Positions 1-64,000 of a stretch of DNA of 64,000 nt are shown here, piece by piece; position 1 is the first letter of the stretch, and each line of letters begins with the position of its first letter. Position numbers and translations under genes: made by a program. Below the pieces are notes generated by a model that was not told the origin of the DNA, did no database searches, and was given only the letters and a program-made list of their open reading frames with translations. The stretch spans positions 1 to 64,000 of IMG/VR virus record IMGVR_UViG_3300037258_001099, one strand, 5' to 3'. The stretch comes from a virus.

Positions 1-8
1 AATAGGCG

Positions 9-212
9 CTACACTGCTGGTAATTCTTCTTCATCCAAGCAGTTAGTAAAACCAGTTGCCTGTTTGATCTCAGCTATTCGATCTTGAGAAAGGTTCTCCA
101 CTTTCAATGTTATAATGTCATGGGTGATATCTCCATGCATATCATGCTTCTTGAACCATTCAACAGCTTCTTTTGCATGTATATGGCTTCTGTAATACAA
201 TAAGTATGACAT
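9..212 (-). CDS. hypothetical protein (start probably ATG 212, MSYLLYY)
   Basis: ORF 9..251 in the track; a GAAAGG SD precedes the internal ATG. Confidence 0.6.
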   Translation of the reverse strand: MSYLLYYRSHIHAKEAVEWFKKHDMHGDITHDIITLKVENLSQDRIAEIKQATGFTNCLDEEELPAV

Positions 213-267
213 GTAATTTACCTTTCTGCCTTTCAAAATGTGTTGAAACATGTTGATTTCTGCACTT

Positions 268-526
268 CAGCGTGAATGAGCCTCAGTGGCTCTACTACCC
301 ACACATCGCTGCAATACATCGCACTCTTTTCGAGTGTATGACCCTAGCCGGGCAAGTTACCGCTCTCTGGTTCCAATAGAGAGCAAAAGATCGGAGGTGA
401 ATACTCCGATTGCCGCATTTACGCTGGCACCATCCGTGATCCACTCTTTTGGTCGATTATTTCACGCCAAAGAATTGAAGGTTGCACGGTCAGCCTACTA
501 GTCGTGGTCGAGCTACTTCACGCTGG
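268..526. ncRNA. candidate large structured non-coding RNA
   Basis: 350-bp intergenic gap closed by CAGCGTGAA(268-276)/TTCACGCTG(517-525) and GTGGCTC/GAGCTAC, with internal hairpins GCTCTCT/AGAGAGC, ATCGGAG/CTCCGAT and CACTC/GAGTG. Confidence 0.5.
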
Positions 527-602
527 ATTCCCGTTGAACCCAAAAGATTTGTCCTACAAATGTCTTCAAAACGCATACGTTTCAATACTTTTGAATACAA
601 TT

Positions 603-968
603 TCAATTACTGCTAATCTCTCCTTGACGGCAAGATGGGCATGAGCCAATGCCAAATTTGACACGAAACTCTGCAATTCCCTCTAGAAGCTTGTCTATCG
701 CTTCTCCGTCTTCAGGTCCCAGTGCCATAATGCAGTCTTCAGCAAGATGGTGGATATCCCACTGAAAGTTGCTGTACTTTTCATCACCGCGAGCCCTGCG
801 ATCACCAAGTTCACCCAAAATCTGAGCGGAGCTCAGTGTTAATTCATCAATAGTCACTCCCATCTCTCTTGACTCTGGGCTATAATCGTTCCTGTCTCGA
901 TGCTTTAGAATGGCACCCAAAGCCTCCCGTAGCTGATTGGTTGAGATTGCTGTAATGTCTGTAGCCAT
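603..968 (-). CDS. hypothetical protein with C-terminal CxxC
   Basis: ORF with AGAAAGGAAAC SD and an upstream sigma70-like promoter. Confidence 0.75.
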   Translation of the reverse strand: MATDITAISTNQLREALGAILKHRDRNDYSPESREMGVTIDELTLSSAQILGELGDRRARGDEKYSNFQWDIHHLAEDCIMALGPEDGEAIDKLLEGIAEFRVKFGIGSCPSCRQGEISSN

Positions 969-1020
969 ACCTGTTTCCTTTCTTTCAAAAATGGAATACT
1001 AATCTAACTTCAGCTTACTA

Positions 1021-1050
1021 ATGATACATCACAAAAGCTGGAGGTGTCAA
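1021..1050 (-). promoter_or_regulatory. sigma70-type promoter TTGACA-18-TATCAT
   Basis: reverse complement of atgata...tgtcaa, upstream of 603..968. Confidence 0.55.
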
Positions 1051-1069
1051 TGAGGGCAGAGAAAGGAAA

Positions 1070-1126
1070 GGCCAGCAGGACATGGATGTGGTTAATGTGG
1101 TTAATGTGGTTAATTTGATGCTGGCC
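1070..1126. repeat. stem GGCCAGCA/TGCTGGCC enclosing three tandem ATGTGGTTA; probable terminator of the minus-strand operon
   Basis: direct reading; 9-bp units start at 1086, 1095 and 1104. Confidence 0.7.
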
Positions 1127-1152
1127 GAATCTATCGTAGCAACGCTGTCAAA

Positions 1153-1527
1153 TTAATAGATCCTGGAGAGGATGGCGAAGAGTTTGTCGGCATCCATAAT
1201 TGCGAGCGTCTTGCGTGTCCCTTTGGGTTTTACTAACAGCAGGCCAAAGTCCATCTTCTTTGCTTTGGCCTGTGCTTCTACCTGATCAAACCAGGAGAGG
1301 TGAATAGAGATAGATTTATCACCACATTTGAGGATAGTTGCCGTGCGTAGCTTGCACTCCCCGATGATCTTTTCGGCGATGATGAGGTCCCCTGGAAAGT
1401 CCTTGTGCGCTCCTGAGAGCATCTGGCGCTCAGTTGGTAGCCCTGCCTTGCGTGCCTTATCACGAGCGCTATACTCAAATCTTGTTCCGGTTTTTTGATT
1501 GGGATTGCCTTCTCGCTTAGGAGACAT
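1153..1527 (-). CDS. Hjc-like Holliday junction resolvase / PD-(D/E)XK nuclease
   Basis: GTRFE...LSGA...GDLII...ECK motif pattern. Confidence 0.7.
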   Translation of the reverse strand: MSPKREGNPNQKTGTRFEYSARDKARKAGLPTERQMLSGAHKDFPGDLIIAEKIIGECKLRTATILKCGDKSISIHLSWFDQVEAQAKAKKMDFGLLLVKPKGTRKTLAIMDADKLFAILSRIY

Positions 1528-1592
1528 CTGGTGGCCTCACCTTCTCTAGGATGCGGATAAATTGGCTGATAGTGATCGTTGGTGACTCACTA

Positions 1593-1814
1593 TCATCTAC
1601 AAAACCGACAGCTTGCTCTATCCAGAATGGCTCGGGGTACTTCCATGAACCAACGACCAGATAATGCTTTTACAGGCTGCTCTAGGAGCTCACTAAAGCA
1701 CTGCGCCAGTGGACAGCTATAGGGAGAATTAATCACCCCAGCAGCAGCACTTGGATCTTTAGAGAGCGCCCAAGTATGAGCTATCTCCCACTTGAAGAGA
1801 TCGTATACTTGCAT
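1593..1814 (-). CDS. short member of the paralogous 'G-x(6-7)-CP(L/I)A' small-protein family
   Basis: WALSKDP...GVINSPYSCPLAQCF, similar to 19136..19486 and the 3.3-4.8 kb genes. Confidence 0.6.
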   Translation of the reverse strand: MQVYDLFKWEIAHTWALSKDPSAAAGVINSPYSCPLAQCFSELLEQPVKALSGRWFMEVPRAILDRASCRFCR

Positions 1815-1817
1815 GGT

Positions 1818-2030
1818 CTACCCCCTCTTGATCCCATCGACCATTTCCTGGCACACATCACAGCGATACTTGATGCCAGATCTGCCTGTGACAAGCACGA
1901 TATGGCAGGGGCAGAGCGGTACACTACAGAGATGACAATTATCGTAGCGCTCTTCGGCGCAAAACTCGCAGAACTGTTTGTGCTCGGCTTCCCTTGCCAC
2001 TTGTTCAACTTCCGCCATAATGTCAAGCAC
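1818..2030 (-). CDS. small Cys-rich zinc-finger protein
   Basis: CEFC, CHLC, CPCH and CDVC motifs; abuts its neighbours. Confidence 0.65.
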   Translation of the reverse strand: MLDIMAEVEQVAREAEHKQFCEFCAEERYDNCHLCSVPLCPCHIVLVTGRSGIKYRCDVCQEMVDGIKRG

Positions 2031-2236
2031 TATTTTTTTTCTCCACTTTCTGTTTTATCGTAAGCAAGAACGAGAGTTCGTTTTTCTTCAAAGAGGCTTT
2101 CCTGAATACAGATTTCCCCACGAAAACTACGAGTTCTCCCGCATTCACAACGAACTTGCTTTTGTCCTTCTTTTCCAAATTTGCCTGGCATATAGCGCTG
2201 CGTTACTATTGTTCGACATAGTGGGCAGATAGCCAT
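2030..2236 (-). CDS. small zinc-ribbon protein
   Basis: CPLC...CECG; GGAGG SD. Confidence 0.65.
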   Translation of the reverse strand: MAICPLCRTIVTQRYMPGKFGKEGQKQVRCECGRTRSFRGEICIQESLFEEKRTLVLAYDKTESGEKK

Positions 2237-2570
2237 TGCAGGCCTCCTCTCCGCTAAGAGGGGATCTAGTCCCCTCTTCTCATTCTAACATACTGTCATT
2301 AGCCTTTGATACGATTCAGGGGTATTGAAGGCATAGCTGTTAGGTTGTGTAGCCTGGACTATACGCCCCTGGTCAAATCCTGAGAGGTAGCTTGGTGTGT
2401 AGAAACAAAGTTCTATATCTTCACCATGCTCTTCTGTGACACTTACATCACTTGCTGATATTTTAATCATCTCTAGTAAGAGAGATTCTCGGCGTTCTAC
2501 TGTGAGCTCCCACTCTTCTGAGTTGCTATCAAAGAAGAGGGAATGTTGATAAGCATGATTGCGGTTTATG

Positions 2571-2822
2571 TTATTTGCCACGAGCTTGCCTTTCTTTTCT
2601 TTGCTGAAGCACCCAGGCATTTCTTCGCTGAATTGCTGTCTTGTACATGTTTGCCTCTTCTATCACCTCTTTAGCAGTCATTATGCGCTCTGGACAACTA
2701 TTGTCACTAGAGGTAATATAATTTCCGTTTCCATCAGTATGGATTTCAACTCTGTACAACAGTGTTCTAATGTGCTCTTCTGAGTTTAGAAAGAGAAGAG
2801 CTTGTTCGAGTTCTTCGTTCAC
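2571..2822 (-). CDS. hypothetical protein
   Basis: ORF in a tightly packed minus-strand operon. Confidence 0.55.
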   Translation of the reverse strand: MNEELEQALLFLNSEEHIRTLLYRVEIHTDGNGNYITSSDNSCPERIMTAKEVIEEANMYKTAIQRRNAWVLQQRKERQARGK

Positions 2823-2823
2823 T

Positions 2824-3276
2824 TTATTCTCCCATCACAAGGTCACTTAGTTGCGAATACAACTCTTGCCCGAGGATCTTGGTGATCTTGGTGTAGTAGT
2901 CCTTGCAGGCCTCATACCAATTTCGCTGAAACTCCTGACCGTGTTCGTATCCCTCCTCGTCCTCAAACAAGTAGTCGTAGTCATACTCCTGATGCCATCG
3001 CTCGTATGACTCCAGGCATCCTCCATGCTCAGCTTCCTCTACAGCGAACCAGAGAGCCTCTGAAAGGTTCTGTCCCCAGACACCTACCCCAGAGTAGGTG
3101 TATAGCCACTCATAGCCCTCTACGCCCTCCCTAGTAAGCTTAGTTTCATAAGAATGGCCTCCCCAGACTTTAGAGATGTTGGTGCATCTGCGGGGCACGG
3201 TCGCAATGCCGTGCTCTCCAATACAGATGCCATGTGTGTCTATAAATTCCTCAATTTTGTCTTTCGTTGCTATCAT
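2824..3276 (-). CDS. hypothetical acidic protein (start MIATKDK)
   Basis: AGAAAGGAAAACACCC SD directly before ATG 3276. Confidence 0.7.
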   Translation of the reverse strand: MIATKDKIEEFIDTHGICIGEHGIATVPRRCTNISKVWGGHSYETKLTREGVEGYEWLYTYSGVGVWGQNLSEALWFAVEEAEHGGCLESYERWHQEYDYDYLFEDEEGYEHGQEFQRNWYEACKDYYTKITKILGQELYSQLSDLVMGE

Positions 3277-3290
3277 GGGTGTTTTCCTTT

Positions 3291-3611
3291 CTAACTCTTG
3301 AACATCTGGAAACCCTGAGACGGGCCATTTAAGCTCCCTTTGCTGCCCAGATCCGCTACTGGATCGAGTCCTCGGACGAACCTTGTGGACCAAAGTGCCA
3401 TTGGTCGCTGATTCTTAGACCAGCTATCTCCACTACAGAGTCTGATTCTGTCTCCTGTGGCAGTTACTTGCATTTGGTGCTGCTCCAGATAGAATCTGGT
3501 AATTGGGCACCTTAGTGAGCTCATAGGCACTCCAACATCTTCATTCATGTGTTTCAAAAGAAAAGCTCGAAGCTCTTCCTCTTTGAGCTCTGGTAAATCT
3601 AACTGTTCCAT
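3291..3611 (-). CDS. paralog family protein (PELKEEELR...G..CPI..FY...W...FV.G.D)
   Basis: clear similarity to the adjacent genes. Confidence 0.75.
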   Translation of the reverse strand: MEQLDLPELKEEELRAFLLKHMNEDVGVPMSSLRCPITRFYLEQHQMQVTATGDRIRLCSGDSWSKNQRPMALWSTRFVRGLDPVADLGSKGSLNGPSQGFQMFKS

Positions 3612-3940
3612 ATTTCCTCTCTCGCTTTTGCCAATGCAACGGACCTTTCAAGAATGACAAGTGCTTCATTTCCGGTGACGTATTGGTCGGGATACTCTCT
3701 ATCTATGCCCGAAACAAAGCTTGCAGACCAGGGAGCGTGATCCACTCCTCTCGTTTGCTTCTGCTGGCGGATCATGAAGCTGTCAACGGCCACATCTATT
3801 CCATGCCTGTCTTTGTAAAACCAGGCAATGGGACAGTAGTAGCTCAATCCAGTTGTGCCAACATAGGTATCTCCATGCTCCTGGAAGTATGCACGGAGCT
3901 CTTCCTCTTTGAGCTCTGGCAAGGTTATTGTCTGTTCCAT
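3599..3940 (-). CDS. paralog family protein
   Basis: PELKEEELRAYF...GTTGLSYYCPIAWFY...WSASFVSGID. Confidence 0.8.
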   Translation of the reverse strand: MEQTITLPELKEEELRAYFQEHGDTYVGTTGLSYYCPIAWFYKDRHGIDVAVDSFMIRQQKQTRGVDHAPWSASFVSGIDREYPDQYVTGNEALVILERSVALAKAREEIWNS

Positions 3941-4263
3941 TCTGCTTCCTTCCTGTTTGCTGACTCAACAGCCTGATTGAGAATACTCTTTGCCTGATGA
4001 CCTGTAATAAAGCGATTGTCGTAGGCTTTATCTGCCATTCGCACAAATGCAGTGGCCCACAAGGGTAGCTCCTGATTACATCCAGGTAATGAGAAAAACC
4101 AGATAGAGAGGCCATTTACAACAACGTCTAACTCATGCTTTACTGCGTAGTACTGAGCAATGGGACAGCTACACTGGCTTCCTGTGAGACCAGCATCGCA
4201 GTCTCCTAGCTCCTCAAAGTAGTCTCGTAGATCCTCTTCTGTAAGCTCTGGTGTTGCAATCAT
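3925..4263 (-). CDS. paralog family protein
   Basis: PELTEEDLRDYF...GLTGSQCSCPIAQYY...WATAFVRMAD. Confidence 0.8.
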   Translation of the reverse strand: MIATPELTEEDLRDYFEELGDCDAGLTGSQCSCPIAQYYAVKHELDVVVNGLSIWFFSLPGCNQELPLWATAFVRMADKAYDNRFITGHQAKSILNQAVESANRKEAEWNRQ

Positions 4264-4463
4264 GCTTGTCCTTCCTCCCGAGCATATTCTTCATACTTTG
4301 TACCCTTGCTCCACCCTGGATAGATGGTGTTGAGCAAGTCTATACATAGCTCTAGCTGGCCCATACCTTTGATTATGTCAGGGTCCTCTGGCTCTACATA
4401 AGCGACAGGCCACACTTCTATTAATTTCATCATGAGCAAGGCCTTGATCTCGTTCTTTTCCAT
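4260..4463 (-). CDS. hypothetical protein
   Basis: start and stop coupled to both neighbours. Confidence 0.65.
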   Translation of the reverse strand: MEKNEIKALLMMKLIEVWPVAYVEPEDPDIIKGMGQLELCIDLLNTIYPGWSKGTKYEEYAREEGQA

Positions 4464-4775
4464 TTAGTCCTCCCTCGCTAATACTTCGTCCAAGACTTCA
4501 AGTGCCTCAGAGCCGTAAACACACTCAGGTTTCTCATAAGTGCCGTCATCGATCCCTGTGATAAAGCGGCGCTCCCATAGCTCAAGGTTGCGAGCTGTTT
4601 CTGGTGAGTGCCGTATGTGAAGCTTTTCATTACCCACAATGACATCAAGATTGTGTCTTGCCCAGAAGTACACAGAGAGTGGACAATTTTCTGAGTCACA
4701 TGGGTTCCCAATATCATCGTCTTCTTTTTCCTGAAAGAACTTACGAAGATCCTGCGGGTCAACTTTGAGGTTCAT
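4464..4775 (-). CDS. paralog family protein
   Basis: DLRKFF...GNPCDSENCPLSVYF...WERRFITGID. Confidence 0.8.
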   Translation of the reverse strand: MNLKVDPQDLRKFFQEKEDDDIGNPCDSENCPLSVYFWARHNLDVIVGNEKLHIRHSPETARNLELWERRFITGIDDGTYEKPECVYGSEALEVLDEVLARED

Positions 4776-5068
4776 GCCCTTGCTCCTTTCTCTTTGGCTG
4801 CATCAATTGCAGCACCAATATAATCAAGCAGCTCTCCTGCTTGTGCCTCAGTGATAAGGCCAGCAACTCCTGCGCTGGTTACTGTTCCCAATAGGCAGGC
4901 TGGATAGAGAAAGTTCTGGACATACTGTTTCCTCTGCTCGTTCTCGATCCAACCTGTTGCCTGCTCGATAGTCAGACCTGACAGAACATTGGCCTGACTT
5001 CTAGTGATATCTGAGCGGATCTGGATACTGGTCTGCTCTATCGCTTCTTTGTGCGTAAAATCTGTCAT
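4772..5068 (-). CDS. hypothetical protein (start MTDFTHK)
   Basis: AGAAAGGAG SD before ATG 5068. Confidence 0.7.
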   Translation of the reverse strand: MTDFTHKEAIEQTSIQIRSDITRSQANVLSGLTIEQATGWIENEQRKQYVQNFLYPACLLGTVTSAGVAGLITEAQAGELLDYIGAAIDAAKEKGARA

Positions 5069-5099
5069 ACGTGTGATCTCCTTTCTACTCACTTGCCTG

Positions 5100-5115
5100 A
5101 TCGACTTTTCCTTAA
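5100..5115 (-). promoter_or_regulatory. class II copy of the conserved motif (ATCGACTTTTCCTTAA on +)
   Basis: same core recurs at 6983, 16291, 24083, degenerately at 10347, and in the 27.9-31.9 kb cluster; always upstream of a minus-strand gene. Confidence 0.7.
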
Positions 5116-5132
5116 ATCGTTCGGATATAAAT

Positions 5133-5176
5133 ATTGGTGGAATGATAATACATAGTCACACTATCATTCCACCAAT
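5133..5176. repeat. perfect 15-bp inverted repeat ATTGGTGGAATGATA-N14-TATCATTCCACCAAT
   Basis: direct reading; intergenic. Confidence 0.8.
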
Positions 5177-5196
5177 CTGAGTACAGTATATCACAT

Positions 5197-5718
5197 TTAC
5201 GAGGCTTTTTTTGCCTCCTCTCGACCTCTGTAGAGCGGGAAGAGTCGCCCTTTCTCCTCAAGACAGAGGAGCAGCCACCAGCGATCCTCCTCATCAAGGA
5301 GATCTTGGTAGAGGATAACCTCACCGTCTTCGGAGAGCTTACGTCCTTTCAGGGCACACCGTATCGCGGCATGCAAGATTTGTGGGTCGCAGCAGCTTAC
5401 TGGATAGAGTTCACCCTGGTAGGAGAACCAGGAGTGGATCGCTGTGTCCAGGCTAATCGGGACAGTATTGCTTCCCTTTAAGGCTTTCCCATTTCTGGAG
5501 CCAGCTTGGCGCATATTCTCTCGTGCTATTTCCTTTTGAAGACATCCACAACTGAGAACATAGCCTGCAACGAGGCTACTTCTTCTAGCTATTTTCTCTC
5601 TCTTGCATTCACAGCGACAGAGCCAGATCTGCCCCTGTCTTGGATCTTTCTTGTAGAGGCAGATGGCAGTAAGACGCCCGAACTGTCTATCTTTGATGCT
5701 TTCAACTGGAGCATTCAT
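5197..5718 (-). CDS. protein with the N-terminal Cys-rich domain of AP2/HNH homing endonucleases; no nuclease domain evident
   Basis: RQFGRLTA...WLCRCEC...LVAGYVLSCGC motif. Confidence 0.65.
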   Translation of the reverse strand: MNAPVESIKDRQFGRLTAICLYKKDPRQGQIWLCRCECKREKIARRSSLVAGYVLSCGCLQKEIARENMRQAGSRNGKALKGSNTVPISLDTAIHSWFSYQGELYPVSCCDPQILHAAIRCALKGRKLSEDGEVILYQDLLDEEDRWWLLLCLEEKGRLFPLYRGREEAKKAS

Positions 5719-5772
5719 GTATGAGTTTTCCTTTCTCGTTTTTATGTATTCTGTGACTATAAGAACGATCTA

Positions 5773-6252
5773 CTACTTTCTGCCTGGAATGTTGACAATT
5801 ACATATCCATCGGCGTCTCTACGAGTTTCAGGAATGGGACGGCCATTAGACCTCCACTCCTTGTGGTATGCCTCCACACGATTGATCTGTACCTCTTCTG
5901 AGGCTTTCCACTGGTGCTGCGACCAGGGAGGCTTACTGGTCCGGCCAAAGACCCTGTTTTTGGCTGCCTCACGCATATCTGCGATGTGTTGTGCGAGGGT
6001 GTAGCCAAGAGGCTGTATGGTCACTTCGCAATCATGGCCCAGAGTAGCGATCACACGGTCCTCAAAGCTGTCTGGCTCTTGCTCTTTGATGTAGGCTACA
6101 ATAGCAGCCTTGTGCTCTCTGATGACCTTCCTGGCCTTATCTGTGAGGTTTTTCTTGGGATCTCTAAGCGAGAGCTTATCATCATCACAGAGGTGGATGA
6201 TTATCCCTAGCTCATCACAACGCTTCAGGATGGACTGGGCGGTTATTGGCAC
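5773..6252 (-). CDS. TubC-N docking-domain-like protein, often found beside phage primases (start GTG 6252)
   Basis: SILKRCDELGI...KLSL...VIREHKAAIVAYI; AGAAAGGAGG SD. Confidence 0.6.
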   Translation of the reverse strand: MPITAQSILKRCDELGIIIHLCDDDKLSLRDPKKNLTDKARKVIREHKAAIVAYIKEQEPDSFEDRVIATLGHDCEVTIQPLGYTLAQHIADMREAAKNRVFGRTSKPPWSQHQWKASEEVQINRVEAYHKEWRSNGRPIPETRRDADGYVIVNIPGRK

Positions 6253-6310
6253 GAAGGCCTCCTTTCTGTTGAGGTGGGAGAACCAGATGTTGATTCTCCC
6301 TGATGACATG

Positions 6311-6889
6311 CTATCGATTGCGCTCAAAACGCGCCTGTCTGGCTGATCTGTATGCTTCGATGAGGCGAGGCGTCTTATGTATATCACCGTCATGCATACA
6401 TTCAGGGCATTCATCAGCAAGCCACCAGTTGATTCCTGTGCTTCGGCACTCTGGACATTGAAACCAAGCATACATATTATCGTGTTCTTTCCATCCACCG
6501 GATTTATTTGGGATCAAGGCATAGACGACCATGCCTTTAAAAAAAGTATCTGGTTGTATGCCTGTCCCTTCATTTCTGTTATACATACTTATAGGGGCAA
6601 AATCACTGCCCTCAAAGATGAATACACTTCTCATCGTTCCCTGGGCTAATCTTTCAGCTTTCTGAAACTCCTTACCTGTTCTGCTAATTTTCTCCCCTTT
6701 GATTTCTATCCATAGTTGTTGATCAGGTAGCCAGAAATCAGGGAGGTACTTCACCTCACCTAGAGAGTATCCTTCCTTTTCATACTCCCAGCGTATTTTC
6801 ATTGTGTCAAGAAAAACTGCGTGTCTTGCCTCGGTTCTGCTACGAAAACGACAATTATTGTAAATTGTCTCTATTGGATCAATGTCCAT
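6311..6889 (-). CDS. PD-(D/E)XK-family phage nuclease
   Basis: FRSRTEAR.AVFLD...WEYEKEGY...YLPDFWLP...WIEIKG. Confidence 0.75.
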   Translation of the reverse strand: MDIDPIETIYNNCRFRSRTEARHAVFLDTMKIRWEYEKEGYSLGEVKYLPDFWLPDQQLWIEIKGEKISRTGKEFQKAERLAQGTMRSVFIFEGSDFAPISMYNRNEGTGIQPDTFFKGMVVYALIPNKSGGWKEHDNMYAWFQCPECRSTGINWWLADECPECMHDGDIHKTPRLIEAYRSARQARFERNR

Positions 6890-6980
6890 CTTGTGTTTCC
6901 TTTCTTAGCTTATTGTTCTTCTAATGTTTCGATATACGTTCAACAAAACTACAAACAATAACCTAAAAAGAAAACCTCTT

Positions 6981-6996
6981 ATCGACTTTTCCTTAC
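6981..6996 (-). promoter_or_regulatory. class II conserved motif (ATCGACTTTTCCTTAC on +)
   Basis: intergenic, upstream of the gene starting at 6889. Confidence 0.6.
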
Positions 6997-7007
6997 GATT
7001 TTTTTTA

Positions 7008-10000
7008 TTAAATCCACTCTACCCACTGTGATGTATCTGTATTGTCCTTATTGTCTCCATTTACACCTAGTGCGCTGGAGGCACTCTTTTTGGCCTCCAG
7101 GAATAGCTTAGCCTGCTCTGGGAGCGGCTTTAAGGCACTTTTCTCACTTCCATTACTGGAGGCACTTTGATGCGCCTCCAGGTGCTTGCAGATCGGCTCT
7201 ACAGGCTGCTCCAAGTGGTCATTTATACCCCCTTCCTGGAGGCACTGGAGGCACTTCTCGGAAAGTGGTAGCTCATGGCCCTCGCGAGGGGTCATAAGGG
7301 GGTAGTTTACTGAAAGTGCCTCCAGTGCCTCCAGTTTACTCTTTTTTTGACCATCTAAGCTGGCTCTAGGAGCGGTCCTGCAAGCACCTGGAGGCACCCT
7401 GGAGGCACTTTTTGGATCACTGTCTAAATTACCATCTAAACTGGCTCCAGGAGCGTGTTCGTAATTCCTGGAGGCACCCTGGAGGCACTTTGATGTGCTT
7501 CCAGGATTCTGAGGAGGTGGAGTATTACCCGTGGCAAGCCCTATTCCAAGGTAAACATTCCCCGAATCTCTCTTAGCTTTTGTAAATCTTCTTCCAATTT
7601 TCTCGCCAAAAAGATTATTGTTCATGGGTGAGAGCCTATTATCGATACACCAATCTTTGTATGTATTATAGAGCTGTCTTGCCTTGGTGAACATATAATC
7701 TGCTTCGTAGCAGTTTTCCTCGATAAACTGCTGGAGTTGGTCCTCCGTCTTTCTGTATGCGGCAGTTGCCATGCGGACAGAGACAGGTTGCTTAAACCCC
7801 TGTTTTCTATAGTCCAGTGTGCCGCGCACAAGCCATGCCAGGATGCCACTCAGCTCATCCATGAGCCTCCTCTTGAGGCCTTCCTCCTTCACACGGTCAT
7901 GTGGACCTTGCACTTCATCTACGTCCAGGAAACGGATCTTGAACTCAATGAGGCATGCTCTGGACCAAAATGCATCATCATCAGCATCAGCATGAGGACG
8001 ATAATTTGTCATCAGCAGTAGTGTGTGGGTAGGGGAGAAAGAGTACTGCTTCCCGTAGTTCTGCCTGGCTGGTATGTCGCCGCCTCCAGTGAATTGCTTT
8101 ATTTGGGAGATGTTCATTTTGTCACCCTGCTTTGTTTCACTTCCCCATACAATTCTCTTTCCCTGTAAGTCACAGACATGGGGTGTTGCCGCTCCTGCTG
8201 TCTTTGCTGCCTTGTTGTCAATGAATAAATCATTGCTCACTGCCCCTGAAAGAGCCCCAAGTATGGCCTTGATGAGGGCCAGTAGCGTGTCTTTTCCGTT
8301 GCGTCCTTCTTTTCCAAAGAGTACAGGGAATATGGCTTCCTCGCTTAGTCCAGTAATGGCATATCCTAGTAGTCTCTGGAGAAAGCCAATGAGCTCTATT
8401 CGCTCGGCCTCATTCCGGTCATCAAAGATCTCGTGAAGAAATCTCTCAAATCTGGGGCAGGGCTCATTGATTCCTTTCCATTCTGTGGGAGCAACTGTGC
8501 GTATGTAGTCTTCTGGTCTTCCGTCTCGGAAATCTCCAGTGCGAAGGTCTACTATTCCATTGAGAACTGGGAGTGCCCACTTATCGTTGTCCCATACATT
8601 TCCAGTAACAACCATGCGAGGATCGGTTTGGACAAAGCCAAGCACTGACACATTCCGTTTTGCTCCGCGAAGAGCGTAGCATCTCTTTTTGAGTGTGTCC
8701 ATTTGCTCATTGAGCTTGGATTGCGTTTCTCTTAGTAACTCAATCTTACTTGATTCCTTTGGGAGCTTTGCGATATCTGACTCGATCTTTGCCCACTCTA
8801 CATTTGTTTCTGCTGCGGCTCTCATGTAAACAGCACCAAGGTGGCCGGACACTAGCTGGCGAACAAATCCAGTACTGTCAAGTTTCCAGTGGTGCTCATT
8901 CCACTGATACCACTCTTTGCTAGATGCATCATAGACAACATGTCCATGGAAAACTTCCGCAAACAGGAGAGCATCTCCCCATTCATTCTCTCCAAGTCTT
9001 TGGATAACTGTGCTAAGTGGTGGTTGTTGTAGCCCTTTAGTATTTTTGCTAGACTGAGAATAGAGAGAAGATCCGTAACTACTAAATTGCCATTCCTCTT
9101 TCTCGCTATGGCCGTTTGATCCATTGCTATGCGTAGTAGCAGTGGGTTCGTATTTTACAAGCTTTACTTCTGGGGCAGACCTTGGCTTTGCCATACCTGA
9201 TTCGATAGCCCCTCTCATTGTTTTAGCGATCTCTCGTTCCCCCAGGCCAATGCTTTGTGCTACTGCGCCAAGCTCTCTTTCGACGTACCCTCTATCTTTT
9301 AGCTCTCCCCCTCCGATAAGCTGACCTAGCGCAAATGCTGAGTTATTGAGTTGAGCGTTGCGACCTCCGCTTACAGCCATTGCTAAGTTCGAGCATTCAT
9401 CTTCTAGGGATCTCATTCCATAGGCTGTTCCATAGAAGCTTTCTGCGGATACCGGAGTAGGTGGCGTTTGTTGCTTCTTTGGCTCCCTAGCTGCGGAGCG
9501 AGCAGCCTTTATCTCCTGATAGAGTCCAAGAACTTCTTCGCTGCGCTCTTCAATGCTTTCTGTCATCCCATCTAGGTGGCGTCCTGTCCAGGTAGTGTAC
9601 CGACGATAATAGTACATTTCTATTTTTACGAGGCCTTTTGGGTCTGCCCCTATATTGCTAGGGAGATTGTCTCCATAGACGAGAATGTGGATTCCCTTCC
9701 CACTTACTGATATTTCAGTGTATGAGTTTATCCTTTGTATAATCTGAATAGCATAGTCTGAAATGTTGCCATTGTCGTCTATACAGTTGTCGAGGTCTAC
9801 AAGGATAATACGTTTTTCTACCGTGAGCTCATATCCAATTCCGGCATACCATTCTGGACGAGACTGCCATGCGTTGAATGCTTGCTGGTATGTTCCCCAG
9901 GTATTAGAGTCATTGGCTTCTGCCCCCTTTCCTGTTTTTGGATTAAAGGGGATTTTATCTGGTCTGAAGCAAACCCAGTTGGGGTCTTGCTGGAGTACCT

Positions 10001-10034
10001 CTAGTGCTGTGATTTTTTTACTCATCTTGATCAC
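7008..10034 (-). CDS. phage/plasmid primase-helicase (AEP primase + PriCT + D5_N + SF3 helicase, P4 alpha/D5 family)
   Basis: DLDNC and SYTEISVSGKGIH primase motifs; GRNAQLN PriCT-like segment; NGIVDLRTG D5_N; Walker A GKEGRNGKDT; IKQFTGG..ARQNY, TNYRP. Confidence 0.92.
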   Translation of the reverse strand: MIKMSKKITALEVLQQDPNWVCFRPDKIPFNPKTGKGAEANDSNTWGTYQQAFNAWQSRPEWYAGIGYELTVEKRIILVDLDNCIDDNGNISDYAIQIIQRINSYTEISVSGKGIHILVYGDNLPSNIGADPKGLVKIEMYYYRRYTTWTGRHLDGMTESIEERSEEVLGLYQEIKAARSAAREPKKQQTPPTPVSAESFYGTAYGMRSLEDECSNLAMAVSGGRNAQLNNSAFALGQLIGGGELKDRGYVERELGAVAQSIGLGEREIAKTMRGAIESGMAKPRSAPEVKLVKYEPTATTHSNGSNGHSEKEEWQFSSYGSSLYSQSSKNTKGLQQPPLSTVIQRLGENEWGDALLFAEVFHGHVVYDASSKEWYQWNEHHWKLDSTGFVRQLVSGHLGAVYMRAAAETNVEWAKIESDIAKLPKESSKIELLRETQSKLNEQMDTLKKRCYALRGAKRNVSVLGFVQTDPRMVVTGNVWDNDKWALPVLNGIVDLRTGDFRDGRPEDYIRTVAPTEWKGINEPCPRFERFLHEIFDDRNEAERIELIGFLQRLLGYAITGLSEEAIFPVLFGKEGRNGKDTLLALIKAILGALSGAVSNDLFIDNKAAKTAGAATPHVCDLQGKRIVWGSETKQGDKMNISQIKQFTGGGDIPARQNYGKQYSFSPTHTLLLMTNYRPHADADDDAFWSRACLIEFKIRFLDVDEVQGPHDRVKEEGLKRRLMDELSGILAWLVRGTLDYRKQGFKQPVSVRMATAAYRKTEDQLQQFIEENCYEADYMFTKARQLYNTYKDWCIDNRLSPMNNNLFGEKIGRRFTKAKRDSGNVYLGIGLATGNTPPPQNPGSTSKCLQGASRNYEHAPGASLDGNLDSDPKSASRVPPGACRTAPRASLDGQKKSKLEALEALSVNYPLMTPREGHELPLSEKCLQCLQEGGINDHLEQPVEPICKHLEAHQSASSNGSEKSALKPLPEQAKLFLEAKKSASSALGVNGDNKDNTDTSQWVEWI
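7075..7505. repeat. iteron-like array of CTGGAGGCAC in both orientations; probable replication origin inside the primase gene
   Basis: exact copies at 7075, 7156, 7236, 7245, 7388, 7399, 7468, 7479 (+) and 7316, 7325 (-); near copies at 7092, 7172, 7496. Confidence 0.8.
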
Positions 10035-10067
10035 TTTCCACTATTTTAATGTTGTGCTTGACACACA

Positions 10068-10096
10068 TTGACAAACTTGGAGAGTGAAGGTAAAAT
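10068..10096 (+). promoter_or_regulatory. sigma70 promoter TTGACA-17-TAAAAT
   Basis: near-consensus; points away from the primase gene into a non-coding leader. Confidence 0.75.
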
Positions 10097-10101
10097 GAAA
10101 G

Positions 10102-10315
10102 CAGGAATATCTTGCTCTCGGCGCTCTCCGTATAAAGATTGGGTAGTCAACTTTCCTCAATCGCGTGTATTGGCAGCGTTGCGAATGAGATTTATTCTAA
10201 ATGTGTTTGCCAGTGTAAGGCAAACAATTCTCGTTCGGGGCAGCAGAACTATCTTTCCCGATCGAGGGTCTGGTCCTTTAGGGAAGAGCATTCTGTGGCG
10301 GGATGCTCTTTTCTT
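10102..10315 (+). ncRNA. candidate antisense RNA to the primase-helicase mRNA leader
   Basis: promoter at 10068-10096; internal hairpins TGTTTGCC/GGCAAACA and CGAATGAGA/TCTCGTTCG; intrinsic terminator at 10284-10315. Confidence 0.55.
10284..10315 (+). terminator. rho-independent terminator
   Basis: AAGAGCATTCTG-TGG-CGGGATGCTCTT followed by TTCTT. Confidence 0.65.
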
Positions 10316-10367
10316 GCGTTTTGGGCATCCTTACTCTCCTTCTTATCGACTTTCTTTTACTCCTCTT

Positions 10368-10628
10368 CTATACAATATTGAGTCCTAGCTCGAATATATC
10401 TACTTCTGGTAAGCTTTTCTCTCTTCGTGAATTATTAAACCCTATCCAGATGAGGTGTGCTGTCTTAAAGCGAATGCTCTTTCCATTCTCCGCTTTCTGG
10501 TAGGTGTTAAGTCGAACATTTACCTTGCGTGCCATATCTTCCTGGGTGAAACCCATTTCTATACGCATCTCTTTGAGCTTAGTTTTTACTTCTGCGGACT
10601 TGGGTTTTTCTTCTGTCATAACTAGCAT
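10368..10628 (-). CDS. Xre/Cro-like HTH transcriptional regulator
   Basis: LKEMRIEMGFTQEDMARKVNVRLNTYQKAENG; AAGGAG SD before ATG 10628. Confidence 0.85.
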   Translation of the reverse strand: MLVMTEEKPKSAEVKTKLKEMRIEMGFTQEDMARKVNVRLNTYQKAENGKSIRFKTAHLIWIGFNNSRREKSLPEVDIFELGLNIV

Positions 10629-10664
10629 GAGCGTCTCCTTCTTTGTAATAACAATACCTCTCAT

Positions 10665-10709
10665 AGTATACATCGTTCACTGTACTTTCGTCAAGCGGTG
10701 TGTTATAAT
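10665..10709. promoter_or_regulatory. divergent promoters: TTGACG-18-TATACT (-, 10694-10665) and extended -10 TGtTATAAT (+, 10701-10709)
   Basis: direct reading between the Xre gene and the TA operon. Confidence 0.65.
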
Positions 10710-10958
10710 CAGTCTATTAGAATAATGTTTTGCCCTGCAACGCCTCCCTGATGTTCGAGCATCGGATGAAAAGCGTCCAGGGCCGACGAAAGAAAGTGAG
10801 TTCTTCCGTATGGATACTTTACCCCAGATCTGTTCTTGCCATCAAGGGGCGGTGGCTTCATGAATAAAGGTAGGGATAATCAGTACTTACTTGTTGTCAG
10901 TGATGAGTATGGAAGTAGATCCACCCTTTTGGGTGTTTACACTACCCCTGTGTGGGAT

Positions 10959-11300
10959 ATGCACACAGTAGCTGAGACTGATGGTTTTCTGCGAGACGCG
11001 AAGTCTTTGAGGCTTACTGAGGATGAGCGAGATACCATTGTGAATTACATGGCAGCTTATCCACAGGAGGGAGATGAAGTTAGCGGTACGGGTGGAGCAC
11101 GCAAGGTTCGTTTCCCTGGTAAAGGTAAAGGGAAGAGTGGTGGATATAGAGTCTTTACGTTTTATAGCGGAGAGGATATCCCAGTGTTCCTCATGAGAAT
11201 TATATCAAAGGGCGATAGGGAGAATTTAACGCCAGCACAGCACAATGACTTAAAGGCAGACCTGTCGATGATTGTTAAAGGATACCGAGAAAGGAAATAG
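10959..11300 (+). CDS. higB: RelE/HigB-family type II toxin
   Basis: MHTVAET..F...P.EGDEVSGTGGARKVRF..KGKGKSGGYRV..FY...PVFL..I.SKGDRENL. Confidence 0.85.
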   Translation: MHTVAETDGFLRDAKSLRLTEDERDTIVNYMAAYPQEGDEVSGTGGARKVRFPGKGKGKSGGYRVFTFYSGEDIPVFLMRIISKGDRENLTPAQHNDLKADLSMIVKGYRERK

Positions 11301-11432
11301 TACATGAGCAACCTTGATGCTTGTATTGGCTGGGAAAAGAGTAGCCATAATCCCAAGATAAGGACAGGAATAACTTTTCGCGGAGATCTCTTCATAAGAG
11401 CCGCTCAAATTATGTATACGAGGAGGGAATCG

Positions 11433-11735
11433 ATGTATCCATTGGGCTTTAAACAGGGTCTAATAGATAGCATTACAGATATCCGTGCCTCTCTGCTCGA
11501 TTATGGGGACCATGCCTATGATTTTGGAGTTCCCACTGAGATCAATACTGTAAGAATTGCTCGGAGCCTGGGACTCACTCAGGAGCAGTTTGCAACCACA
11601 TTCCGTATTCCCCTTGAAATACTCCAAGCATGGGAGACAGGTCAGCAGGTACCTGACGATGCTATGAAAGCATATATCTCGTCCATTGATCGTAATCCGA
11701 ATGCTGTACTACGGTCTTTGACAGGTGAGGAGTAA
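11433..11735 (+). CDS. higA: HigA-like Xre HTH antitoxin
   Basis: LGLTQEQFATTFRIPLEILQAWETGQQVPD; follows the toxin; AGGAGG SD before ATG 11433. Confidence 0.75.
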   Translation: MYPLGFKQGLIDSITDIRASLLDYGDHAYDFGVPTEINTVRIARSLGLTQEQFATTFRIPLEILQAWETGQQVPDDAMKAYISSIDRNPNAVLRSLTGEE

Positions 11736-11740
11736 TAGCA

Positions 11741-12166
11741 ATGAGATCGCAAACAGAGTGGATCGAAGATCGTAATAAATGGCCTTTGTGGCATATATAC
11801 ACGGCTGCCGAAAGTTTTGAGCGGTTTATTGACGGCCAGGATAGCTATGTAGCCCATGGCGACTTGCTCGAAGGGTGGAATCGTACACTCAAAGAGGATA
11901 GGGCTGCTCTTCTTAAAGATCCACTTCCTGAAGCTCCTCATGAACCTCAATGGACAGCGTTCTGGGTAGCTACAGTCGTGCAGTTATGCGTCACAAATGG
12001 AATACTTATCCCTGATTGGGTGATCGGCAAGCAGTGCTTCTTGCCTGAGCCTTGGTATCCAGAGGTGAAGAATGAAAAGTTACGTGAGATTCAACGGGAA
12101 ACAACGCCCTTCATCTTTGCTCTCTACAATGTCTTTGCGGGAGACAATGTTCTCTGCCGTGTGTAA
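11741..12166 (+). CDS. TA-associated helical protein, resembling antitoxin-like partners of nucleotidyltransferase toxins
   Basis: VAHGDLLEGW...WTAFWVATV..LC...PDWV...LPEPWYP...TPFIF...NVF pattern; family recalled, not searched. Confidence 0.5.
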   Translation: MRSQTEWIEDRNKWPLWHIYTAAESFERFIDGQDSYVAHGDLLEGWNRTLKEDRAALLKDPLPEAPHEPQWTAFWVATVVQLCVTNGILIPDWVIGKQCFLPEPWYPEVKNEKLREIQRETTPFIFALYNVFAGDNVLCRV

Positions 12167-12231
12167 CAACGTGGTAAAATACACACAGGGAGAGCAACAT
12201 CTCGATTTACTGCGCTGCTCTCTCTCAAGCC

Positions 12232-12543
12232 TCAACTTTTATTGGATATCTTCAGAACAAGCTCGATAATCTCTTTGGCCTTATCTGGGCCAATGACCGC
12301 GCCGATAAAACAAATGCCTAGTAGGGCATCATGCATTATCACCACTGTCCAAAATGCAAGAAACAAGCACATCAGTTGACACGCAGTACTCACAAATGTT
12401 ACTCTCCCCTGCTTTGGCTTCTGAACATCCTCTGCAAGCTTCACACTTGTTGTGTTGCGCCGAGCTACGCGCATGTTCAATCGTGCGCTCGCATGGCGCT
12501 GGGTCGCATGATTTTCCTCAAGGAATCTCTTGGTTTTATCCAT
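12232..12543 (-). CDS. small two-TM membrane protein
   Basis: two C-terminal hydrophobic stretches; GGAATGGA before ATG. Confidence 0.55.
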   Translation of the reverse strand: MDKTKRFLEENHATQRHASARLNMRVARRNTTSVKLAEDVQKPKQGRVTFVSTACQLMCLFLAFWTVVIMHDALLGICFIGAVIGPDKAKEIIELVLKISNKS

Positions 12544-12721
12544 ATTTCCATTCCAAGGAGGATCTTACAATGCAAGCCCAGATATAAAACCTATTTGCCC
12601 TAGTCATTGTAGCACAACTATATCGATATTTGTCTCTTTTTGGGGTGCTGCTATTTTTGTTGCCGGATTTGCCGTTTACCCTGCAAAATTGAGATTGCAA
12701 TCTCGAATGAAAGGTAAATCC

Positions 12722-13534
12722 ATGGCACGACACTATAGCGAAAGCCGGAAGAAGGCCAAGTCAAATTCCGGTAATCAAAATCCAATACCGGAAAATTCTA
12801 ATCTCTCTCACGTTATTGCAGGCAAGCTGCTTCCTATCGCTGCTGGCCCACCCAGGACAGAAGAGGATAAGCACGACTTTTTCGTTAATCTTGTGCGTCT
12901 GCACTGCGGCCAAAGACTTACTGCTGTAGAATGTGCAAACAGAATGGGTGTCTCTGAGCGCTCTATACGATCCTACATGGCAGAGCCGCTCTACAAAGAG
13001 ATCCAGGAGCAACTCATCGCCGACTCCAAGCAAAGCGGTCACTTAATGATCTCCGAGGTCATCCCATCCTCTATTGATGGCTTGTTCTCTATCGCCCAGG
13101 ACACGAATGTCTCACCCTTTGTGCGCTACAAATGCTACGCAGAGTTGCTCAATTATGCCGGATATAATGAGCCGCAAGAAGAGAGTAGAACTGACTCACG
13201 CTCCACGGTCAGCCAATTTATGAAAGAAGTGGAAGCCAAGCGCCAGCAGCAGCAGCCTGTCTATAACATCCAGAACCTCAACATCACCCCAGACTTAACA
13301 GATAAAGGAAAAGTCGTTGACTCCATTCCAGAGAACATTCCTCCCGAATTGCACCAGTACTATTCCCAGGTTTTGCCTGGCGGAAAGCTCCCAGAGAGCT
13401 TCAGAACTGAGCACGAACCATCGGTAAGTGGTATAATCAGAAAGAGGAATGGCAATCCAAAGATAGTGGAGCAATACACCAATGCAGAAGAAAGTGTCCC
13501 AGAAGAGCATCCCCAAGAAGCGGGGGATGAATAG
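12722..13534 (+). CDS. HTH protein, terminase-small-subunit-like architecture
   Basis: LTAVECANRMGVSERSIRSYM HTH, helical core and low-complexity C-terminus. Confidence 0.5.
   Translation: MARHYSESRKKAKSNSGNQNPIPENSNLSHVIAGKLLPIAAGPPRTEEDKHDFFVNLVRLHCGQRLTAVECANRMGVSERSIRSYMAEPLYKEIQEQLIADSKQSGHLMISEVIPSSIDGLFSIAQDTNVSPFVRYKCYAELLNYAGYNEPQEESRTDSRSTVSQFMKEVEAKRQQQQPVYNIQNLNITPDLTDKGKVVDSIPENIPPELHQYYSQVLPGGKLPESFRTEHEPSVSGIIRKRNGNPKIVEQYTNAEESVPEEHPQEAGDE
12766..12793. repeat. 10-8-10 palindrome TTCCGGTAAT-CAAAATCC-AATACCGGAA
   Basis: same site at 21785 and 52802. Confidence 0.75.
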
Positions 13535-13970
13535 TGAGCAACAGCAGCGGCTCGTAGAACAGTACCTTGATACTAAGTCCACGTTACCAAGTAAGCAGGA
13601 TATCGTCCTTGTAGATTCATTCCAGCCAGTACGCAACCGCACATCACGAGAACAGGAAGAGCGCGTCTTTGCCATTCTCTGGGACATGATTTCGGAAACA
13701 TCTGTTCCCGAAGAGCACATTCTGATGAAATACAAAACTGACTACCTTGTAGGAAAAGCGAAGGCTGAGTACGGTCTACTCTGGTACTACGAGGTCATTG
13801 CTGCCTACTCAGCTTACCGCAGATCTCATGTCTCCCTACTCAATCTCATTGAGTGGAAGTGCTACGCGGATGAGAGCATGCGCCAGCTCTTCAGGCGATA
13901 CAAGAGCGAGCAAGAACTCTCATCCATTTTCCGTTGGCCTTCTAAAACGTCAATCCACGACGAAAACTAA
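13527..13970 (+). CDS. hypothetical protein
   Basis: start overlaps the upstream stop. Confidence 0.65.
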   Translation: MNSEQQQRLVEQYLDTKSTLPSKQDIVLVDSFQPVRNRTSREQEERVFAILWDMISETSVPEEHILMKYKTDYLVGKAKAEYGLLWYYEVIAAYSAYRRSHVSLLNLIEWKCYADESMRQLFRRYKSEQELSSIFRWPSKTSIHDEN

Positions 13971-14047
13971 TACCAGGAGCGCCAAGCTTTTCATCTACAG
14001 TGCTTCCCTTTGGTGCTGAGAAGCTCAACAGAGCGTGTAGAGAACAA

Positions 14048-14089
14048 AAAGAGAGATCGGTATGCAACACGATACACCGATCTCTCTTT
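14048..14089. terminator. bidirectional terminator
   Basis: AAAGAGAGATCGGT...ACCGATCTCTCTTT. Confidence 0.75.
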
Positions 14090-14197
14090 GCTTTCTAGAA
14101 CGCTTGTTACAGGCGAATCTCATCAGATTGTTATATAATCTCATGATTATTGCATCGTTAGAGTAGTGCTACACAGGACGTGTGGAGGAGAGAGAGT

Positions 14198-15292
14198 ATG
14201 CAATCGTTCTACCGTTTTTGTTTGGATTTGCGGAAGATTTCGTGGTGGTGTCGTCTTCTTATTGTTCTTGGATCATTTCTCCTATTTGAAGGGCTTGTTG
14301 TGTACATGACAACGATTGGCAGGGATCGTGGTGTGGCTTCTTTGCTGATCATTACTGGTATTTTGGCGGCCTTGCTTTTCTCCTGGAAGAAAGCGCTTGC
14401 CATTGAGTGGGGATTACTCTTGGTCTATCTTTGGATCAATGTCTCCATCAAGGGATGGTGCTATGACCAAGTTGTGGCTTTTTTATCAGGAACCTTTCTT
14501 GATTTTTTTATTATAGCGACCATTGGATATTTTCGTCATGGCTTTGAGTGCTTAGAGCAAGCTATAGCAAAAGAGCAGAGCCTAGCCAATGTCCATCATG
14601 AGCTCCGCTCACCGCTCACTGCTATTATTGGTTCTTTGGATATCATGCGAGATCATGGCCGTCAGATCAGTGAGCAGGAACACGACATGTTTCTTGATTA
14701 TGCGGTCTATGCTAGTGAAGAGCTTACAAGAATTGCTGATAATGTGCTTGATGCAATTCGTGCGGATTCTGATGTAAGCATTCCCTGGATCAAGCAATTT
14801 GACCTCTGCTCTGTCGTTTCTGATATACTGCGTCGTGCTCATAGTGACGGCCATTGCATCCATATCGACATTCCAGAGGATATCGTGGTGTATGGCGATT
14901 CTCAGCATGTGGGCCAAGTTATGCGGAACCTGCTCTCTAATTGCTTTAAGTATTCGCCAGATGGCAGTCCTGTCTTTGTGCGTGTCTGGCAGGATGATAT
15001 TTATAGTTATGTTTGCGTGAGAGATAAGGGGCCTGGTATTCGTGCCGAGCATCTCCCCTTGATCTTTCAAAAATTTTCTCGTCTTGATCATGATATTGCG
15101 GGTCCAATACGAGGGATAGGGCTTGGTCTCTACATTTGTCGAAGACTTATTGAGAATATGGATGGTCGCATCTGGGTTGAGAGTGCTGGCATATCTGGGG
15201 ATGGGAGCAGCTTTTATTTTACGCTTCCTCGTATACAATCCAAGAAAATTTGTGTTCCTCTTTCTCCTGTGGCAGAATACAGAAACATTTGA
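14198..15292 (+). CDS. membrane sensor histidine kinase (N-terminal TMs, HisKA, HATPase_c)
   Basis: H-box ANVHHELRSPL, N-box NLLSNCFKYS, G1 DKGPGI, F-box IFQKFSR, G2 GIGLGL. Confidence 0.93.
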   Translation: MQSFYRFCLDLRKISWWCRLLIVLGSFLLFEGLVVYMTTIGRDRGVASLLIITGILAALLFSWKKALAIEWGLLLVYLWINVSIKGWCYDQVVAFLSGTFLDFFIIATIGYFRHGFECLEQAIAKEQSLANVHHELRSPLTAIIGSLDIMRDHGRQISEQEHDMFLDYAVYASEELTRIADNVLDAIRADSDVSIPWIKQFDLCSVVSDILRRAHSDGHCIHIDIPEDIVVYGDSQHVGQVMRNLLSNCFKYSPDGSPVFVRVWQDDIYSYVCVRDKGPGIRAEHLPLIFQKFSRLDHDIAGPIRGIGLGLYICRRLIENMDGRIWVESAGISGDGSSFYFTLPRIQSKKICVPLSPVAEYRNI

Positions 15293-15322
15293 TCAAACAA
15301 ATGTTGAAGGAGAAGAATTAAC

Positions 15323-15565
15323 ATGAATGACTACGAGTTAACAGATAGTGAACTAGAGCAGGTTCATGGTGCCTGTTGTGGTGGCGGGGTTGTTGGTAGT
15401 ATTGTAGAGACTGCTGGTGGTATTGTTGGTATCCCAGCTAGCGTAGGCCTTGGTCTTGTTGGTGTCCCAGTCATAGGTACTATCACCGGAGTTGCAACAG
15501 ATACCAGCACCTCTACAAGCCTGGCTAGTCTTTCTCTGGGTAGTGTAGGGTTGAAGCTGCTCTAG
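15323..15565 (+). CDS. double-glycine-type leader peptide precursor (bacteriocin/RiPP/pheromone-like)
   Basis: ELTDSELEQVHGA leader, then a CC-Gly/Val-rich hydrophobic core; GAAGGAG SD. Confidence 0.75.
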   Translation: MNDYELTDSELEQVHGACCGGGVVGSIVETAGGIVGIPASVGLGLVGVPVIGTITGVATDTSTSTSLASLSLGSVGLKLL

Positions 15566-15644
15566 CTTTGACGCTTGTTCTACACTGGATGAAGATATCG
15601 AATGTGATATTTTCTAAGCAACAGTTGTCGTCGGAAATGCACAC

Positions 15645-15684
15645 AAAAAAGCAGGACACCTTGTTGGCTCAGGGTCCTGCTTTT
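15645..15684. terminator. bidirectional terminator
   Basis: AAAAGCAGGAC...GTCCTGCTTTT between convergent genes. Confidence 0.75.
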
Positions 15685-15697
15685 GCGATTCTATTCC

Positions 15698-15997
15698 CTA
15701 GTTTTTCTTTGACATCCATTGATTGACGATTTGTTGTACTTCGCCCTCGAACTGGAGTCGTTCATTTGGTGATAGCTTGGAGAGTAGGAGTTGCAGGTTG
15801 GCAACCCCTAACTCTTGCTGGGCAGTCTCTGCTCCTCCTCGTTCGTAGACAACATTGAGTCTCCTATTGCCTATTTCAGTTGCACTTACAACACGCCATC
15901 CTTGCTTCTCCATTTTTCTTTGGTCGTTTATATACGTGGTTGATGCGCTAACGATAAAATGACCATATATCTTGGTCTTGCGTTCTGTTTTCGCCAT
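15698..15997 (-). CDS. hypothetical protein
   Basis: GAAAGGAAAAC SD. Confidence 0.7.
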   Translation of the reverse strand: MAKTERKTKIYGHFIVSASTTYINDQRKMEKQGWRVVSATEIGNRRLNVVYERGGAETAQQELGVANLQLLLSKLSPNERLQFEGEVQQIVNQWMSKKN

Positions 15998-16206
15998 GCG
16001 TGTTTTCCTTTCAATTTCGTGTTAATTTCTATAGCTGCCAGATCGCTTAGTTGTTTCTCCAGGTTATTGATGAGGTCACAGTACACCGCCTCAACCTCAT
16101 CAGCATCCTCGTCAGAGAAGCCGTTGCGCAGCTTGTACTGATTCTCTTTGAGGACACGGGCTGCCTGGGTTAGTGCCTCACGTTTAGGATTGATAGTTTT
16201 ACTCAC
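15928..16206 (-). CDS. hypothetical protein
   Basis: AGAAAGG SD; downstream of the motif at 16291. Confidence 0.55.
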   Translation of the reverse strand: MSKTINPKREALTQAARVLKENQYKLRNGFSDEDADEVEAVYCDLINNLEKQLSDLAAIEINTKLKGKHAWRKQNARPRYMVILSLAHQPRI

Positions 16207-16288
16207 GGTGTGCCTTTCTAAAGTGGAATGCTAATCTTAAAATAGCATACCATACATGAATAACAATTTCCATAAATATGGCATGATA

Positions 16289-16304
16289 ATCGACTTTCCC
16301 TTAA
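16289..16304 (-). promoter_or_regulatory. class II conserved motif (ATCGACTTTCCCTTAA on +)
   Basis: one mismatch to the core. Confidence 0.6.
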
Positions 16305-16368
16305 AACGCTCGAATATAGACGGCTTTGCTTGACACGATAACTATGCTATGGCTGGGAGAGGATGACT

Positions 16369-16488
16369 ATGCTTGGGTGTGTTGATTGTGTGACCATCGA
16401 TGGTAACTGGAGTTGGGTGGTGATTGCAGCGCTTATACTAGCTATTATTTGCGTGCTAGCACTGCTGCGGATTGGAGGGAGGTTGTGA
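16369..16488 (+). CDS. 39-aa single-TM peptide (below the ORF-track cutoff)
   Basis: GGAGAGG SD; MLGCVDCVTIDGNWSWVVIAALILAIICVLALLRIGGRL; followed by a GC hairpin. Confidence 0.5.
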   Translation: MLGCVDCVTIDGNWSWVVIAALILAIICVLALLRIGGRL

Positions 16489-16522
16489 AATAGGGGACAG
16501 GGGAGGGTTGTCCTCCCCTCTG

Positions 16523-17323
16523 CTATTCTGTCGTTTCCACCTCGTTTTCTTCTTCTTCTTTTTCGAACTCATAGCCCTCCCGAAGGAACCATCGTTCCAA
16601 GAGGTACTCATGATCAAGAGCAAGCACTACCTTACCTTTGTCGTTTGTCTCAAGGACTCCTGCCTCCCAGAAGATCCCGCCATCTGCCATGGCATGATCA
16701 TACTGAGATTTTGTGAGCACATTGCTGCTCACGAGCCCAGGATAGCCAGATTTGCTCGTATCACGGATCAGTTTTACCTCTGGATATCGCTGCTCTAGCA
16801 TCTGGCTGTGTTTGATGAGCTCGATAAGCATATCGGTCACAATATCGTAGTACCCCATGGATACTTCCAGGTCATCATCTGTGTTGCGCATCTGAGCCAG
16901 GGAGAGCTGTACTTTAACCTCTGGTATCTCTGGCTCGGGTTCGCTCACAACTGGCTCTTCTACTTCTGGAATAGGTGGCACGAGCCTCTCTGTTGGTGTG
17001 TAGCGGATCTTCCTCTCTTCTGCTGCAAATCTCTCTGCGGCTTTCTTCTTCTCTAGGATTTCCTTTTCTATCCGGTAGGCTTCTGCAAAGCGACTAAGAG
17101 CACTCCTCTGCGGTTGCTCCCACCTTGGCTCAGGAAGAGCAAGCACCAGTGGCCGCTCTTCCTCTTCTAGCTGTGCGTGTCTGTTTCCCATATAATGGTA
17201 GAAGTTGTGCTGATAGTGCTTGGCATCAGATTTCGATTTCTTGTGGATCTTGTACCCACAGATGAGGATTGTTGCGGTTACCGACCCGCTCCATATGAAG
17301 ACTGCTACATCAACTCCGTTCAC
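16523..17323 (-). CDS. membrane-anchored hypothetical protein
   Basis: N-terminal TM, Glu/Pro-rich linker. Confidence 0.7.
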   Translation of the reverse strand: MNGVDVAVFIWSGSVTATILICGYKIHKKSKSDAKHYQHNFYHYMGNRHAQLEEEERPLVLALPEPRWEQPQRSALSRFAEAYRIEKEILEKKKAAERFAAEERKIRYTPTERLVPPIPEVEEPVVSEPEPEIPEVKVQLSLAQMRNTDDDLEVSMGYYDIVTDMLIELIKHSQMLEQRYPEVKLIRDTSKSGYPGLVSSNVLTKSQYDHAMADGGIFWEAGVLETNDKGKVVLALDHEYLLERWFLREGYEFEKEEEENEVETTE

Positions 17324-18126
17324 AGGATTTCCTCCTCTAGAACTTCACCAGTGATGGTGTTGCCAGACCTAAGTCTGGGGTTTTGTGCTGCCTGCCTAAT
17401 GTTTCCCGCAGGTGCTGCTGCTGGCCTGATGTTTCCAGCAGGCATACTCGCACTCGGTAGATTATGGCGCTGCTTCACTTGATCAATACTAAGTATTTCA
17501 GGCTTCTCGATGTGGGCGCTCCACTCTCCTGCATGGGCTCTTATATGCTTGCCTGTGATTGTGAAGTTGATTGCCACATAGATGACCACACAAGCCAATA
17601 TGAGACAGATGGTAAATGATCCAGCAATCTTTGCTAGATCTGTCCACGGATTCATGGCTATCATGCCTCCACCAATGTTGGTGAAAAGCAGGATAACTAG
17701 GCAGGCTCTTGCAAAGAAGTTGTCTGTATTTACCCACCAGGAGAACATTGATCCTGCAAGATCAATCCAGGAGACGTTGCTATAGACGTACCCACGGAAG
17801 TGCTTCTCCTGCATCCTCATGTGGTAGCCTGATGTCTCTCTCCATATGGCAATGAAGCAGTTATTGAGGATGGCATAGGATATACCACCAAGCAGGATAA
17901 AGCTGATGATATAGAATGCCCAATTGCCCCAACCATTGCCCCATCCTCCTGAGAAGTACATGACTCCTCTCCAGAAACAAATGGTTGACCCAAGGACACT
18001 TACGCCCTTACCTCCCCAGGCTAGAATGTCAGTATGTTGTGCCAGCTCTTCTGCATGCTTGCTGGTAATGTGGTAGCGAGACACTGGCACTGGCACTCGC
18101 TCTACCGGAATCTGTTGGTCTGCCAT
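17320..18126 (-). CDS. multi-pass membrane protein
   Basis: about four hydrophobic segments; AGAAAGGAAAAC SD before ATG 18126. Confidence 0.75.
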   Translation of the reverse strand: MADQQIPVERVPVPVSRYHITSKHAEELAQHTDILAWGGKGVSVLGSTICFWRGVMYFSGGWGNGWGNWAFYIISFILLGGISYAILNNCFIAIWRETSGYHMRMQEKHFRGYVYSNVSWIDLAGSMFSWWVNTDNFFARACLVILLFTNIGGGMIAMNPWTDLAKIAGSFTICLILACVVIYVAINFTITGKHIRAHAGEWSAHIEKPEILSIDQVKQRHNLPSASMPAGNIRPAAAPAGNIRQAAQNPRLRSGNTITGEVLEEEIL

Positions 18127-18238
18127 AGTGTTTTCCTTTCTTTTGCGAGAGATTGACGAGAATATACAAATGTTGCTACAATGTGGTTGATGGAACAACA
18201 ATCTCTCTTCGTGTTATGGTTCCATCAGGAGGAAATAT

Positions 18239-18532
18239 ATGGATATTACCGATCTGATTAACAGTAGGGATAGGATACGCAGAGAGCTCAGTGACAAGAT
18301 CTGTGGCACATTTGCAGCTCTCCTTGGCATTGCCGTTCTGTTGGCAAGTATTGTCCTGCTTCCATGGGGCATGAATAATGTCCCTCCTGCTTTTGGCCTT
18401 GTTGCTGTTGTACTTGGCATTGTCTATTGGATTAGGCATCTGATAGGTCTCCACAATGACATCGCTAAAATTAATGATCAAGTGCGCTACTTCCACCAGG
18501 CAAGCCAGAGCGTAACGATCATGCCTCACTAA
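18239..18532 (+). CDS. two-TM small protein
   Basis: AGGAGG SD; two hydrophobic helices. Confidence 0.7.
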   Translation: MDITDLINSRDRIRRELSDKICGTFAALLGIAVLLASIVLLPWGMNNVPPAFGLVAVVLGIVYWIRHLIGLHNDIAKINDQVRYFHQASQSVTIMPH

Positions 18533-18603
18533 TTGTACGTTAGAATTACAGGAATGACAACCCGAAGATGGATTGTTATTCATCTAAAGAAAGGACGTGT
18601 TGT

Positions 18604-19128
18604 ATGCCGAAATCCATAGATAGAGAGCGACTGACCAGATTTGGTCTGCGCGTCTACGAAGAGATGGAGCGTAAGCACATTACGCTTGGAGCGATCACTT
18701 CAGAGCTTGGGATCTATCCAGACCATTGGAGAAGGATGATCTATCAGTCTAGCCCTTCCACCAGTATCTATGTTCCCATGATCTTTCGTTTAGCGCAGAT
18801 GCTTGATATCTCGGCGGTTGAGCTGCTTATCCTGGTCTATCAAGATCAGGTCATTGCCACCGATCTCACTGAGGCTGAAATGAAGCTTTACAGCCAGCTC
18901 CTCAAAGTCTTTGATTGCTTCTATCGACTCAAAGATGAGGATCAGGATCTAGCAGTCAGTCAGCTTGACAATCTCCTGCAATCCAGGGGCGGCAAGGATC
19001 TGGACTCAGGTCAAGAGAAGTTTCTTGATAAGCTACGCATCCATCCCATTCACGAAGCTGGCCGTGGTAAGCTTTTAGAAGAACGTATGAAAAAGGCATC
19101 TGCTGCCTCTACTGCTACAGATGCCTGA
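18604..19128 (+). CDS. Xre-like HTH regulator (repressor-like)
   Basis: FGLRVYEEMERKHITLGAITSELGI...IFRLAQMLDISAVELL. Confidence 0.6.
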   Translation: MPKSIDRERLTRFGLRVYEEMERKHITLGAITSELGIYPDHWRRMIYQSSPSTSIYVPMIFRLAQMLDISAVELLILVYQDQVIATDLTEAEMKLYSQLLKVFDCFYRLKDEDQDLAVSQLDNLLQSRGGKDLDSGQEKFLDKLRIHPIHEAGRGKLLEERMKKASAASTATDA

Positions 19129-19135
19129 TTGTCCT

Positions 19136-19486
19136 TTAGGAAAGAGCAACTAACTTCAGGGGAGAGACTGTTTCAAGGATTGTGGCGAAATCCTTGGCGG
19201 TAACCTCCCCTTCTTGCTGTGCGCTATCGCAATGAATAGCTCTTATCGCCTGCCGCATCCAGTAGGGTGGTCGGAAGGTGAGTGGATTATGGCTACATGC
19301 CCTTGGGCTCCATGCACCAACCCAAGATCTACGAACTTCAAATACGAGCCCACTCATCAGGGACTCAAAACAGGCGACAAATGGGGAATGGATCATTGTG
19401 GATCTGCATCCAATAATTTCTTCTGGGTCCTTTGATCTGGCCCATTCGTAAATGGTTTCCCAGTCTTTGAGATTGTCTTTGGTCAT
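19136..19486 (-). CDS. paralog family protein
   Basis: WARSKDPEEIIG...SPFVACF...PYWMRQAI; closest to 1593..1814. Confidence 0.7.
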   Translation of the reverse strand: MTKDNLKDWETIYEWARSKDPEEIIGCRSTMIHSPFVACFESLMSGLVFEVRRSWVGAWSPRACSHNPLTFRPPYWMRQAIRAIHCDSAQQEGEVTAKDFATILETVSPLKLVALS

Positions 19487-19648
19487 GAGGTATTTCTCCT
19501 GCTTGGTTCGCCAGGAGGGAGACAGTGGGGTACACTGTAGCTGCCTGGCAAAGGTCTGTCTTTGCTACAAGGTCCAGGGCAGAGAGATTAGGCCCTCTCT
19601 GCTCTCTTTCTTTTTGGTTTGTCGCATCATTGAGACTGTACAAGACTC

Positions 19649-19717
19649 AGTATAAACAAAAGTAGCAATCATTGTCAAGTCTTGTGACTAGCTATTTTCA
19701 CTCACTGATGCTATAAT
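19649..19717. promoter_or_regulatory. divergent promoters TTGACA-18-TATACT (-, 19678-19649) and TGcTATAAT (+, 19709-19717)
   Basis: direct reading. Confidence 0.6.
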
Positions 19718-19752
19718 TAGACTCAGATAGCACTCAAGCGAAGGAGTTTGAT

Positions 19753-20556
19753 ATGAGCATGAATCAAGAATTGATTACGGCAGGCCAAGCAGAAGAAATT
19801 TTTGTCAGGAATGGTCTTTCAAAAGCGACTTTTCGTCGGAGGGTAGATTCTGGCAAGATTGAGAAAATTGTAAGTGATGGAAAGACTCGTGGGGCGCTTT
19901 ACCCTAAGCAGCAGGTTCTTAACGTGGCGAGGGGAAAGAAGCTTCATTCCTTTGCGCCAGTTGTTTCACAGCAAGCAACGCCAGACAATATGTCCTCTAT
20001 TGCTCCAGTTATCGAGAAGCTTTTTGGGGTGTATCCTGATGTGGATCGCTGGAAGAGTTGGATGCAAGCAAATCCCGAGGCAGGATTTCTTATACAAACA
20101 GAAGAAGAAGTTGTAGGATGTGGTTTCCTTCTTCCTCTTGCAGAAGAGCAGATTCTTACTATCTTGGGACAAGAAGTAACTCCCCCAACAAAAGGGAGTG
20201 ATGTGCAATCCTATAGTGCAGGTCAGAGTTATTGCATCTATGCTCGTTCTATTGGCGTGCTTCAACCTAAAACTATGCCAAAGGAAGAGCGTAGGTATCG
20301 TGCAGGTGTCCTTCTTAAAAGGATTGTGTCTGCCGTCATTGATCTGGGAAACCAAGGCATTATTATCAAGAAGATCTATGCGAGAAGCGATACAGTGGAT
20401 GGTGAGCGTACCATGAAAGCGCTTGGAATGACGCAGATTCGCACGACAACGAGTCACCAGAATTTTGTTATTGATGTTGAGCAGAGTGGACTCCCCATGG
20501 TGGTAAAGTATCGTGAGAAACTGGCTCATTACTTACAGAAACACGCAGGGGAATAG
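19753..20556 (+). CDS. N-terminal HTH (excisionase/MerR-like) fused to a GNAT-like domain
   Basis: ITAGQA...LSKATFRRRVDSGKI; VVGCGFLLPL, IYARSIGV, IYARSDTVDGERTMKALGM. Confidence 0.65.
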   Translation: MSMNQELITAGQAEEIFVRNGLSKATFRRRVDSGKIEKIVSDGKTRGALYPKQQVLNVARGKKLHSFAPVVSQQATPDNMSSIAPVIEKLFGVYPDVDRWKSWMQANPEAGFLIQTEEEVVGCGFLLPLAEEQILTILGQEVTPPTKGSDVQSYSAGQSYCIYARSIGVLQPKTMPKEERRYRAGVLLKRIVSAVIDLGNQGIIIKKIYARSDTVDGERTMKALGMTQIRTTTSHQNFVIDVEQSGLPMVVKYREKLAHYLQKHAGE

Positions 20557-20572
20557 AGCACAGAAAGCAAAT

Positions 20573-20628
20573 AGAAGCCGCTATACTGTCTCACAAAGGG
20601 CGATGGAGACAAGGTATAGCGGCTTCTT
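20573..20628. terminator. bidirectional terminator
   Basis: AGAAGCCGCTATAC...GTATAGCGGCTTCT. Confidence 0.75.
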
Positions 20629-20635
20629 CTGCTAG

Positions 20636-20863
20636 TTAGAGGATACCGAGAATACTATTTTCGGACTGATCAAAGACACTGCTTAAATTTAAATTAAAAG
20701 CACTGTGCTGCTGCTCTGACTGACCATAGAACACAGGACCCCTGCGCCCGCGACGTCTGTCATCATCATCGTCACATCGGTCCCTGTCTCTGTCGCATTC
20801 GCCACCCCAGGCACCATTCACTACCACCAACTCTGCATCTGAGAGTTCAATTTCATTAAACAT
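20636..20863 (-). CDS. second double-glycine-type leader peptide precursor
   Basis: ELSDAELVVVNGA leader; charged Cys/Asp/Arg core; AGAAAGG SD. Confidence 0.7.
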   Translation of the reverse strand: MFNEIELSDAELVVVNGAWGGECDRDRDRCDDDDDRRRGRRGPVFYGQSEQQHSAFNLNLSSVFDQSENSILGIL

Positions 20864-21123
20864 TTTTTAAGTTGCCTTTCTATTGCAATGGAATAGGAGT
20901 GCTGCTCGCCTGAACAAGATGGTGAGCAGCAGGTTTTGTGAGTATCCTGAGAAAGGAAATTCACTTGAGATAATTGCACGTGCTTGGAAACACGTTACAT
21001 TACTATTGTACATACTAGTACAAACGACATGCCTCTATGAATAATAACTGCACTAGATATTATCCCATCGTAGTATATCCTAGCAGTCAAAAAAAAGTGG
21101 CCGTAAATCCGACCACCTTCTTG

Positions 21124-21342
21124 TTATTTATTTTCTAGCCGATCGATCTCCAGATAAAGCAAGATCAGAGTATAGAATACACCTTCTCGCTTTTTCAGCT
21201 CAGCAATTGCCTTCTGCTGTTCTTCCTCTGGGAAAGATCGGATTTTTCTGACTGAGCGTGCTATGAGATCTTCAACGTCTTCTCTCGAAGCTTCCACTCC
21301 TGCTCTCCTTCTATCGCATACTCTGTTGGATAGTTGAGCCAT
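21124..21342 (-). CDS. hypothetical protein
   Basis: ORF only; start uncertain. Confidence 0.4.
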   Translation of the reverse strand: MAQLSNRVCDRRRAGVEASREDVEDLIARSVRKIRSFPEEEQQKAIAELKKREGVFYTLILLYLEIDRLENK

Positions 21343-21767
21343 TCGATGGGCTTGCCAAGAGACCTAGCATGCTCTAGCTCAAGAATTGATGAGATCCCCA
21401 GGTAGGGCACACCACCGATAGGTCCGTTGATCATGACAATTCTGTCTGCCATCTCTACTTTGCGCAGGTGGAGCTGGTCAAGCTTGTCTTTATCTGCTGC
21501 TGTGAGCTCACCTGCGAGCATGAGATCAAGATCAGACTTTGTGTCTATGCCAATCGAAAGCACGATATTTCCGGCTATTGTCTCCTTGAGATTGGCAGCA
21601 TGGAATATAGGGCCAAAGCGTGATGAGCCACAAAGCGTGACAATCTCTGGGCGGCTTGCCATCTCTTCTAAAAGCCGGACAAGGAAGGATTTGTCGGTGA
21701 CGGTGAAGCTGAAGTTCTTTGCATAGAGCTTCTCAATTAAGAATTGGATATTTTCTCTTCTACTCAT
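21261..21767 (-). CDS. nucleoside 2-deoxyribosyltransferase-like (DUF4406-like Rossmannoid) protein
   Basis: IVTLCGSSRF...LHLRKVEMADRIVMIN...YLGISSILELEHARSLGKPI. Confidence 0.7.
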   Translation of the reverse strand: MSRRENIQFLIEKLYAKNFSFTVTDKSFLVRLLEEMASRPEIVTLCGSSRFGPIFHAANLKETIAGNIVLSIGIDTKSDLDLMLAGELTAADKDKLDQLHLRKVEMADRIVMINGPIGGVPYLGISSILELEHARSLGKPIEWLNYPTEYAIEGEQEWKLREKTLKIS

Positions 21768-22021
21768 GATTTTCCTTTCTCATTTTCCGGTAATGATTCT
21801 TCGTTACCGGAAAATTGTTCGGGCTCAGGTTCGCACTCAGTAAGTGTATGTTCTCCGTCGAGTCCTCTACCTTCTAGATCAAAGCTACCTTTGTTGGTAT
21901 AAATGCGGAAAGTTGTGACAGTGAGGACGACTACTCTATCTGCCGTCTTCCCGTCTTTGTCACAGCGGATGAGTGTTTCGCCTTTGTGTACTTCTCTCTC
22001 AATCATGATGCCTCCGTCCAT
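21764..22021 (-). CDS. hypothetical protein
   Basis: coupled ORF; contains the palindrome at 21785. Confidence 0.55.
   Translation of the reverse strand: MDGGIMIEREVHKGETLIRCDKDGKTADRVVVLTVTTFRIYTNKGSFDLEGRGLDGEHTLTECEPEPEQFSGNEESLPENEKGKS
21785..21812. repeat. 10-8-10 palindrome TTCCGGTAAT-GATTCTTC-GTTACCGGAA
   Basis: same site at 12766 and 52802. Confidence 0.75.
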
Positions 22022-22194
22022 GTATCTGTTGCTTCATCGTAGTATTCACCGAGAGCCGGAACCTGATCTGCCTCTTGCTCCGGCTCTCGGGTAAGCTCTG
22101 GCTTTGTTGTCGTGGGTAGGACGCTTAGGAGCATTCCTACCACGAGTACAAGAATAGCGCTATAGAGCAAGAGCATTTCGATCATGGACATCAC
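22003..22194 (-). CDS. small TM protein
   Basis: N-terminal hydrophobic helix. Confidence 0.55.
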   Translation of the reverse strand: MMSMIEMLLLYSAILVLVVGMLLSVLPTTTKPELTREPEQEADQVPALGEYYDEATDTWTEAS

Positions 22195-22757
22195 ATCCCC
22201 TTCAGTCTCTCGATGAATACTGCTGCTGGAATATCCTTATCCAGAGTGTTGTATCTCCACCACGCTAAGTGTGTGGCAGGATGTTCAATCCTTTCTCGCG
22301 CATAGTCTGAGGTGGGTTTTGGTAACTCTGGACCTGTGTAGAAGACATGCTTTGATCCATATGCCACGATCCCGAATTGGAGAGCGTGTCCCATCTCTAT
22401 GCAGGTGAGTGCTGCACTGATGGTCCCACACATCTGCATGTCACACTCTTTGATCAGATACTCCCCTACTTGCTTTACTGGCGGCTCTACGTCCCAGCAC
22501 ATGGCTTTGTCAATGTAGAACTGGTGCATGGTAGGAGCATCATAGTATGGTCGGTCTAAACACCCAGAGAATATCTCTGGGTCATGCTCTCGTGCTTTCT
22601 CTTCAGTGAGCTCTTCTAATTCATGCATGCGCTCTGGCTTTACGTCAAGACGCTCAATAGCTCCAGTGCTAAAGTGGACCCATGCCATGGTCGCAAACCC
22701 TGTAGGTATGGCTGCTATCTTAATGTTGCTGTAATTTGGGTCAATATAGTATCTCAC
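22191..22757 (-). CDS. hypothetical protein
   Basis: GGAAGGAG SD; overlapping start and stop. Confidence 0.7.
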   Translation of the reverse strand: MRYYIDPNYSNIKIAAIPTGFATMAWVHFSTGAIERLDVKPERMHELEELTEEKAREHDPEIFSGCLDRPYYDAPTMHQFYIDKAMCWDVEPPVKQVGEYLIKECDMQMCGTISAALTCIEMGHALQFGIVAYGSKHVFYTGPELPKPTSDYARERIEHPATHLAWWRYNTLDKDIPAAVFIERLKGM

Positions 22758-23107
22758 TGTGTCTCCTTCCTTGGTATATAGGTATAGTATTTTTCGTGCT
22801 CGCCTTTATTTTGGACGAAGATGGCATCTTCTGTAAACCGGAGGTAGGTGACATCTGTTTCCATGGCGAAGTTCCCGTGGCCGTAGTCTTCGCCATAATC
22901 ATGAGCAATAATAATGCCTCCGTTCTCATCTATCTCATGCTTCCAAGCCCTGATAGCATCTGGTCTTTGGACTAGACACACATCTTTGGTAAAAGAGAAC
23001 CACTGGACAATATCAAAGCGGGAAGCAAGTCTGGTTCGCAGTGCCTCTGCCACTTCTTCCATGTTCTTCAGGGTGATAAAGCCCTGCCAGTTGTGTGGGT
23101 CGATCAT
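22754..23107 (-). CDS. hypothetical protein
   Basis: coupled ORF. Confidence 0.7.
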   Translation of the reverse strand: MIDPHNWQGFITLKNMEEVAEALRTRLASRFDIVQWFSFTKDVCLVQRPDAIRAWKHEIDENGGIIIAHDYGEDYGHGNFAMETDVTYLRFTEDAIFVQNKGEHEKYYTYIPRKETQ

Positions 23108-23508
23108 TCATATGCCTCCCTTATGCGATCAGCAAGCGGTTCTCGCATAGCTTCAATAGCCACTCTGGCTGCTTTGTAGTGATCCTTTTGCGTATTACCT
23201 AGACGACCTAGTGTGAAGTTTGCAGATCGTAGGTATATGAGTGCATAGTCTATTTCTTGATCAAACTCCTGAAGGAGATCTCGCTCTTCAAGAGGACTAA
23301 TCGGATTATTGTAGCCAATAATCTGCCAGTGCATAATGTCCTCACGATCGAGGAATTTCTCTTGTTTGTTGCTCACCTGCTTTACTTCTATGGTGAGCTT
23401 CTTGCGTTTTGTGTTGGTCTGGATAAACCTATCTCCTTCCTCTAGCGGAAAGGCTTTCTTGATAGTTTCCATATTGGATCTCTTCCATCCAATAATCTCT
23501 ATGATCAT
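23104..23508 (-). CDS. hypothetical protein
   Basis: AGAAAGGAAACAC SD. Confidence 0.7.
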   Translation of the reverse strand: MIIEIIGWKRSNMETIKKAFPLEEGDRFIQTNTKRKKLTIEVKQVSNKQEKFLDREDIMHWQIIGYNNPISPLEERDLLQEFDQEIDYALIYLRSANFTLGRLGNTQKDHYKAARVAIEAMREPLADRIREAYE

Positions 23509-23545
23509 ACGTGTGTTTCCTTTCTGTAAACAACTGTTCTCGGAA

Positions 23546-23827
23546 TTACCAGCAGTCGATGAGATAGGTTCCCTCTGGGATCTCTTCTCGTGCTACCAGC
23601 TCCAGCATAAGCTGTACTGGGCTACAATAGCTGCCTTTCTGAAGGAATGCTGTGACTTGCTGTATCTCCCACTCACCATAGTCTTTTGATTCGATAAAGA
23701 GCATCTGGTGGCTATTTCTCGGCCAGCCTTCCCCAATTTGATAGTCCTTATGAAAGACCTTGCTGATGATATTTTCGAGCTCTGTTACGCCCAAGATGTA
23801 GTAGGTTTTTTTCCGAATATCTCTCAT
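23546..23827 (-). CDS. hypothetical protein
   Basis: AGAAAGGAAAAC SD. Confidence 0.7.
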   Translation of the reverse strand: MRDIRKKTYYILGVTELENIISKVFHKDYQIGEGWPRNSHQMLFIESKDYGEWEIQQVTAFLQKGSYCSPVQLMLELVAREEIPEGTYLIDCW

Positions 23828-24045
23828 GCTGTTTTCCTTTCTTCTGCATCCATATCATCTAAAACAACGTCAATAGTGGGGCATTTCAGCTCCTCGTCTT
23901 CCTGCTCTTCCTCAAGGAGTGCATAAATTGCGCTTACACTAAAGCCTTCGTTTAGTAGGGCCAGGATATATCTTCCCACAATCTCCTCATCCTCTGTTTG
24001 TGTGAGCATGCGATTTGCATAGGCTCTAAGCTCGTCTTCTGTCAT
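23824..24045 (-). CDS. small acidic protein
   Basis: AGAAAGGGAAAC SD; downstream of the motif at 24083. Confidence 0.7.
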   Translation of the reverse strand: MTEDELRAYANRMLTQTEDEEIVGRYILALLNEGFSVSAIYALLEEEQEDEELKCPTIDVVLDDMDAEERKTA

Positions 24046-24080
24046 AGTGTGTTTCCCTTTCTATTACAAATCCTGCCATG

Positions 24081-24096
24081 ATCGACTTTTCCTTAA
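24081..24096 (-). promoter_or_regulatory. class II conserved motif (ATCGACTTTTCCTTAA on +)
   Basis: exact core match. Confidence 0.65.
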
Positions 24097-24271
24097 TCCG
24101 TCTGTGATGAGAATCGGTTCTGGCTCTGGATATTGTATCTTTGGCTGTGTGGCTCTTCCTCTGGAAGATGTGCCCTTATTGGTTTTTTTTAGCATGCGTA
24201 GTGCCGTTCTGTGGATATCTATGCCTGCCCACACTCCTACGAAAAGCAGCCTATTGCAACGCCAATAAGTG

Positions 24272-24718
24272 TTAGCATGATTGTTTTCGCCTTTCTGCTT
24301 CAATATCAGCATAACCGCTTGATTCCTTCCAGAACTTTTCTTTGTGATTCCATTGAAATTCTAATTGCAGATTTGCCCAATCCTCGGGATACTGCTTGTT
24401 TATGCGGTCAAACTCTACAGTGAACTCTTCATGGGAGATTTCTGCTGCATGGTACCTAGCCGCAAGCTCGATCTTTGCTTGCGCGAACTCCGCTGACACA
24501 TTATGCATATCGTAGCTATGAGCTTCTTGCTCTCGTATCCTTGCTTTTACTTGTTCTAGATCAGTAAGGAACTTTCCGTTGAGCTCTTTCATCTGTTGGT
24601 AGTACTCCTCTGAGAAGGGCGCTACCCTTGTGACGATACTTGCTCTTTCTTTGGCATACGTCTTTGAGACGCCATACTCTTCTATGTAGTCTTTTGCTAT
24701 TCTCCATCTTCTAAGCAT
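24272..24718 (-). CDS. hypothetical coiled-coil protein
   Basis: AGGAGG SD. Confidence 0.7.
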   Translation of the reverse strand: MLRRWRIAKDYIEEYGVSKTYAKERASIVTRVAPFSEEYYQQMKELNGKFLTDLEQVKARIREQEAHSYDMHNVSAEFAQAKIELAARYHAAEISHEEFTVEFDRINKQYPEDWANLQLEFQWNHKEKFWKESSGYADIEAERRKQSC

Positions 24719-24720
24719 GG

Positions 24721-24906
24721 TTATTTTCCTCCTTTTACAAGTGCTGCTATCAGCACAGCTTCTGCAAGTAGTGTGAGCCCAAGTGCCGCTGTACTCTCAG
24801 CGCTAGAGTAAGGACTGGTTACCACAACAATAAAGCACAGAACTGCAATGAGCAGCCCTGTGCCGAGAATCTTTACTCTACGCATCAACTTTGTCCTCCA
24901 GCCCAA
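24721..24906 (-). CDS. small two-TM protein
   Basis: hydrophobic ORF in the operon. Confidence 0.55.
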   Translation of the reverse strand: MGWRTKLMRRVKILGTGLLIAVLCFIVVVTSPYSSAESTAALGLTLLAEAVLIAALVKGGK

Positions 24907-25318
24907 GGATCTTGGTGATGGGCTCTATTGCCCACTCTGGAATATTTTTCCAGTCCTTGATGTCTTGTGCTTTCGTTCTTGATGAGTGAGGCCACATGAC
25001 GAGCTTGTCTGCTATTCTTGTTCTTTTGCACGAAGGCTTATCGGTATCGTGAACAGCAAACACTTTCTCCCATACTGACTCTATTGTGTCTTCCCTGTTT
25101 ATCCCAACTGACCCGACAGTGTGGCAGTTTTTGCAGATAAAGACTTGCTTTGGATAGAAGGGGTCGTGCTTTTCGCAGTACTGCCTTCCCTCTTCTGTTT
25201 TTGCAAGCTCTGCCAGCCTTTGTGCGTTAAGGACAATCTCACTCTTTCTTACGCAACCACAGTCCAGAGTATAGAGAACTCTGTCTATGACTACTTCAAC
25301 ATGTTCTACTTTTCTCAT
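24878..25318 (-). CDS. Cys-containing hypothetical protein
   Basis: CGC and CKNC motifs. Confidence 0.65.
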   Translation of the reverse strand: MRKVEHVEVVIDRVLYTLDCGCVRKSEIVLNAQRLAELAKTEEGRQYCEKHDPFYPKQVFICKNCHTVGSVGINREDTIESVWEKVFAVHDTDKPSCKRTRIADKLVMWPHSSRTKAQDIKDWKNIPEWAIEPITKILGLEDKVDA

Positions 25319-25569
25319 AGTCTCTCGGCTCCTTCTTGCTCCCAGGGGTACTTATTGTAGTAAGCCTGCACTCTGGTAGCCTGTATAGCTTTGGCTGCCA
25401 GAGTGAGACTAATTATCCCCATAATAATCCAGCCGTAGATGCTATTTCCCAGATCCCAGATCCAGTGGTATCTTGTGCTCAGGAGCAGCAGCAGGAACAC
25501 TCCTATTGCAATAGCTAGGCAATTCCGTTTGACACGCTTGATCTCTTTGCGCTCCACAGCTCTGTACAT
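25315..25569 (-). CDS. small two-TM protein
   Basis: hydrophobic segments; SD. Confidence 0.65.
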   Translation of the reverse strand: MYRAVERKEIKRVKRNCLAIAIGVFLLLLLSTRYHWIWDLGNSIYGWIIMGIISLTLAAKAIQATRVQAYYNKYPWEQEGAERL

Positions 25570-25800
25570 TTAGTGTTCCCTTTCTTTTATTTGCTCGATA
25601 ACTGCTTTTATCATTTCCCTTTTTTGTTCTTCGCTTGCTAGAATCTTGTGTTTGCGGAGATACTCTTCCACTTTTGACTCTGCCCACTTAGCTTGGTTGG
25701 CAAGATACCTTGCCTCATTCTCCTTGATGGATTGGTTCATCCGTTCTTTACTGGCCTTGTCCTTGTCAATACTTTGTTTGATCTCTTCGTTGGTGTACAT
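25570..25800 (-). CDS. hypothetical protein
   Basis: AGAAAGGA SD. Confidence 0.65.
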   Translation of the reverse strand: MYTNEEIKQSIDKDKASKERMNQSIKENEARYLANQAKWAESKVEEYLRKHKILASEEQKREMIKAVIEQIKEREH

Positions 25801-26307
25801 TTACTTTCCTTTCTAGTGACTGTGCATGTCGATATAACATGCAATAGCAATGCCTGCAAACAGAATAACTGCTAAAATGATGACCCATATGCTATCAGCA
25901 CAGAGAATGTGATACGGTGTGCATATCTCACTTGACATGACTTCTCCTTTCTAGTTAGGCATATTGTCTAGTATGCTTTCAATGGTCGTTTGTATCTCTT
26001 TTGCCTTGTTTAGCATTGTCTTGAAGTTTGTGGTTAATATCTCTGATATAGCGTGCTTACGCTTCGTTCATTGGTCTCACCTCCTTTCATCCTCTCATTA
26101 TAGCACTGACAGGCTATCTTTGCACTATCATTCCACTATCAGTAGTGTGCACACTTTTCTTGTCAGTGCTGCTATGATGGCTCTCGTGATGTGTTACTTG
26201 TCTTCTGTTGGGGATAGGCGCTCTCTTGGAGTAAGAGGGGAAGCGTCTATTTTGAAACAAAAATAGCCGTCAGTATCTCTTTTTGGGAGATACTAGCGGC
26301 TATGCTG

Positions 26308-26607
26308 TTATTCGTATACCTTATTAAGAATGACGAAGAGATCGTCTGTTTGTTTCATTCGAGTCAGCACCCCTTCTATCTTTTCTCGGCAGATAATACG
26401 TTTACCATCTGGGAGTGCATACACTGAGATGTAGATATAGATCATTTCCTGTGTATTCTTCTGGCACTCCCATGTCTGGTGGTAGACCAGATCTCCTGGT
26501 ATCTCTACCGTTGCCATTATTTTATGTATCTCTACCTTGCACCCTGCGTTCTGCAAAAGTGCAAGCTTGCCTTCGTCAACTGCCATTTTAAGCTTGAGTT
26601 TGATCAT
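26308..26607 (-). CDS. hypothetical protein
   Basis: coupled ORF followed by a terminator near 26263-26302. Confidence 0.65.
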   Translation of the reverse strand: MIKLKLKMAVDEGKLALLQNAGCKVEIHKIMATVEIPGDLVYHQTWECQKNTQEMIYIYISVYALPDGKRIICREKIEGVLTRMKQTDDLFVILNKVYE

Positions 26608-26957
26608 TAGAGCCCCCTTTCTGCTTCACAGTCAAACTCATCGTCTATCTCTTGCTCTGCGTCTACAAAACTGTATGGCGCTTGCCGACCTGGAAGAATG
26701 CCATTTTCCTCTGGACTTCTGTAGATACGCAGCCACCATTCCAGATTCTCTGTGCCACGGCTGTCTGCCACTACATTGGAATCGATCTTAAATGGCCGAG
26801 ATGATCCAATAGACTCCATATAGCTGTGTGCTGATTGAGATCCGCTGGAGCCTGACACCAGAATGCTGTTCAGCGGTATGCGTATGGCCTCGTCTTGTTC
26901 AAAGTTTGTGGCGCTCCTCAGATCGATGGATGTTGTGGGATAGTGTGTTGCAATCAT
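26607..26957 (-). CDS. hypothetical protein (start MIATHYP)
   Basis: GAAAGGA SD before the internal ATG. Confidence 0.6.
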   Translation of the reverse strand: MIATHYPTTSIDLRSATNFEQDEAIRIPLNSILVSGSSGSQSAHSYMESIGSSRPFKIDSNVVADSRGTENLEWWLRIYRSPEENGILPGRQAPYSFVDAEQEIDDEFDCEAERGL

Positions 26958-27066
26958 GGGTCTGATCCTTTCATTTGGGCAATAAAAAAACTCGTGAGAC
27001 CTTTTGTGGCGTAGTCTCACGAGTTAAAAAAAAAGAGGAGAGCACCAATTGGCACTCTCCAGGGAA

Positions 27067-27873
27067 CTATTTACTCAACACTGCATAGACATCGGTGATT
27101 TCCTGATCAATCTCGGTGGCCTGTGCTTCCAGTTCGATTGCATCTGCAACCTTCTTGAGCTGAGACATCTCTTTTGGAGAAGATTGATTGATAGCAGGAA
27201 TGTAGACTTTCTTGCTATTAGCCTTGAAGCGCTTTGCAATATCCATTGCTTGCTTTTGACCACGAGCTTCTACAACTAACAGCTTGCTTACACATTCTGC
27301 TCTAGCAACCAGCTCATTTCTGCGCTGGCCGTTATCGATGATCCACTCTGCGCTGTCATGGAACTGACTTATAACACAGATATCACGAGTATTTATATAG
27401 TCTAGGATCTCATCGGTGAGCTCAATACCATCGAGCCCTAAGCTGCATACTACGAGCACACACCCACCAGCAGCGATGTGAGCTCGAACCATTGGCATAT
27501 CTTCTCCGATGAGCCCACAAACCAGCAGATTGTGCGTCCCTTCTGCTGCTAGACTATGTGCCGCTGCCTCACTTGCTGCAATGGCTGATTTGCTTGAATT
27601 ACGAGAAATCGCAACTGCCACAAATGGAAGCTCTGTGAGGATACCCTGATCCCCAATAGTGTGGACTGTGGTATTTCTGAATTTCGCTGTGCCGTACTCA
27701 CGCTTTGCAGGAGCAGTCTCTTCAACCACTTCAGTCTCAACTCTTACTGATGGCCCTGTGCTAATGACTTCATTAACTTTCATCTCGGCTACCTCTTCGG
27801 GTGTTGGAACAAACTCAGGAGTAACAATTTCGACGCCAAGGTCAAGAGCTGTTTGAATCATTTCGTTAGACAT
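27067..27873 (-). CDS. divergent DprA/SMF-like (SLOG) protein with an acidic N-terminal extension
   Basis: HTIGD...VAVAISRNSS...LVCGL..G.D...AHIAAGG...VISQF...QRRNELVA...LLVVEA. Confidence 0.7.
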   Translation of the reverse strand: MSNEMIQTALDLGVEIVTPEFVPTPEEVAEMKVNEVISTGPSVRVETEVVEETAPAKREYGTAKFRNTTVHTIGDQGILTELPFVAVAISRNSSKSAIAASEAAAHSLAAEGTHNLLVCGLIGEDMPMVRAHIAAGGCVLVVCSLGLDGIELTDEILDYINTRDICVISQFHDSAEWIIDNGQRRNELVARAECVSKLLVVEARGQKQAMDIAKRFKANSKKVYIPAINQSSPKEMSQLKKVADAIELEAQATEIDQEITDVYAVLSK

Positions 27874-27938
27874 AGTTTTGGTTTCCTTTCTGAAACACTT
27901 GTTTTATCTGTAAACCCACTTCAGGTTCACAAAAATTG

Positions 27939-27961
27939 GAGCGGAGCCGACTTTTCCTTAA
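27939..27961 (-). promoter_or_regulatory. class I site GA-GC(GGA)GC-CGACTTTTCCTTAA (written on +)
   Basis: one of six copies heading cassettes. Confidence 0.8.
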
Positions 27962-28039
27962 TACTTTCAGGAATAGACAATGCTCAAGAGGTATAAAAGA
28001 ACAAAAAAAAAGGAAGCTTACAAGAGACTTCCCTTTTGT

Positions 28040-28498
28040 TTAGTACTGCTCGTCCCCTGGGTCGATATGGATCTCGACCAGGATATCAAGCTTGCTTAGG
28101 GCGTCGGCCATCATAGGCCCAACAACTGACCATGATAGGTGACCATTGCCACACCCGAGCTTGGTGATTGCTATGGAGGTGATCCCCAAACGCTTGTAGT
28201 CACTTATGATACGCTCAAGGATGTCCTTAATCCAGCCATACATCGAATCCTTGTTGAAGTGATCCTTGGTGGATACATTGAGGATGTACCTGCCATCATT
28301 AAGCTTGTGCCTGCAAATGCGACCAGGCTGCCACTTGCCTGTGCTGCATTGCTCGTAGTACTTAGCAAACATGGCTGGATAACGAGACTTAAACTGCTTG
28401 GCAATGCCAGCTCCCATAATGCCTTTACAATTGACGGTATTTGTGAGTGTTTGGCATTTACTCTCGAATAAGTTGCCTCCGATAACATATCTGATCAT
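28040..28498 (-). CDS. macrodomain protein, DarG-like ADP-ribosylglycohydrolase
   Basis: GNLF...NTVNCKGIMGAGIAKQFK.RYP...LNVSTK...SIAI.KLGCGNG.L.W. Confidence 0.9.
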   Translation of the reverse strand: MIRYVIGGNLFESKCQTLTNTVNCKGIMGAGIAKQFKSRYPAMFAKYYEQCSTGKWQPGRICRHKLNDGRYILNVSTKDHFNKDSMYGWIKDILERIISDYKRLGITSIAITKLGCGNGHLSWSVVGPMMADALSKLDILVEIHIDPGDEQY

Positions 28499-28517
28499 GA
28501 GTTCCTCCTAGAAGATT

Positions 28518-28540
28518 GTGTGAAACCGACTTTTGCTTAA
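28518..28540 (-). promoter_or_regulatory. class I site GT-GT(GAA)AC-CGACTTTTGCTTAA (written on +)
   Basis: repeat copy. Confidence 0.8.
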
Positions 28541-28696
28541 ATCTTGACTGTATTGCTATGCTTAATCCTGGACTACGATCAAGAGTGGAAGAGGTCTTGC
28601 CTATACTCCACTCTTGTCACCCTTAGATATGCATGAGAACTCCTACGACTAAACTTTGGGGAGGCAATGGAGCTTACCTATGCCTCCCTTCACTTT

Positions 28697-29374
28697 TTAA
28701 TCGATTCTACTGCGCTTGATAGCTTCTGTGATTGTTGGGTAGTCCTGCTTTCCCCTGAAGCTATGACAGAAGCCTGATCCTACGTAATCAGTAGCTAGTT
28801 TTTTGAGGCCTGCGTATCGATCAGGATGTGCCTCACAATCGCTCTTGACGGGTATAGGGATATAGATAGGTTTCTTCTGCTGCACTGCATAGCGAGCGGT
28901 AATCATGGTGCCACTATCTCTTCCATCAGGCTTTAGCTCAGCTTGCACAGGAATGACGGCATCTGAGAGGTCTACAATGATCTGATCCCTATTTGTGAAC
29001 CGTTTCTTTGCACGAGCACTGTCATACTCAGGTGTATCGTACTCAGTGCAGAGAAGACCGCCCTTTTTCACAATCTCACGTGCCAGCGATTCATTTTTAG
29101 CAGGATATATTCGATTAATAGGAGTACCCAGTACTGCGATAGTTAGCCCGCCTGCTGCAATGGCGCCTTTGTGAGCTGCTGTGTCAATGCCCTCTGCTAG
29201 GCCTGAGACAATCACAAATCCAGCTTTCACAAACGCGGTAGCTATGGCTGCTGTTATCTGCCTACCACGCTCTGTGCAATTGCGTGATCCTACAATCGCA
29301 ACAGAAGACATGTCGATGATCTCTAGGTCTCCTTCGACAAACATTTCTCTTCCACAGATTATTGCTTTGTCCAT
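28697..29374 (-). CDS. dprA: DprA/SMF-family (SLOG Rossmann) protein lacking the SAM and C-terminal wHTH domains
   Basis: VAIVGSRNCT..G...IVSGLAEGIDTAAHKGA...TIAVLGT...IYPAKN...F..RDQII...SGTMITARYA. Confidence 0.88.
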   Translation of the reverse strand: MDKAIICGREMFVEGDLEIIDMSSVAIVGSRNCTERGRQITAAIATAFVKAGFVIVSGLAEGIDTAAHKGAIAAGGLTIAVLGTPINRIYPAKNESLAREIVKKGGLLCTEYDTPEYDSARAKKRFTNRDQIIVDLSDAVIPVQAELKPDGRDSGTMITARYAVQQKKPIYIPIPVKSDCEAHPDRYAGLKKLATDYVGSGFCHSFRGKQDYPTITEAIKRSRID

Positions 29375-29418
29375 AGATATTGTTCCTTTCTAAATTAAAA
29401 AGCCGACTACACAGATAT

Positions 29419-29441
29419 GAGCGAAGCCGACTTTTCCTTAA
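29419..29441 (-). promoter_or_regulatory. class I site GA-GC(GAA)GC-CGACTTTTCCTTAA (written on +)
   Basis: repeat copy. Confidence 0.8.
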
Positions 29442-29465
29442 TATGTTTGCTACTTGAATAGTCTC

Positions 29466-29681
29466 CTACTCTCCACGTTGTATCTCTGCTTCCCATGGTG
29501 GTAGCGATAGCTCGTTGGCTAAGTATTTTAGCTGATCTAGTGGTAGCTTTAGAATGGCATCTACAATTGGATTAAACTTTTGTCTATTACTTGGGTCGAA
29601 GGTCTCTATTCCAAGGTGCTTGCCTATAAAATAGATTATCTCAAGTGCTGCTCTTACTCGTTGAAAATCTTCATCAATCAT
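29466..29681 (-). CDS. hypothetical protein
   Basis: AGAAAGGGAAACACCC SD before ATG 29681. Confidence 0.65.
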   Translation of the reverse strand: MIDEDFQRVRAALEIIYFIGKHLGIETFDPSNRQKFNPIVDAILKLPLDQLKYLANELSLPPWEAEIQRGE

Positions 29682-29844
29682 GGGTGTTTCCCTTTCTGAT
29701 ATAAACAAACTTTTAGCTCGAAGTAGTGATGGCTATGATACGACTATTTGAGTTGGAATAGGTGACTGAGCTTGTATAGGCAGCTCTCATTCCTAATTTC
29801 TTACACTCAAAAGCCTTCTCCTCACACTCAAATCATCATCGCAC

Positions 29845-30003
29845 TCATTCCTCAATACACAGCTCCACAGCAATCTCTCTCAACTGCCAGTCCTCATAGC
29901 CATCTAGTCTCTCCAGTGCCGCCATAAGCCACTGTGCATAGCCCAATTCCATTACCTCATATCCAAGCAACCTTTCGATCTCTTGCGCTATCAGCTCTGC
30001 CAT
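29845..30003 (-). CDS. small acidic hypothetical protein
   Basis: AGAAAGGAAAC SD before ATG 30003. Confidence 0.6.
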   Translation of the reverse strand: MAELIAQEIERLLGYEVMELGYAQWLMAALERLDGYEDWQLREIAVELCIEE

Positions 30004-30072
30004 GATCTGTTTCCTTTCTGCAAACAACTGTTTCCATAATTAGCAGCACAGATTGCTCCATGCTGCACACTA

Positions 30073-30432
30073 CTAATGGACAATTACCGTGATATCAGGT
30101 CTATATCTGCCAATTACTCGACTTATGAGTTTTCTATGGCAGAACTGACCCTCTCTGCACCAACAGAGTAGTGTGATATCCTCTGCTGGATCGAGCGACT
30201 TTAGCCATGGCCGTACAGCTTCCCAGCGATCAGAGAGCAACTTGAAGTACAATCTCGTGTACTCCTGCTCACTCATCCCCTTGTATCGATAAGCTGTTAC
30301 CATATTCCACTGAGGCACCAGACAGTCAACAGTGGCTGTTACACCATGTCCAACCATATTCTTTACGGCTGTACAATAGCACTGTCCTACGTGGCTCTCA
30401 GTAGCATATACGCTAGCTAGATATACTGACAC
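30073..30432 (-). CDS. DUF488-family protein
   Basis: LVPQW...EYTRLY...ITLLCWC....FCHRKLI. Confidence 0.75.
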   Translation of the reverse strand: MSVYLASVYATESHVGQCYCTAVKNMVGHGVTATVDCLVPQWNMVTAYRYKGMSEQEYTRLYFKLLSDRWEAVRPWLKSLDPAEDITLLCWCREGQFCHRKLISRVIGRYRPDITVIVH

Positions 30433-30472
30433 GATTGATCCTCCTTCTATAGATTAACATTAACACTAACTG

Positions 30473-30495
30473 GTGTGCAACCTACTTTTGCTTAA
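30473..30495 (-). promoter_or_regulatory. class I site GT-GT(GCA)AC-CTACTTTTGCTTAA (written on +)
   Basis: repeat copy with one core mismatch. Confidence 0.75.
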
Positions 30496-30542
30496 TAGGT
30501 TGGGGTTGCAGTGTGTAAGAGCAGCTTGGAGGCGTGTACAAC

Positions 30543-30673
30543 TTGTTTGTACGGTACTGCTAGCCCACCAGTGGCTCGCTATCGCTCGCCGTTTAACGAG
30601 TTGTTTGTACGTAGAGCTCTCACATTGTGCTGGCCCAACGCGCCTTCGCTAACGCTACGGCGTTTAACGAGTT
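30543..30673. repeat. imperfect tandem duplication TTGTTTGTACG...TGCTRGCCCA...TCGCTA.CGCT...CGTTTAACGAGTT
   Basis: two units at about 30543-30602 and 30601-30673 in a non-coding gap. Confidence 0.7.
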
Positions 30674-30942
30674 AGGGCTAGAGTCCGTCCGTGCGAGCCC
30701 GTCTCTCAATCTCACTCTATCTCGCTCGATTCCAAGGCAAACTCCGCGTTTTTTAGCACTTTGCTCTGCAAGTAGGCTGTAGTATGCTACATCACTATGC
30801 AGTATGTAGCATATAGGGCACAGTGAGGGCTGTTTTGCTGATGTACAGTAGATATGTGGGGTGTTTCTCCGTGTTTCTGAGCACTTCATAATGTAGCAAC
30901 ATGAAAATAAGCTGGCACTCCGAAGAGTAACCAGCTTGATTG

Positions 30943-31131
30943 CTAGAACAGTACGATTGTGTGACCAGCATCAGCCATCCTTCGCAGCCAGTCAGTGGTC
31001 TCTTTTGGTAGCATCACAACGTTCCAAAGTTCGTCAGACTCTGCCTCAGTGAGGTTTAGCTGACTTAACTCGAACAATGCAAAGCTGAGATCACTATACT
31101 GGACAAAAGGACTGCTGCTAAGTGTAAACAT
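30943..31131 (-). CDS. hypothetical protein
   Basis: AAGGAG SD; own terminator near 30909-30937. Confidence 0.65.
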   Translation of the reverse strand: MFTLSSSPFVQYSDLSFALFELSQLNLTEAESDELWNVVMLPKETTDWLRRMADAGHTIVLF

Positions 31132-31186
31132 AATAGACTCCTTGTTATATAACTATCACCAGGCAACATACCTGGATCATAGATTT

Positions 31187-31209
31187 GCGTGGAACCGACT
31201 TTTCCTTAA
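31187..31209 (-). promoter_or_regulatory. class I site GC-GT(GGA)AC-CGACTTTTCCTTAA (written on +)
   Basis: repeat copy. Confidence 0.8.
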
Positions 31210-31263
31210 ATCTTTGAGGCATCACAAAAGAAGGCCAGGACAATACATGCCCTAGCCTTGTTG

Positions 31264-31800
31264 CTATACGCTGAATCGTTGTGCTAGTGCTTGTAGCCCT
31301 GGGAGAGAGAAGTACTTAGCCTCAAGCTTCTCTAATACCAGCTTGTACTGTCTGGTGAGTGTTGCACTGTCTTTAGCAGTACCCAGCAACGTTGCGACAT
31401 GTGCACTGATAGTCTCACTTAGCTTCTCCTCAGCACTCAGTTCAGCGACACTGTTTAGATGATCCATCAGCTCATCATCAAGAGCGTACAAGTCGTCCAT
31501 TATGTGAGCTCTCATATGGATGTAGCTTTCTTTGTGGAATGTGACTTCAATAGACTCGATCTCTTTGCTATTGAAGCTCTCCCACACAACAACCACTGTT
31601 ATTTCGACGCAGGTGAGCTTGTCCACTCTCTGATTTAGAATGTTCATGTCTGAGTTGACATCCCAGCCATCTTGCTCGTGATAGCTATGGCCGTCAATGC
31701 CGCTCCAGAAGTTGAGTGCTGGGAGTGCAAGATAGTCTATAAGGACAGCGTAAATACTGTCGTTGTTGGCAGTGAATGATGAAGAGTGAATAGAGAACAT
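31264..31800 (-). CDS. hypothetical protein (start MFSIHSS)
   Basis: GGAGG SD before ATG 31800; terminator near 31231-31259. Confidence 0.7.
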   Translation of the reverse strand: MFSIHSSSFTANNDSIYAVLIDYLALPALNFWSGIDGHSYHEQDGWDVNSDMNILNQRVDKLTCVEITVVVVWESFNSKEIESIEVTFHKESYIHMRAHIMDDLYALDDELMDHLNSVAELSAEEKLSETISAHVATLLGTAKDSATLTRQYKLVLEKLEAKYFSLPGLQALAQRFSV

Positions 31801-31857
31801 GAGTAGCCTCCAAGGGATAGATAAGATGCCAGTCACAGCGACTGACTCATAAGCCTG

Positions 31858-31880
31858 GAGCGAAGCCGACTTTTGCTTAA
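31858..31880 (-). promoter_or_regulatory. class I site GA-GC(GAA)GC-CGACTTTTGCTTAA (written on +)
   Basis: repeat copy. Confidence 0.8.
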
Positions 31881-32140
31881 ACATGAGGGAGAGCACGATG
31901 CTGGGTAGGCATAGAGGATGCTGGTAGCAGGAGAGAGAGCAGGATGATAGGACTGGTGAGCAGCGGAGATGGCAGGATCGACCCCATCTGTATCCTATGA
32001 GTAGTAATTGTGTTTGTTACTTCCCTCCCATAATTTCCACTCCTGCAAAGCACTTTTCACAAAAACACCATAGACCAGCCTCCAGAGCCGCCTTACAGTA
32101 TATATTTTAGCCCTATAAAGCCTCGTGGTAGACTAATCTC

Positions 32141-32431
32141 ATGATATATCTCATTCTTACCGTTCTTATCCCTATCCCATTGGGGATTATTGCGGTTATC
32201 TATGACATCCACCAGAAGAGATGGTTTGATCGCTATCGCTACTTGGAGCATAAGTTAATGGATCTACGCATGGAACTTGATAGGATAGAGCAGGATGTGG
32301 ATGATCCGAAAGGCATTCCCCGTGAAGAACCTGAGACTGACGAATGGGAAATGGATAGTATACTCTGTATTGATCCCTCAATAGAAAAGACAACGAAAAG
32401 CCCCTTCTCATCCCACCTGCAAAGTACATGA
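32141..32431 (+). CDS. single-TM hypothetical protein
   Basis: N-terminal TM helix. Confidence 0.6.
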   Translation: MIYLILTVLIPIPLGIIAVIYDIHQKRWFDRYRYLEHKLMDLRMELDRIEQDVDDPKGIPREEPETDEWEMDSILCIDPSIEKTTKSPFSSHLQST

Positions 32432-32633
32432 GAAGGGGCCTTGCTCTCTACTGCAATAGAGAACGTTTTGTGTCTTGAGATTTAGCGCTCTCAAGACAAA
32501 TCTCTAGAAAAGAGATCGGCATGGAATAGAACAGTGCTGATTATAAATCCAGCTTCTTTGATTGTCAATGCTCTCCCTTTTTGTTACCTAAATATATTTC
32601 CTTCCGCGAAGTAATCTCTGCTAGAATGGCCCT

Positions 32634-32849
32634 ATGGATGAATTAACTCCGAAAGTCTTGGCCCAAATAATCCTTGGAGAGGTACCAGAAGGCACGCCAG
32701 AGACCTGGGAAGAGGTTCGTACTGTCCTGGCGAAAGCAGGACACACAAGTTGTCCTTGTGGCTGCGGATTTTTTCGCTACAACGCTTGGGGCAATGCCAT
32801 GGACAACCAATCCGCAACATTTGATTTCCCTGATAAAATGAGCTCATGA
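32634..32849 (+). CDS. hypothetical protein (CPCGCG)
   Basis: coupled to the LuxR gene. Confidence 0.55.
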   Translation: MDELTPKVLAQIILGEVPEGTPETWEEVRTVLAKAGHTSCPCGCGFFRYNAWGNAMDNQSATFDFPDKMSS

Positions 32850-33148
32850 TCCGAACCAAAAAGCAGCGAGAGAGTGATACACGCAAAATACTGGCACTTG
32901 TAGCCCAAGGGTTGACTGATAAGCAGATTGCAGCCAGGCTTCACTTGCATCGCAAGACCGTATGCAGGTACCTCTCTGCTGTCAGATGCAAAACTGGGAT
33001 TAAGAGTCGCATACTCCTTGGTTTCTATGCCCTCGGCAAGGGTATCGTTTCCCAGGAAGAGATACGAAAAGCAATTCACAGAGAAAGGCTAGCAAGTGGA
33101 AAGCATAGCAGGAAAATGGATACAGGAAGTGATATTAGAGCAGTGTAA
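32846..33148 (+). CDS. stand-alone LuxR-type HTH regulator
   Basis: ILALVAQGLTDKQIAARLHLHRKTV..YLSAVR.KTGIKSR. Confidence 0.85.
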   Translation: MIRTKKQRESDTRKILALVAQGLTDKQIAARLHLHRKTVCRYLSAVRCKTGIKSRILLGFYALGKGIVSQEEIRKAIHRERLASGKHSRKMDTGSDIRAV

Positions 33149-33344
33149 GCCATCCCAGCACCATTTCGATATTGTCACTGTTTCAGCAGGTACAGATTGG
33201 TATGACAAGAAAACACTTCGGATCTGCAAGCAGTGCGGAAGAACAAGTCAGTTCTCCTATGAAGAGGATGGCGCTGTATCATGGAGACCAGTGATTGAAA
33301 AAGATCTACCTCTAGAGCCTACTCATAGTCAAAGTAGTCAATGA
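33096..33344 (+). CDS. small Zn-ribbon hypothetical protein
   Basis: C...HHF...CKQCG. Confidence 0.5.
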   Translation: MESIAGKWIQEVILEQCKPSQHHFDIVTVSAGTDWYDKKTLRICKQCGRTSQFSYEEDGAVSWRPVIEKDLPLEPTHSQSSQ

Positions 33345-33612
33345 TATTCTGTTTTGGGTGAGACTCATCAAGGTCATGGTAAAAATCAATCATTTCCTGC
33401 ATACCCTGAGCATTATTGCCAGACTGGTCAGCCGCAAATGCTTTTCCAAGCTCTACCAGATCATCCCAAGTCTTAGAAATCGTCTTTTGCTCGATATTTC
33501 GTATACTTGCGTAAACAGCATCAAGGCTCATCACAAGCGCATACGCAATAGCAGGTGGCTCTTTGCCTTCTGCTATCAGAATAAGGATAGTGCGTTCTGA
33601 AAAAAGTATCAT
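33319..33612 (-). CDS. stand-alone LuxR-type HTH regulator
   Basis: SERTILILIAEGKEPPAIAYALVMSLDAVYASIRNIEQK. Confidence 0.75.
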   Translation of the reverse strand: MILFSERTILILIAEGKEPPAIAYALVMSLDAVYASIRNIEQKTISKTWDDLVELGKAFAADQSGNNAQGMQEMIDFYHDLDESHPKQNIIDYFDYE

Positions 33613-33639
33613 AGAGCTACTCTACCACAGGAGACCAGG

Positions 33640-34062
33640 ATGGATATATACCGCGCTTACCATAAAGAGCTCGGAATGATTCCAAAAGAGGAGTATTTTA
33701 CCATTGAGGACGCTATTGCTGGTGATCTCGCCTTCTGGGGCTCTCCATCCAAGGATTTTCCTCTAAAAGCTTTCACTTTTATGCGTTCGCTTAACCTGCA
33801 AGACAAAAACAAAACCGAGATTTTCTTTGGGGACATCCTAAAATACGGCTATTTTGCGTGCAATGACCCAAATTTGCCATGGGATCTACCAGAAGTCGTA
33901 AATGAGCTCGATATTACGACACAAATAGATAGAATTGTGGCAAGAGATCATCCAATGGTGCTCCATGCCATCTACCACATGATTTCTAATAATCCAGATG
34001 TGATCGGTGTGGAGATTATTGGGAACGTTCATGAGGACCCTGACCTATTGGAGGTGATATGA
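33640..34062 (+). CDS. YopX-family protein
   Basis: YRAYHK...LQDKNKTEIFFGDIL...EIIGNVHEDPDLLE. Confidence 0.85.
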   Translation: MDIYRAYHKELGMIPKEEYFTIEDAIAGDLAFWGSPSKDFPLKAFTFMRSLNLQDKNKTEIFFGDILKYGYFACNDPNLPWDLPEVVNELDITTQIDRIVARDHPMVLHAIYHMISNNPDVIGVEIIGNVHEDPDLLEVI

Positions 34063-34601
34063 CGGTTGTTGCGGGTCTCGTTGCAGATAATAAAGTTTAT
34101 ATGGGGGCAGATAGTCTAAGTGTGAGCGATGATGGCTCTGCTTGCATTGACAAATCTCCAAAAGTGTTTCGTGTAGGAGACTATCTCTTTGGGTGTGCTG
34201 GCTCCCCTAGACTCAAACAGCTTCTCTACTACGCCTATGTGCCTACAAAGACGACCATGGATGGGGAACATGCTCCAATGTGCTATCTAATAAGCAAATT
34301 TATGCGTGATTTGCAGGATTTCTTTGGCAAACATGGCTTTTTAGAGGAGTTTAAAGAGACAGAAACCCAGATCCTGCTAGGTATAGGTGGCAAGCTCTTT
34401 TGCATCTACAGCGATTTCTATCTCGAAGAGAGCGGCTACGGCTATTATGCAATAGGATGCGCTGCTGGTCTTGCACTCGGATCACTCTATAGTACGGCAG
34501 GGGCACCGATGAGCGCGAAAGATCGGGTACACCTTGCCCTTGAGGCCTCTGAAAAACATAATACACATGTAAGACGACCCTTTATTTTTGAGGAGGTCTA
34601 G
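34059..34601 (+). CDS. HslV/proteasome-beta-like Ntn-hydrolase peptidase
   Basis: N-terminal M-T, MGADS, SPKVF, GCAGS, YAIGC..GLALGSL. Confidence 0.8.
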   Translation: MTVVAGLVADNKVYMGADSLSVSDDGSACIDKSPKVFRVGDYLFGCAGSPRLKQLLYYAYVPTKTTMDGEHAPMCYLISKFMRDLQDFFGKHGFLEEFKETETQILLGIGGKLFCIYSDFYLEESGYGYYAIGCAAGLALGSLYSTAGAPMSAKDRVHLALEASEKHNTHVRRPFIFEEV

Positions 34602-34607
34602 ATAGGC

Positions 34608-34802
34608 ATGGAAAATAGACAGGAAGATCCAAAAGAGAAGGCTATGCGTATTTTAGGGGAGGCGTCAGGCGATTTTGTGAGTAGTATTTTGCTGCTTTGT
34701 CCTGCCTCAAAGGAGCTTGTCGAGGCCATGCATCACGTACGTCAGGCCGTTTTATTTGCTAGGAAGGCAATAGAGGACGCAATGAATGCCCCAGATGAGT
34801 AA
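34608..34802 (+). CDS. Acb2/Tad1-like helical hairpin protein (divergent)
   Basis: I...CPASKEL.EA...V.QAVLFA.KAI resembles the CP.SRE.SLA.TKLEEAVMWANAAI pattern. Confidence 0.5.
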   Translation: MENRQEDPKEKAMRILGEASGDFVSSILLLCPASKELVEAMHHVRQAVLFARKAIEDAMNAPDE

Positions 34803-34896
34803 GGGTCCTTACGTAAGGAAGCAGCCTCGTGCTCGCAATAAAGATGGAACCTGGCGTAATAAGCGAGCGGACACTGGAGTAAAACGAGAGAAGTAT

Positions 34897-35154
34897 ATGA
34901 CGAAGAATCCGCGAGATACACAATTTGTGCCCGAGGCCGAAGTCTTACTTCAGCAGCTCGGGAATGCGGGGTTTGTCTTTGAAGGTGCAGACGATGCTCA
35001 TAGAGAAGAGCACCTTGAACAGGCACGGCTCCTTATCGCACGCTGGGCCTATGATTTCGCCTGCCACGTCTGGGATGAGACAATTGGTGGCGGCAATCCT
35101 GGCTTTGCCATAGGAAGCATTCAGAGTATGACTGGAGGGAATAATCATGATTAG
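34897..35154 (+). CDS. hypothetical protein (start uncertain)
   Basis: ORF 34786..35154; the internal ATG has a GAGAAG SD. Confidence 0.5.
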   Translation: MTKNPRDTQFVPEAEVLLQQLGNAGFVFEGADDAHREEHLEQARLLIARWAYDFACHVWDETIGGGNPGFAIGSIQSMTGGNNHD

Positions 35155-35392
35155 AGCTGTTTGTGAACACTGTGGAAGTGATATTTTGCCTCCCAGCAAT
35201 GAAGAGAGTCTCACCGACAAAGAGAGAAAAGATATAGACCAGATCAGGGATCGTATTTCGTCCTTTATCTCAAGTCAGGTAGAAGAGTTTTGGCCTGAGC
35301 ATATGGATATTCATATTGTTTGGCAATTAATTCTAAGCTCGTATGATGTAGAAGCATTCCAAAAAGAATATGGAGGAAACACTAATGAATAA
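35147..35392 (+). CDS. hypothetical protein (CEHC)
   Basis: GGAGG SD. Confidence 0.6.
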   Translation: MIRAVCEHCGSDILPPSNEESLTDKERKDIDQIRDRISSFISSQVEEFWPEHMDIHIVWQLILSSYDVEAFQKEYGGNTNE

Positions 35393-36020
35393 GACCATCA
35401 CGCTTGACCGAGATGAGTATGAGCATTTGCTCAACTGTCTGGCAAACCAGAAGTTTATTCACGAGGTAAATGCTGATGGGCTATCAGAAGGTGAGGAAAA
35501 AGTAAAACAGATGCAATCTGAGGCTCAGCAAGCTATAGATACCGCCTGGCGAAAGGGAATGGATCTTTTACATGACACACAGGAGAGGAAAGATATGGCA
35601 AATAACCGTGTAATAGTTTGTGTAGGTATTCCAGCTTCTGGTAAGACAGTATGGGCACTGCAATATTGTAAGGATAACCCTAATACTGTCCGTATCAACA
35701 AAGATAGTCTTCGCCTCATGGCTTATGGGGAGCCGTATAGGCCAGAGTGGGAAGATTTTATCTGTAATCTCAGGGATCGCATCATTGACCAGTCTTTACA
35801 TATGGAACATGACGTAGTTGTAGATGACACGAATGGGAGTCAGAAGCATAGAAAGAGAATAGAAGTGATAGCAAATTTCTATGATGCTACTGTAGAGATC
35901 AAGGACTTTCGATATGTTCCACTAGAGGTGTGCCTAGAGCGCAACAAGAATAGACCAAATCCGGTCCCTGAAGAAGCTATTCACCGCATCTATGATCAAC
36001 TGAAAGGGCAAGAGTTATGA
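35385..36020 (+). CDS. polynucleotide kinase-like P-loop protein (AAA_33) with an extra N-terminal domain; internal start likely at 35595
   Basis: VGIPASGKT, RINKDSLR, VVVDDTN, LEVCLERN..R...VPEEAI. Confidence 0.85.
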   Translation: MNKTITLDRDEYEHLLNCLANQKFIHEVNADGLSEGEEKVKQMQSEAQQAIDTAWRKGMDLLHDTQERKDMANNRVIVCVGIPASGKTVWALQYCKDNPNTVRINKDSLRLMAYGEPYRPEWEDFICNLRDRIIDQSLHMEHDVVVDDTNGSQKHRKRIEVIANFYDATVEIKDFRYVPLEVCLERNKNRPNPVPEEAIHRIYDQLKGQEL

Positions 36021-36460
36021 ATGAGCAATTTTACCTAAGACTCAACGATACAGAAGAATCTTGGGATCTTCTAGAGCATGATGCGATAAGTGATGATGGG
36101 ATTAAGGAGGACGCGCTCATAGCTAGATTATACGACGGGGATGCAAGAGGATCTGCGCTTGCAGAACTCATAAAAGGCTTCCTTGAGGAAGGTGATCAAG
36201 AACAAGACGCGCTTATTGAGCAACTAGCTGCATGTGAGCATGTGTCGTGGGCGAATTGGATGATCTATTTGTTCTCTAAATGCGAGTTCTGCGAAGATGG
36301 GTCATATTCTATTCCTGCCGGACTTGCATCGCAGTGGAAGAGGCAAGCCACTACTGCCTACAAAGATCTACCAGAGCGTGAGAAGCAGTATGACCGAGAT
36401 GAGGTGGCAAAGATTCTGCCTATTATTGAGGCATATAAGTCTGGAGCATTCCGTGAGTAA
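36017..36460 (+). CDS. RyR-domain-like phage protein
   Basis: LAACEH.SW..W...YKDLPEREKQYDR. Confidence 0.6.
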   Translation: MNEQFYLRLNDTEESWDLLEHDAISDDGIKEDALIARLYDGDARGSALAELIKGFLEEGDQEQDALIEQLAACEHVSWANWMIYLFSKCEFCEDGSYSIPAGLASQWKRQATTAYKDLPEREKQYDRDEVAKILPIIEAYKSGAFRE

Positions 36461-36947
36461 ATCTTGGGGCTATCAGTGCCGGACGTGTGATGAGCGATCT
36501 GGCTCTATCTACAACCACGGTCAAAACATCCTTCGAGGGTTAGCAAAAGCTGCTCCTCACATTAAGGCCGCATTTGAAGCTGATGATAGTGGGTATCTTG
36601 AGATTAGTGCTCTTTCTGATAACGGCAATGCAATCTTCTTCCTCCGAGAACACGGCGGCCACGACCTGGAGCTCTTTAGTGAATATGGGGATATTGAGCC
36701 GCTTGATGTGGACCCATCAGTTATATTTGAGCGTCAGCTTCAAATCTTTGAGCGAGCTGTGTCTAAGTACGGAGAGGCGATTGACATACTTATTGGAGAT
36801 ATTGGCCCAGAGAAGGCTGAACCAATTCTCAGAGCAGCAATTGGTCGCGTAGATCGTATAATTTTGCGAGATTGTCCCAGTGATCAGATGAGAGATCGGC
36901 TGGCGAAGCACACTGTGGATACCTCTTTGGAGAGCACCGATGCTTGA
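36453..36947 (+). CDS. hypothetical protein (start GTG, SKSWGYQCRTC)
   Basis: GGAG SD; overlaps the upstream stop. Confidence 0.6.
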   Translation: MSKSWGYQCRTCDERSGSIYNHGQNILRGLAKAAPHIKAAFEADDSGYLEISALSDNGNAIFFLREHGGHDLELFSEYGDIEPLDVDPSVIFERQLQIFERAVSKYGEAIDILIGDIGPEKAEPILRAAIGRVDRIILRDCPSDQMRDRLAKHTVDTSLESTDA

Positions 36948-37149
36948 AGAAATACTTAAAATCTATAGCCTTGTTCATCTTCTCAAAGAATATCGAAAAC
37001 TTGCTCTTAATGAGCATCAGGGTAATACCCACAAATGTGATGAGTATTCCTACTTCCACAAAGAGATGCGTACGCTCGACACTATTGCAAAAGATGTTGG
37101 CATTCCTGGTATAATCCCAAAGAATGGTGCATGTGATAGGAACGATTAG
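36940..37149 (+). CDS. hypothetical protein
   Basis: coupled ORF. Confidence 0.55.
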   Translation: MLEEILKIYSLVHLLKEYRKLALNEHQGNTHKCDEYSYFHKEMRTLDTIAKDVGIPGIIPKNGACDRND

Positions 37150-37160
37150 GGAGAATTGCC

Positions 37161-37757
37161 ATGGATGAGATGAAACCTGTAGCAGGCCAATATATTTTAG
37201 TTGATTGCTGTTTACTTCCAAGTAAGTGTCACATAACTATTGACAGCCTTTATAAAGGTCGAGCAAGACTTGGACTTGTAGCTAAACAGTCGATCACAGG
37301 TCAAAGCTATGAGGACGTATGGGAATATCCAAGCAAAGAAGCATCCCTTGTCCAGATTTTTACCTGGGACCCAGATAAGCAAGAGGAGCCCAGTCTTTGG
37401 GATAGGCATCCGGCAACTATGCGGTACCGCATAGACGGCCACAGCCACCTAGAATACATTCGATACAGCCATGATGATATCCAAGAGAAAGTGAACTATG
37501 CAATCAAAGCAACCCGAGGGCCTGAGTACTACACCACAAAGATAGTAGAGGACTCGGCCCATATTGGGCCTGAAATGCCAGAGGGAACCCGTTGCTTTCA
37601 TGCCTATGTCGAGAGTCTCTCCTGCGCCCATAGCACGCGCTGCCAGTGGGTTGATCGTGTTTATATTTATCTTGATCGCGCAGTTGTGCTCAAGATGTGG
37701 GATTTGATGAGTGTTACCCTTGGGGATCTAATAAGGAGGCTCAATGAAAAAGCATAA
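37161..37757 (+). CDS. hypothetical protein
   Basis: GGGAG SD. Confidence 0.65.
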   Translation: MDEMKPVAGQYILVDCCLLPSKCHITIDSLYKGRARLGLVAKQSITGQSYEDVWEYPSKEASLVQIFTWDPDKQEEPSLWDRHPATMRYRIDGHSHLEYIRYSHDDIQEKVNYAIKATRGPEYYTTKIVEDSAHIGPEMPEGTRCFHAYVESLSCAHSTRCQWVDRVYIYLDRAVVLKMWDLMSVTLGDLIRRLNEKA

Positions 37758-37962
37758 GTTGGGTGGCTATGAAATCTCTGTGATAGCAGTAGATGAAGCC
37801 AAAGAGCTTTATAGCAATAAATCCCTTCGAGAGCTCTTTGAGTACACAAAAATGCATGATCAGGTATTACTCACGGTTGATTCTTCTCCCAAAGAGTGGA
37901 GTCTCTCTACTCAAACATATAGTAGGCTTGGCTCTCAGTTCTTCAAGAAAATTGTCCCCTAA
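37744..37962 (+). CDS. hypothetical protein
   Basis: AAGGAGG SD. Confidence 0.6.
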   Translation: MKKHKLGGYEISVIAVDEAKELYSNKSLRELFEYTKMHDQVLLTVDSSPKEWSLSTQTYSRLGSQFFKKIVP

Positions 37963-37987
37963 ATTGCCTTCTTTGGTATACTCGGAT

Positions 37988-38175
37988 GGTAGCAAGTCAT
38001 ATTGAGACATGCGAACAGGGAGACGGGACGCCGTGAGACTGTAGGCGTGAATAATCGCTACTGCTCGCTCCAAGCCCCTGACGGCCTTGAAATTGGCAGC
38101 GGTTATGCGGTTTTTCCTATCGGAGAGACTGTGCTTCTCGCATAAGCCCGTGTGAATCGGGATCAGGGGCACCCA
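37988..38175 (+). ncRNA. candidate structured RNA with a tRNA-like 3' module (38074-38175)
   Basis: extended -10 TGGTATACT at 37974-37982; GCCCCTGA/TCAGGGGC-ACCCA acceptor-like stem; D-like GCC/GGC arm; T-like CCCG-TGTGAAT-CGGG arm. Confidence 0.45.
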
Positions 38176-38196
38176 TTTTCTATTAGGAAACACCTG

Positions 38197-38418
38197 ATGC
38201 TTAACATAAAACCCAATACCTGGGTCAAAATCAAAAAACTTACTCCAGAAGGACCAATTATTGTGCCAAGACTTGTTGTGCAGTCACATAACGAGTTTCC
38301 TCATGGGTATGCCATTATCATCGATGATTCCCTCGAACCTTTTGATGAGAAGCCTCGTATGATCCATGAAGATGAGATCCTAGAGGTGATGCCTCCTGAA
38401 TGGATGCCTGGACTATGA
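38197..38418 (+). CDS. small SH3-like hypothetical protein
   Basis: AGGA SD before MLNIKPNTWVKI. Confidence 0.55.
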   Translation: MLNIKPNTWVKIKKLTPEGPIIVPRLVVQSHNEFPHGYAIIIDDSLEPFDEKPRMIHEDEILEVMPPEWMPGL

Positions 38419-39038
38419 AAAAGAAGATTGTCCTTTTTCTGGACTGTGATGGGGTTTTTTCTATCTATTGTGGTGGTCCCCGTGACTCCTGGTTTGGTGA
38501 GATAAAGAGAACCGTCTGGCCCATTCCCAATGGGCAACTCCTTCTACAATGCATCGCAGAGGACACAAGACTGCATCCTGTCTGGTTGTCTGCCTGGGGT
38601 GATGATGCCATGATCTGGAATGTTTGGGCACGCACTCGATTCTTTCCCGTTGCCTATCATCTCTCAGAAAGGCAAGAATGTCTTGCTCGTAAGTTCTTTC
38701 CTCATTACTATGACGCGAATGTAGACAGCAAGCTGATTGCTGCAAACTACTATTTGAGGCAGCATCCAGGAGCAGATGTTGTGTGGATTGAGGACGAGTT
38801 TGCTCCTGAGACAGTTGCCTGGTCCCGCAAAGAGGACTGGTGTGCTACATATGATCATCCTCTTTCTAGTAAGCAGATACAGGACCATTATCACGCACTA
38901 GTCAGGGCACCTGAGCTCGGATCGATTACACTTCTTGACGCAAATGCGGACGAAGTTGGATCGCTTCTCCTCTCAGAAGATAAGTTGTATGCCAGAGAGC
39001 TCCTCTGCCGTATTCTGGAGAGCAAAAGTGACGCATGA
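38415..39038 (+). CDS. HAD-superfamily protein, Swiss-Army-Knife RNA-repair-type
   Basis: LFLDCDGVF, VWLSAW, K, VVWIEDE motifs. Confidence 0.75.
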   Translation: MKKKIVLFLDCDGVFSIYCGGPRDSWFGEIKRTVWPIPNGQLLLQCIAEDTRLHPVWLSAWGDDAMIWNVWARTRFFPVAYHLSERQECLARKFFPHYYDANVDSKLIAANYYLRQHPGADVVWIEDEFAPETVAWSRKEDWCATYDHPLSSKQIQDHYHALVRAPELGSITLLDANADEVGSLLLSEDKLYARELLCRILESKSDA

Positions 39039-39451
39039 AGGAAAAATACTCATTTCTAGACCCAGCCTGCGATAGCGAAAATGCCTTTGCATTTCGTGTC
39101 GCCTTGCGTGATAAGCCAACTCCAAATGAGCTCAACCAGATGCTTTGCGACTTCTACAGCCAGAGGTGTATAAAGCCAAGCTACCTCTTTCTCTCAGAAG
39201 CTGATCTTGCCTATTTCTCGGCTGATATCCGAGCTCTCGTCACTGATGGTCGCTCTTTTCATCGGTACGGTCGCTTCTTTGCCGAGAGCGATAAGATGGA
39301 GGACCTTTGTATGGCAAACACATCTGACTACGTTAAGCGTTTTGAGAGTATGGAGGGAATAGCTCGTCTTATTCCTCTTCCAGGCCTTGATGATGGCGTT
39401 GTTATTCTTGGCTTCTATAACGGATATGGCAGGTCGATCACAGAGCGTTAG
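39035..39451 (+). CDS. hypothetical protein
   Basis: coupled ORF. Confidence 0.6.
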   Translation: MKEKYSFLDPACDSENAFAFRVALRDKPTPNELNQMLCDFYSQRCIKPSYLFLSEADLAYFSADIRALVTDGRSFHRYGRFFAESDKMEDLCMANTSDYVKRFESMEGIARLIPLPGLDDGVVILGFYNGYGRSITER

Positions 39452-39751
39452 CTATTCTATCGCTCTGTATCTTCCCTCTACATAGGCATAGGCGGTGACC
39501 TTCTCCTCAAGAATCATGAGCTCAATCATGAGGTCGTTGCCCTTCCTCATCAATCTATCACTAAAAGAATCAAGCGGCACGTCTGCCAGTTTTTCTATTT
39601 TTGCAATATGGGAAGCGTAAGCCATGCCACAAAAGGTAAGGAAGATGAAATCAGGTACCTTGAAGTATCGTCTCCCTTTTATATCTGGGAAATCTCCCCA
39701 GAATTTGTGCTTAATCCCAAGGCAGAAATACGCGACACTTTTGTAGTTCAT
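39452..39751 (-). CDS. hypothetical protein
   Basis: AGAAAGGA SD. Confidence 0.6.
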   Translation of the reverse strand: MNYKSVAYFCLGIKHKFWGDFPDIKGRRYFKVPDFIFLTFCGMAYASHIAKIEKLADVPLDSFSDRLMRKGNDLMIELMILEEKVTAYAYVEGRYRAIE

Positions 39752-39853
39752 AGAACGTCCTTTCTGGAGACCTATCCTCTTCAGGGGATAGGAGGAAAGA
39801 AATCTGTCCGCAGACAGCGTTCAATCCTTCTAGTTTCAAATAGTTCCAAAAAC

Positions 39854-39882
39854 TTGACACGTTGTTGAAGCTATGATACAAT
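39854..39882 (+). promoter_or_regulatory. promoter TTGACA-17-TACAAT, 7 nt before the tnpB ATG (leaderless mRNA)
   Basis: direct reading. Confidence 0.7.
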
Positions 39883-39889
39883 ACGAAGT

Positions 39890-41215
39890 ATGAAAACGAT
39901 AATTTCTGCAAAGCTCAAACTGAATACAACTCCAGAACAGTTTGCACAACTGCGCACGACTCAACTGGCATATCGTGACTCTCTCAATTTTGTGAGTCAG
40001 TATGCTTTTGAGCATGGCAAAACAAGTAGCAGGATTGCTTTGCATAAAGCCAATTATGGTGAGATACGTACTCGTTTTCACTTGCCTTCTCAAATGGCTT
40101 GCAGTGTTTTTATACAGGTAGGTGCGACCTATAAAGGTCTCTGGACCAAGGTCAAGAAGAATGCAGCAGACCGCAAATCTGGTCGAACCAAGAAACGCTA
40201 CAAGGGACTTGATCAAGCTCCTAAGTACGTTTCTCCTACCTTGACCTACCAACACGGCAAGGATTACAGTTTCAAGACAGACAACCACGTTAGCGTCTTG
40301 ACCTTGGAAGGGCGCGTGGTTGTTCCCTATACGGGTTATAACCAGCATGTTTCCTTGATTCAAAAGGGAGCTGAGATCGGAGCTGCCAAGCTCTGGTACG
40401 ACAAACCCAAGAAGCAATTCTATTTGCTGGTGAGTCTTGAGATTGAGATAGCCGACCCAACACCAGAAACCCATAAAGGGATAGCGGGTGTGGATGTGGG
40501 CGTTCGCTACTTGGCAGTATCCAGCAACACACGAGGGGAATGTTCTTTCCACACAGGGAAGAGTGTTGTCCCCAAAGCGAACCATTATGCGAGACTGAGA
40601 AAGCGTCTGCAACGAAAAGGCACTCGCTCTGCTACCCGCCGTTTGGTGGTGATTAGCGGACGAGAGAGACGGTTGAAAGCTGACGCCAATCATGTAGTCT
40701 CCAAACGCATTGTGACCCGATATCCAAACAGCCTGATCGGCTTGGAGCAATTGACAGATATCCGAGAACGAACCCCACGCAAGCATGGCAAGAAGGCTAG
40801 CAGGAAGCAGAGGCGTGCTAACGCTACTTATTCCAAATGGTCGTTTGCTGAGTTGCAGAGCATGATAGCCTATAAAGCTCTCATAGCTGGGAGCATGGCT
40901 ATCAAGGTGGATGCCAACTACACCAGCAAAGCTTGTCCCGTGTGTGGGCATACCTGTGGTGCTAATCGTCCCAACAAGGGCCTGCTGTTTATCTGTCAGA
41001 ATTGTCACTACACGCTCCATGCTGATCTAGTTGGTGCTAGGAATATCGCAATGCGAACGTTGCTCGTCCGGCAGGACTGGTCGAGTACGGGTACTTTGTC
41101 AGAGTGCCCTGATGTGTCGAGCGTTGAAGCCAAAGCAGCACGTCTTTCGAGATATGCTGAGTTGCGGTGGAGCTTAGACACAAGCTCATCCCCTTCTAGG
41201 GGATTGAGTTTCTGA
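39890..41215 (+). CDS. tnpB: RNA-guided endonuclease TnpB (IS605 OrfB)
   Basis: RuvC-I GVDVG, RuvC-II IGLEQL, Zn finger CPVCG/CQNC, RuvC-III HADLVGARNI. Confidence 0.95.
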   Translation: MKTIISAKLKLNTTPEQFAQLRTTQLAYRDSLNFVSQYAFEHGKTSSRIALHKANYGEIRTRFHLPSQMACSVFIQVGATYKGLWTKVKKNAADRKSGRTKKRYKGLDQAPKYVSPTLTYQHGKDYSFKTDNHVSVLTLEGRVVVPYTGYNQHVSLIQKGAEIGAAKLWYDKPKKQFYLLVSLEIEIADPTPETHKGIAGVDVGVRYLAVSSNTRGECSFHTGKSVVPKANHYARLRKRLQRKGTRSATRRLVVISGRERRLKADANHVVSKRIVTRYPNSLIGLEQLTDIRERTPRKHGKKASRKQRRANATYSKWSFAELQSMIAYKALIAGSMAIKVDANYTSKACPVCGHTCGANRPNKGLLFICQNCHYTLHADLVGARNIAMRTLLVRQDWSSTGTLSECPDVSSVEAKAARLSRYAELRWSLDTSSSPSRGLSF

Positions 41216-41236
41216 CATAATTTAGTATAGTGGTCA
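41060..41236 (+). ncRNA. predicted omega/reRNA overlapping the tnpB 3' end; guide about ATAATTTAGTATAGTGG
   Basis: hairpins GGGTACT/AGTGCCC and CAGCACGTCT-TTCG-AGATATGCTG, right-end hairpin; known TnpB architecture. Confidence 0.6.
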
Positions 41237-41847
41237 AATTTCTTTGCTCTCTGCCGCATACTAGAAGCTCTTGCACGCATCCTTGGTATCTCTCGTGTCC
41301 TGTATTCGCCCATACGTTTATTTATCTGCTCTCTATGCTTTTTTGCATAGGAGGTCGCCTGTGCTACCGCTTTCCTTGGATCTTTGTGGTACCTTCTTTT
41401 ACCACTTTCTTTATGGCAGGTTAGGCACTGTTTTCGTCCTCTTTTGTCCTTCTTTAGATTTCCTTCAACTAATGGATGACCTTTTGCGCAGCAATCTTTC
41501 TTTATCCTTTCCTTTACACCTTTTTGTCTTTGTCGTTTTGTTTCTTGCTCTCTGTGACAGGTTAGGCATCTATTGTGTCCATAATGTTTTCCTAAATTAC
41601 CCTCAGCTAGAGGATGTCCCTTGAGGCAGTGTGTTGATTTTTCTTTTGGTGGTTTCTCTCTGCGTTTCTTGGCTTTATGGGCGGATGATTTAGCTGAGTT
41701 GCATGCTTTACAAATGTTGTTAAGCCCATCCCTTGATCTCGCATTTTTATGGAAGTACTCAGCAGTAGCAGGATGCCATTGGTCTTCTTCAGGACAAGTG
41801 TGGCAATGTTTGAGCGGAGTAGTATTTTGGGGTATACTATTTTTCAC
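41217..41847 (-). CDS. multi-Zn-finger DNA-binding protein resembling HNH homing-endonuclease N-termini; stop codon interrupted by the IS
   Basis: CHTC...EYFHKNARSRDGL..ICKAC and two C.KGHPL.EGNL...CLTCH repeats; no HNH motif. Confidence 0.7.
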
Positions 41848-41927
41848 GGTACGTCTCCTCTAAGTTTCGTATCGTCACGCCAGGGGTAGTTGACGCTACG
41901 CCCTGGCAACACAGTATTTATGGTGTT

Positions 41928-41956
41928 ATTATATCATAAATAAGCTCGATAAGCAA
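41928..41956 (-). promoter_or_regulatory. promoter TTGCTT-17-TATAAT followed by a leader hairpin (41879-41907)
   Basis: direct reading. Confidence 0.6.
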
Positions 41957-41957
41957 C

Positions 41958-42722
41958 TTATGATACTAATTTGATAGTCCAGAAGTCACTTGATAAATAA
42001 GGATTTACAAGCATCTGAAAGGGTATATAGAGATATCCTTTGTCACCAAATGATGTTCCCCACGAGTTTCTCACGATAAACCATTGATTGGATGTATTGT
42101 ATCCGACCACTGTCATACAATGCCCTCCGAGCACCTGCTCTCCCCACTGAGGCATCGGAACAATACCAGTTTGCTCTACTTGCTGACTCTCAAAGCTTTC
42201 ATAGACGGTCACACCAAAGACAAATGGACTTTCAGAGGCAAGACATCCGAGCATTTGAATGAGGCTCAGGTTATTGATGCGTTGATACTGGACTGCCTTT
42301 GTGAGAAGAGCATCAGTGTAAGCCTGTTCTGGCGGCTTTACGGTAAACTGGCTAATATCGTAGGGCCAATCAGTCTCAGAGCACGCGCCCTGGCTGTTTA
42401 CACTCCGAATGCCGTCACGAATAGCCGCTCCACTATCACTACTAACGGTCCCTTCCTCGGCTCTTTCATTGTAGTAGATAAAGAGTCGGGAAGGCGCAAA
42501 AGCAGTGATCTTTTGCTTCATCTGGTCAAATTCGATGGCTCCCGCAATAGCATTGGCTGTACAGCTTCCAAGTTGCCCCTGGTCAACGACAGGTGGGCAG
42601 TAGGGACGTAGATCAATACTTGGCGGGAGTACTGTCATACCCACCAGAGGTGCGCTGTAGAGGTGATCATGCCAATCAGGACGATCGGGAACCCAACCTT
42701 TTGCGTATTTACCTTTTGACAT
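41958..42722 (-). CDS. papain-like cysteine peptidase (C1 family)
   Basis: DQGQLGSCTANA, GGHCM, VRNSWGTSFGDKGY. Confidence 0.92.
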   Translation of the reverse strand: MSKGKYAKGWVPDRPDWHDHLYSAPLVGMTVLPPSIDLRPYCPPVVDQGQLGSCTANAIAGAIEFDQMKQKITAFAPSRLFIYYNERAEEGTVSSDSGAAIRDGIRSVNSQGACSETDWPYDISQFTVKPPEQAYTDALLTKAVQYQRINNLSLIQMLGCLASESPFVFGVTVYESFESQQVEQTGIVPMPQWGEQVLGGHCMTVVGYNTSNQWFIVRNSWGTSFGDKGYLYIPFQMLVNPYLSSDFWTIKLVS

Positions 42723-42736
42723 ACTCATTTCTCCTT

Positions 42737-42994
42737 CTATTCTCCAAAGATATCATCAATTGCTTTGGTGATATCTGCTTCGCTTGTAAGTGTGTTGTAG
42801 TAGTCCATGTCTGGGACATAAACGTATCCATCAGGCCCAAGACAATATCCCCATCGTTTAAGCGGTGAGTCGTAGATGGCCTGCATGGTTCGACCAGACT
42901 CTGGGTCAATAGCGATCGTTGCTCTCTGTGCGTGATGCCAAAGCTCAAATTTGCGCTGTTCCTCATACACATTGAGCTTCTTTGCTCTAAACAT
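42737..42994 (-). CDS. hypothetical protein
   Basis: coupled ORF. Confidence 0.55.
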   Translation of the reverse strand: MFRAKKLNVYEEQRKFELWHHAQRATIAIDPESGRTMQAIYDSPLKRWGYCLGPDGYVYVPDMDYYNTLTSEADITKAIDDIFGE

Positions 42995-43919
42995 GCCTAT
43001 GCTCGCTATGTGCTATATAGCTCTCGTCATCAAGTTGTTCTATTGTGTAGTCTGCAAACTCCAGTGGGCAGATTTGCTTGAGGCAAAGTAGAAGCCGCAC
43101 AGCGATATTTCTAATCTCAGGGTCAACATACTTTGTTGCTCGAAGATCAATGATATGCCGCCAGTGACGAATGTTGGCCGTCCCATAGAGGGCTGTCTCA
43201 GTGTCATTGGGGAGCATAGATCTCGCCGCCTCATGGATCTTCTTGCGTAGGTCTGTCCCAGTTTCCCCTTGCAGCATCGGGTGTTCGAGTTGCTGTTCTG
43301 AGCGTAACTGTGCGCAAAGCGAGCTATACTCTTTCTTGGTACGATCAATATGTTTGATGAAGAGCTCGTGGAGCACTGGGTTTGCGGCAAATTCAGGTCG
43401 CTCTACAAAGCGCAAGAGATCTTCCCCCACGTATCGCTGAGAGATCTGGGAGACCGAGAGAAAGCGGTGACGTGCAACAAGTTCATGGGAAAGACTACGG
43501 GATACTCCGTAGAGCCAGAAACCAAAATAGACATGCTCTAGGACTGACCCATGGCCGCTCTCGATCAGCTTGGTAACATATTTCTTTGCGTCTTTGCGCA
43601 TGGTTCGCTTTGGTCCCCAGGAGCCGTAGCAGCCTTGTCCTGCAAACTGTATGATACGACTACTCTGTGGAATAGGTGAGCCATCTTCAAAAAAAGGAAG
43701 ATGACAGCAGTAGTCTTTAAAGAGTAGTTTCTCATCAAAACCTGCAAAGTAGTCCTCCATGCCGTCTTCAATGAAAATCATTGTTCCTTTGAGAACAATG
43801 CCAGGCTGGGTAAGATACCGTGTACCAGCCTCGCTTTTATAGACAGGGGCATGCATCGTAATGGTGTAACGATCATCCCCACCAAGATCGTAGAAAAGTC
43901 TTTCGTTCACTTTCTCCAC
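42987..43919 (-). CDS. thyX: flavin-dependent thymidylate synthase
   Basis: GHGSVLEH, SRSLSHELVARHR..S.SQISQRY, EAARSMLP, NIRHWRH. Confidence 0.93.
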   Translation of the reverse strand: MEKVNERLFYDLGGDDRYTITMHAPVYKSEAGTRYLTQPGIVLKGTMIFIEDGMEDYFAGFDEKLLFKDYCCHLPFFEDGSPIPQSSRIIQFAGQGCYGSWGPKRTMRKDAKKYVTKLIESGHGSVLEHVYFGFWLYGVSRSLSHELVARHRFLSVSQISQRYVGEDLLRFVERPEFAANPVLHELFIKHIDRTKKEYSSLCAQLRSEQQLEHPMLQGETGTDLRKKIHEAARSMLPNDTETALYGTANIRHWRHIIDLRATKYVDPEIRNIAVRLLLCLKQICPLEFADYTIEQLDDESYIAHSEHRHV

Positions 43920-44200
43920 TCACTCCAGCTCTTGGTACGTATATCAAGTTTCTTCCAGGGAGCGCCATCTCTGCGCACATGAAAGAAATAGAGAATTGTT
44001 GGATCTTTCTTCGCGTTGTAGATGGTAATCATAGGATTTTCCCGCTCGTCTATCTGAACGCAGTGCTCTGCCATGATGAGTTCTAGTCGATCGAGCTGTT
44101 GCATATAGGCTCTTTTTGTCTCCCACATGCGGCGTGTGTCGGCTATTCCGCACCTGGCTGAGACCTCGATATAGTCTTCTACAAGCTGGCAGATATCCAT
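43907..44200 (-). CDS. hypothetical protein
   Basis: ORF coupled to thyX. Confidence 0.55.
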   Translation of the reverse strand: MDICQLVEDYIEVSARCGIADTRRMWETKRAYMQQLDRLELIMAEHCVQIDERENPMITIYNAKKDPTILYFFHVRRDGAPWKKLDIRTKSWSEWRK

Positions 44201-44295
44201 TACTTCTTCTCTCCAAGCACGACTATACATCCTTTGGCAAATTTGGCCTGATAGCTGTGCTCTCTGCTATGCTGGGAACACAAAGAGGAGGGGTT

Positions 44296-44727
44296 ATGTT
44301 GATCGTTTCTGATCATCTACGATGCCATGAGACCATAAAAGATTGGGTAAACAAGCTTATAAGCCAGCATAGGGAGACTATTGGTCTCGAATCTCGCTGG
44401 ATTATTGACGTTTCTGTCCTTTGTGCGCATGAAACGACAGATCAGTCAGCAGGGCTCATCGAGTGGATACCTGATACCTATCAGGCCAAGCTTTCCATAC
44501 GCTGCGACCTTCCGTATGGACTGGTGCGCTGGGAAACGATTCATGAGTTACAAGAACTGGCCTGGTATCGCAGCGGTACTGCCGTTTCTCATTTTGTCAG
44601 TAATTGTCAGGAGCATTGTCTTGGTGAGCTTGCAGCCCTCTTTATGCGCCAGTATAGAGTTGCGCGTAACCAGGAGGTAGAGCAAGCCATCGAACGCTAT
44701 CTTGGTGAGAGGAGACCACAACTATGA
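44296..44727 (+). CDS. hypothetical protein, possible zincin-like fold (IHEL)
   Basis: GAGGAGG SD before ATG 44296. Confidence 0.55.
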   Translation: MLIVSDHLRCHETIKDWVNKLISQHRETIGLESRWIIDVSVLCAHETTDQSAGLIEWIPDTYQAKLSIRCDLPYGLVRWETIHELQELAWYRSGTAVSHFVSNCQEHCLGELAALFMRQYRVARNQEVEQAIERYLGERRPQL

Positions 44728-45014
44728 GTGAGCCAGAAGTAGTAGAAGTCCAGCCCTACTTTGAAAAAGATGGAGCAGTGGTCTTTGGTCCAACAATTAA
44801 GGCCCTTCCCTATACCCACGTGGGCTTTCTCACTGATTACCACACAAAGTCACTTCTCATCATGATGCATAATCAGTCGATCCTGGAAGCGCCCTCAGAA
44901 GAAAAAGTGCCTGCGGTCTATCTCCACGAAAAAGATCTTGCCAGGCTTATCCTGAGCCTTCAGCAGGCACTGGGTATACTGCGCAGCCTTCCTGAAAGCG
45001 AGCCGGATGCGTAA
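44724..45014 (+). CDS. hypothetical protein
   Basis: coupled to the terminase gene. Confidence 0.65.
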   Translation: MSEPEVVEVQPYFEKDGAVVFGPTIKALPYTHVGFLTDYHTKSLLIMMHNQSILEAPSEEKVPAVYLHEKDLARLILSLQQALGILRSLPESEPDA

Positions 45015-46614
45015 GTACGACAAACCGACCCAGTTTGCCCTCTCCGCCCTTGATCGTGAAATCCTTACCTACGGCCAGTATGATATTGATCTGTGGGCTC
45101 GCGGCTACTTCGGTCGCGGTCTCTTTCCATGGCAGCAATACTTCTACCATGCACCACAAAAAGATAAAATGTGTGTGGCAAGTATTAGAGTTGGTAAATC
45201 TTTCCTTGCCTCTAATGGCGGCCTCCATAAGATGCAGTTCAATCCTGGAGCAAGATTTTTAAATACCTCTATTTCCTCCGAGCAGGCCAAAATCGTCTAT
45301 AATCATTGCCTTGAGATGTGCAATGCCCCTAACTTCCAGCACTGGGTCGAACACGTGCAAAGCAGTCCGTATCCTCTCATTAGACTAGTAAACGGGAGTG
45401 AACTATGGTTTCGTTCAATTGGATACGAAGCAGAATTGATCAGGGGCTTTGAGTTCGATGTCATAAATGTGGACGAAGCAGCATATATCGTGCGTGAAAT
45501 GGCAATTAAGACATTACGGGGCCGCCTGCTTGGTATTAACCCGATCACGAACATGCCGCGTCTACGTGAGATCTGGTTTATTAGCTCGCCAAAAGGTGGG
45601 GGATGGCTCTTTGAGCGGTGGAAAAAAGGTGACCCTAAATATCCTAACGCCGATCCGTCCAAATATCTCTCGCTACGTGCCACGATCTGGCAAAATCCGC
45701 TGCTTGATCCAGAGGCCATCGCTGACATCATGGCCGACTATACCGAAGATATGATCCAGCAGGAGCTCTTTGGTGAGTTCTTAATCGATACAGGTTCGCT
45801 CTTCCCCTATGAGGCGGTGCTTTCCTGCTGCGATGAGGATAAGCGCGAGGTGCGATGGCTCTACGAACAGATTAAAGCCTGGAAAGAGAAGAACCAGACA
45901 AGAACGTACCGAAGTGACGCAGGATTATCTGAGGATATATCCCACTATGAATGTGATCCACAACCAGGCCACCAGTACATATCAAGCTGGGACTTGGGCA
46001 AGAAGCCGACGCGCAAGGGACGCAATGCCATGGTCGGTATGGTCTACGACGTGACTCATGAGCCATGGGTGCAAGCTGGCTTCTTCTACCGAGAAGGTAT
46101 GGGATATACCGATGTGAAGCCACTGATAGAGCAGTGGAGCGAGAAATATGGGGCGGAACGACTTGGTTGCCGCTGCAAAACAGTGATGGATAGCACTGGC
46201 AAAGGTGATGTTCTTGAGGAGTTCATGGTGCGTGAGCACTCTGTGGACAGCCTGGAGGGCTATGTTTACAGCGCATCCAATAAGCCGAACCTCATACATG
46301 CGGGAAAACTTGCCATAGAGCGTGGTCAGACTGTCTTTCCATTCATCAAACGTCAGGTAGACGAGCTTACCAATTATGTTGCCGATGATAAGGACATTGC
46401 GCAGGATATCGTAATGTGCTATTGCCAAGCCATGTATGCGGCACGCGAGATGATGCGCCTCTCGCCCAAAGACAATAGCCTCCAGCGCAAGCTCAATGCC
46501 ATGCCACAGTATCATAGCCGCCTCTGGACAGCCAAGATGAATCCTCGCTATATCCAAAGTCGTATGGGCAGTCGAGTTGCCAGGACCTCTAGAATGAAAC
46601 TCACGAGGAGGTAA
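45007..46614 (+). CDS. terL: terminase large subunit
   Basis: LFPWQ Q-motif, Walker A ASIRVGKS, Walker B INVDEAA, ISSPKG motif III, nuclease SWDLG...DSTGKG...QDIVM. Confidence 0.9.
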   Translation: MRKYDKPTQFALSALDREILTYGQYDIDLWARGYFGRGLFPWQQYFYHAPQKDKMCVASIRVGKSFLASNGGLHKMQFNPGARFLNTSISSEQAKIVYNHCLEMCNAPNFQHWVEHVQSSPYPLIRLVNGSELWFRSIGYEAELIRGFEFDVINVDEAAYIVREMAIKTLRGRLLGINPITNMPRLREIWFISSPKGGGWLFERWKKGDPKYPNADPSKYLSLRATIWQNPLLDPEAIADIMADYTEDMIQQELFGEFLIDTGSLFPYEAVLSCCDEDKREVRWLYEQIKAWKEKNQTRTYRSDAGLSEDISHYECDPQPGHQYISSWDLGKKPTRKGRNAMVGMVYDVTHEPWVQAGFFYREGMGYTDVKPLIEQWSEKYGAERLGCRCKTVMDSTGKGDVLEEFMVREHSVDSLEGYVYSASNKPNLIHAGKLAIERGQTVFPFIKRQVDELTNYVADDKDIAQDIVMCYCQAMYAAREMMRLSPKDNSLQRKLNAMPQYHSRLWTAKMNPRYIQSRMGSRVARTSRMKLTRR

Positions 46615-46616
46615 GT

Positions 46617-47312
46617 ATGGACAACGAAAATTTTTTTTATAGAGAGACAGCACATGCTTATGGTGGCCCTGAAGAGTTCAAGAAATATCTTGAAGGGGGC
46701 TGGGATGGTTTTGATAAGCGCCCCTATCCAGAGCTTGCCTTAGACGAGCCTGGTAGCCCACTTTCTGACAAGCGTATTAAGCGTGCCATGCAAGCAGGGC
46801 ATATCATTATTGAACCATTTAACGCGAAGTATCTTGGCCCCAACTCCTATGATGTGCGGCTTGGGAGCTACTACTATCGCGGTAGGGATCAGATACTTGC
46901 TGTTCACCTCAATAATGAAGAGGATGTTAAAGCTTATTGGAATGGCCCCCTTTGCGCCCATAAGGAAATCGAAATCCACCCTGGAACCACGATTTTAGCT
47001 CATACTATTGAGAGAATAGGTGGGCAGAATGGCTATGTTGCGCAAATGCATAGCAAATCAACAATTGCTCGCTGTGGACTTTCTGTGTGTCGTTGTGCTG
47101 GAGTGGGCGATGTTGGGTACATTAACCGTTGGACCATGGAGATTCTAAACGGAACAAAGATTCCCATCTGGGTGCCAGTCGGTGCGAAAATTGCGCAATT
47201 TTCTTTTCACTATGCTGGAGAGACAGATAAAGAGTATCACGGACATTATGGTCAGGACGACTGGCAGCCCTCTGATATGCTACCTAATATAGATAGTATT
47301 AGTTCACAGTAA
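46617..47312 (+). CDS. dcd: dCTP deaminase
   Basis: LSDKRI..IIEPF...PNSYDVRLG, ILAHTIE, KSTIARCGL, GDVGY..RWTMEI. Confidence 0.9.
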   Translation: MDNENFFYRETAHAYGGPEEFKKYLEGGWDGFDKRPYPELALDEPGSPLSDKRIKRAMQAGHIIIEPFNAKYLGPNSYDVRLGSYYYRGRDQILAVHLNNEEDVKAYWNGPLCAHKEIEIHPGTTILAHTIERIGGQNGYVAQMHSKSTIARCGLSVCRCAGVGDVGYINRWTMEILNGTKIPIWVPVGAKIAQFSFHYAGETDKEYHGHYGQDDWQPSDMLPNIDSISSQ

Positions 47313-47561
47313 TCTTCCCCCTTCTGCCCACTCATGTAATAGTTTGCTATGCTTTCTGAGATTGCATGATGGGCATGCAATTACTATGTTATCAATATTA
47401 TTGCTTCCTCCACGGGATATGGGGAGGATATGATCTATGTGGTATGAATATCTACCATTATCATCTACAATTTTCTTTTGGCAGTAATAGCATTGGCTTT
47501 TTTGGCGCAATATTTGTTGTTGTATGTCTTTATGCGTATAAGAACCATTTGATCCCCTCTT
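47304..47561 (-). pseudogene. HNH endonuclease C-terminal domain with no evident start or N-terminus
   Basis: QKSQCYYC...YHIDHILPISRGGSN...NIVIACPSCNLRK; the upstream frame runs into an inverted-repeat element. Confidence 0.65.
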
Positions 47562-47757
47562 TATAGGCCTGATATGCGCAAGCGTGACATGAAGTGCAGA
47601 TGAGCTGCTTGCTTGTTTCCGAGCTTTGGTGCTGAAGTGGCTATTGAGGCCATATCTGCTCAAATGACTCGCAGCAGAAAAGTCTATGAGGCCAAATGTC
47701 CCCAATGAAATTGATCACTCTGCACTTGGTGACAGCTTCGCGCATATCAGGCCTATA
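47562..47757. repeat. 196-bp element with about 40-bp imperfect terminal inverted repeats (MITE-like or structured RNA)
   Basis: TATAGGCCTGATATGCGC(47562-79)/GCGCATATCAGGCCTATA(47740-57) and AAGTGCAGA/TCTGCACTT; adjacent hairpin at 47755-47783. Confidence 0.75.
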
Positions 47758-47793
47758 TGCGAGGCGGCCATGATCTCGCATATGAGGAACTCA

Positions 47794-48132
47794 TTATTCG
47801 GAAAGGTATGCAAGACCTGGGACAATCTTCGAGCTAATCACGGCTGAAACATAACTACTTGCATCCGAACTTGCTGGATGCACATGGAGCGTGACTGACT
47901 TTGCCGAGGCCTCGATACAATACTCTTTTGGTTCTTCTCTTTGTGGAGGAGTAAAGCATGTTGTATGGAAGTGATACTGCGTTTTGGCGATGATAAAGAG
48001 CAGGTCCTTCTTGTCTCCATCAGGAAAATTGACGGCGATAGAGAGATAGTCACTTGGCCGTGGGACAAGGTTCTCTTTTGCAGTGAGTTCAGCCAGCTTA
48101 TAGTATTTATCGTAGAGCAGATGGATCTTCAT
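47794..48132 (-). CDS. hypothetical protein
   Basis: coupled ORF. Confidence 0.6.
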   Translation of the reverse strand: MKIHLLYDKYYKLAELTAKENLVPRPSDYLSIAVNFPDGDKKDLLFIIAKTQYHFHTTCFTPPQREEPKEYCIEASAKSVTLHVHPASSDASSYVSAVISSKIVPGLAYLSE

Positions 48133-48491
48133 TAGGGCTTCCAGTTCTTCATAGTCTCCGCCGCCACTTTTACATCATACTCAATACCGTAATCGGTAGC
48201 TCTCAGTCCTGGAAAACTTGTCTCCAGCGCTTTTGAGAGCAGGCCTGCTTCAGTGGTAAGCGCCTTGAGGAATTCGTCTTCAGTGAAGACTCCCTTTTCT
48301 ATGAGCAGATTAATAATCGCTGATTTCTCTGCTCGTAGCAGAAGTGTCACTTCTCGGTGATCTTTCACCGCTTTGCATTCTGGATCGGTATCAGATCTGG
48401 TGCCTAGCTGCCAGGAAGCAAAAACTTGCCTCCATTTAGTAAGCCTGTTGCAGGCTATTTCACACGCCTGCGCTAGTCTCTGATTAGTCAT
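48132..48491 (-). CDS. hypothetical phage protein (start MTNQRLA)
   Basis: GAGGA SD. Confidence 0.65.
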   Translation of the reverse strand: MTNQRLAQACEIACNRLTKWRQVFASWQLGTRSDTDPECKAVKDHREVTLLLRAEKSAIINLLIEKGVFTEDEFLKALTTEAGLLSKALETSFPGLRATDYGIEYDVKVAAETMKNWKP

Positions 48492-48744
48492 CTTCTTTTT
48501 CCTCTCTTGGGCTCCCGCAGCAGGGGCAGACTTCTTGTATATGGGCATAGGCGAGCAAATCAAGCTTCGGCCTGGAAAACTGGACGGTCGCATGGATTAG
48601 TTCATACATATTGCTTGGGTTGATATCGATAAGTACTTTTCGCAGAAACACAATCTCGCGGCCCGTCTCGACTTCAGTCACTTTGGTTTGAAATGCGGGA
48701 CCTTTCCCGTCATGGGTAATGCAAACTTTGACTAAATCTTTCAT
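48484..48744 (-). CDS. hypothetical protein
   Basis: coupled ORF. Confidence 0.6.
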   Translation of the reverse strand: MKDLVKVCITHDGKGPAFQTKVTEVETGREIVFLRKVLIDINPSNMYELIHATVQFSRPKLDLLAYAHIQEVCPCCGSPREEKEDD

Positions 48745-48835
48745 GGCCCCACTATAGCAGGGGCGACAAAAAAAATAGCTTGATTACTCTTCCCTCTGCT
48801 ACGCTTTGCCTACCACACACGCAAAGGGAGTATTC

Positions 48836-50542
48836 ATGGTCACAACGGTCAAAGTCACCACGAGAGGGCAGCCACCTTTCGAGCAGCAACATGGCATCTC
48901 ACGTAATTTGGCATTAGGCCGCATTCTCCACTTTGAAGCCCTCATGCGCCGTAGACTTGGTGAAGCTCGCACCATGCGCTACGTACGCCTCTTCAACTAC
49001 TACCAGAACCAAAACCTTCCTCCAGACAACGTGGACCAACCCCTGCAAGTCAACTACTTTTCGCGTATCGTGGACAAACATAACGGTTACCTTTGGGGCC
49101 AGTACAAAGAGCGCCTCTTCTCCTGGCGCGTGACCCCAATTGGCAAAGAAGACATGAACCCAGCCGAGCTTGATGAAGCCGAGCAGTTTGGCCGCAAGAT
49201 CAAGCTTTTTCTTGATAAGTGGTATGACGATAACGAGGCCAATGTAACGATCTTCCAGAGCTCCAAAAATGGCAGTCTTTACGGTGATGCCGTCTTTGAG
49301 GTGCGCTACGATGAGTGGAAGCGCTTAGTGGTTCTCGATCCAGTACTCCCAGAATACTTCTACTGCATGTGGGACCCAGGCAATATGCGCGAGGTTCTAG
49401 AGGTCATCATTGCTTACCCCATCGATCGTATTCTTGCGTGGGAGCGCTGGGGATCTTCTGGCAATGATCACTTTCTTGGATACCAGGCACTTAATCCCAT
49501 GTATGCACCAGGGGTTGGAGTCCTCTGGAAACGCTGGAGTCCCGTTGCTCATCAGGTCTGGATCGATGATGTGAATGTCGTCAATATTGCCAATCCCTAT
49601 GCGCCTCAATTCGGTGGCTATCTCTTCCCAGGCGTAATCCCCTTCATCCATATTCCCAACATTCCAGCAGGTGGCGAATATTGGGGACTTGGAGATGCAG
49701 AAAATATCATGCTCATACAAGACGAGCTAAATAGGCGTCTCGCCGATTTTGGCGATATTATGCAAAATCATGCACATCCGATCATTACACTTTCCAACTT
49801 CCGAGGCGAGACAGAGGATCTACCAGTAGGGGCTGACTCGGTATGGGATCTTGGCTCCAATGATGGCAAAGCAGAGCGGCTAGAGGGAACTGGTCCTGGA
49901 AAAGAAGCAATGGACTACTTGCACGAGATAAAGCTCACCATGCACGAGACTGCCTCTATGCCGGAGCAGAGTTATGGTACACAGAGAGGTGGTGCAAGTC
50001 ACAGTTCCGGCGCAGCTTTGGCGCTCACTATGATGCCAGTTATCGAGCGAGCCAAGGAGAAGCGCATTCGTTGGCAGGCAGCTCTCAAAAAGCTGGCTAA
50101 AATGGTGTTCTATATGTACTTTATACGTGACCCACAGCTACTTCAGTCTCAAGGCATTGATTACCCGAGGACTAGACTTTATAATATCGAACCTATTTTC
50201 TACGATATCCTACCAAAGGATGAATTGCAGCTTGTCAACGAGCAGGTTGCATTATACGTCAATGGCCTGCGTAGCCTAGAGGTGTCGCTGCGCAAGCTTG
50301 GAGAAGATGATGTGGCAACGGAGATCAATCGTATCCATTCCGATTTGCAACTCAAAGCCTCTCTTGGACAGCCTACCCCACCAGCAGAGGGCGGAACAGC
50401 AGGCAAAAATTCTGATCAAGGGTTAGGAGGATCAGCCCAGCTTCCAGGAGGCATTGGAGCCTCTGCGTCCAAGCCAGGCACACTCATCTCTAGTCCAGAA
50501 ACCGAGAAGGTTGACTCGGTAGCACTGAGTCAAACGGTGTGA
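48836..50542 (+). CDS. portal protein (SPP1 gp6-like)
   Basis: NYFSRIVD, GSLYGDAV, IPFIHIPN..GLGD, SGAAL motifs; size and position after terL. Confidence 0.88.
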   Translation: MVTTVKVTTRGQPPFEQQHGISRNLALGRILHFEALMRRRLGEARTMRYVRLFNYYQNQNLPPDNVDQPLQVNYFSRIVDKHNGYLWGQYKERLFSWRVTPIGKEDMNPAELDEAEQFGRKIKLFLDKWYDDNEANVTIFQSSKNGSLYGDAVFEVRYDEWKRLVVLDPVLPEYFYCMWDPGNMREVLEVIIAYPIDRILAWERWGSSGNDHFLGYQALNPMYAPGVGVLWKRWSPVAHQVWIDDVNVVNIANPYAPQFGGYLFPGVIPFIHIPNIPAGGEYWGLGDAENIMLIQDELNRRLADFGDIMQNHAHPIITLSNFRGETEDLPVGADSVWDLGSNDGKAERLEGTGPGKEAMDYLHEIKLTMHETASMPEQSYGTQRGGASHSSGAALALTMMPVIERAKEKRIRWQAALKKLAKMVFYMYFIRDPQLLQSQGIDYPRTRLYNIEPIFYDILPKDELQLVNEQVALYVNGLRSLEVSLRKLGEDDVATEINRIHSDLQLKASLGQPTPPAEGGTAGKNSDQGLGGSAQLPGGIGASASKPGTLISSPETEKVDSVALSQTV

Positions 50543-50546
50543 GATC

Positions 50547-50786
50547 ATGCATTTACGTATTTTAAAGCCGATTAAAGATATTTCTGTCGAGCAGTTTGAG
50601 GTGATAGGGCAGTGTAGCCGCTGTCACGACATTTTTAGTGTTATTGTCTACCGTCATGGCAGTAGCCTTTATGCGGTAGAGACAGCTTCCACCAATCTCG
50701 TGTCCACCTCGCGGAACGAGAAGGTGCTTATTCATCGGCGAGGATCATGTAACGGCGAGGTAAAGCTGTATGGCAACGAGGAATAG
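50547..50786 (+). CDS. hypothetical protein
   Basis: ORF in the structural operon. Confidence 0.5.
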   Translation: MHLRILKPIKDISVEQFEVIGQCSRCHDIFSVIVYRHGSSLYAVETASTNLVSTSRNEKVLIHRRGSCNGEVKLYGNEE

Positions 50787-50991
50787 GCTTAAAGTCACGT
50801 CTTACCAGGAGCAGGCCAGACTCCGGATGATCTCCAATGATTGGGAGCCAAATGGCTACTGGCGCTATCCTGTTATGCGAGCAGAGCAGGATCAGATGTC
50901 AGTACTTGGAGGTATTGGTGACAATGGTGGCACAGATCCAGATCGTTTTCGGACAGTTGGCCCCCTAGAGGCTGATTTTCCAGTCAGCTAG
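50770..50991 (+). CDS. hypothetical protein
   Basis: GAGG SD. Confidence 0.55.
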   Translation: MATRNRLKVTSYQEQARLRMISNDWEPNGYWRYPVMRAEQDQMSVLGGIGDNGGTDPDRFRTVGPLEADFPVS

Positions 50992-51000
50992 GAGGGTGCC

Positions 51001-51222
51001 ATGAATGCTGATGACTACAAAAAGTATGGGACAGTCAAATCTGGCGGAAAGAAGAAGTATCCAATTAAGAATGCAAAGTCCGCTAGGTCTGCACTAAAGT
51101 TAATTGGAAATGCAAAACCGCCCTTGAGCTCGTCTCAGAAATCTTCTGTGCGGAGTAGAGCGGCGTCGTTTGGAGTGAAACCCAAGTCTGGATCGGCTGC
51201 TGATCCCAAGGAGAAGAAATAA
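51001..51222 (+). CDS. small basic virion-associated protein (KYPI....ARSAL motif)
   Basis: Lys-rich; motif typical of small head-region proteins. Confidence 0.6.
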   Translation: MNADDYKKYGTVKSGGKKKYPIKNAKSARSALKLIGNAKPPLSSSQKSSVRSRAASFGVKPKSGSAADPKEKK

Positions 51223-51431
51223 TGACAAAGAAACCATTTAAGCAAGATCCGCCTGCCCTCAAGAAGAAGGAAGAAAAGTTTGGGGATCAGGATGGTGACG
51301 GCGAAGCGGGAGAAGCACCTTCTCATGTCAAAAAGGTGAAAGCTGCCGAAAAGAAGCAGAAGTCTGGGTTTGTTCCTTTTCAGAAAGGCGGGAAATCTGA
51401 TGGCAAAGCCAAAACAAAAGCCAAAAAATAA
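51222..51431 (+). CDS. small Lys-rich protein
   Basis: coupled ORF, low complexity. Confidence 0.6.
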   Translation: MTKKPFKQDPPALKKKEEKFGDQDGDGEAGEAPSHVKKVKAAEKKQKSGFVPFQKGGKSDGKAKTKAKK

Positions 51432-51570
51432 CATATCGCCACTTATGCGCAATCAGAAGCCTGTTGCCAAAGTCAGCAAGAGCAACATGGCTTCCGGCGT
51501 CGGCGATAAGGTGTGTCCGTCATGTAAAGCCAAAGGCAAGACTTCTTGCTCGTGCATATAGGAGGGAGCT

Positions 51571-51798
51571 GTGGGCGATAGACTCCACGAAGGGGTTTCG
51601 GGAGATGACGCCGCTATCTTCTCGATCAATACCACGGACAATAGCGACGACAATGAGACAGAGGACCCGACTGGGAAGAGGTCTCAAATGCAGCCGTCTC
51701 TACCGTGGACATATGGGATGCGGAGAGTGAAGACAGGGGGATCTCCCAGCGGTCATGTTCCCAATATCACTCCAGGAGCAAAGCGTGTTCAGTGGTAG
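51571..51798 (+). CDS. hypothetical protein
   Basis: GGAGGGAG SD. Confidence 0.5.
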   Translation: MGDRLHEGVSGDDAAIFSINTTDNSDDNETEDPTGKRSQMQPSLPWTYGMRRVKTGGSPSGHVPNITPGAKRVQW

Positions 51799-51962
51799 TT
51801 TAGTTGCGCCACTATCAAGGTGGTTGCTAGTCTTGAAAAAATAGGAGCAAGGTTCGCAAACGAGCGAGAAGCTGATTGACGAATTTCTCACCCACCTATC
51901 CAGCTCTCACGTTCGCTCTGTGTCCTGCTCCTCTCGTTACACACATTCAAGGAGAATCCCAA

Positions 51963-52790
51963 ATGGACCCAAATACAGGTGATCCTACTACGCAGCCACC
52001 AGCGGTCACTCCCCCGCTCGCTGAGCCATCTCAGCAGTCTGGGAGCACTGTGCCAGGTGCGTCGGTCAGCACCCCAGCTTCAACAGGACCCAGTGTCGCA
52101 GATTTGGTTGCACAATGGGAAAAGCGCCATCGTGATCTGATGTCAGAGAAAGATAGAATGGCAAATGATCGCGATAAAGCAATTGCAGCCCAGGTAAAAA
52201 TGCAGGAAGAACATACTGCCCTCAAAGAGCAGAGTTCCAATGCCCTTACCGGAGCCGCACAAACCACCCAGAGTGCGATCGATCAAGCAAAGATCCTTGC
52301 AGACAAAATCGCTCAGCTCGAAGCTGAAAATGTTCGCAATAGAGTTTTGCTTGAAAATCCAGACCTTGCCCCATACGCCGCCCTTATCCCGCCATCGTCT
52401 GACGAGGCCAAGGTACGAGAGACGGTTGCTAATCTTAAAAAGATCAATGAAGAGCAGTTTAAACGACTTGCTTCTCAGCCTGTCCAGCAGCAACAGCAGC
52501 TACCTGCGGGAGGTCAGCCTCCGCAGCAGGTAGCCGATATTATGAGTCTGTACGCAGGTCGTCCTGGTATGAACCCCATGCTGCCAGGAATGCCACTTGC
52601 TCAACTTCCTGGCTCTACTCCGGCTGCTATGGCACCAGCAGGTTCAGTTGAGGACCAAAACAAGGCGATCGATGAGATCTTAACAGAGGCAAAAAAGTCT
52701 GGGGACCCACAAAAGTTTGCGGCAGCACTTGAAGAGGCGAAATCCAGAGCAAAGGCACTTGTGAACAGTGTCACGGGATACTCCTCATAA
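51963..52790 (+). CDS. capsid scaffolding protein
   Basis: Pro-rich N-terminus, coiled-coil core, directly before the MCP; AAGGAG SD. Confidence 0.75.
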   Translation: MDPNTGDPTTQPPAVTPPLAEPSQQSGSTVPGASVSTPASTGPSVADLVAQWEKRHRDLMSEKDRMANDRDKAIAAQVKMQEEHTALKEQSSNALTGAAQTTQSAIDQAKILADKIAQLEAENVRNRVLLENPDLAPYAALIPPSSDEAKVRETVANLKKINEEQFKRLASQPVQQQQQLPAGGQPPQQVADIMSLYAGRPGMNPMLPGMPLAQLPGSTPAAMAPAGSVEDQNKAIDEILTEAKKSGDPQKFAAALEEAKSRAKALVNSVTGYSS

Positions 52791-52793
52791 GAT

Positions 52794-52837
52794 AGAACAA
52801 TTTCCGGTAATCACTTTTCATTACCGGAAATTGTTCT
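52794..52837. repeat. perfect 18-8-18 palindrome AGAACAATTTCCGGTAAT-CACTTTTC-ATTACCGGAAATTGTTCT
   Basis: intergenic between scaffold and MCP; core shared with 12766 and 21785. Confidence 0.85.
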
Positions 52838-52854
52838 GACGATAGAGGAAAGCC

Positions 52855-54120
52855 ATGGCCGGAACGATTTATTCGGACATCATTACAACTTCGGCTTTGC
52901 CGGATAGCATGCGTATAATCTACTCAAATGAGCTAGAATTTACGTCGCTCCCTAATTTAATGTTTGACCAGCCTGCGTTTGTAGAGCCACGAAATGACTT
53001 TTCTGCAAAACGCGGCGAGCAGGTCATTTGGACGATCTACCATCAGATTGCGCCATCCATCGCTCCGCTTTCTGAAAACCAGGATATTGAGGGTGGCTCG
53101 GTCGAAGACCATCAGGTAAGCTTCACCGTGAACGAGTATGGTACAGCAATCGGTACGGCTGAGAAGCTGGATTTGCTCTCCTACCATGGCCCCATCGGTA
53201 ACATTGTGCGGTCCCTGCTAGCTCCTCACGAGGCGCTCACGCTCGACACGCTCTGCCGAAATATGTTCTGGTATGCCCCTAATCGCACACTGATGGACAA
53301 CACGCTCGTTGGACCTGCGTTCCAGAGCTTCACTGGCGGTGCTGCAAGCCGCGAGACGCTCACCCAAGATTCCATCATGACCGCAGACGTGGCACGCCTG
53401 ATTGCGCTTCACCTCACCATTCGCCGTGTGCCAACTATGAGTGGGCAAGAGCCAAGCTACTTGTGTCTTACCCACCCAAGCGTAACATATGATTTACGCG
53501 CAGATCCGTTCTGGAAGGATGCCCAGCTTTATGCAGGCGCAACAAAGATCTTTAACGGCGAAGAAGGCATGATTCACGGGGTTCGCTTCATTAAGAGCGA
53601 TCGCGCCAGAATTGCAAATGGCGGCCTAGTTAAGGAACAAACCACGCTAGCCGCCGCCTATAGCCAAGGTGTGAACCAGATTGCAGTTACCTCTGCTGCT
53701 GGCTTCAACATTGGCGACGAGATCACGCTGCACGCAACTGGTACTGCAAAGACGGTGGGCTCCACTTCCTGGACTGCCCCTGATGGCCGCGATGCAACCC
53801 AGGAAGATGTCGTGATCAAAGCTATCAACAGTAATACCCTCACCCTCACCAACAAGACCATGCTCGCGCACTCTGCTGGTGACTTTGTGACGGAAGGGCT
53901 GGATGTCTATCCGATGACCTTCTTGGGTGGACTTGCCGCAGTGGGTAAGGGCACAGTCATTCCACCTGAAGTTAGAGTAAGTTTACCAACTGATAAACTG
54001 CGTAGAATCAACTATGTCGGGTGGTACGGTCTCTTTGGATATGGGGTTATCAGAGACTGGGCCTACGAAATTGTGGAAACTGCCGCTTCCGTAAATGTGG
54101 CACCTATATACGGGTTCTAA
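52855..54120 (+). CDS. major capsid protein, N4-gp56 family, with an inserted beta-rich domain
   Basis: VNEYG, YLCLTHPSVTYDLRADPFW, IFNGEEGMIHGVRFI, DKLRRINYVGWYG. Confidence 0.9.
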   Translation: MAGTIYSDIITTSALPDSMRIIYSNELEFTSLPNLMFDQPAFVEPRNDFSAKRGEQVIWTIYHQIAPSIAPLSENQDIEGGSVEDHQVSFTVNEYGTAIGTAEKLDLLSYHGPIGNIVRSLLAPHEALTLDTLCRNMFWYAPNRTLMDNTLVGPAFQSFTGGAASRETLTQDSIMTADVARLIALHLTIRRVPTMSGQEPSYLCLTHPSVTYDLRADPFWKDAQLYAGATKIFNGEEGMIHGVRFIKSDRARIANGGLVKEQTTLAAAYSQGVNQIAVTSAAGFNIGDEITLHATGTAKTVGSTSWTAPDGRDATQEDVVIKAINSNTLTLTNKTMLAHSAGDFVTEGLDVYPMTFLGGLAAVGKGTVIPPEVRVSLPTDKLRRINYVGWYGLFGYGVIRDWAYEIVETAASVNVAPIYGF

Positions 54121-54162
54121 TGATTGCTGGGGGTGCTAAGCACCCCTACGAGGAGAGAGATC

Positions 54163-54450
54163 ATGGCTGATGGTGAAAACTTCATGGCAAGAAATCGCAA
54201 AATCAATGGCGCGTATGATCCCGCACCCACGCCTAATAGCAAGGCTCGACAGATTGCGGCGAACGGACCTGTTCCAGGCGATCCTTCAGATCCACTTTTT
54301 ACTCCGTCCATGTCTACTTGCGAGGCAATTAATGAGGCACATTACCAGGGCGGCATCAGCGGCGCTGGTCCTTATAGTAAGAGCTATGAAGACAAGATGC
54401 CTTACACTGGCGAGCGTCCGTTCCCTGAGCAGAAGTTAAAGGGTAGGTAG
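54163..54450 (+). CDS. hypothetical virion protein
   Basis: GAGGAG SD before MADGEN. Confidence 0.6.
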   Translation: MADGENFMARNRKINGAYDPAPTPNSKARQIAANGPVPGDPSDPLFTPSMSTCEAINEAHYQGGISGAGPYSKSYEDKMPYTGERPFPEQKLKGR

Positions 54451-54453
54451 CTT

Positions 54454-54933
54454 GTGGCAACTGCTCCAGTCATCGAGTGGAGGGCGTCACTTACGCCCTT
54501 CGCTGTTGTATCGTCCCAAGCCTTTACTGGATCGGGATTCAGCGGGGCAATCCCTGCTGGGACCAATTCCAATACGGTCCAGGTGCGCATTTACAACAAT
54601 TTTTCCAATGCTGCATCCATCGCTGATGCGACCAATGCAGTGATCGCAGTCTACGATGACACCGTGCATCAGGGGGCCGCAACGGCTGTGCCAACCACGA
54701 GCAAATATGTGCAGGTGGAAGTCAATGACTACAACGGGACAACCACTGGGCAAGATAGCACCTTCTTCCCCATTGGTGGCTCGATTAAACATGCGATACC
54801 TGTGAACTCGGGGACGATTGGTGGAGCAAGCCCGAATTATGTGTCGGTAACCATTCAGATTGCTGTGCCAAGCGGTGCAACGCAAGGTGCGGTCAGCCAG
54901 GGGATATGGTGTGAATATAACTCCGTTGCTTAA
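54454..54933 (+). CDS. beta-rich structural protein
   Basis: Thr/Ser/Gly/Ala-rich; position in the operon. Confidence 0.65.
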   Translation: MATAPVIEWRASLTPFAVVSSQAFTGSGFSGAIPAGTNSNTVQVRIYNNFSNAASIADATNAVIAVYDDTVHQGAATAVPTTSKYVQVEVNDYNGTTTGQDSTFFPIGGSIKHAIPVNSGTIGGASPNYVSVTIQIAVPSGATQGAVSQGIWCEYNSVA

Positions 54934-55294
54934 TAGTGATCCGCCTTCCTGGGATGTGATCTTTGAAGATGATAGCCATGCCTCATCAAAGAGTGTCTCG
55001 TGGGCAAACTTTTCGGATTGCACTCAGATTGATGGGGTGACTGTCTATCTCTCGCGCCGCAACATATTCCAGATCACTATTGCCTCTGCATATAGCATTC
55101 ATAGCCTGCTCATGGAGGAGCCACAGTCCTGCTTTGGCTTTCATCGCTTGAGATCACGACTTGCAGAGGATCAGGCAGAGTGGCTCTATAGCGCTTTTGG
55201 CTATGCGACAGAAGAGAATCGCATCATCCTCCAGGTAACCCAGACTTCTGGCAGAATGCTTATTCAGAAACGCTCAACGCCTTTTGTGCTCTAA
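54860..55294 (+). CDS. hypothetical protein (start uncertain)
   Basis: ORF filling the operon gap. Confidence 0.5.
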   Translation: MLCQAVQRKVRSARGYGVNITPLLNSDPPSWDVIFEDDSHASSKSVSWANFSDCTQIDGVTVYLSRRNIFQITIASAYSIHSLLMEEPQSCFGFHRLRSRLAEDQAEWLYSAFGYATEENRIILQVTQTSGRMLIQKRSTPFVL

Positions 55295-55307
55295 AGGATA
55301 GAAGAAC

Positions 55308-56000
55308 ATGGCATCACGAGATTACACTCAGGTCCACGATGATATTGGACCAATCCAGGGTCAGCTTGATAATCCAGTAGCCAGAGAATTTACTACCCAG
55401 GCTGCTGAAAATGTACGCTCAATCGTGGCATCCAATGGTCGAATTACCCGTATTGGGGACGGGGCGGTTGTCCCTAAAGGAACCAAGCGTATCATCTGGT
55501 CGAGCGAGGGCTACACCTATCGCGGAGTCACTATTCCAGCGCTTACTGCTGCTCAGAAGAAAGCTACTGGCTCAGTTGCGACCAATATCAGCGCGGCATC
55601 GCTTCCAACTGGCTTCACGCTTCCAACCACGCTTGATCTGTCCCCTGCGAGGTATTTGGCGCTCGTTGTCAGTTACACATCGCTTACGGGAGGCAGCTCA
55701 CCAACAATCGCCTTTGAGCTGGATCTGCTCGATGACTCGGCAGGACCAATCAAGTTTCCTGTCTGGAATCCTGCGGCATTTAGTGGAGCAACACCTATCC
55801 TTTCATATGTCAATGTGGGTCCAGGACTGACTTCACCGCCAGCTAGCGCACCTACAGGATACGCTAACCAGACAATTGCAACGAACTGGACGGTGTATAT
55901 GGTTCCACTGGTGCTCTTGCCAAATGGGAACCTTACCTGGACTGTTACTGGAAGCCCAACTGCTGCTTCCTGGATCGCAGAGCTTTACGGCACATTTTAG
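55308..56000 (+). CDS. structural protein
   Basis: AAAGGA SD; beta-rich. Confidence 0.7.
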   Translation: MASRDYTQVHDDIGPIQGQLDNPVAREFTTQAAENVRSIVASNGRITRIGDGAVVPKGTKRIIWSSEGYTYRGVTIPALTAAQKKATGSVATNISAASLPTGFTLPTTLDLSPARYLALVVSYTSLTGGSSPTIAFELDLLDDSAGPIKFPVWNPAAFSGATPILSYVNVGPGLTSPPASAPTGYANQTIATNWTVYMVPLVLLPNGNLTWTVTGSPTAASWIAELYGTF

Positions 56001-56012
56001 GAAGGCAAGAGA

Positions 56013-57047
56013 ATGGTTCGGGAACAGTTCAAAAATTTCGCAACCTCAGCACTCAATGGTGCGATAACCAGCGGCTCGACCAGCATTGTGCTCACTGGTG
56101 GCTCAGGTGGTAACTTTCCGTCTGTGGGCAACTTTGTCATTGTGATCGACACCGAGCTCATTCTCATTGCCAGTAGATCAACTGACACGCTTACCGTTGC
56201 CTCCGGTGGACGCGGCTTTGATGGAACATCTGCCGCGTCCCACAACAGCGCGACAACCGTCCAGCTCCCGCTGTGTTCCTACAATCTAGACCATATCTGG
56301 GCCAATCTTGCTGATACCTTTAACCCAATAGTGCCACCAGTCCAAACACCGCTCTCGGCATCAGGAGTACCAACAGGATCGGCAGATAGCCATGACAATG
56401 AGATGGAAGCGCAAGGCTCCTGGGTACTCAATCCAACAAGTCTTCCGTCAGGGGCAAACTTTGATATTGGTGTGACGACACGTTCCCATCTCACATTTGC
56501 TCGTGGTACCTCTGATACTACACTTTATGCAGCCTATGTGGCCTTTGCGCCAGGCTCATCGACACCACTCACCCTTACCTGTAAACTCTCTGATGCGATC
56601 AATATCCAGCAAAATGGCAACAATACCGTTGAGACCCATTTCTTTGTGAGTGACCAGTCAACGCCAACGGCCTCAGCCGATGCAGGCAACGCAATGCGCA
56701 TTGATGTTCAGATCAATGCAGCATTTAGTGGTGCCTCATGGACTGGATTTCGCAATGTTCGTAGCGTCAAGGATGTGACAGGTACAGGAACAGCGCTGAC
56801 TCCTTCTGTGCCCGTTTCTTTGGGGATGCCTCTTTATTTGCGTATTAACTATGATGGAGCTGGAAAATGGAGAACGTTTTTTGGAGATGGGATCACCTAT
56901 ACACTCCTTTCAGAGGTAGGATCATTTACTTTTGCTCCACAGTCTTGTGGTATTCACTTTTATACACCAGTTACATCGCTTTCGCATTACGTGCTCATTG
57001 ATTTTGTAAGAGTGCTGGTCGGAACACGCCTCCAGTTCTGGGGGTAG
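56013..57047 (+). CDS. tail/virion protein with an N-terminal anchor domain and a C-terminal beta-sandwich (possible receptor binding)
   Basis: NFATSALNGAI...IDTELI...RGFDGTSAASH motif common in tail proteins. Confidence 0.65.
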   Translation: MVREQFKNFATSALNGAITSGSTSIVLTGGSGGNFPSVGNFVIVIDTELILIASRSTDTLTVASGGRGFDGTSAASHNSATTVQLPLCSYNLDHIWANLADTFNPIVPPVQTPLSASGVPTGSADSHDNEMEAQGSWVLNPTSLPSGANFDIGVTTRSHLTFARGTSDTTLYAAYVAFAPGSSTPLTLTCKLSDAINIQQNGNNTVETHFFVSDQSTPTASADAGNAMRIDVQINAAFSGASWTGFRNVRSVKDVTGTGTALTPSVPVSLGMPLYLRINYDGAGKWRTFFGDGITYTLLSEVGSFTFAPQSCGIHFYTPVTSLSHYVLIDFVRVLVGTRLQFWG

Positions 57048-57050
57048 GCC

Positions 57051-57713
57051 ATGCCAAATTTTACACTTGCGCAAGGTCAAATCGGACAATCTCGCTACGG
57101 CGATGGTCTTGTAGCCCCCACGTTTACCCATAGCGCGAAGATGGGGATTACCTACGTAATCGGCTCGGTGGCCGGAACGATTAGCACCACGGGACTTGTT
57201 GCAATCTTTGGACAACCTCGCTACGGCGATGAACTTGGTATCTCACTGCTTCCTCGTGTGAATGCCATGGGGCTCTCCTACATCATAGTTGCCTCTAAGT
57301 ATGCAGTCCCCATGGGCCTCACCTATACTATCCAGCGTCCACATACTGCCCCCATGCTCATCTATTATTTGATTGTGCCTCCTTCAAATTTCACCATTAA
57401 TGGCGATGGCTCTATCATTAATCCTGACCAGATGAATTATGGGCCACGTCCAGTTGTCGCAAGGAGCCTGCTTGCGACCCCTATTGAGCAGGGTCTCGAT
57501 GCCGTTACCTGGAGCTGGGCTATTCTCTCATGGCCGGAGTACAAGCAGATTGTCAGCCATTACAATCCAGTGTCCCCTATTGTCACTATTGGATATATAG
57601 GAGAAGACGGCAACTGGGCACAGCGGCAGGCAGTGATGCATCCGCCGACCTACGGTCATATGGAGACCATGCTCTTTTACGATACGTCCATTTTGTTTTC
57701 AATTCTGCTGTGA
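57051..57713 (+). CDS. structural protein
   Basis: internal repeat GQ.RYGD / MG.TY.I. Confidence 0.65.
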   Translation: MPNFTLAQGQIGQSRYGDGLVAPTFTHSAKMGITYVIGSVAGTISTTGLVAIFGQPRYGDELGISLLPRVNAMGLSYIIVASKYAVPMGLTYTIQRPHTAPMLIYYLIVPPSNFTINGDGSIINPDQMNYGPRPVVARSLLATPIEQGLDAVTWSWAILSWPEYKQIVSHYNPVSPIVTIGYIGEDGNWAQRQAVMHPPTYGHMETMLFYDTSILFSILL

Positions 57714-57721
57714 GGTGTATC

Positions 57722-58333
57722 ATGACCAGACTTCCGCAAGACCCCAATGATTTTCCAGCGCTTGGGCTCTATAATCCAGGGGTTCCTGTTGCTCCAGCAC
57801 TTTCCCAGTTTCTGACAAAGGACAGTACTGGCGAACAAGTGGCAACCCAGGCCATGGCCGAGGCTGTTGCTGCGTTTATCGCTATGGGAAAAGGCTATAG
57901 TGCCTCAACGGGCATCATAAGTGCAGCAGCATCAACCAACAACTATCCACTCTCGGTTTTTAATCCGTCCTCGTCAGGTAAATCTCTTGCAATTTATAGT
58001 GTGCAATTTGCCAATGGTTCGGGAGGGGCAACAGGACTACTTCAGATGACGGACACAAACCCAGCTTTTGGCTCTCAGATTACCCCTATCAGTGATCTCG
58101 GATCTGGTAGCGCGTCAGCTCTACCAGGGGCAGCAGTTACCTCCACTGCAACGTCACAGTCGCTCGCTGGGAGCTTCAAGCAGGTTGCAACGCTTTTCGC
58201 TGATACTGTTGAGGTGCTTACCAATGGAGCAATGATCGTGCTTCCGGCTGGCACAAATAGCGGCTTGGTGGCCTATTTGCAAAGCTATGGCGTTGGGATA
58301 AATAGCGTTCTCATCCGGTGGGTTGAGCTTTGA
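57722..58333 (+). CDS. structural protein
   Basis: GAGGTG SD before MTRLPQ. Confidence 0.65.
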   Translation: MTRLPQDPNDFPALGLYNPGVPVAPALSQFLTKDSTGEQVATQAMAEAVAAFIAMGKGYSASTGIISAAASTNNYPLSVFNPSSSGKSLAIYSVQFANGSGGATGLLQMTDTNPAFGSQITPISDLGSGSASALPGAAVTSTATSQSLAGSFKQVATLFADTVEVLTNGAMIVLPAGTNSGLVAYLQSYGVGINSVLIRWVEL

Positions 58334-58671
58334 TCACGGTCATTCCTGTTGCCAGTGCGCCTTTCTCTTATATCATGAATGGGGTGACGCTGGACACTCC
58401 TGCGCAAATCACTGGTCCTATCCTTAACGGAGGGTTCATTGCCGCTAATGTAAGCTTCGTTGTGCTGTGGCGTTCTCCCACAACGGTAACCCAAAACGCG
58501 CTTACAAGCGGCAAGATTGGGATAATGACCTTTGCTGCCCATGATGGATCGAAGATGACCACACAGGTGCAGGTGAGTAGCGTGCTCTCAGGAAGTTTGC
58601 TGATTGCGACCTTTCGAGTGCTTGCAGCAACACCCGTGTATCGCTACGTTATCGTGACTCAGTGCTACTAA
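58330..58671 (+). CDS. structural protein
   Basis: coupled ORF. Confidence 0.55.
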   Translation: MITVIPVASAPFSYIMNGVTLDTPAQITGPILNGGFIAANVSFVVLWRSPTTVTQNALTSGKIGIMTFAAHDGSKMTTQVQVSSVLSGSLLIATFRVLAATPVYRYVIVTQCY

Positions 58672-58680
58672 GGAGCAGGT

Positions 58681-59646
58681 ATGCAGATTTCTCAACTCCT
58701 CTCCTGGCCGCAGACAAACTGGCCTGGGGCGTCAATAGCAACGCAGTATACCGTGCTTCAGATGTATCCAGGCGAACCAACAGAGGTGACAACCGTCCCC
58801 GCGAACAGCGCTCTTCTCAGCTTTGATGATAGTGCGCCCTTGGTGTTTCAGGTGCGGCCATCTAGTGGCACAAGTCCAAGCCTCACCTACGGACCTGAGA
58901 CCCTCACGTATGTCAATCAATTTGTGCCGTGCCGCGCATATATTCGGCAGTTAGTTAGAAATGTGCTTGCCGATCGCTCTGATACGGCAGACACCACCCC
59001 TGTGTGGCCTGATGACGAGATCAATAGCTACGTCTACGACTCGATGGTTGAGCTCAATAATCTCTTTCCAGTAGACCGAGATAGTGAGTATCCCCTGGTG
59101 ACCAGACAGCGCAACTATCCGCTTCCTGACGACTTTTACCTGATCCGCACTGCTGAATACGTCTCTCTTGAAGGCAGACTACGCCTCTATCTCAAAGAGA
59201 AGCCATGGAAGGGCGGAGAATCAACAGCGACATCCTATCTTGGGTACCCCAAACTTGGCATTCTTATCTCCCCGCTTGCAGGAAGGTTCTACCCAGGCCA
59301 CTTCTACATTTACGAGGATCAGATCTGGCTCGACTGGGACCCTTACTCAAGTGCAGATGACCAACTTCATCTGCGCTACGCTGGCAAACGGACACTGCCT
59401 GTGGGTGATGCTGATGTGCTGGAGCTGACTCAGGAGGATATCTTGCTTGTGTCGCTACGAACACAGCTCTTTTGTTGGCTGCGCGTAGAATCGGCAGATG
59501 CCAGGTTATCAAGATGGACTACTGACAAAAAGAGAGATGATATGCCTACGGTAAAAATGTCGGCAGATATCCAGAAACTGTATAATGGTGCTGTTATTGA
59601 CCGGAAAGAGCGTCGTCCATCCGTAAAGCGCCTTATGCGCAGATAG
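58681..59646 (+). CDS. head-tail adaptor/neck protein
   Basis: IRQLVRNVLAD...WPDDEINSYV...Y.LPDDF pattern of adaptor proteins. Confidence 0.65.
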   Translation: MQISQLLSWPQTNWPGASIATQYTVLQMYPGEPTEVTTVPANSALLSFDDSAPLVFQVRPSSGTSPSLTYGPETLTYVNQFVPCRAYIRQLVRNVLADRSDTADTTPVWPDDEINSYVYDSMVELNNLFPVDRDSEYPLVTRQRNYPLPDDFYLIRTAEYVSLEGRLRLYLKEKPWKGGESTATSYLGYPKLGILISPLAGRFYPGHFYIYEDQIWLDWDPYSSADDQLHLRYAGKRTLPVGDADVLELTQEDILLVSLRTQLFCWLRVESADARLSRWTTDKKRDDMPTVKMSADIQKLYNGAVIDRKERRPSVKRLMRR

Positions 59647-59654
59647 GGAAATGC

Positions 59655-60251
59655 ATGGCAACATATCCAGAAGACATTGATGAGAATATACTGGCCGCGC
59701 TCCAAATACTCTTTCAGGTAAAGCTGCAATCAGAGCCAGCCCAGGCTGGCGATAAGCTTGCGCTACGAACGCTCAAGCAGAGCCCATTGCAGGATGATCC
59801 CACACTCAAAGCTCCTTTCGTGGTTTATACCAATGATTCTGGCAAAGGCAAGGACGGCTATTCCTTGCAGCTCATCACCAAGCACATAGAGGCAGCAGAG
59901 TATGGTTCAGTTGAGATTGGCGGACCTGTGCGCTACCTCTACTGCTACTGTGCCAGCTTTGGTACCCCTCAAGTCTCCACACGTGATCAGGCACGAGCTG
60001 ACGGCTCGGTGATGATGACCAGGATTATGGGTACCCTTATCCAGTACTGCAATCTCAACAACATTATCCGGCCTGGTATGCTCACGAGCGATGATGGTAC
60101 CAAGCAAATTGAGGGGCAAAATGAACGCCTGGTCACCGCTGCTGAATACGAGATTTACGGCGGTGAGTCTACCTTCTTTAGTAAGGGCATTGTGAATTTT
60201 CGCTATCCAGTGGCTTGGTACATGCCTATCCAAATGGGTCCATTCTCCTGA
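59655..60251 (+). CDS. tail completion/terminator-like protein
   Basis: position and size. Confidence 0.5.
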   Translation: MATYPEDIDENILAALQILFQVKLQSEPAQAGDKLALRTLKQSPLQDDPTLKAPFVVYTNDSGKGKDGYSLQLITKHIEAAEYGSVEIGGPVRYLYCYCASFGTPQVSTRDQARADGSVMMTRIMGTLIQYCNLNNIIRPGMLTSDDGTKQIEGQNERLVTAAEYEIYGGESTFFSKGIVNFRYPVAWYMPIQMGPFS

Positions 60252-60355
60252 AGTGGCCCCACTCCGGTCCTTTCCTCTACACTGAGCTCCAATGGGGTGA
60301 GAGAGCCTCTATCCTGCTTTCTACTAATGCAGGTAGAGAGGGAAGGAATAATACA

Positions 60356-61114
60356 ACGAGCGATTACTCTGTCTTTGACCTAGATACCAATACTGCCGCT
60401 AGTGACGCGGCTTCTCCAATCTGGACCAACCAGATCACAGCAGGGGGTTCTGGAGGAGCGGAGGAGCTTCGTTTCTGTGCTTCTGGCGCTGGCACCACAA
60501 CTACCCCATCAGCATCCTGGCCTGGCTTTCAGAGACCCGCATCTGTTGGAGTTGTCCCAGAATGCTGGGGTTTTACCACAAATATTCTGGGTGCCAAGGT
60601 GAACACCTATGACGGCACGAATGCCAATGCCAGACAGTTCCGATGGGACTTCGATAATCTTGGAACTCCTGTCTCTCCCATGCAGATGTCTTCATTTGCG
60701 ACATCTGCTCTTCCAACTCCGGTGCCTGGAACGCAGCCATCCTCACCTTCTTCTGATGGCTCAGGTATTGTAAACGGCCATGCAACTGACACATCTTCAA
60801 GATCCTACATGAAGGGCAATGCATACGGTGTTGGCCTTACAGGAGCTGGTGCTCAGCAAACGCCTTCTGCTGGCACTACCGGAACAGTCACAGCAACAAG
60901 TGGGACAACTGGCCCTGTTACTCCTGGTGCCTCTGCCTGGCTTGCTAACTGGCAGGATCTAGCTGGTTTCACGGATTATATCCTTTCCGGTGCTACCGCT
61001 CAAGCACTCACGGCGGGCTTCTGGTTCTTCTGTCTCTCGTTGTGGTCTGGTCCCAATTTGTGTCTTGGAACAAATATAGGTCCAGTTATTGTTAATCAGT
61101 ATAATTTCACATAG
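60356..61114 (+). CDS. beta-rich structural protein, apparent ACG start
   Basis: GGAAGGA SD 8 nt before an in-frame ACG; long Gly/Thr/Ser-rich ORF. Confidence 0.6.
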   Translation, partial: TSDYSVFDLDTNTAASDAASPIWTNQITAGGSGGAEELRFCASGAGTTTTPSASWPGFQRPASVGVVPECWGFTTNILGAKVNTYDGTNANARQFRWDFDNLGTPVSPMQMSSFATSALPTPVPGTQPSSPSSDGSGIVNGHATDTSSRSYMKGNAYGVGLTGAGAQQTPSAGTTGTVTATSGTTGPVTPGASAWLANWQDLAGFTDYILSGATAQALTAGFWFFCLSLWSGPNLCLGTNIGPVIVNQYNFT

Positions 61115-61123
61115 GATCGCTCT

Positions 61124-61594
61124 ATGATCATTACGCCCCTTTCCCTTAAACAATATTCATATTGGGAGGTAGCCTTAACTTCAGGACGCGTTATTAATGA
61201 GCTTGATACGGTCAAGGACGACCGAGGAGAACGCTTGGTAGATTGGACGCTCGATCTTTGTTCGACGGGAGACGCTCGGCGTGTGAAGGAAGTCCGCATT
61301 ATCTGCCCTGGCCTCATGAAGCATGGGGTTATCAAGCTCAAGGAGAGGCAGACAGCTTTCCAGTTTAAGAATTCCTCTAAGGTCCATGATGGAGTGCGCC
61401 AATACCGCATTCTGGAAGCTCAGGTGATAGGCCGTGTAAGCAATCTGGATACGGGCCAGTGTGATTGCTTCATCTGGGACCGGATGCTTGGGCTCATCAA
61501 GTACCAATCAACAATTGTCAACTTTGGGTCGTGGCGACCTGGCATAGCACCCATAAAGTCGCTTTCCCTTGATGTGATGGGATTGCGTCTCTGA
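61124..61594 (+). CDS. hypothetical protein
   Basis: AGGA SD. Confidence 0.65.
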   Translation: MIITPLSLKQYSYWEVALTSGRVINELDTVKDDRGERLVDWTLDLCSTGDARRVKEVRIICPGLMKHGVIKLKERQTAFQFKNSSKVHDGVRQYRILEAQVIGRVSNLDTGQCDCFIWDRMLGLIKYQSTIVNFGSWRPGIAPIKSLSLDVMGLRL

Positions 61595-61607
61595 GGGAGG
61601 TAAATAG

Positions 61608-63569
61608 TTGACTACTGCTCTTACGGTCTATGGCGCTGGAGCTGTATCTTCAGATGTTTCTACAGCATGTAAGCTAGTGTCCGCTTCTGGTGGCACGCTC
61701 AATAGCGCCTCGACAAACATGAGCTTCACCTCCGGTGCTACTGGATGGATACAGATATGGGGGAAAGGTGGCGCAAGTGGGCAAACAGGGTCAGGAAGTC
61801 AAGGCTCGCCTGATGGCAATGGTTTCCATTTTGATGGCACGGCACTAGAAGGACAGAGGCTTCTAGCAGGTATCCATGCTTGGACACTTAATCTCCATAC
61901 GAATGCAGGCGGATCGATGACCGCTGATGTCGTTTTTCGTGCTTTAAAGAGATCATCAAGTGGTGTCTACACCGTTATTGGAAGTGCTACACTTTCTGGT
62001 CAAACTTTCACAAATACCCAAGCTGCCTATGCCGATTCCCCGTCTTTTTCTTTGATGGATTTTACTACTGGAGATAGATTAGAATATGATGCCTGGCTCA
62101 ATGTATTGTCTAATACCTCCGTATCTGTTATTGGAATATACCGTTCATCTTCCACAACGCTAGGTGCATCAGGGTGCAATATGGTAACACCTGGCTTTGC
62201 TCCGACGCCTTCAACGAACCAGAGGAAGATTATTTCTAGGCTCTCTCAATATGCGACAACTCAGAGGAAGGGAGTAAGCAGGTTTTACCAGTATGCTGTT
62301 AAGGCAAAAAAGACAACAACTAGACTTTTCCAAAAGGGATTAGTGAATAGAGGTATCTCTACACGATTTGCTCACTATAGCAAATCACTCAAAGCTACTG
62401 CTACGAGAGTAATTCAGTATCTTCTTGCAAAAAGGGCAATAGGAACGAGACTCACTCAATATGCTGTAGGACAGATAAATATTGCTGCTAGGATGTCCCA
62501 GTACGGTCTTGCGGGAAAATCAGTTCCATCGCGCTTCTTTCAAATGCTGTCTTCCGCAAGGCGCTATGCGGTAAGACTCTATCAGTATAGTGCGATCAAG
62601 AGGATAGTTGCCTCTAGGCTTTCCCAGTTTGTTCTAGGCATGCGGACTGTCGCATCTCGTCTAAGCCAATACAGCATATCTGGACGCATAGTCTCCTCTC
62701 GCTTCTTTGCCTACCTCAAAGCTCAGAGGTCCACTGCCTCTCGGGTACATCAATACCTGATAGCAGATAAAGCGTTCCTTTCCAGAATGAGGCAGTACGG
62801 GGTATCATCTCAGACAGTACTAATTCGGTACGGCCAATATGCTTTCCACTTTTCTATACAGAGCATCCAGTCCAGGTTCTCTCAGTACGTAGCACAAATG
62901 AGGGGAATACAAAGTCACTTTGGACACTATAGTGTTTCTGACAGGCGTATTGCTTCCAGACTCTTTTTGCTTGGACACGGTGTCCAGACAGTTGTCTCTC
63001 GGTTCTATCAACACATGGTCAGCCAGAGGGCCTATCAAACCAGGCTTAGGATGGTAAGCAGTTTCCAGTTTGCGCAGCAGTTTTTTGCCTCTAGGCTCTA
63101 TCAGTTCACAGGAGCACAAAGGGCTGTTCGTTCTCGCGTGGCGCTTATTCTCCTCTCTCCAAAGGCATTCGCCATCAGGCTTTATCAGTATGCAGAGAGC
63201 CAGCAAAAGATACACACTCGCATCTTTGTCTATAGGCAAGCAATGAAGTCCCTTCCTATAAGGCTCTTTGCTTATGGCCGTAAGAGCCAGAAATATCCGT
63301 CGAGAGTTTTTATTTATAATGTAGCCACGCGTGGGATTGGGTCGCGTACATTTTCTTACGATAAGAGGAAACACAGTCTAGCAACCAGACTCAATCACAT
63401 TGTTACTCCGATGACGACCAGATTGATAGCCTTGCGTATGAGCCAGTTTGCGGGACAGCACCGAGGAGTCTCTTCTCGACTAAAATGTGTAGAAGCACTT
63501 GATCTTGCTCCTGTCGTTGGACAAGCAGTGGGCAGAGATGGCATTATGGAAATACGGAGGATTCTATGA
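61608..63569 (+). CDS. fibre-like protein: N-terminal beta domain plus about 30 copies of a 14-aa basic repeat (xxRxxxSRhxQY)
   Basis: visible periodic SRL.QY / TRF.HY units; GGGAGG SD. Confidence 0.7.
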   Translation: MTTALTVYGAGAVSSDVSTACKLVSASGGTLNSASTNMSFTSGATGWIQIWGKGGASGQTGSGSQGSPDGNGFHFDGTALEGQRLLAGIHAWTLNLHTNAGGSMTADVVFRALKRSSSGVYTVIGSATLSGQTFTNTQAAYADSPSFSLMDFTTGDRLEYDAWLNVLSNTSVSVIGIYRSSSTTLGASGCNMVTPGFAPTPSTNQRKIISRLSQYATTQRKGVSRFYQYAVKAKKTTTRLFQKGLVNRGISTRFAHYSKSLKATATRVIQYLLAKRAIGTRLTQYAVGQINIAARMSQYGLAGKSVPSRFFQMLSSARRYAVRLYQYSAIKRIVASRLSQFVLGMRTVASRLSQYSISGRIVSSRFFAYLKAQRSTASRVHQYLIADKAFLSRMRQYGVSSQTVLIRYGQYAFHFSIQSIQSRFSQYVAQMRGIQSHFGHYSVSDRRIASRLFLLGHGVQTVVSRFYQHMVSQRAYQTRLRMVSSFQFAQQFFASRLYQFTGAQRAVRSRVALILLSPKAFAIRLYQYAESQQKIHTRIFVYRQAMKSLPIRLFAYGRKSQKYPSRVFIYNVATRGIGSRTFSYDKRKHSLATRLNHIVTPMTTRLIALRMSQFAGQHRGVSSRLKCVEALDLAPVVGQAVGRDGIMEIRRIL

Positions 63570-63904
63570 GTATCTCTCCCTGGTATCAATTTGACACAAA
63601 GCCCTCGTGGAAGTTCTTTCTACTTCTCGACAGTGGTATCCTTGTCACTACTGGCCTTGCTCCATCTGACTTCTCGTTTCGGATGGTCAACACACAAAAT
63701 ACAAGCGCACAGGAGATTATTGGAGCTGGATATTGCAGTGATCTGCTAGCGGCAGACGCGGACACGCTGCCATCAATTATCTATAATCAGAGTAGGGCAG
63801 ATGTCTCCGTCCCTGGTATTTATCGTACCTATTTTGTCATTACGCTGCCAACGCAGGACCAGGAAACGCTTTCTCTTGGTGAAATAAAAATCGTATCGAG
63901 GTAA
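63566..63904 (+). CDS. structural/baseplate-like small protein
   Basis: GGAGG SD; coupled. Confidence 0.6.
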   Translation: MSISPWYQFDTKPSWKFFLLLDSGILVTTGLAPSDFSFRMVNTQNTSAQEIIGAGYCSDLLAADADTLPSIIYNQSRADVSVPGIYRTYFVITLPTQDQETLSLGEIKIVSR

Positions 63905-64000
63905 CTATGAACGAAGATCTTGTAACCGAGATTGGCAAAGCCGTGGCTGATGTCAACGTGACCGATCTACCGACCATTCTCAAACTGATGGAGAAAATTT

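Follow-up and report, generated by a model that had tools for sequence, protein, structure and literature searches.

In phage T4, the middle promoters dependent on MotA have an asymmetric box in place of the -35 element. They are arranged in tandem with sigma-70 promoters of the early class, and the host RNA polymerase transcribes from them with the help of small early phage proteins. In T4-like phages, units composed of a terminator plus a promoter (promoter-early stem-loops, PeSLs) are described between small variable genes (PMC4122927; PMC2839356). Phage N4 is described as having three promoters with a hairpin stem of 5-7 bp at one end of its genome, served by a T7-like virion polymerase (PMC4496689). 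In Cluster A mycobacteriophages the immunity repressor recognizes many oriented sites, operators and stoperators, and the 13-bp sites of L5 gp71 are reported as asymmetric many-copy words that follow the direction of transcription, occupy short gaps, vary between relatives and occur genome-wide (PMC9283540). In the Thermus phage P23-45 a giant, enzyme-carrying tape measure protein with a DFDGD polymerase signature includes a virion RNA polymerase, and the promoter motif specific to this enzyme is strongly conserved, private to the phage and located upstream of early genes (PMC10770324). The uncultured soil phage analyzed here marks the starts of small units, including a likely anti-defence gene row, with a conserved DNA word of its own, which is most likely a phage-specific promoter, still putative.

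A sequence-only reading of the window (the whole stretch of 64,000 nt that was analyzed) had reported six co-oriented sites of 23 bp heading an array of gene cassettes. All six were recovered where they had been placed, on the + strand next to genes of the - strand, and each matches the consensus CCKACTTTTSCTTAA exactly; with up to two mismatches, CCKACTTTTSCTTAA gives 11 matches in the window against 0.45 expected, a count reached by none of 100 shuffles, confirming that the six-site observation is real and far above chance. The six are not the full set, since a profile search of the 136,990-bp genome revealed a family of 17 boxes divided into class B, with exactly 7 sites (E <= 7e-9), and class A, with 10 sites (E 0.003 to 0.9), beyond which only noise was found. 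Class B reads TTAAGSAAAAGTCGG-YTNCRC on the gene strand and comprises the six window sites plus a seventh at genome position 73829, before the giant tape-measure gene; class A reads TTAAGGAAAAGTCGAT and is devoid of the hairpin, so that the core TTAAGGAAAAGTCG is common to both classes and the hairpin is not. The boxes of the window are:

27939..27961, - strand, class B box 1, TTAAGGAAAAGTCGG-CTCCGCTC on the gene strand (E 6.9e-11), heading the 268-aa DprA-like gene
28518..28540, - strand, class B box 2, heading the Macro-domain gene, with a Shine-Dalgarno AGGAGG within the 19 nt before the ATG
29419..29441, - strand, class B box 3, heading the DprA/SLOG gene
30473..30495, - strand, class B box 4, with the core variant GTAGG, heading the DUF488-N3a gene and two small ORFs
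31187..31209, - strand, class B box 5, with a terminator stem 21 nt upstream, heading the 62-aa ORF
31858..31880, - strand, class B box 6, its TAA serving as stop codon for the 58-aa ORF upstream, heading the 178-aa ORF
5100..5115, - strand, class A box, TTAAGGAAAAGTCGAT, with a hairpin upstream and an ATG 47 nt downstream
6981..6996, - strand, class A box, GTAAGG variant, 12 nt past the stop codon of the D5 primase-helicase
16289..16304, - strand, class A box, GGGAAAGT variant
24081..24096, - strand, class A box, overlapping the end of the upstream ORF, with the next ATG 51 nt away

A weak look-alike at 13303..13318 (+), located within an ORF (E 0.24-0.33), was not counted as a member.

The block length of 23 bp proposed initially was too short, as conservation extends to about position 32 downstream (a weak ATYTNTG) and the conserved stretch amounts to 33-45 nt in two blocks, where GTCGG and YTNCRC show little or no variation. 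The box is an asymmetric word and not an inverted repeat, it occupies short spaces between genes or overlaps stop codons, and all 17 copies face the next downstream gene on the same strand; from the low end of the 23-mer to the start codon, boxes 1-6 are separated by 65, 19, 44, 40, 55 and 57 nt, respectively. Class A copies are scattered singly among replication genes, and the structural block at 34-73 kb contains no boxes. One class B box precedes the tape-measure gene, a late gene, which would be unusual for promoters of an early or middle class.

The genes, terminators and neighboring features of the array are as follows:

27067..27873, - strand, 268-aa cassette gene, weak DprA-type match under the Pfam cut-off
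28040..28498, - strand, 152-aa cassette gene, Macro domain
28697..29374, - strand, 225-aa cassette gene, DprA / SLOG cluster 4
30073..30432, - strand, 119-aa cassette gene, DUF488-N3a
29845-30027 and 29466-29708, - strand, small ORFs after the DUF488-N3a gene
30943..31131, - strand, 62-aa cassette gene, no match in the family search
31264..31800, - strand, 178-aa cassette gene, no match in the family search
31231..31259, - strand, intrinsic terminator, 12-bp stem followed by CTTTTGTG
30909..30937, - strand, terminator-like hairpin plus ATTTTC after the 62-aa ORF
28003..28032, - strand, hairpin followed by 9 consecutive T, downstream of the Macro gene
27037..27060, - strand, intrinsic terminator after the 268-aa gene
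32540..32568, - strand, perfect sigma-70 consensus promoter (TTGACA-17-TATAAT) directed into the array
32846..33148, + strand, 100-aa stand-alone LuxR/GerE-type (sigma region 4-like) HTH protein, phrog_3282 'sigma factor', E 1.7e-8

The idea that most cassettes end in their own terminator holds only in part: a hairpin with a T-run follows four genes, and a terminator lies within 60 nt upstream of only two of the six sites, 31209 (at 21 nt, in agreement with the approximately 20 nt noted before for 31209-31231) and 27961 (at 42 nt); the site at 29441 has a stop codon 24 nt upstream and no terminator. The promoter at 32540..32568 is probably an immediate-early promoter. Next to the array are genes for two small HTH proteins of the LuxR/GerE type, and the 100-aa protein may tentatively be regarded as a candidate box-binding factor. 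The cargo of the array has an ADP-ribose/nucleotide theme and is probably directed against host defence. Elsewhere the genome encodes an actin-like ParM-type protein and a small serine resolvase (128000-128563), which give the phage a temperate or plasmid-like appearance.

Two related soil-phage contigs contain equivalent arrays, again built from terminator, box, leader and gene. Each uses a box of its own, and the cargo (Macro, DUF488, DprA/SLOG) is similar in kind but differently ordered. Contig G001 (portal 67% identical) contains seven co-oriented GAAGGACGACG boxes at 21310-26084, five of them 23-46 nt past strong terminators, and two of its terminator-plus-box units are near-identical over ~90 nt. 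Contig L013 (portal 59%) contains seven boxes of the form GGACGrAAAGGGGCAAAGCAGG-N10/11-TCTCAT, four of them preceded by a terminator according to the scan and a fifth by eye, and the promoter scan detected no sigma-70-like site on its array strand. In both contigs the boxes are confined to the array. The present phage (AGGAAA followed by AGTCGG-N11-aTyTnTG) and L013 (GGGCAA followed by AGCAGG-N11-TCTCAT) share the two-block layout with equal spacing; the downstream block is moderately conserved in the former and weak in G001. As described for PeSLs, these arrays consist of small composite repeated units in a plastic region, an organization thought to permit the swapping of modules through recombination (PMC4122927; PMC2839356). 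PeSL promoters are ordinary host-type early promoters, whereas the present box lacks a sigma-70 consensus and is private to each phage; moreover, unlike PeSLs, only some of the present boxes are joined to a terminator, and single copies of the box lie outside the array as well.

The class B pattern gave no matches in viral_contigs, and the class A 15-mer gave 37 single matches, none of them on a related contig; this 15-mer was not enriched in three Ktedonobacteria genomes (4 matches vs 7 for the reversed control). At the level of sequence comparison, the boxes are thus shown to be private to the phage, which implies a phage factor.

We give an about even chance to the reading in which the boxes are phage-specific promoters, recognized as duplex DNA by the host RNA polymerase plus a phage factor. 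The boxes would be transcription start signals, acting as whole promoters or as their main recognition part. Each would stand at the head of a small transcription unit, in which the box is followed by a short leader containing a Shine-Dalgarno sequence, then by one to three small genes and usually by a terminator. The sigma-70 promoter at 32568 would be the first to fire, with the boxes becoming active later; a phage protein, for which the LuxR/GerE-type protein encoded beside the array is one candidate, would redirect the host RNA polymerase onto the double-stranded box, and classes A and B would have the upstream recognition block in common and differ in the start-proximal part. The start of transcription at the boxes, the enzyme that reads them and the timing are what we infer. 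Context favors the earlier suggestion of non-sigma-70 promoters used through a phage factor, given their location at unit heads, the lack of sigma-70 sites and their private nature, while the proposal that they are recognized by structure was not supported. A scan of positions 23000-35000 bore out that class B leaders lack a usable sigma-70 promoter: promoter-like sites in this region numbered 17 against 19.2 expected, and the intervals from box to Shine-Dalgarno had none, save one with its second hexamer over the start codon. If the downstream block were a -10 element, the Macro-gene transcript (the box at 28540 is only 19 nt from the ATG) would begin inside or after its own Shine-Dalgarno. 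Since just two window sites directly follow a terminator, read-through from the 32568 promoter could also feed the array. The boxes at 102746 and 125082 lie in divergent intergenic regions and thus cannot be reached by an upstream transcript. Strong sigma-70 promoters (102721, 12/12; 125127, 11/12; 123228, 10/12; and 111625, with TGgTATAAT) are found 25-75 nt downstream of four class A boxes, an arrangement expected of tandem promoters. In this the boxes resemble the MotA type as generally known, an asymmetric box in tandem with sigma-70 promoters; unlike MotA promoters, they lack a consistent TAnnnT at the right distance, and we know of no MotA or AsiA relatives in the present phage. Searches of the phage genome for the Sigma70_r2, ECF and beta/beta' families gave no match, nor did that for a T7-type RNA polymerase, a weak blank given that the control family was also silent in 14 of 14 control genomes.

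The main rival to the promoter reading, which we consider unlikely, is that the boxes are binding sites of a phage regulator, most clearly an immunity repressor silencing a plasmid-like prophage. The 17 asymmetric copies, oriented with transcription and placed in short gaps or over stop codons, have the traits of the L5 gp71 sites as described (PMC9283540), the box changes from one related phage to another, just as stoperators change with the immunity group, and both the temperate or plasmid-like appearance of the phage (ParM-type protein, resolvase) and the genes for two small HTH proteins beside the array are in line with it. Nevertheless, at least two of the boxes (102746, 125082) stand at the start of divergent units, with no incoming transcription to stop, and lie upstream of sigma-70 promoters, neither over nor after them. 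Unlike the L5-type sites, described as genome-wide (PMC9283540), the boxes are missing from the structural operon and are array-only in both relatives, and the two-block stretch exceeds a 13-mer operator. Furthermore, cassettes placed after strong terminators would not be expressed unless they had a promoter, and no conserved element other than the box is present there.

Polypurine Shine-Dalgarno-like 5' stabilizers occur in Bacillus (STAB-SD, phage SP82), and a box acting in RNA, as a 5'-leader element whose purine core binds the 30S subunit or a phage protein, is a further explanation, although an improbable one; it could stabilize the message, load ribosomes or provide a processing point in a read-through transcript from 32568, in keeping with the few sites that directly follow terminators. 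A role at the RNA level is possible in that the core AAGGAAAA is the commonest ribosome-binding word of the phage, AGAAAGGAAAAC (14 copies), and the box at 133486 occupies the position of a ribosome-binding site for a 68-codon ORF; at 117493 too an ATG lies at ribosome-binding distance past the box, and the three lineage-specific boxes all retain an AAGGA/AAAGG core. Against this, conservation (GTCGG, YTNCRC) goes well past what anti-Shine-Dalgarno pairing needs, most copies have no suitably spaced start codon, those boxes that precede sigma-70 promoters in divergent gaps would go untranscribed, and the box matched no known RNA family.

Very improbable, in our view, is an N4-like mechanism in which the template-strand GYGNARC mini-hairpin is recognized in single-stranded form by a phage enzyme, perhaps delivered with the tape measure. 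The 7-mers are those originally listed (GCGGAGC, GTGAAAC, GCGAAGC, GTGCAAC, GTGGAAC and GCGAAGC), the GNA loop is found in all seven class B copies with a complementary Y-R pair (11 of 500 shuffles equal this), and as in N4 the template-strand triloop is closed by G-C, three copies being exactly GCGGAGC or GCGAAGC, named N4 promoter or mini-hairpin sequences (PMC13037366). In addition, one class B box precedes the gene for the 4588-aa tape measure with UvrD-type helicase domains, reminiscent of the giant enzyme-carrying tape measure of P23-45 (PMC10770324). However, the stem has 2 bp and flanking columns cannot extend it, as opposed to 5-7 bp in N4 (PMC4496689), and instead of three promoters there are seven copies plus ten without hairpin, with the conserved block upstream of the hairpin. 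The second pair is C-G in three copies and T-A in three, or four counting that at 73829, and true GCGNAGC occurs in only 3/7. The covariation claimed for the stem survives insofar as the Y-R pair is always complementary, but the unpaired column 14 splits in the same manner (A vs T/C), pointing to a single change that divides two sequence subfamilies; the ten class A copies lack the stem, with pairing in 5 of 20 cells there and in 55.9% over the 17 sites. Relatives' boxes have other 7-mers without GNA loops, and standard DNA folding gave no consistent hairpin (z -2.0 to +0.8, with parameters that omit the special stability of mini-hairpins). While N4 has a virion polymerase, the search for an RNA polymerase gene in this genome found none (the T7-type control being uninformative), and the tape measure, with helicase and SLT domains, lacks the DxDxD motif; the searches detected no RNA polymerase family and no match to a solved polymerase. 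The mini-hairpin is thus probably not a working part of the box.

To the remaining proposal, that cassettes are inserted and excised by site-specific recombination at the boxes (integron-like or HUH-type), we attach very little probability: the cassettes are bounded by boxes, a serine resolvase is encoded at 128000-128563 and the cargo order differs (Macro before DUF488 in L013, DUF488 before Macro here), but that resolvase is the only recombinase, the enzyme search for the single-stranded DNA version suggested at first having detected neither tyrosine recombinase nor Y1 HUH in the genome, the box has no inverted-repeat structure, class A copies are dispersed singly, and homologous exchange between repeated promoter/terminator units, as described for PeSLs (PMC4122927), accounts for the shuffling equally well.

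Six co-oriented sites on the + strand, each beside a gene on the - strand, had been picked out in the sequence-only reading, and their positions proved exact; the description given there of the heptamers, of the loops as GNA and of a C-G/T-A switch between copies was likewise confirmed. Read along the direction of the gene, each of these boxes (named here by coordinate) consists of TTAAGSAAAAGTCGG followed by YTNCRC. The 15-mer CCKACTTTTSCTTAA is present in six exact copies in the window and, with <=2 mismatches, in 11 versus 0.45 expected, a count reached in 0/100 shuffles. A genome-wide scan together with a profile search of the whole virus record (136,990 bp, judged ~91% complete, with the window as its first 64 kb) defined the family, which was thereby enlarged to 17 boxes in two classes. 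Class B, with the GYGNARC heptamer, comprises seven sites (E <= 7e-9), namely the six boxes of the array and one further copy; class A comprises ten sites of the form TTAAGGAAAAGTCGAT (E 0.003-0.9 in the profile search of the whole genome). Below class A the profile ranking holds two weak look-alikes within ORFs, and next noise.

73829, +: class B box, 51-81 nt upstream of the 4588-aa tape-measure gene (UvrD-helicase and SLT domains)
5115, 6996, 16304, 24096, 102746, 111625, 117493, 123301, 125082, 133486: class A boxes, from scan and profile search

All 17 boxes are oriented toward the following gene on the same strand, and the whole-genome scan found none across 34-73 kb, where the structural block lies, and none at 88-100 kb. 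Among the class A copies, box 5115 is preceded by a hairpin, boxes 102746 and 125082 lie within divergent intergenic regions, and in four cases a strong sigma-70 promoter follows 25-75 nt downstream; the genes downstream of this class include those for SSB and the TnpB transposase as well as small unknown ORFs. In other viral contigs, this phage's box gave only chance single matches. The box core is the phage's usual ribosome-binding word. The commonest 11-mers of the genome represent an extended form of that word, AGAAAGGAAAAC (14 copies, e.g., at window 3281, 5725, 16002, 18130, and 23831), which has AAGGAAAA in common with the box.

The array, a row of small-gene cassettes, is organized as follows:

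32568-32540, -: perfect sigma-70 consensus promoter (TTGACA-17-TATAAT) directed into the array
Unit 1: box 31880, 178-aa ORF, terminator 31259-31231
Unit 2: box 31209, 62-aa ORF, hairpin and T-run 30937-30909, then ~410 nt of non-coding DNA
Unit 3: box 30495, DUF488-N3a gene, two small ORFs
Unit 4: box 29441, DprA/SLOG gene, two hairpins without T-runs
Unit 5: box 28540, Macro gene, hairpin and nine T at 28032-28003
Unit 6: box 27961, DprA-like gene, terminator 27060-27037

Three small ORFs follow the promoter, and the stop codon of the third is overlapped by the first box (31880). A terminator lies directly upstream of the box in 2/6 cases, and at box 28540 the ATG is just 19 nt away. The earlier statement that no sigma-70 consensus is evident held for the class B leaders, which lack TTGACA/TATAAT-like hexamers 16-18 nt apart; a scan of all class B boxes detected no usable sigma-70-like site between the box and its Shine-Dalgarno sequence. 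Perfect sigma-70 promoters do occur elsewhere in the same genome. The non-coding stretch that precedes box 30495 (window 30496-30908) is ORF-free, contains internal direct repeats (a 13-nt word and a 'gtttgtacg' word, each twice) and matches nothing in Rfam; a decayed cassette is one possibility, a small RNA another.

Comparable arrays were found in the two relatives that extend into the corresponding region. Searches with blastn of 27000-33000 against deposited phages returned nothing, no deposited phage has a capsid protein that reaches 30% identity, and the terminase, as a single query against viral_contigs, gave no match. An alignment search with the portal retrieved one viral contig (G001) and 13 short soil metagenome contigs, with no genome contigs; a further contig, L010, gave the same matches as G001 and the two were treated as one sequence. 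Portal homologs are also present on long contigs of 129, 134, 140 and 109 kb. The nearest relatives are 59-67% identical to this phage in the portal and show no similarity to it at the DNA level. G001 (portal 67% identical) carries, at 21310-26084, seven boxes of shared orientation that read aAAGA-GAAGGACGACG; 5/7 stand 23-46 nt past strong terminators, and one of the G001 cassettes encodes a DprA/SLOG homolog. In a second contig, L013 (portal 59%), there are seven boxes of the form GGACGrAAAGGGGCAAAGCAGG-N10/11-TCTCAT, 4/7 of them after terminators by scan and a fifth by eye; its cargo includes Macro and DUF488-N3a homologs in the order opposite to that of the window. Macro, DUF488-N3a and DprA/SLOG are shared between arrays, with differing order and otherwise unrelated ORFs.

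The boxes of the three lineages differ and have an AAGGA/AAAGG core in common, and the spacing of the two blocks is identical between this phage and L013. In both G001 and L013 the boxes are limited to the array, none occurs on the structural-region contigs, and no convincing sigma-70 site was found on the array strand of either. When contigs were scanned with the G001 14-mer, more than one copy was present in G001 alone among the matches listed. An alignment search with the Macro protein yielded two jumbo-phage contigs of 22% GC, both unrelated, and nothing else, and the single DNA run searched gave two 18-base matches to one unrelated contig and no joints, which is uninformative on cassette rearrangement. 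In G001 a terminator plus box recurs as a single ~90-nt unit, and contig L026 shows near-identical terminator hairpins before two different cassettes (2031-2070 and 3264-3297, equal to G001 22031-22070 and 23264-23297). In a more distant relative, L019 (portal 38%), the word ACTACCAAAGGAA-AGA occurs four times in one orientation, at 248, 1607, 3651, and 4079 (+), each time with an A/C-rich run before it and hairpins after it; L019 was not counted as an array, because this AAAGGAA-containing word precedes terminators.

The simplest account of these features is that the boxes are a phage-specific class of promoters, which would be recognized as double-stranded DNA by the host RNA polymerase, directed to them by a phage-encoded specificity factor. 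It is preferred because the boxes are oriented, private to the phage, placed at the head of units and often just past a terminator, and are the sole promoter-like feature ahead of the gene, and because the relatives keep the unit design while swapping the word. Our confidence in this account, derived from sequence, is evenly balanced, since a terminator immediately precedes only 2/6 boxes of the window, the core of the box coincides with the usual ribosome-binding word, and a start point cannot be placed consistently from the box sequence.

With respect to the factor that would read the boxes, two small stand-alone proteins are encoded where a divergent control region adjoins the array:

32846-33148 (window), +: 100-aa LuxR/GerE-type HTH protein, adjoining the array and overlapping an antisense 100-aa ORF
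33319-33612 (window), -: second small LuxR/GerE-type HTH protein, 97 aa

The 100-aa protein matches the PHROG 'sigma factor' family phrog_3282 (E 1.7e-8; two homologs only), and its position is what makes it a candidate box-reading factor. On the partial G001 and L013 contigs, no relative of either HTH protein is present. The region-4-like matches in the genome are a LuxR/GerE-type protein, a resolvase and one weak HTH, and neither the first cassette protein (178 aa) nor the small early ORFs matched any family or the Atlas.

The main rival is that the boxes are binding sites for a regulator, of the kind termed stoperators in excerpts on Cluster A mycobacteriophages (PMC9283540). An asymmetric, many-copy site running with transcription is a stoperator trait and is present here (17/17 co-oriented), so that orientation and copy number both suit this explanation, as do the temperate, plasmid-like signs (the actin-like partition protein and the resolvase). 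Together with a GmrSD_N gene, these are signs, read from gene content, of a plasmid-like prophage with its own defence gene:

68318-69508 (genome), -: actin-like (ALP_N) partition protein
125964-127310 (genome), +: HTH_17 gene, then GmrSD_N restriction-type gene
128000-128563 (genome), +: small serine resolvase

However, two boxes (102746 and 125082) head divergent units, the conservation is long and in two blocks, and the boxes are absent from the structural operons and, in relatives, found in the array only, whereas stoperators occur throughout the genome in transcribed operons. The mycobacteriophage system also employs a repressor that is monomeric and combines an HTH with a stoperator domain; the DNA-binding candidates found here are small LuxR/GerE-type HTH proteins only.

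Recognition of the class B boxes through a single-stranded GNA mini-hairpin, as originally proposed, is possible, with a low probability. Both proposed stem pairs are complementary in 7/7 class B copies and the loop is GNA in all seven. One stem pair varies (T-A in four copies, C-G in three), and 11/500 column shuffles reach the same complementarity; this variation is a single change dividing class B into two subfamilies, GAGCGNAGC versus G[T/C]GTGNAAC. Since the unpaired column 14 divides them identically (A versus T/C), shared descent accounts for the covariation as well as pairing does. The stem is limited to two pairs, as columns 14/22 and 13/23 are unpaired and allow no extension. According to a review, both G-C pairs are essential for the mini-hairpin (PMC13037366); the core is GCGNAGC in 3/7 copies and GTGNAAC in the other four, so true mini-hairpins would form in three copies only. 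When the profile was carried over the whole genome the hairpin was missing from all ten class A copies (5/20 pairing cells in class A, 55.9% across the 17 sites). Standard DNA folding gave no common structure (z -2.0 to +0.8), with parameters that ignore the special stability of mini-hairpins.

The comparison with phage N4 points in the same direction. N4 promoters have template-strand hairpins in which a stem of 5-7 bp carries a loop of 3 nt (PMC4496689, PMC13037366) and need a T7-like virion polymerase (PMC4496689), with the start at a fixed distance and the loop centre at -11; a stem of that length is absent at the class B boxes. A virion RNA polymerase or sigma factor, which the sequence-only reading proposed to look for in the rest of the genome, was not recovered across the record: the Sigma70_r2, ECF, and beta/beta' families had no match in the phage genome, nor did the T7-type family PF00940, a weak blank because its control matched in 0/14 control genomes. 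The tape-measure protein matches no polymerase among solved structures, and the DxDxD motif occurs seven times in 217 ORFs, never in the tape measure and never in a polymerase-like context.

Two further roles are possible and improbable: the box might act at the RNA level as a leader element, or the boxes might be sites of site-specific recombination. The latter had also been suggested from the sequence, as single-stranded recombination sites, and found no partner, as tyrosine recombinase (PF00589) and HUH (PF01797) families were unmatched in the genome with both controls positive.

It is very improbable that a virion-delivered system is at work, in which class B boxes would be read as single strands: the two helicase motors of an injected 4588-aa tape measure would unwind the entering DNA, the template-strand GYGNARC turn would fold by the conserved block, and a polymerase or priming activity would start early transcription. 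The activity might then reside in the ~2,100 unannotated N-terminal residues of the tape measure or in one of the family-less 650-700-aa proteins, two of which have 653 and 707 aa, and such a system, if true, would be a new one working like N4 or P23-45 and related to neither. Other candidates were dropped: an opposite-strand promoter (MotA-box look-alike TTTTSCTTAA plus -10-like ATAGAC), because it would read against all of the adjoining genes; sigma-28, sigma-54, sigma-H, ECF, and Bacteroidetes-type promoters, with partial matches only; and a ribozyme or other known RNA, with Rfam blank at the gathering score over the whole genome (at a permissive threshold the sole match is sbrA-like, E 0.042, on the terminator at 27030-27074).

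Among known designs the PeSL of T4-like phages comes closest: terminator and promoter form a composite unit that lies between small variable genes and mediates the exchange of modules (PMC4122927). Here too, the genes flanked by the units are small and variable, and relatives differ in which of them they have and in what order; the terminator directly upstream is found in 2/6 units of the window, 5/7 of G001, and 4/7 of L013 plus one by eye. The PeSL promoter is of the host early type, whereas the box is non-sigma-70 and phage-private and also occurs in single copies elsewhere in the genome. The box array is not a new kind of element, and belongs to a phage lineage without a close deposited relative. 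If the boxes are promoters, they would constitute a private transcription class in which the word changed among related phages and the unit design (terminator, box, leader, small gene) was kept, which would point to a phage specificity factor co-evolving with its site. They would also provide a simple rule by which this lineage's sets of early, probably anti-defence genes could be found in metagenomes. The parallel with PeSL cassettes in a distant lineage supports portable promoter-terminator units as a general route by which phages trade accessory genes.

The genome carries two TnpB/IS605-type genes:

101330-102556 (genome), -: gene 1, under a perfect sigma-70 promoter (102721)
39890-41215 (window), +: gene 2

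The hosts are likely Ktedonobacteria (Chloroflexota), because the closest relatives of the first TnpB (57-64% identity, 56 loci) all belong to Ktedonobacter, Ktedonobacteraceae, and other Chloroflexota. The box was rejected as a host regulatory word, as it is not enriched in three Ktedonobacteria genomes.

Long perfect palindromes built on ATTTCCGGTAAT/ATTACCGGAAAT occur at window 52800-52837 and 21784 and at genome 79859-79896, 120833-120870, and 124915, one of them immediately upstream of the capsid gene. The D5 primase-helicase gene contains, in its 3' part, a tandemly repeated AGTGCCTCCAG-type word (window 7075-7480), and a histidine kinase (HisKA plus HATPase_c) is encoded at window 14180-15292 (+). 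Shortly past the tape-measure and tail genes, the genome encodes a 1036-aa ribonucleotide reductase large subunit (91787-94897, +).
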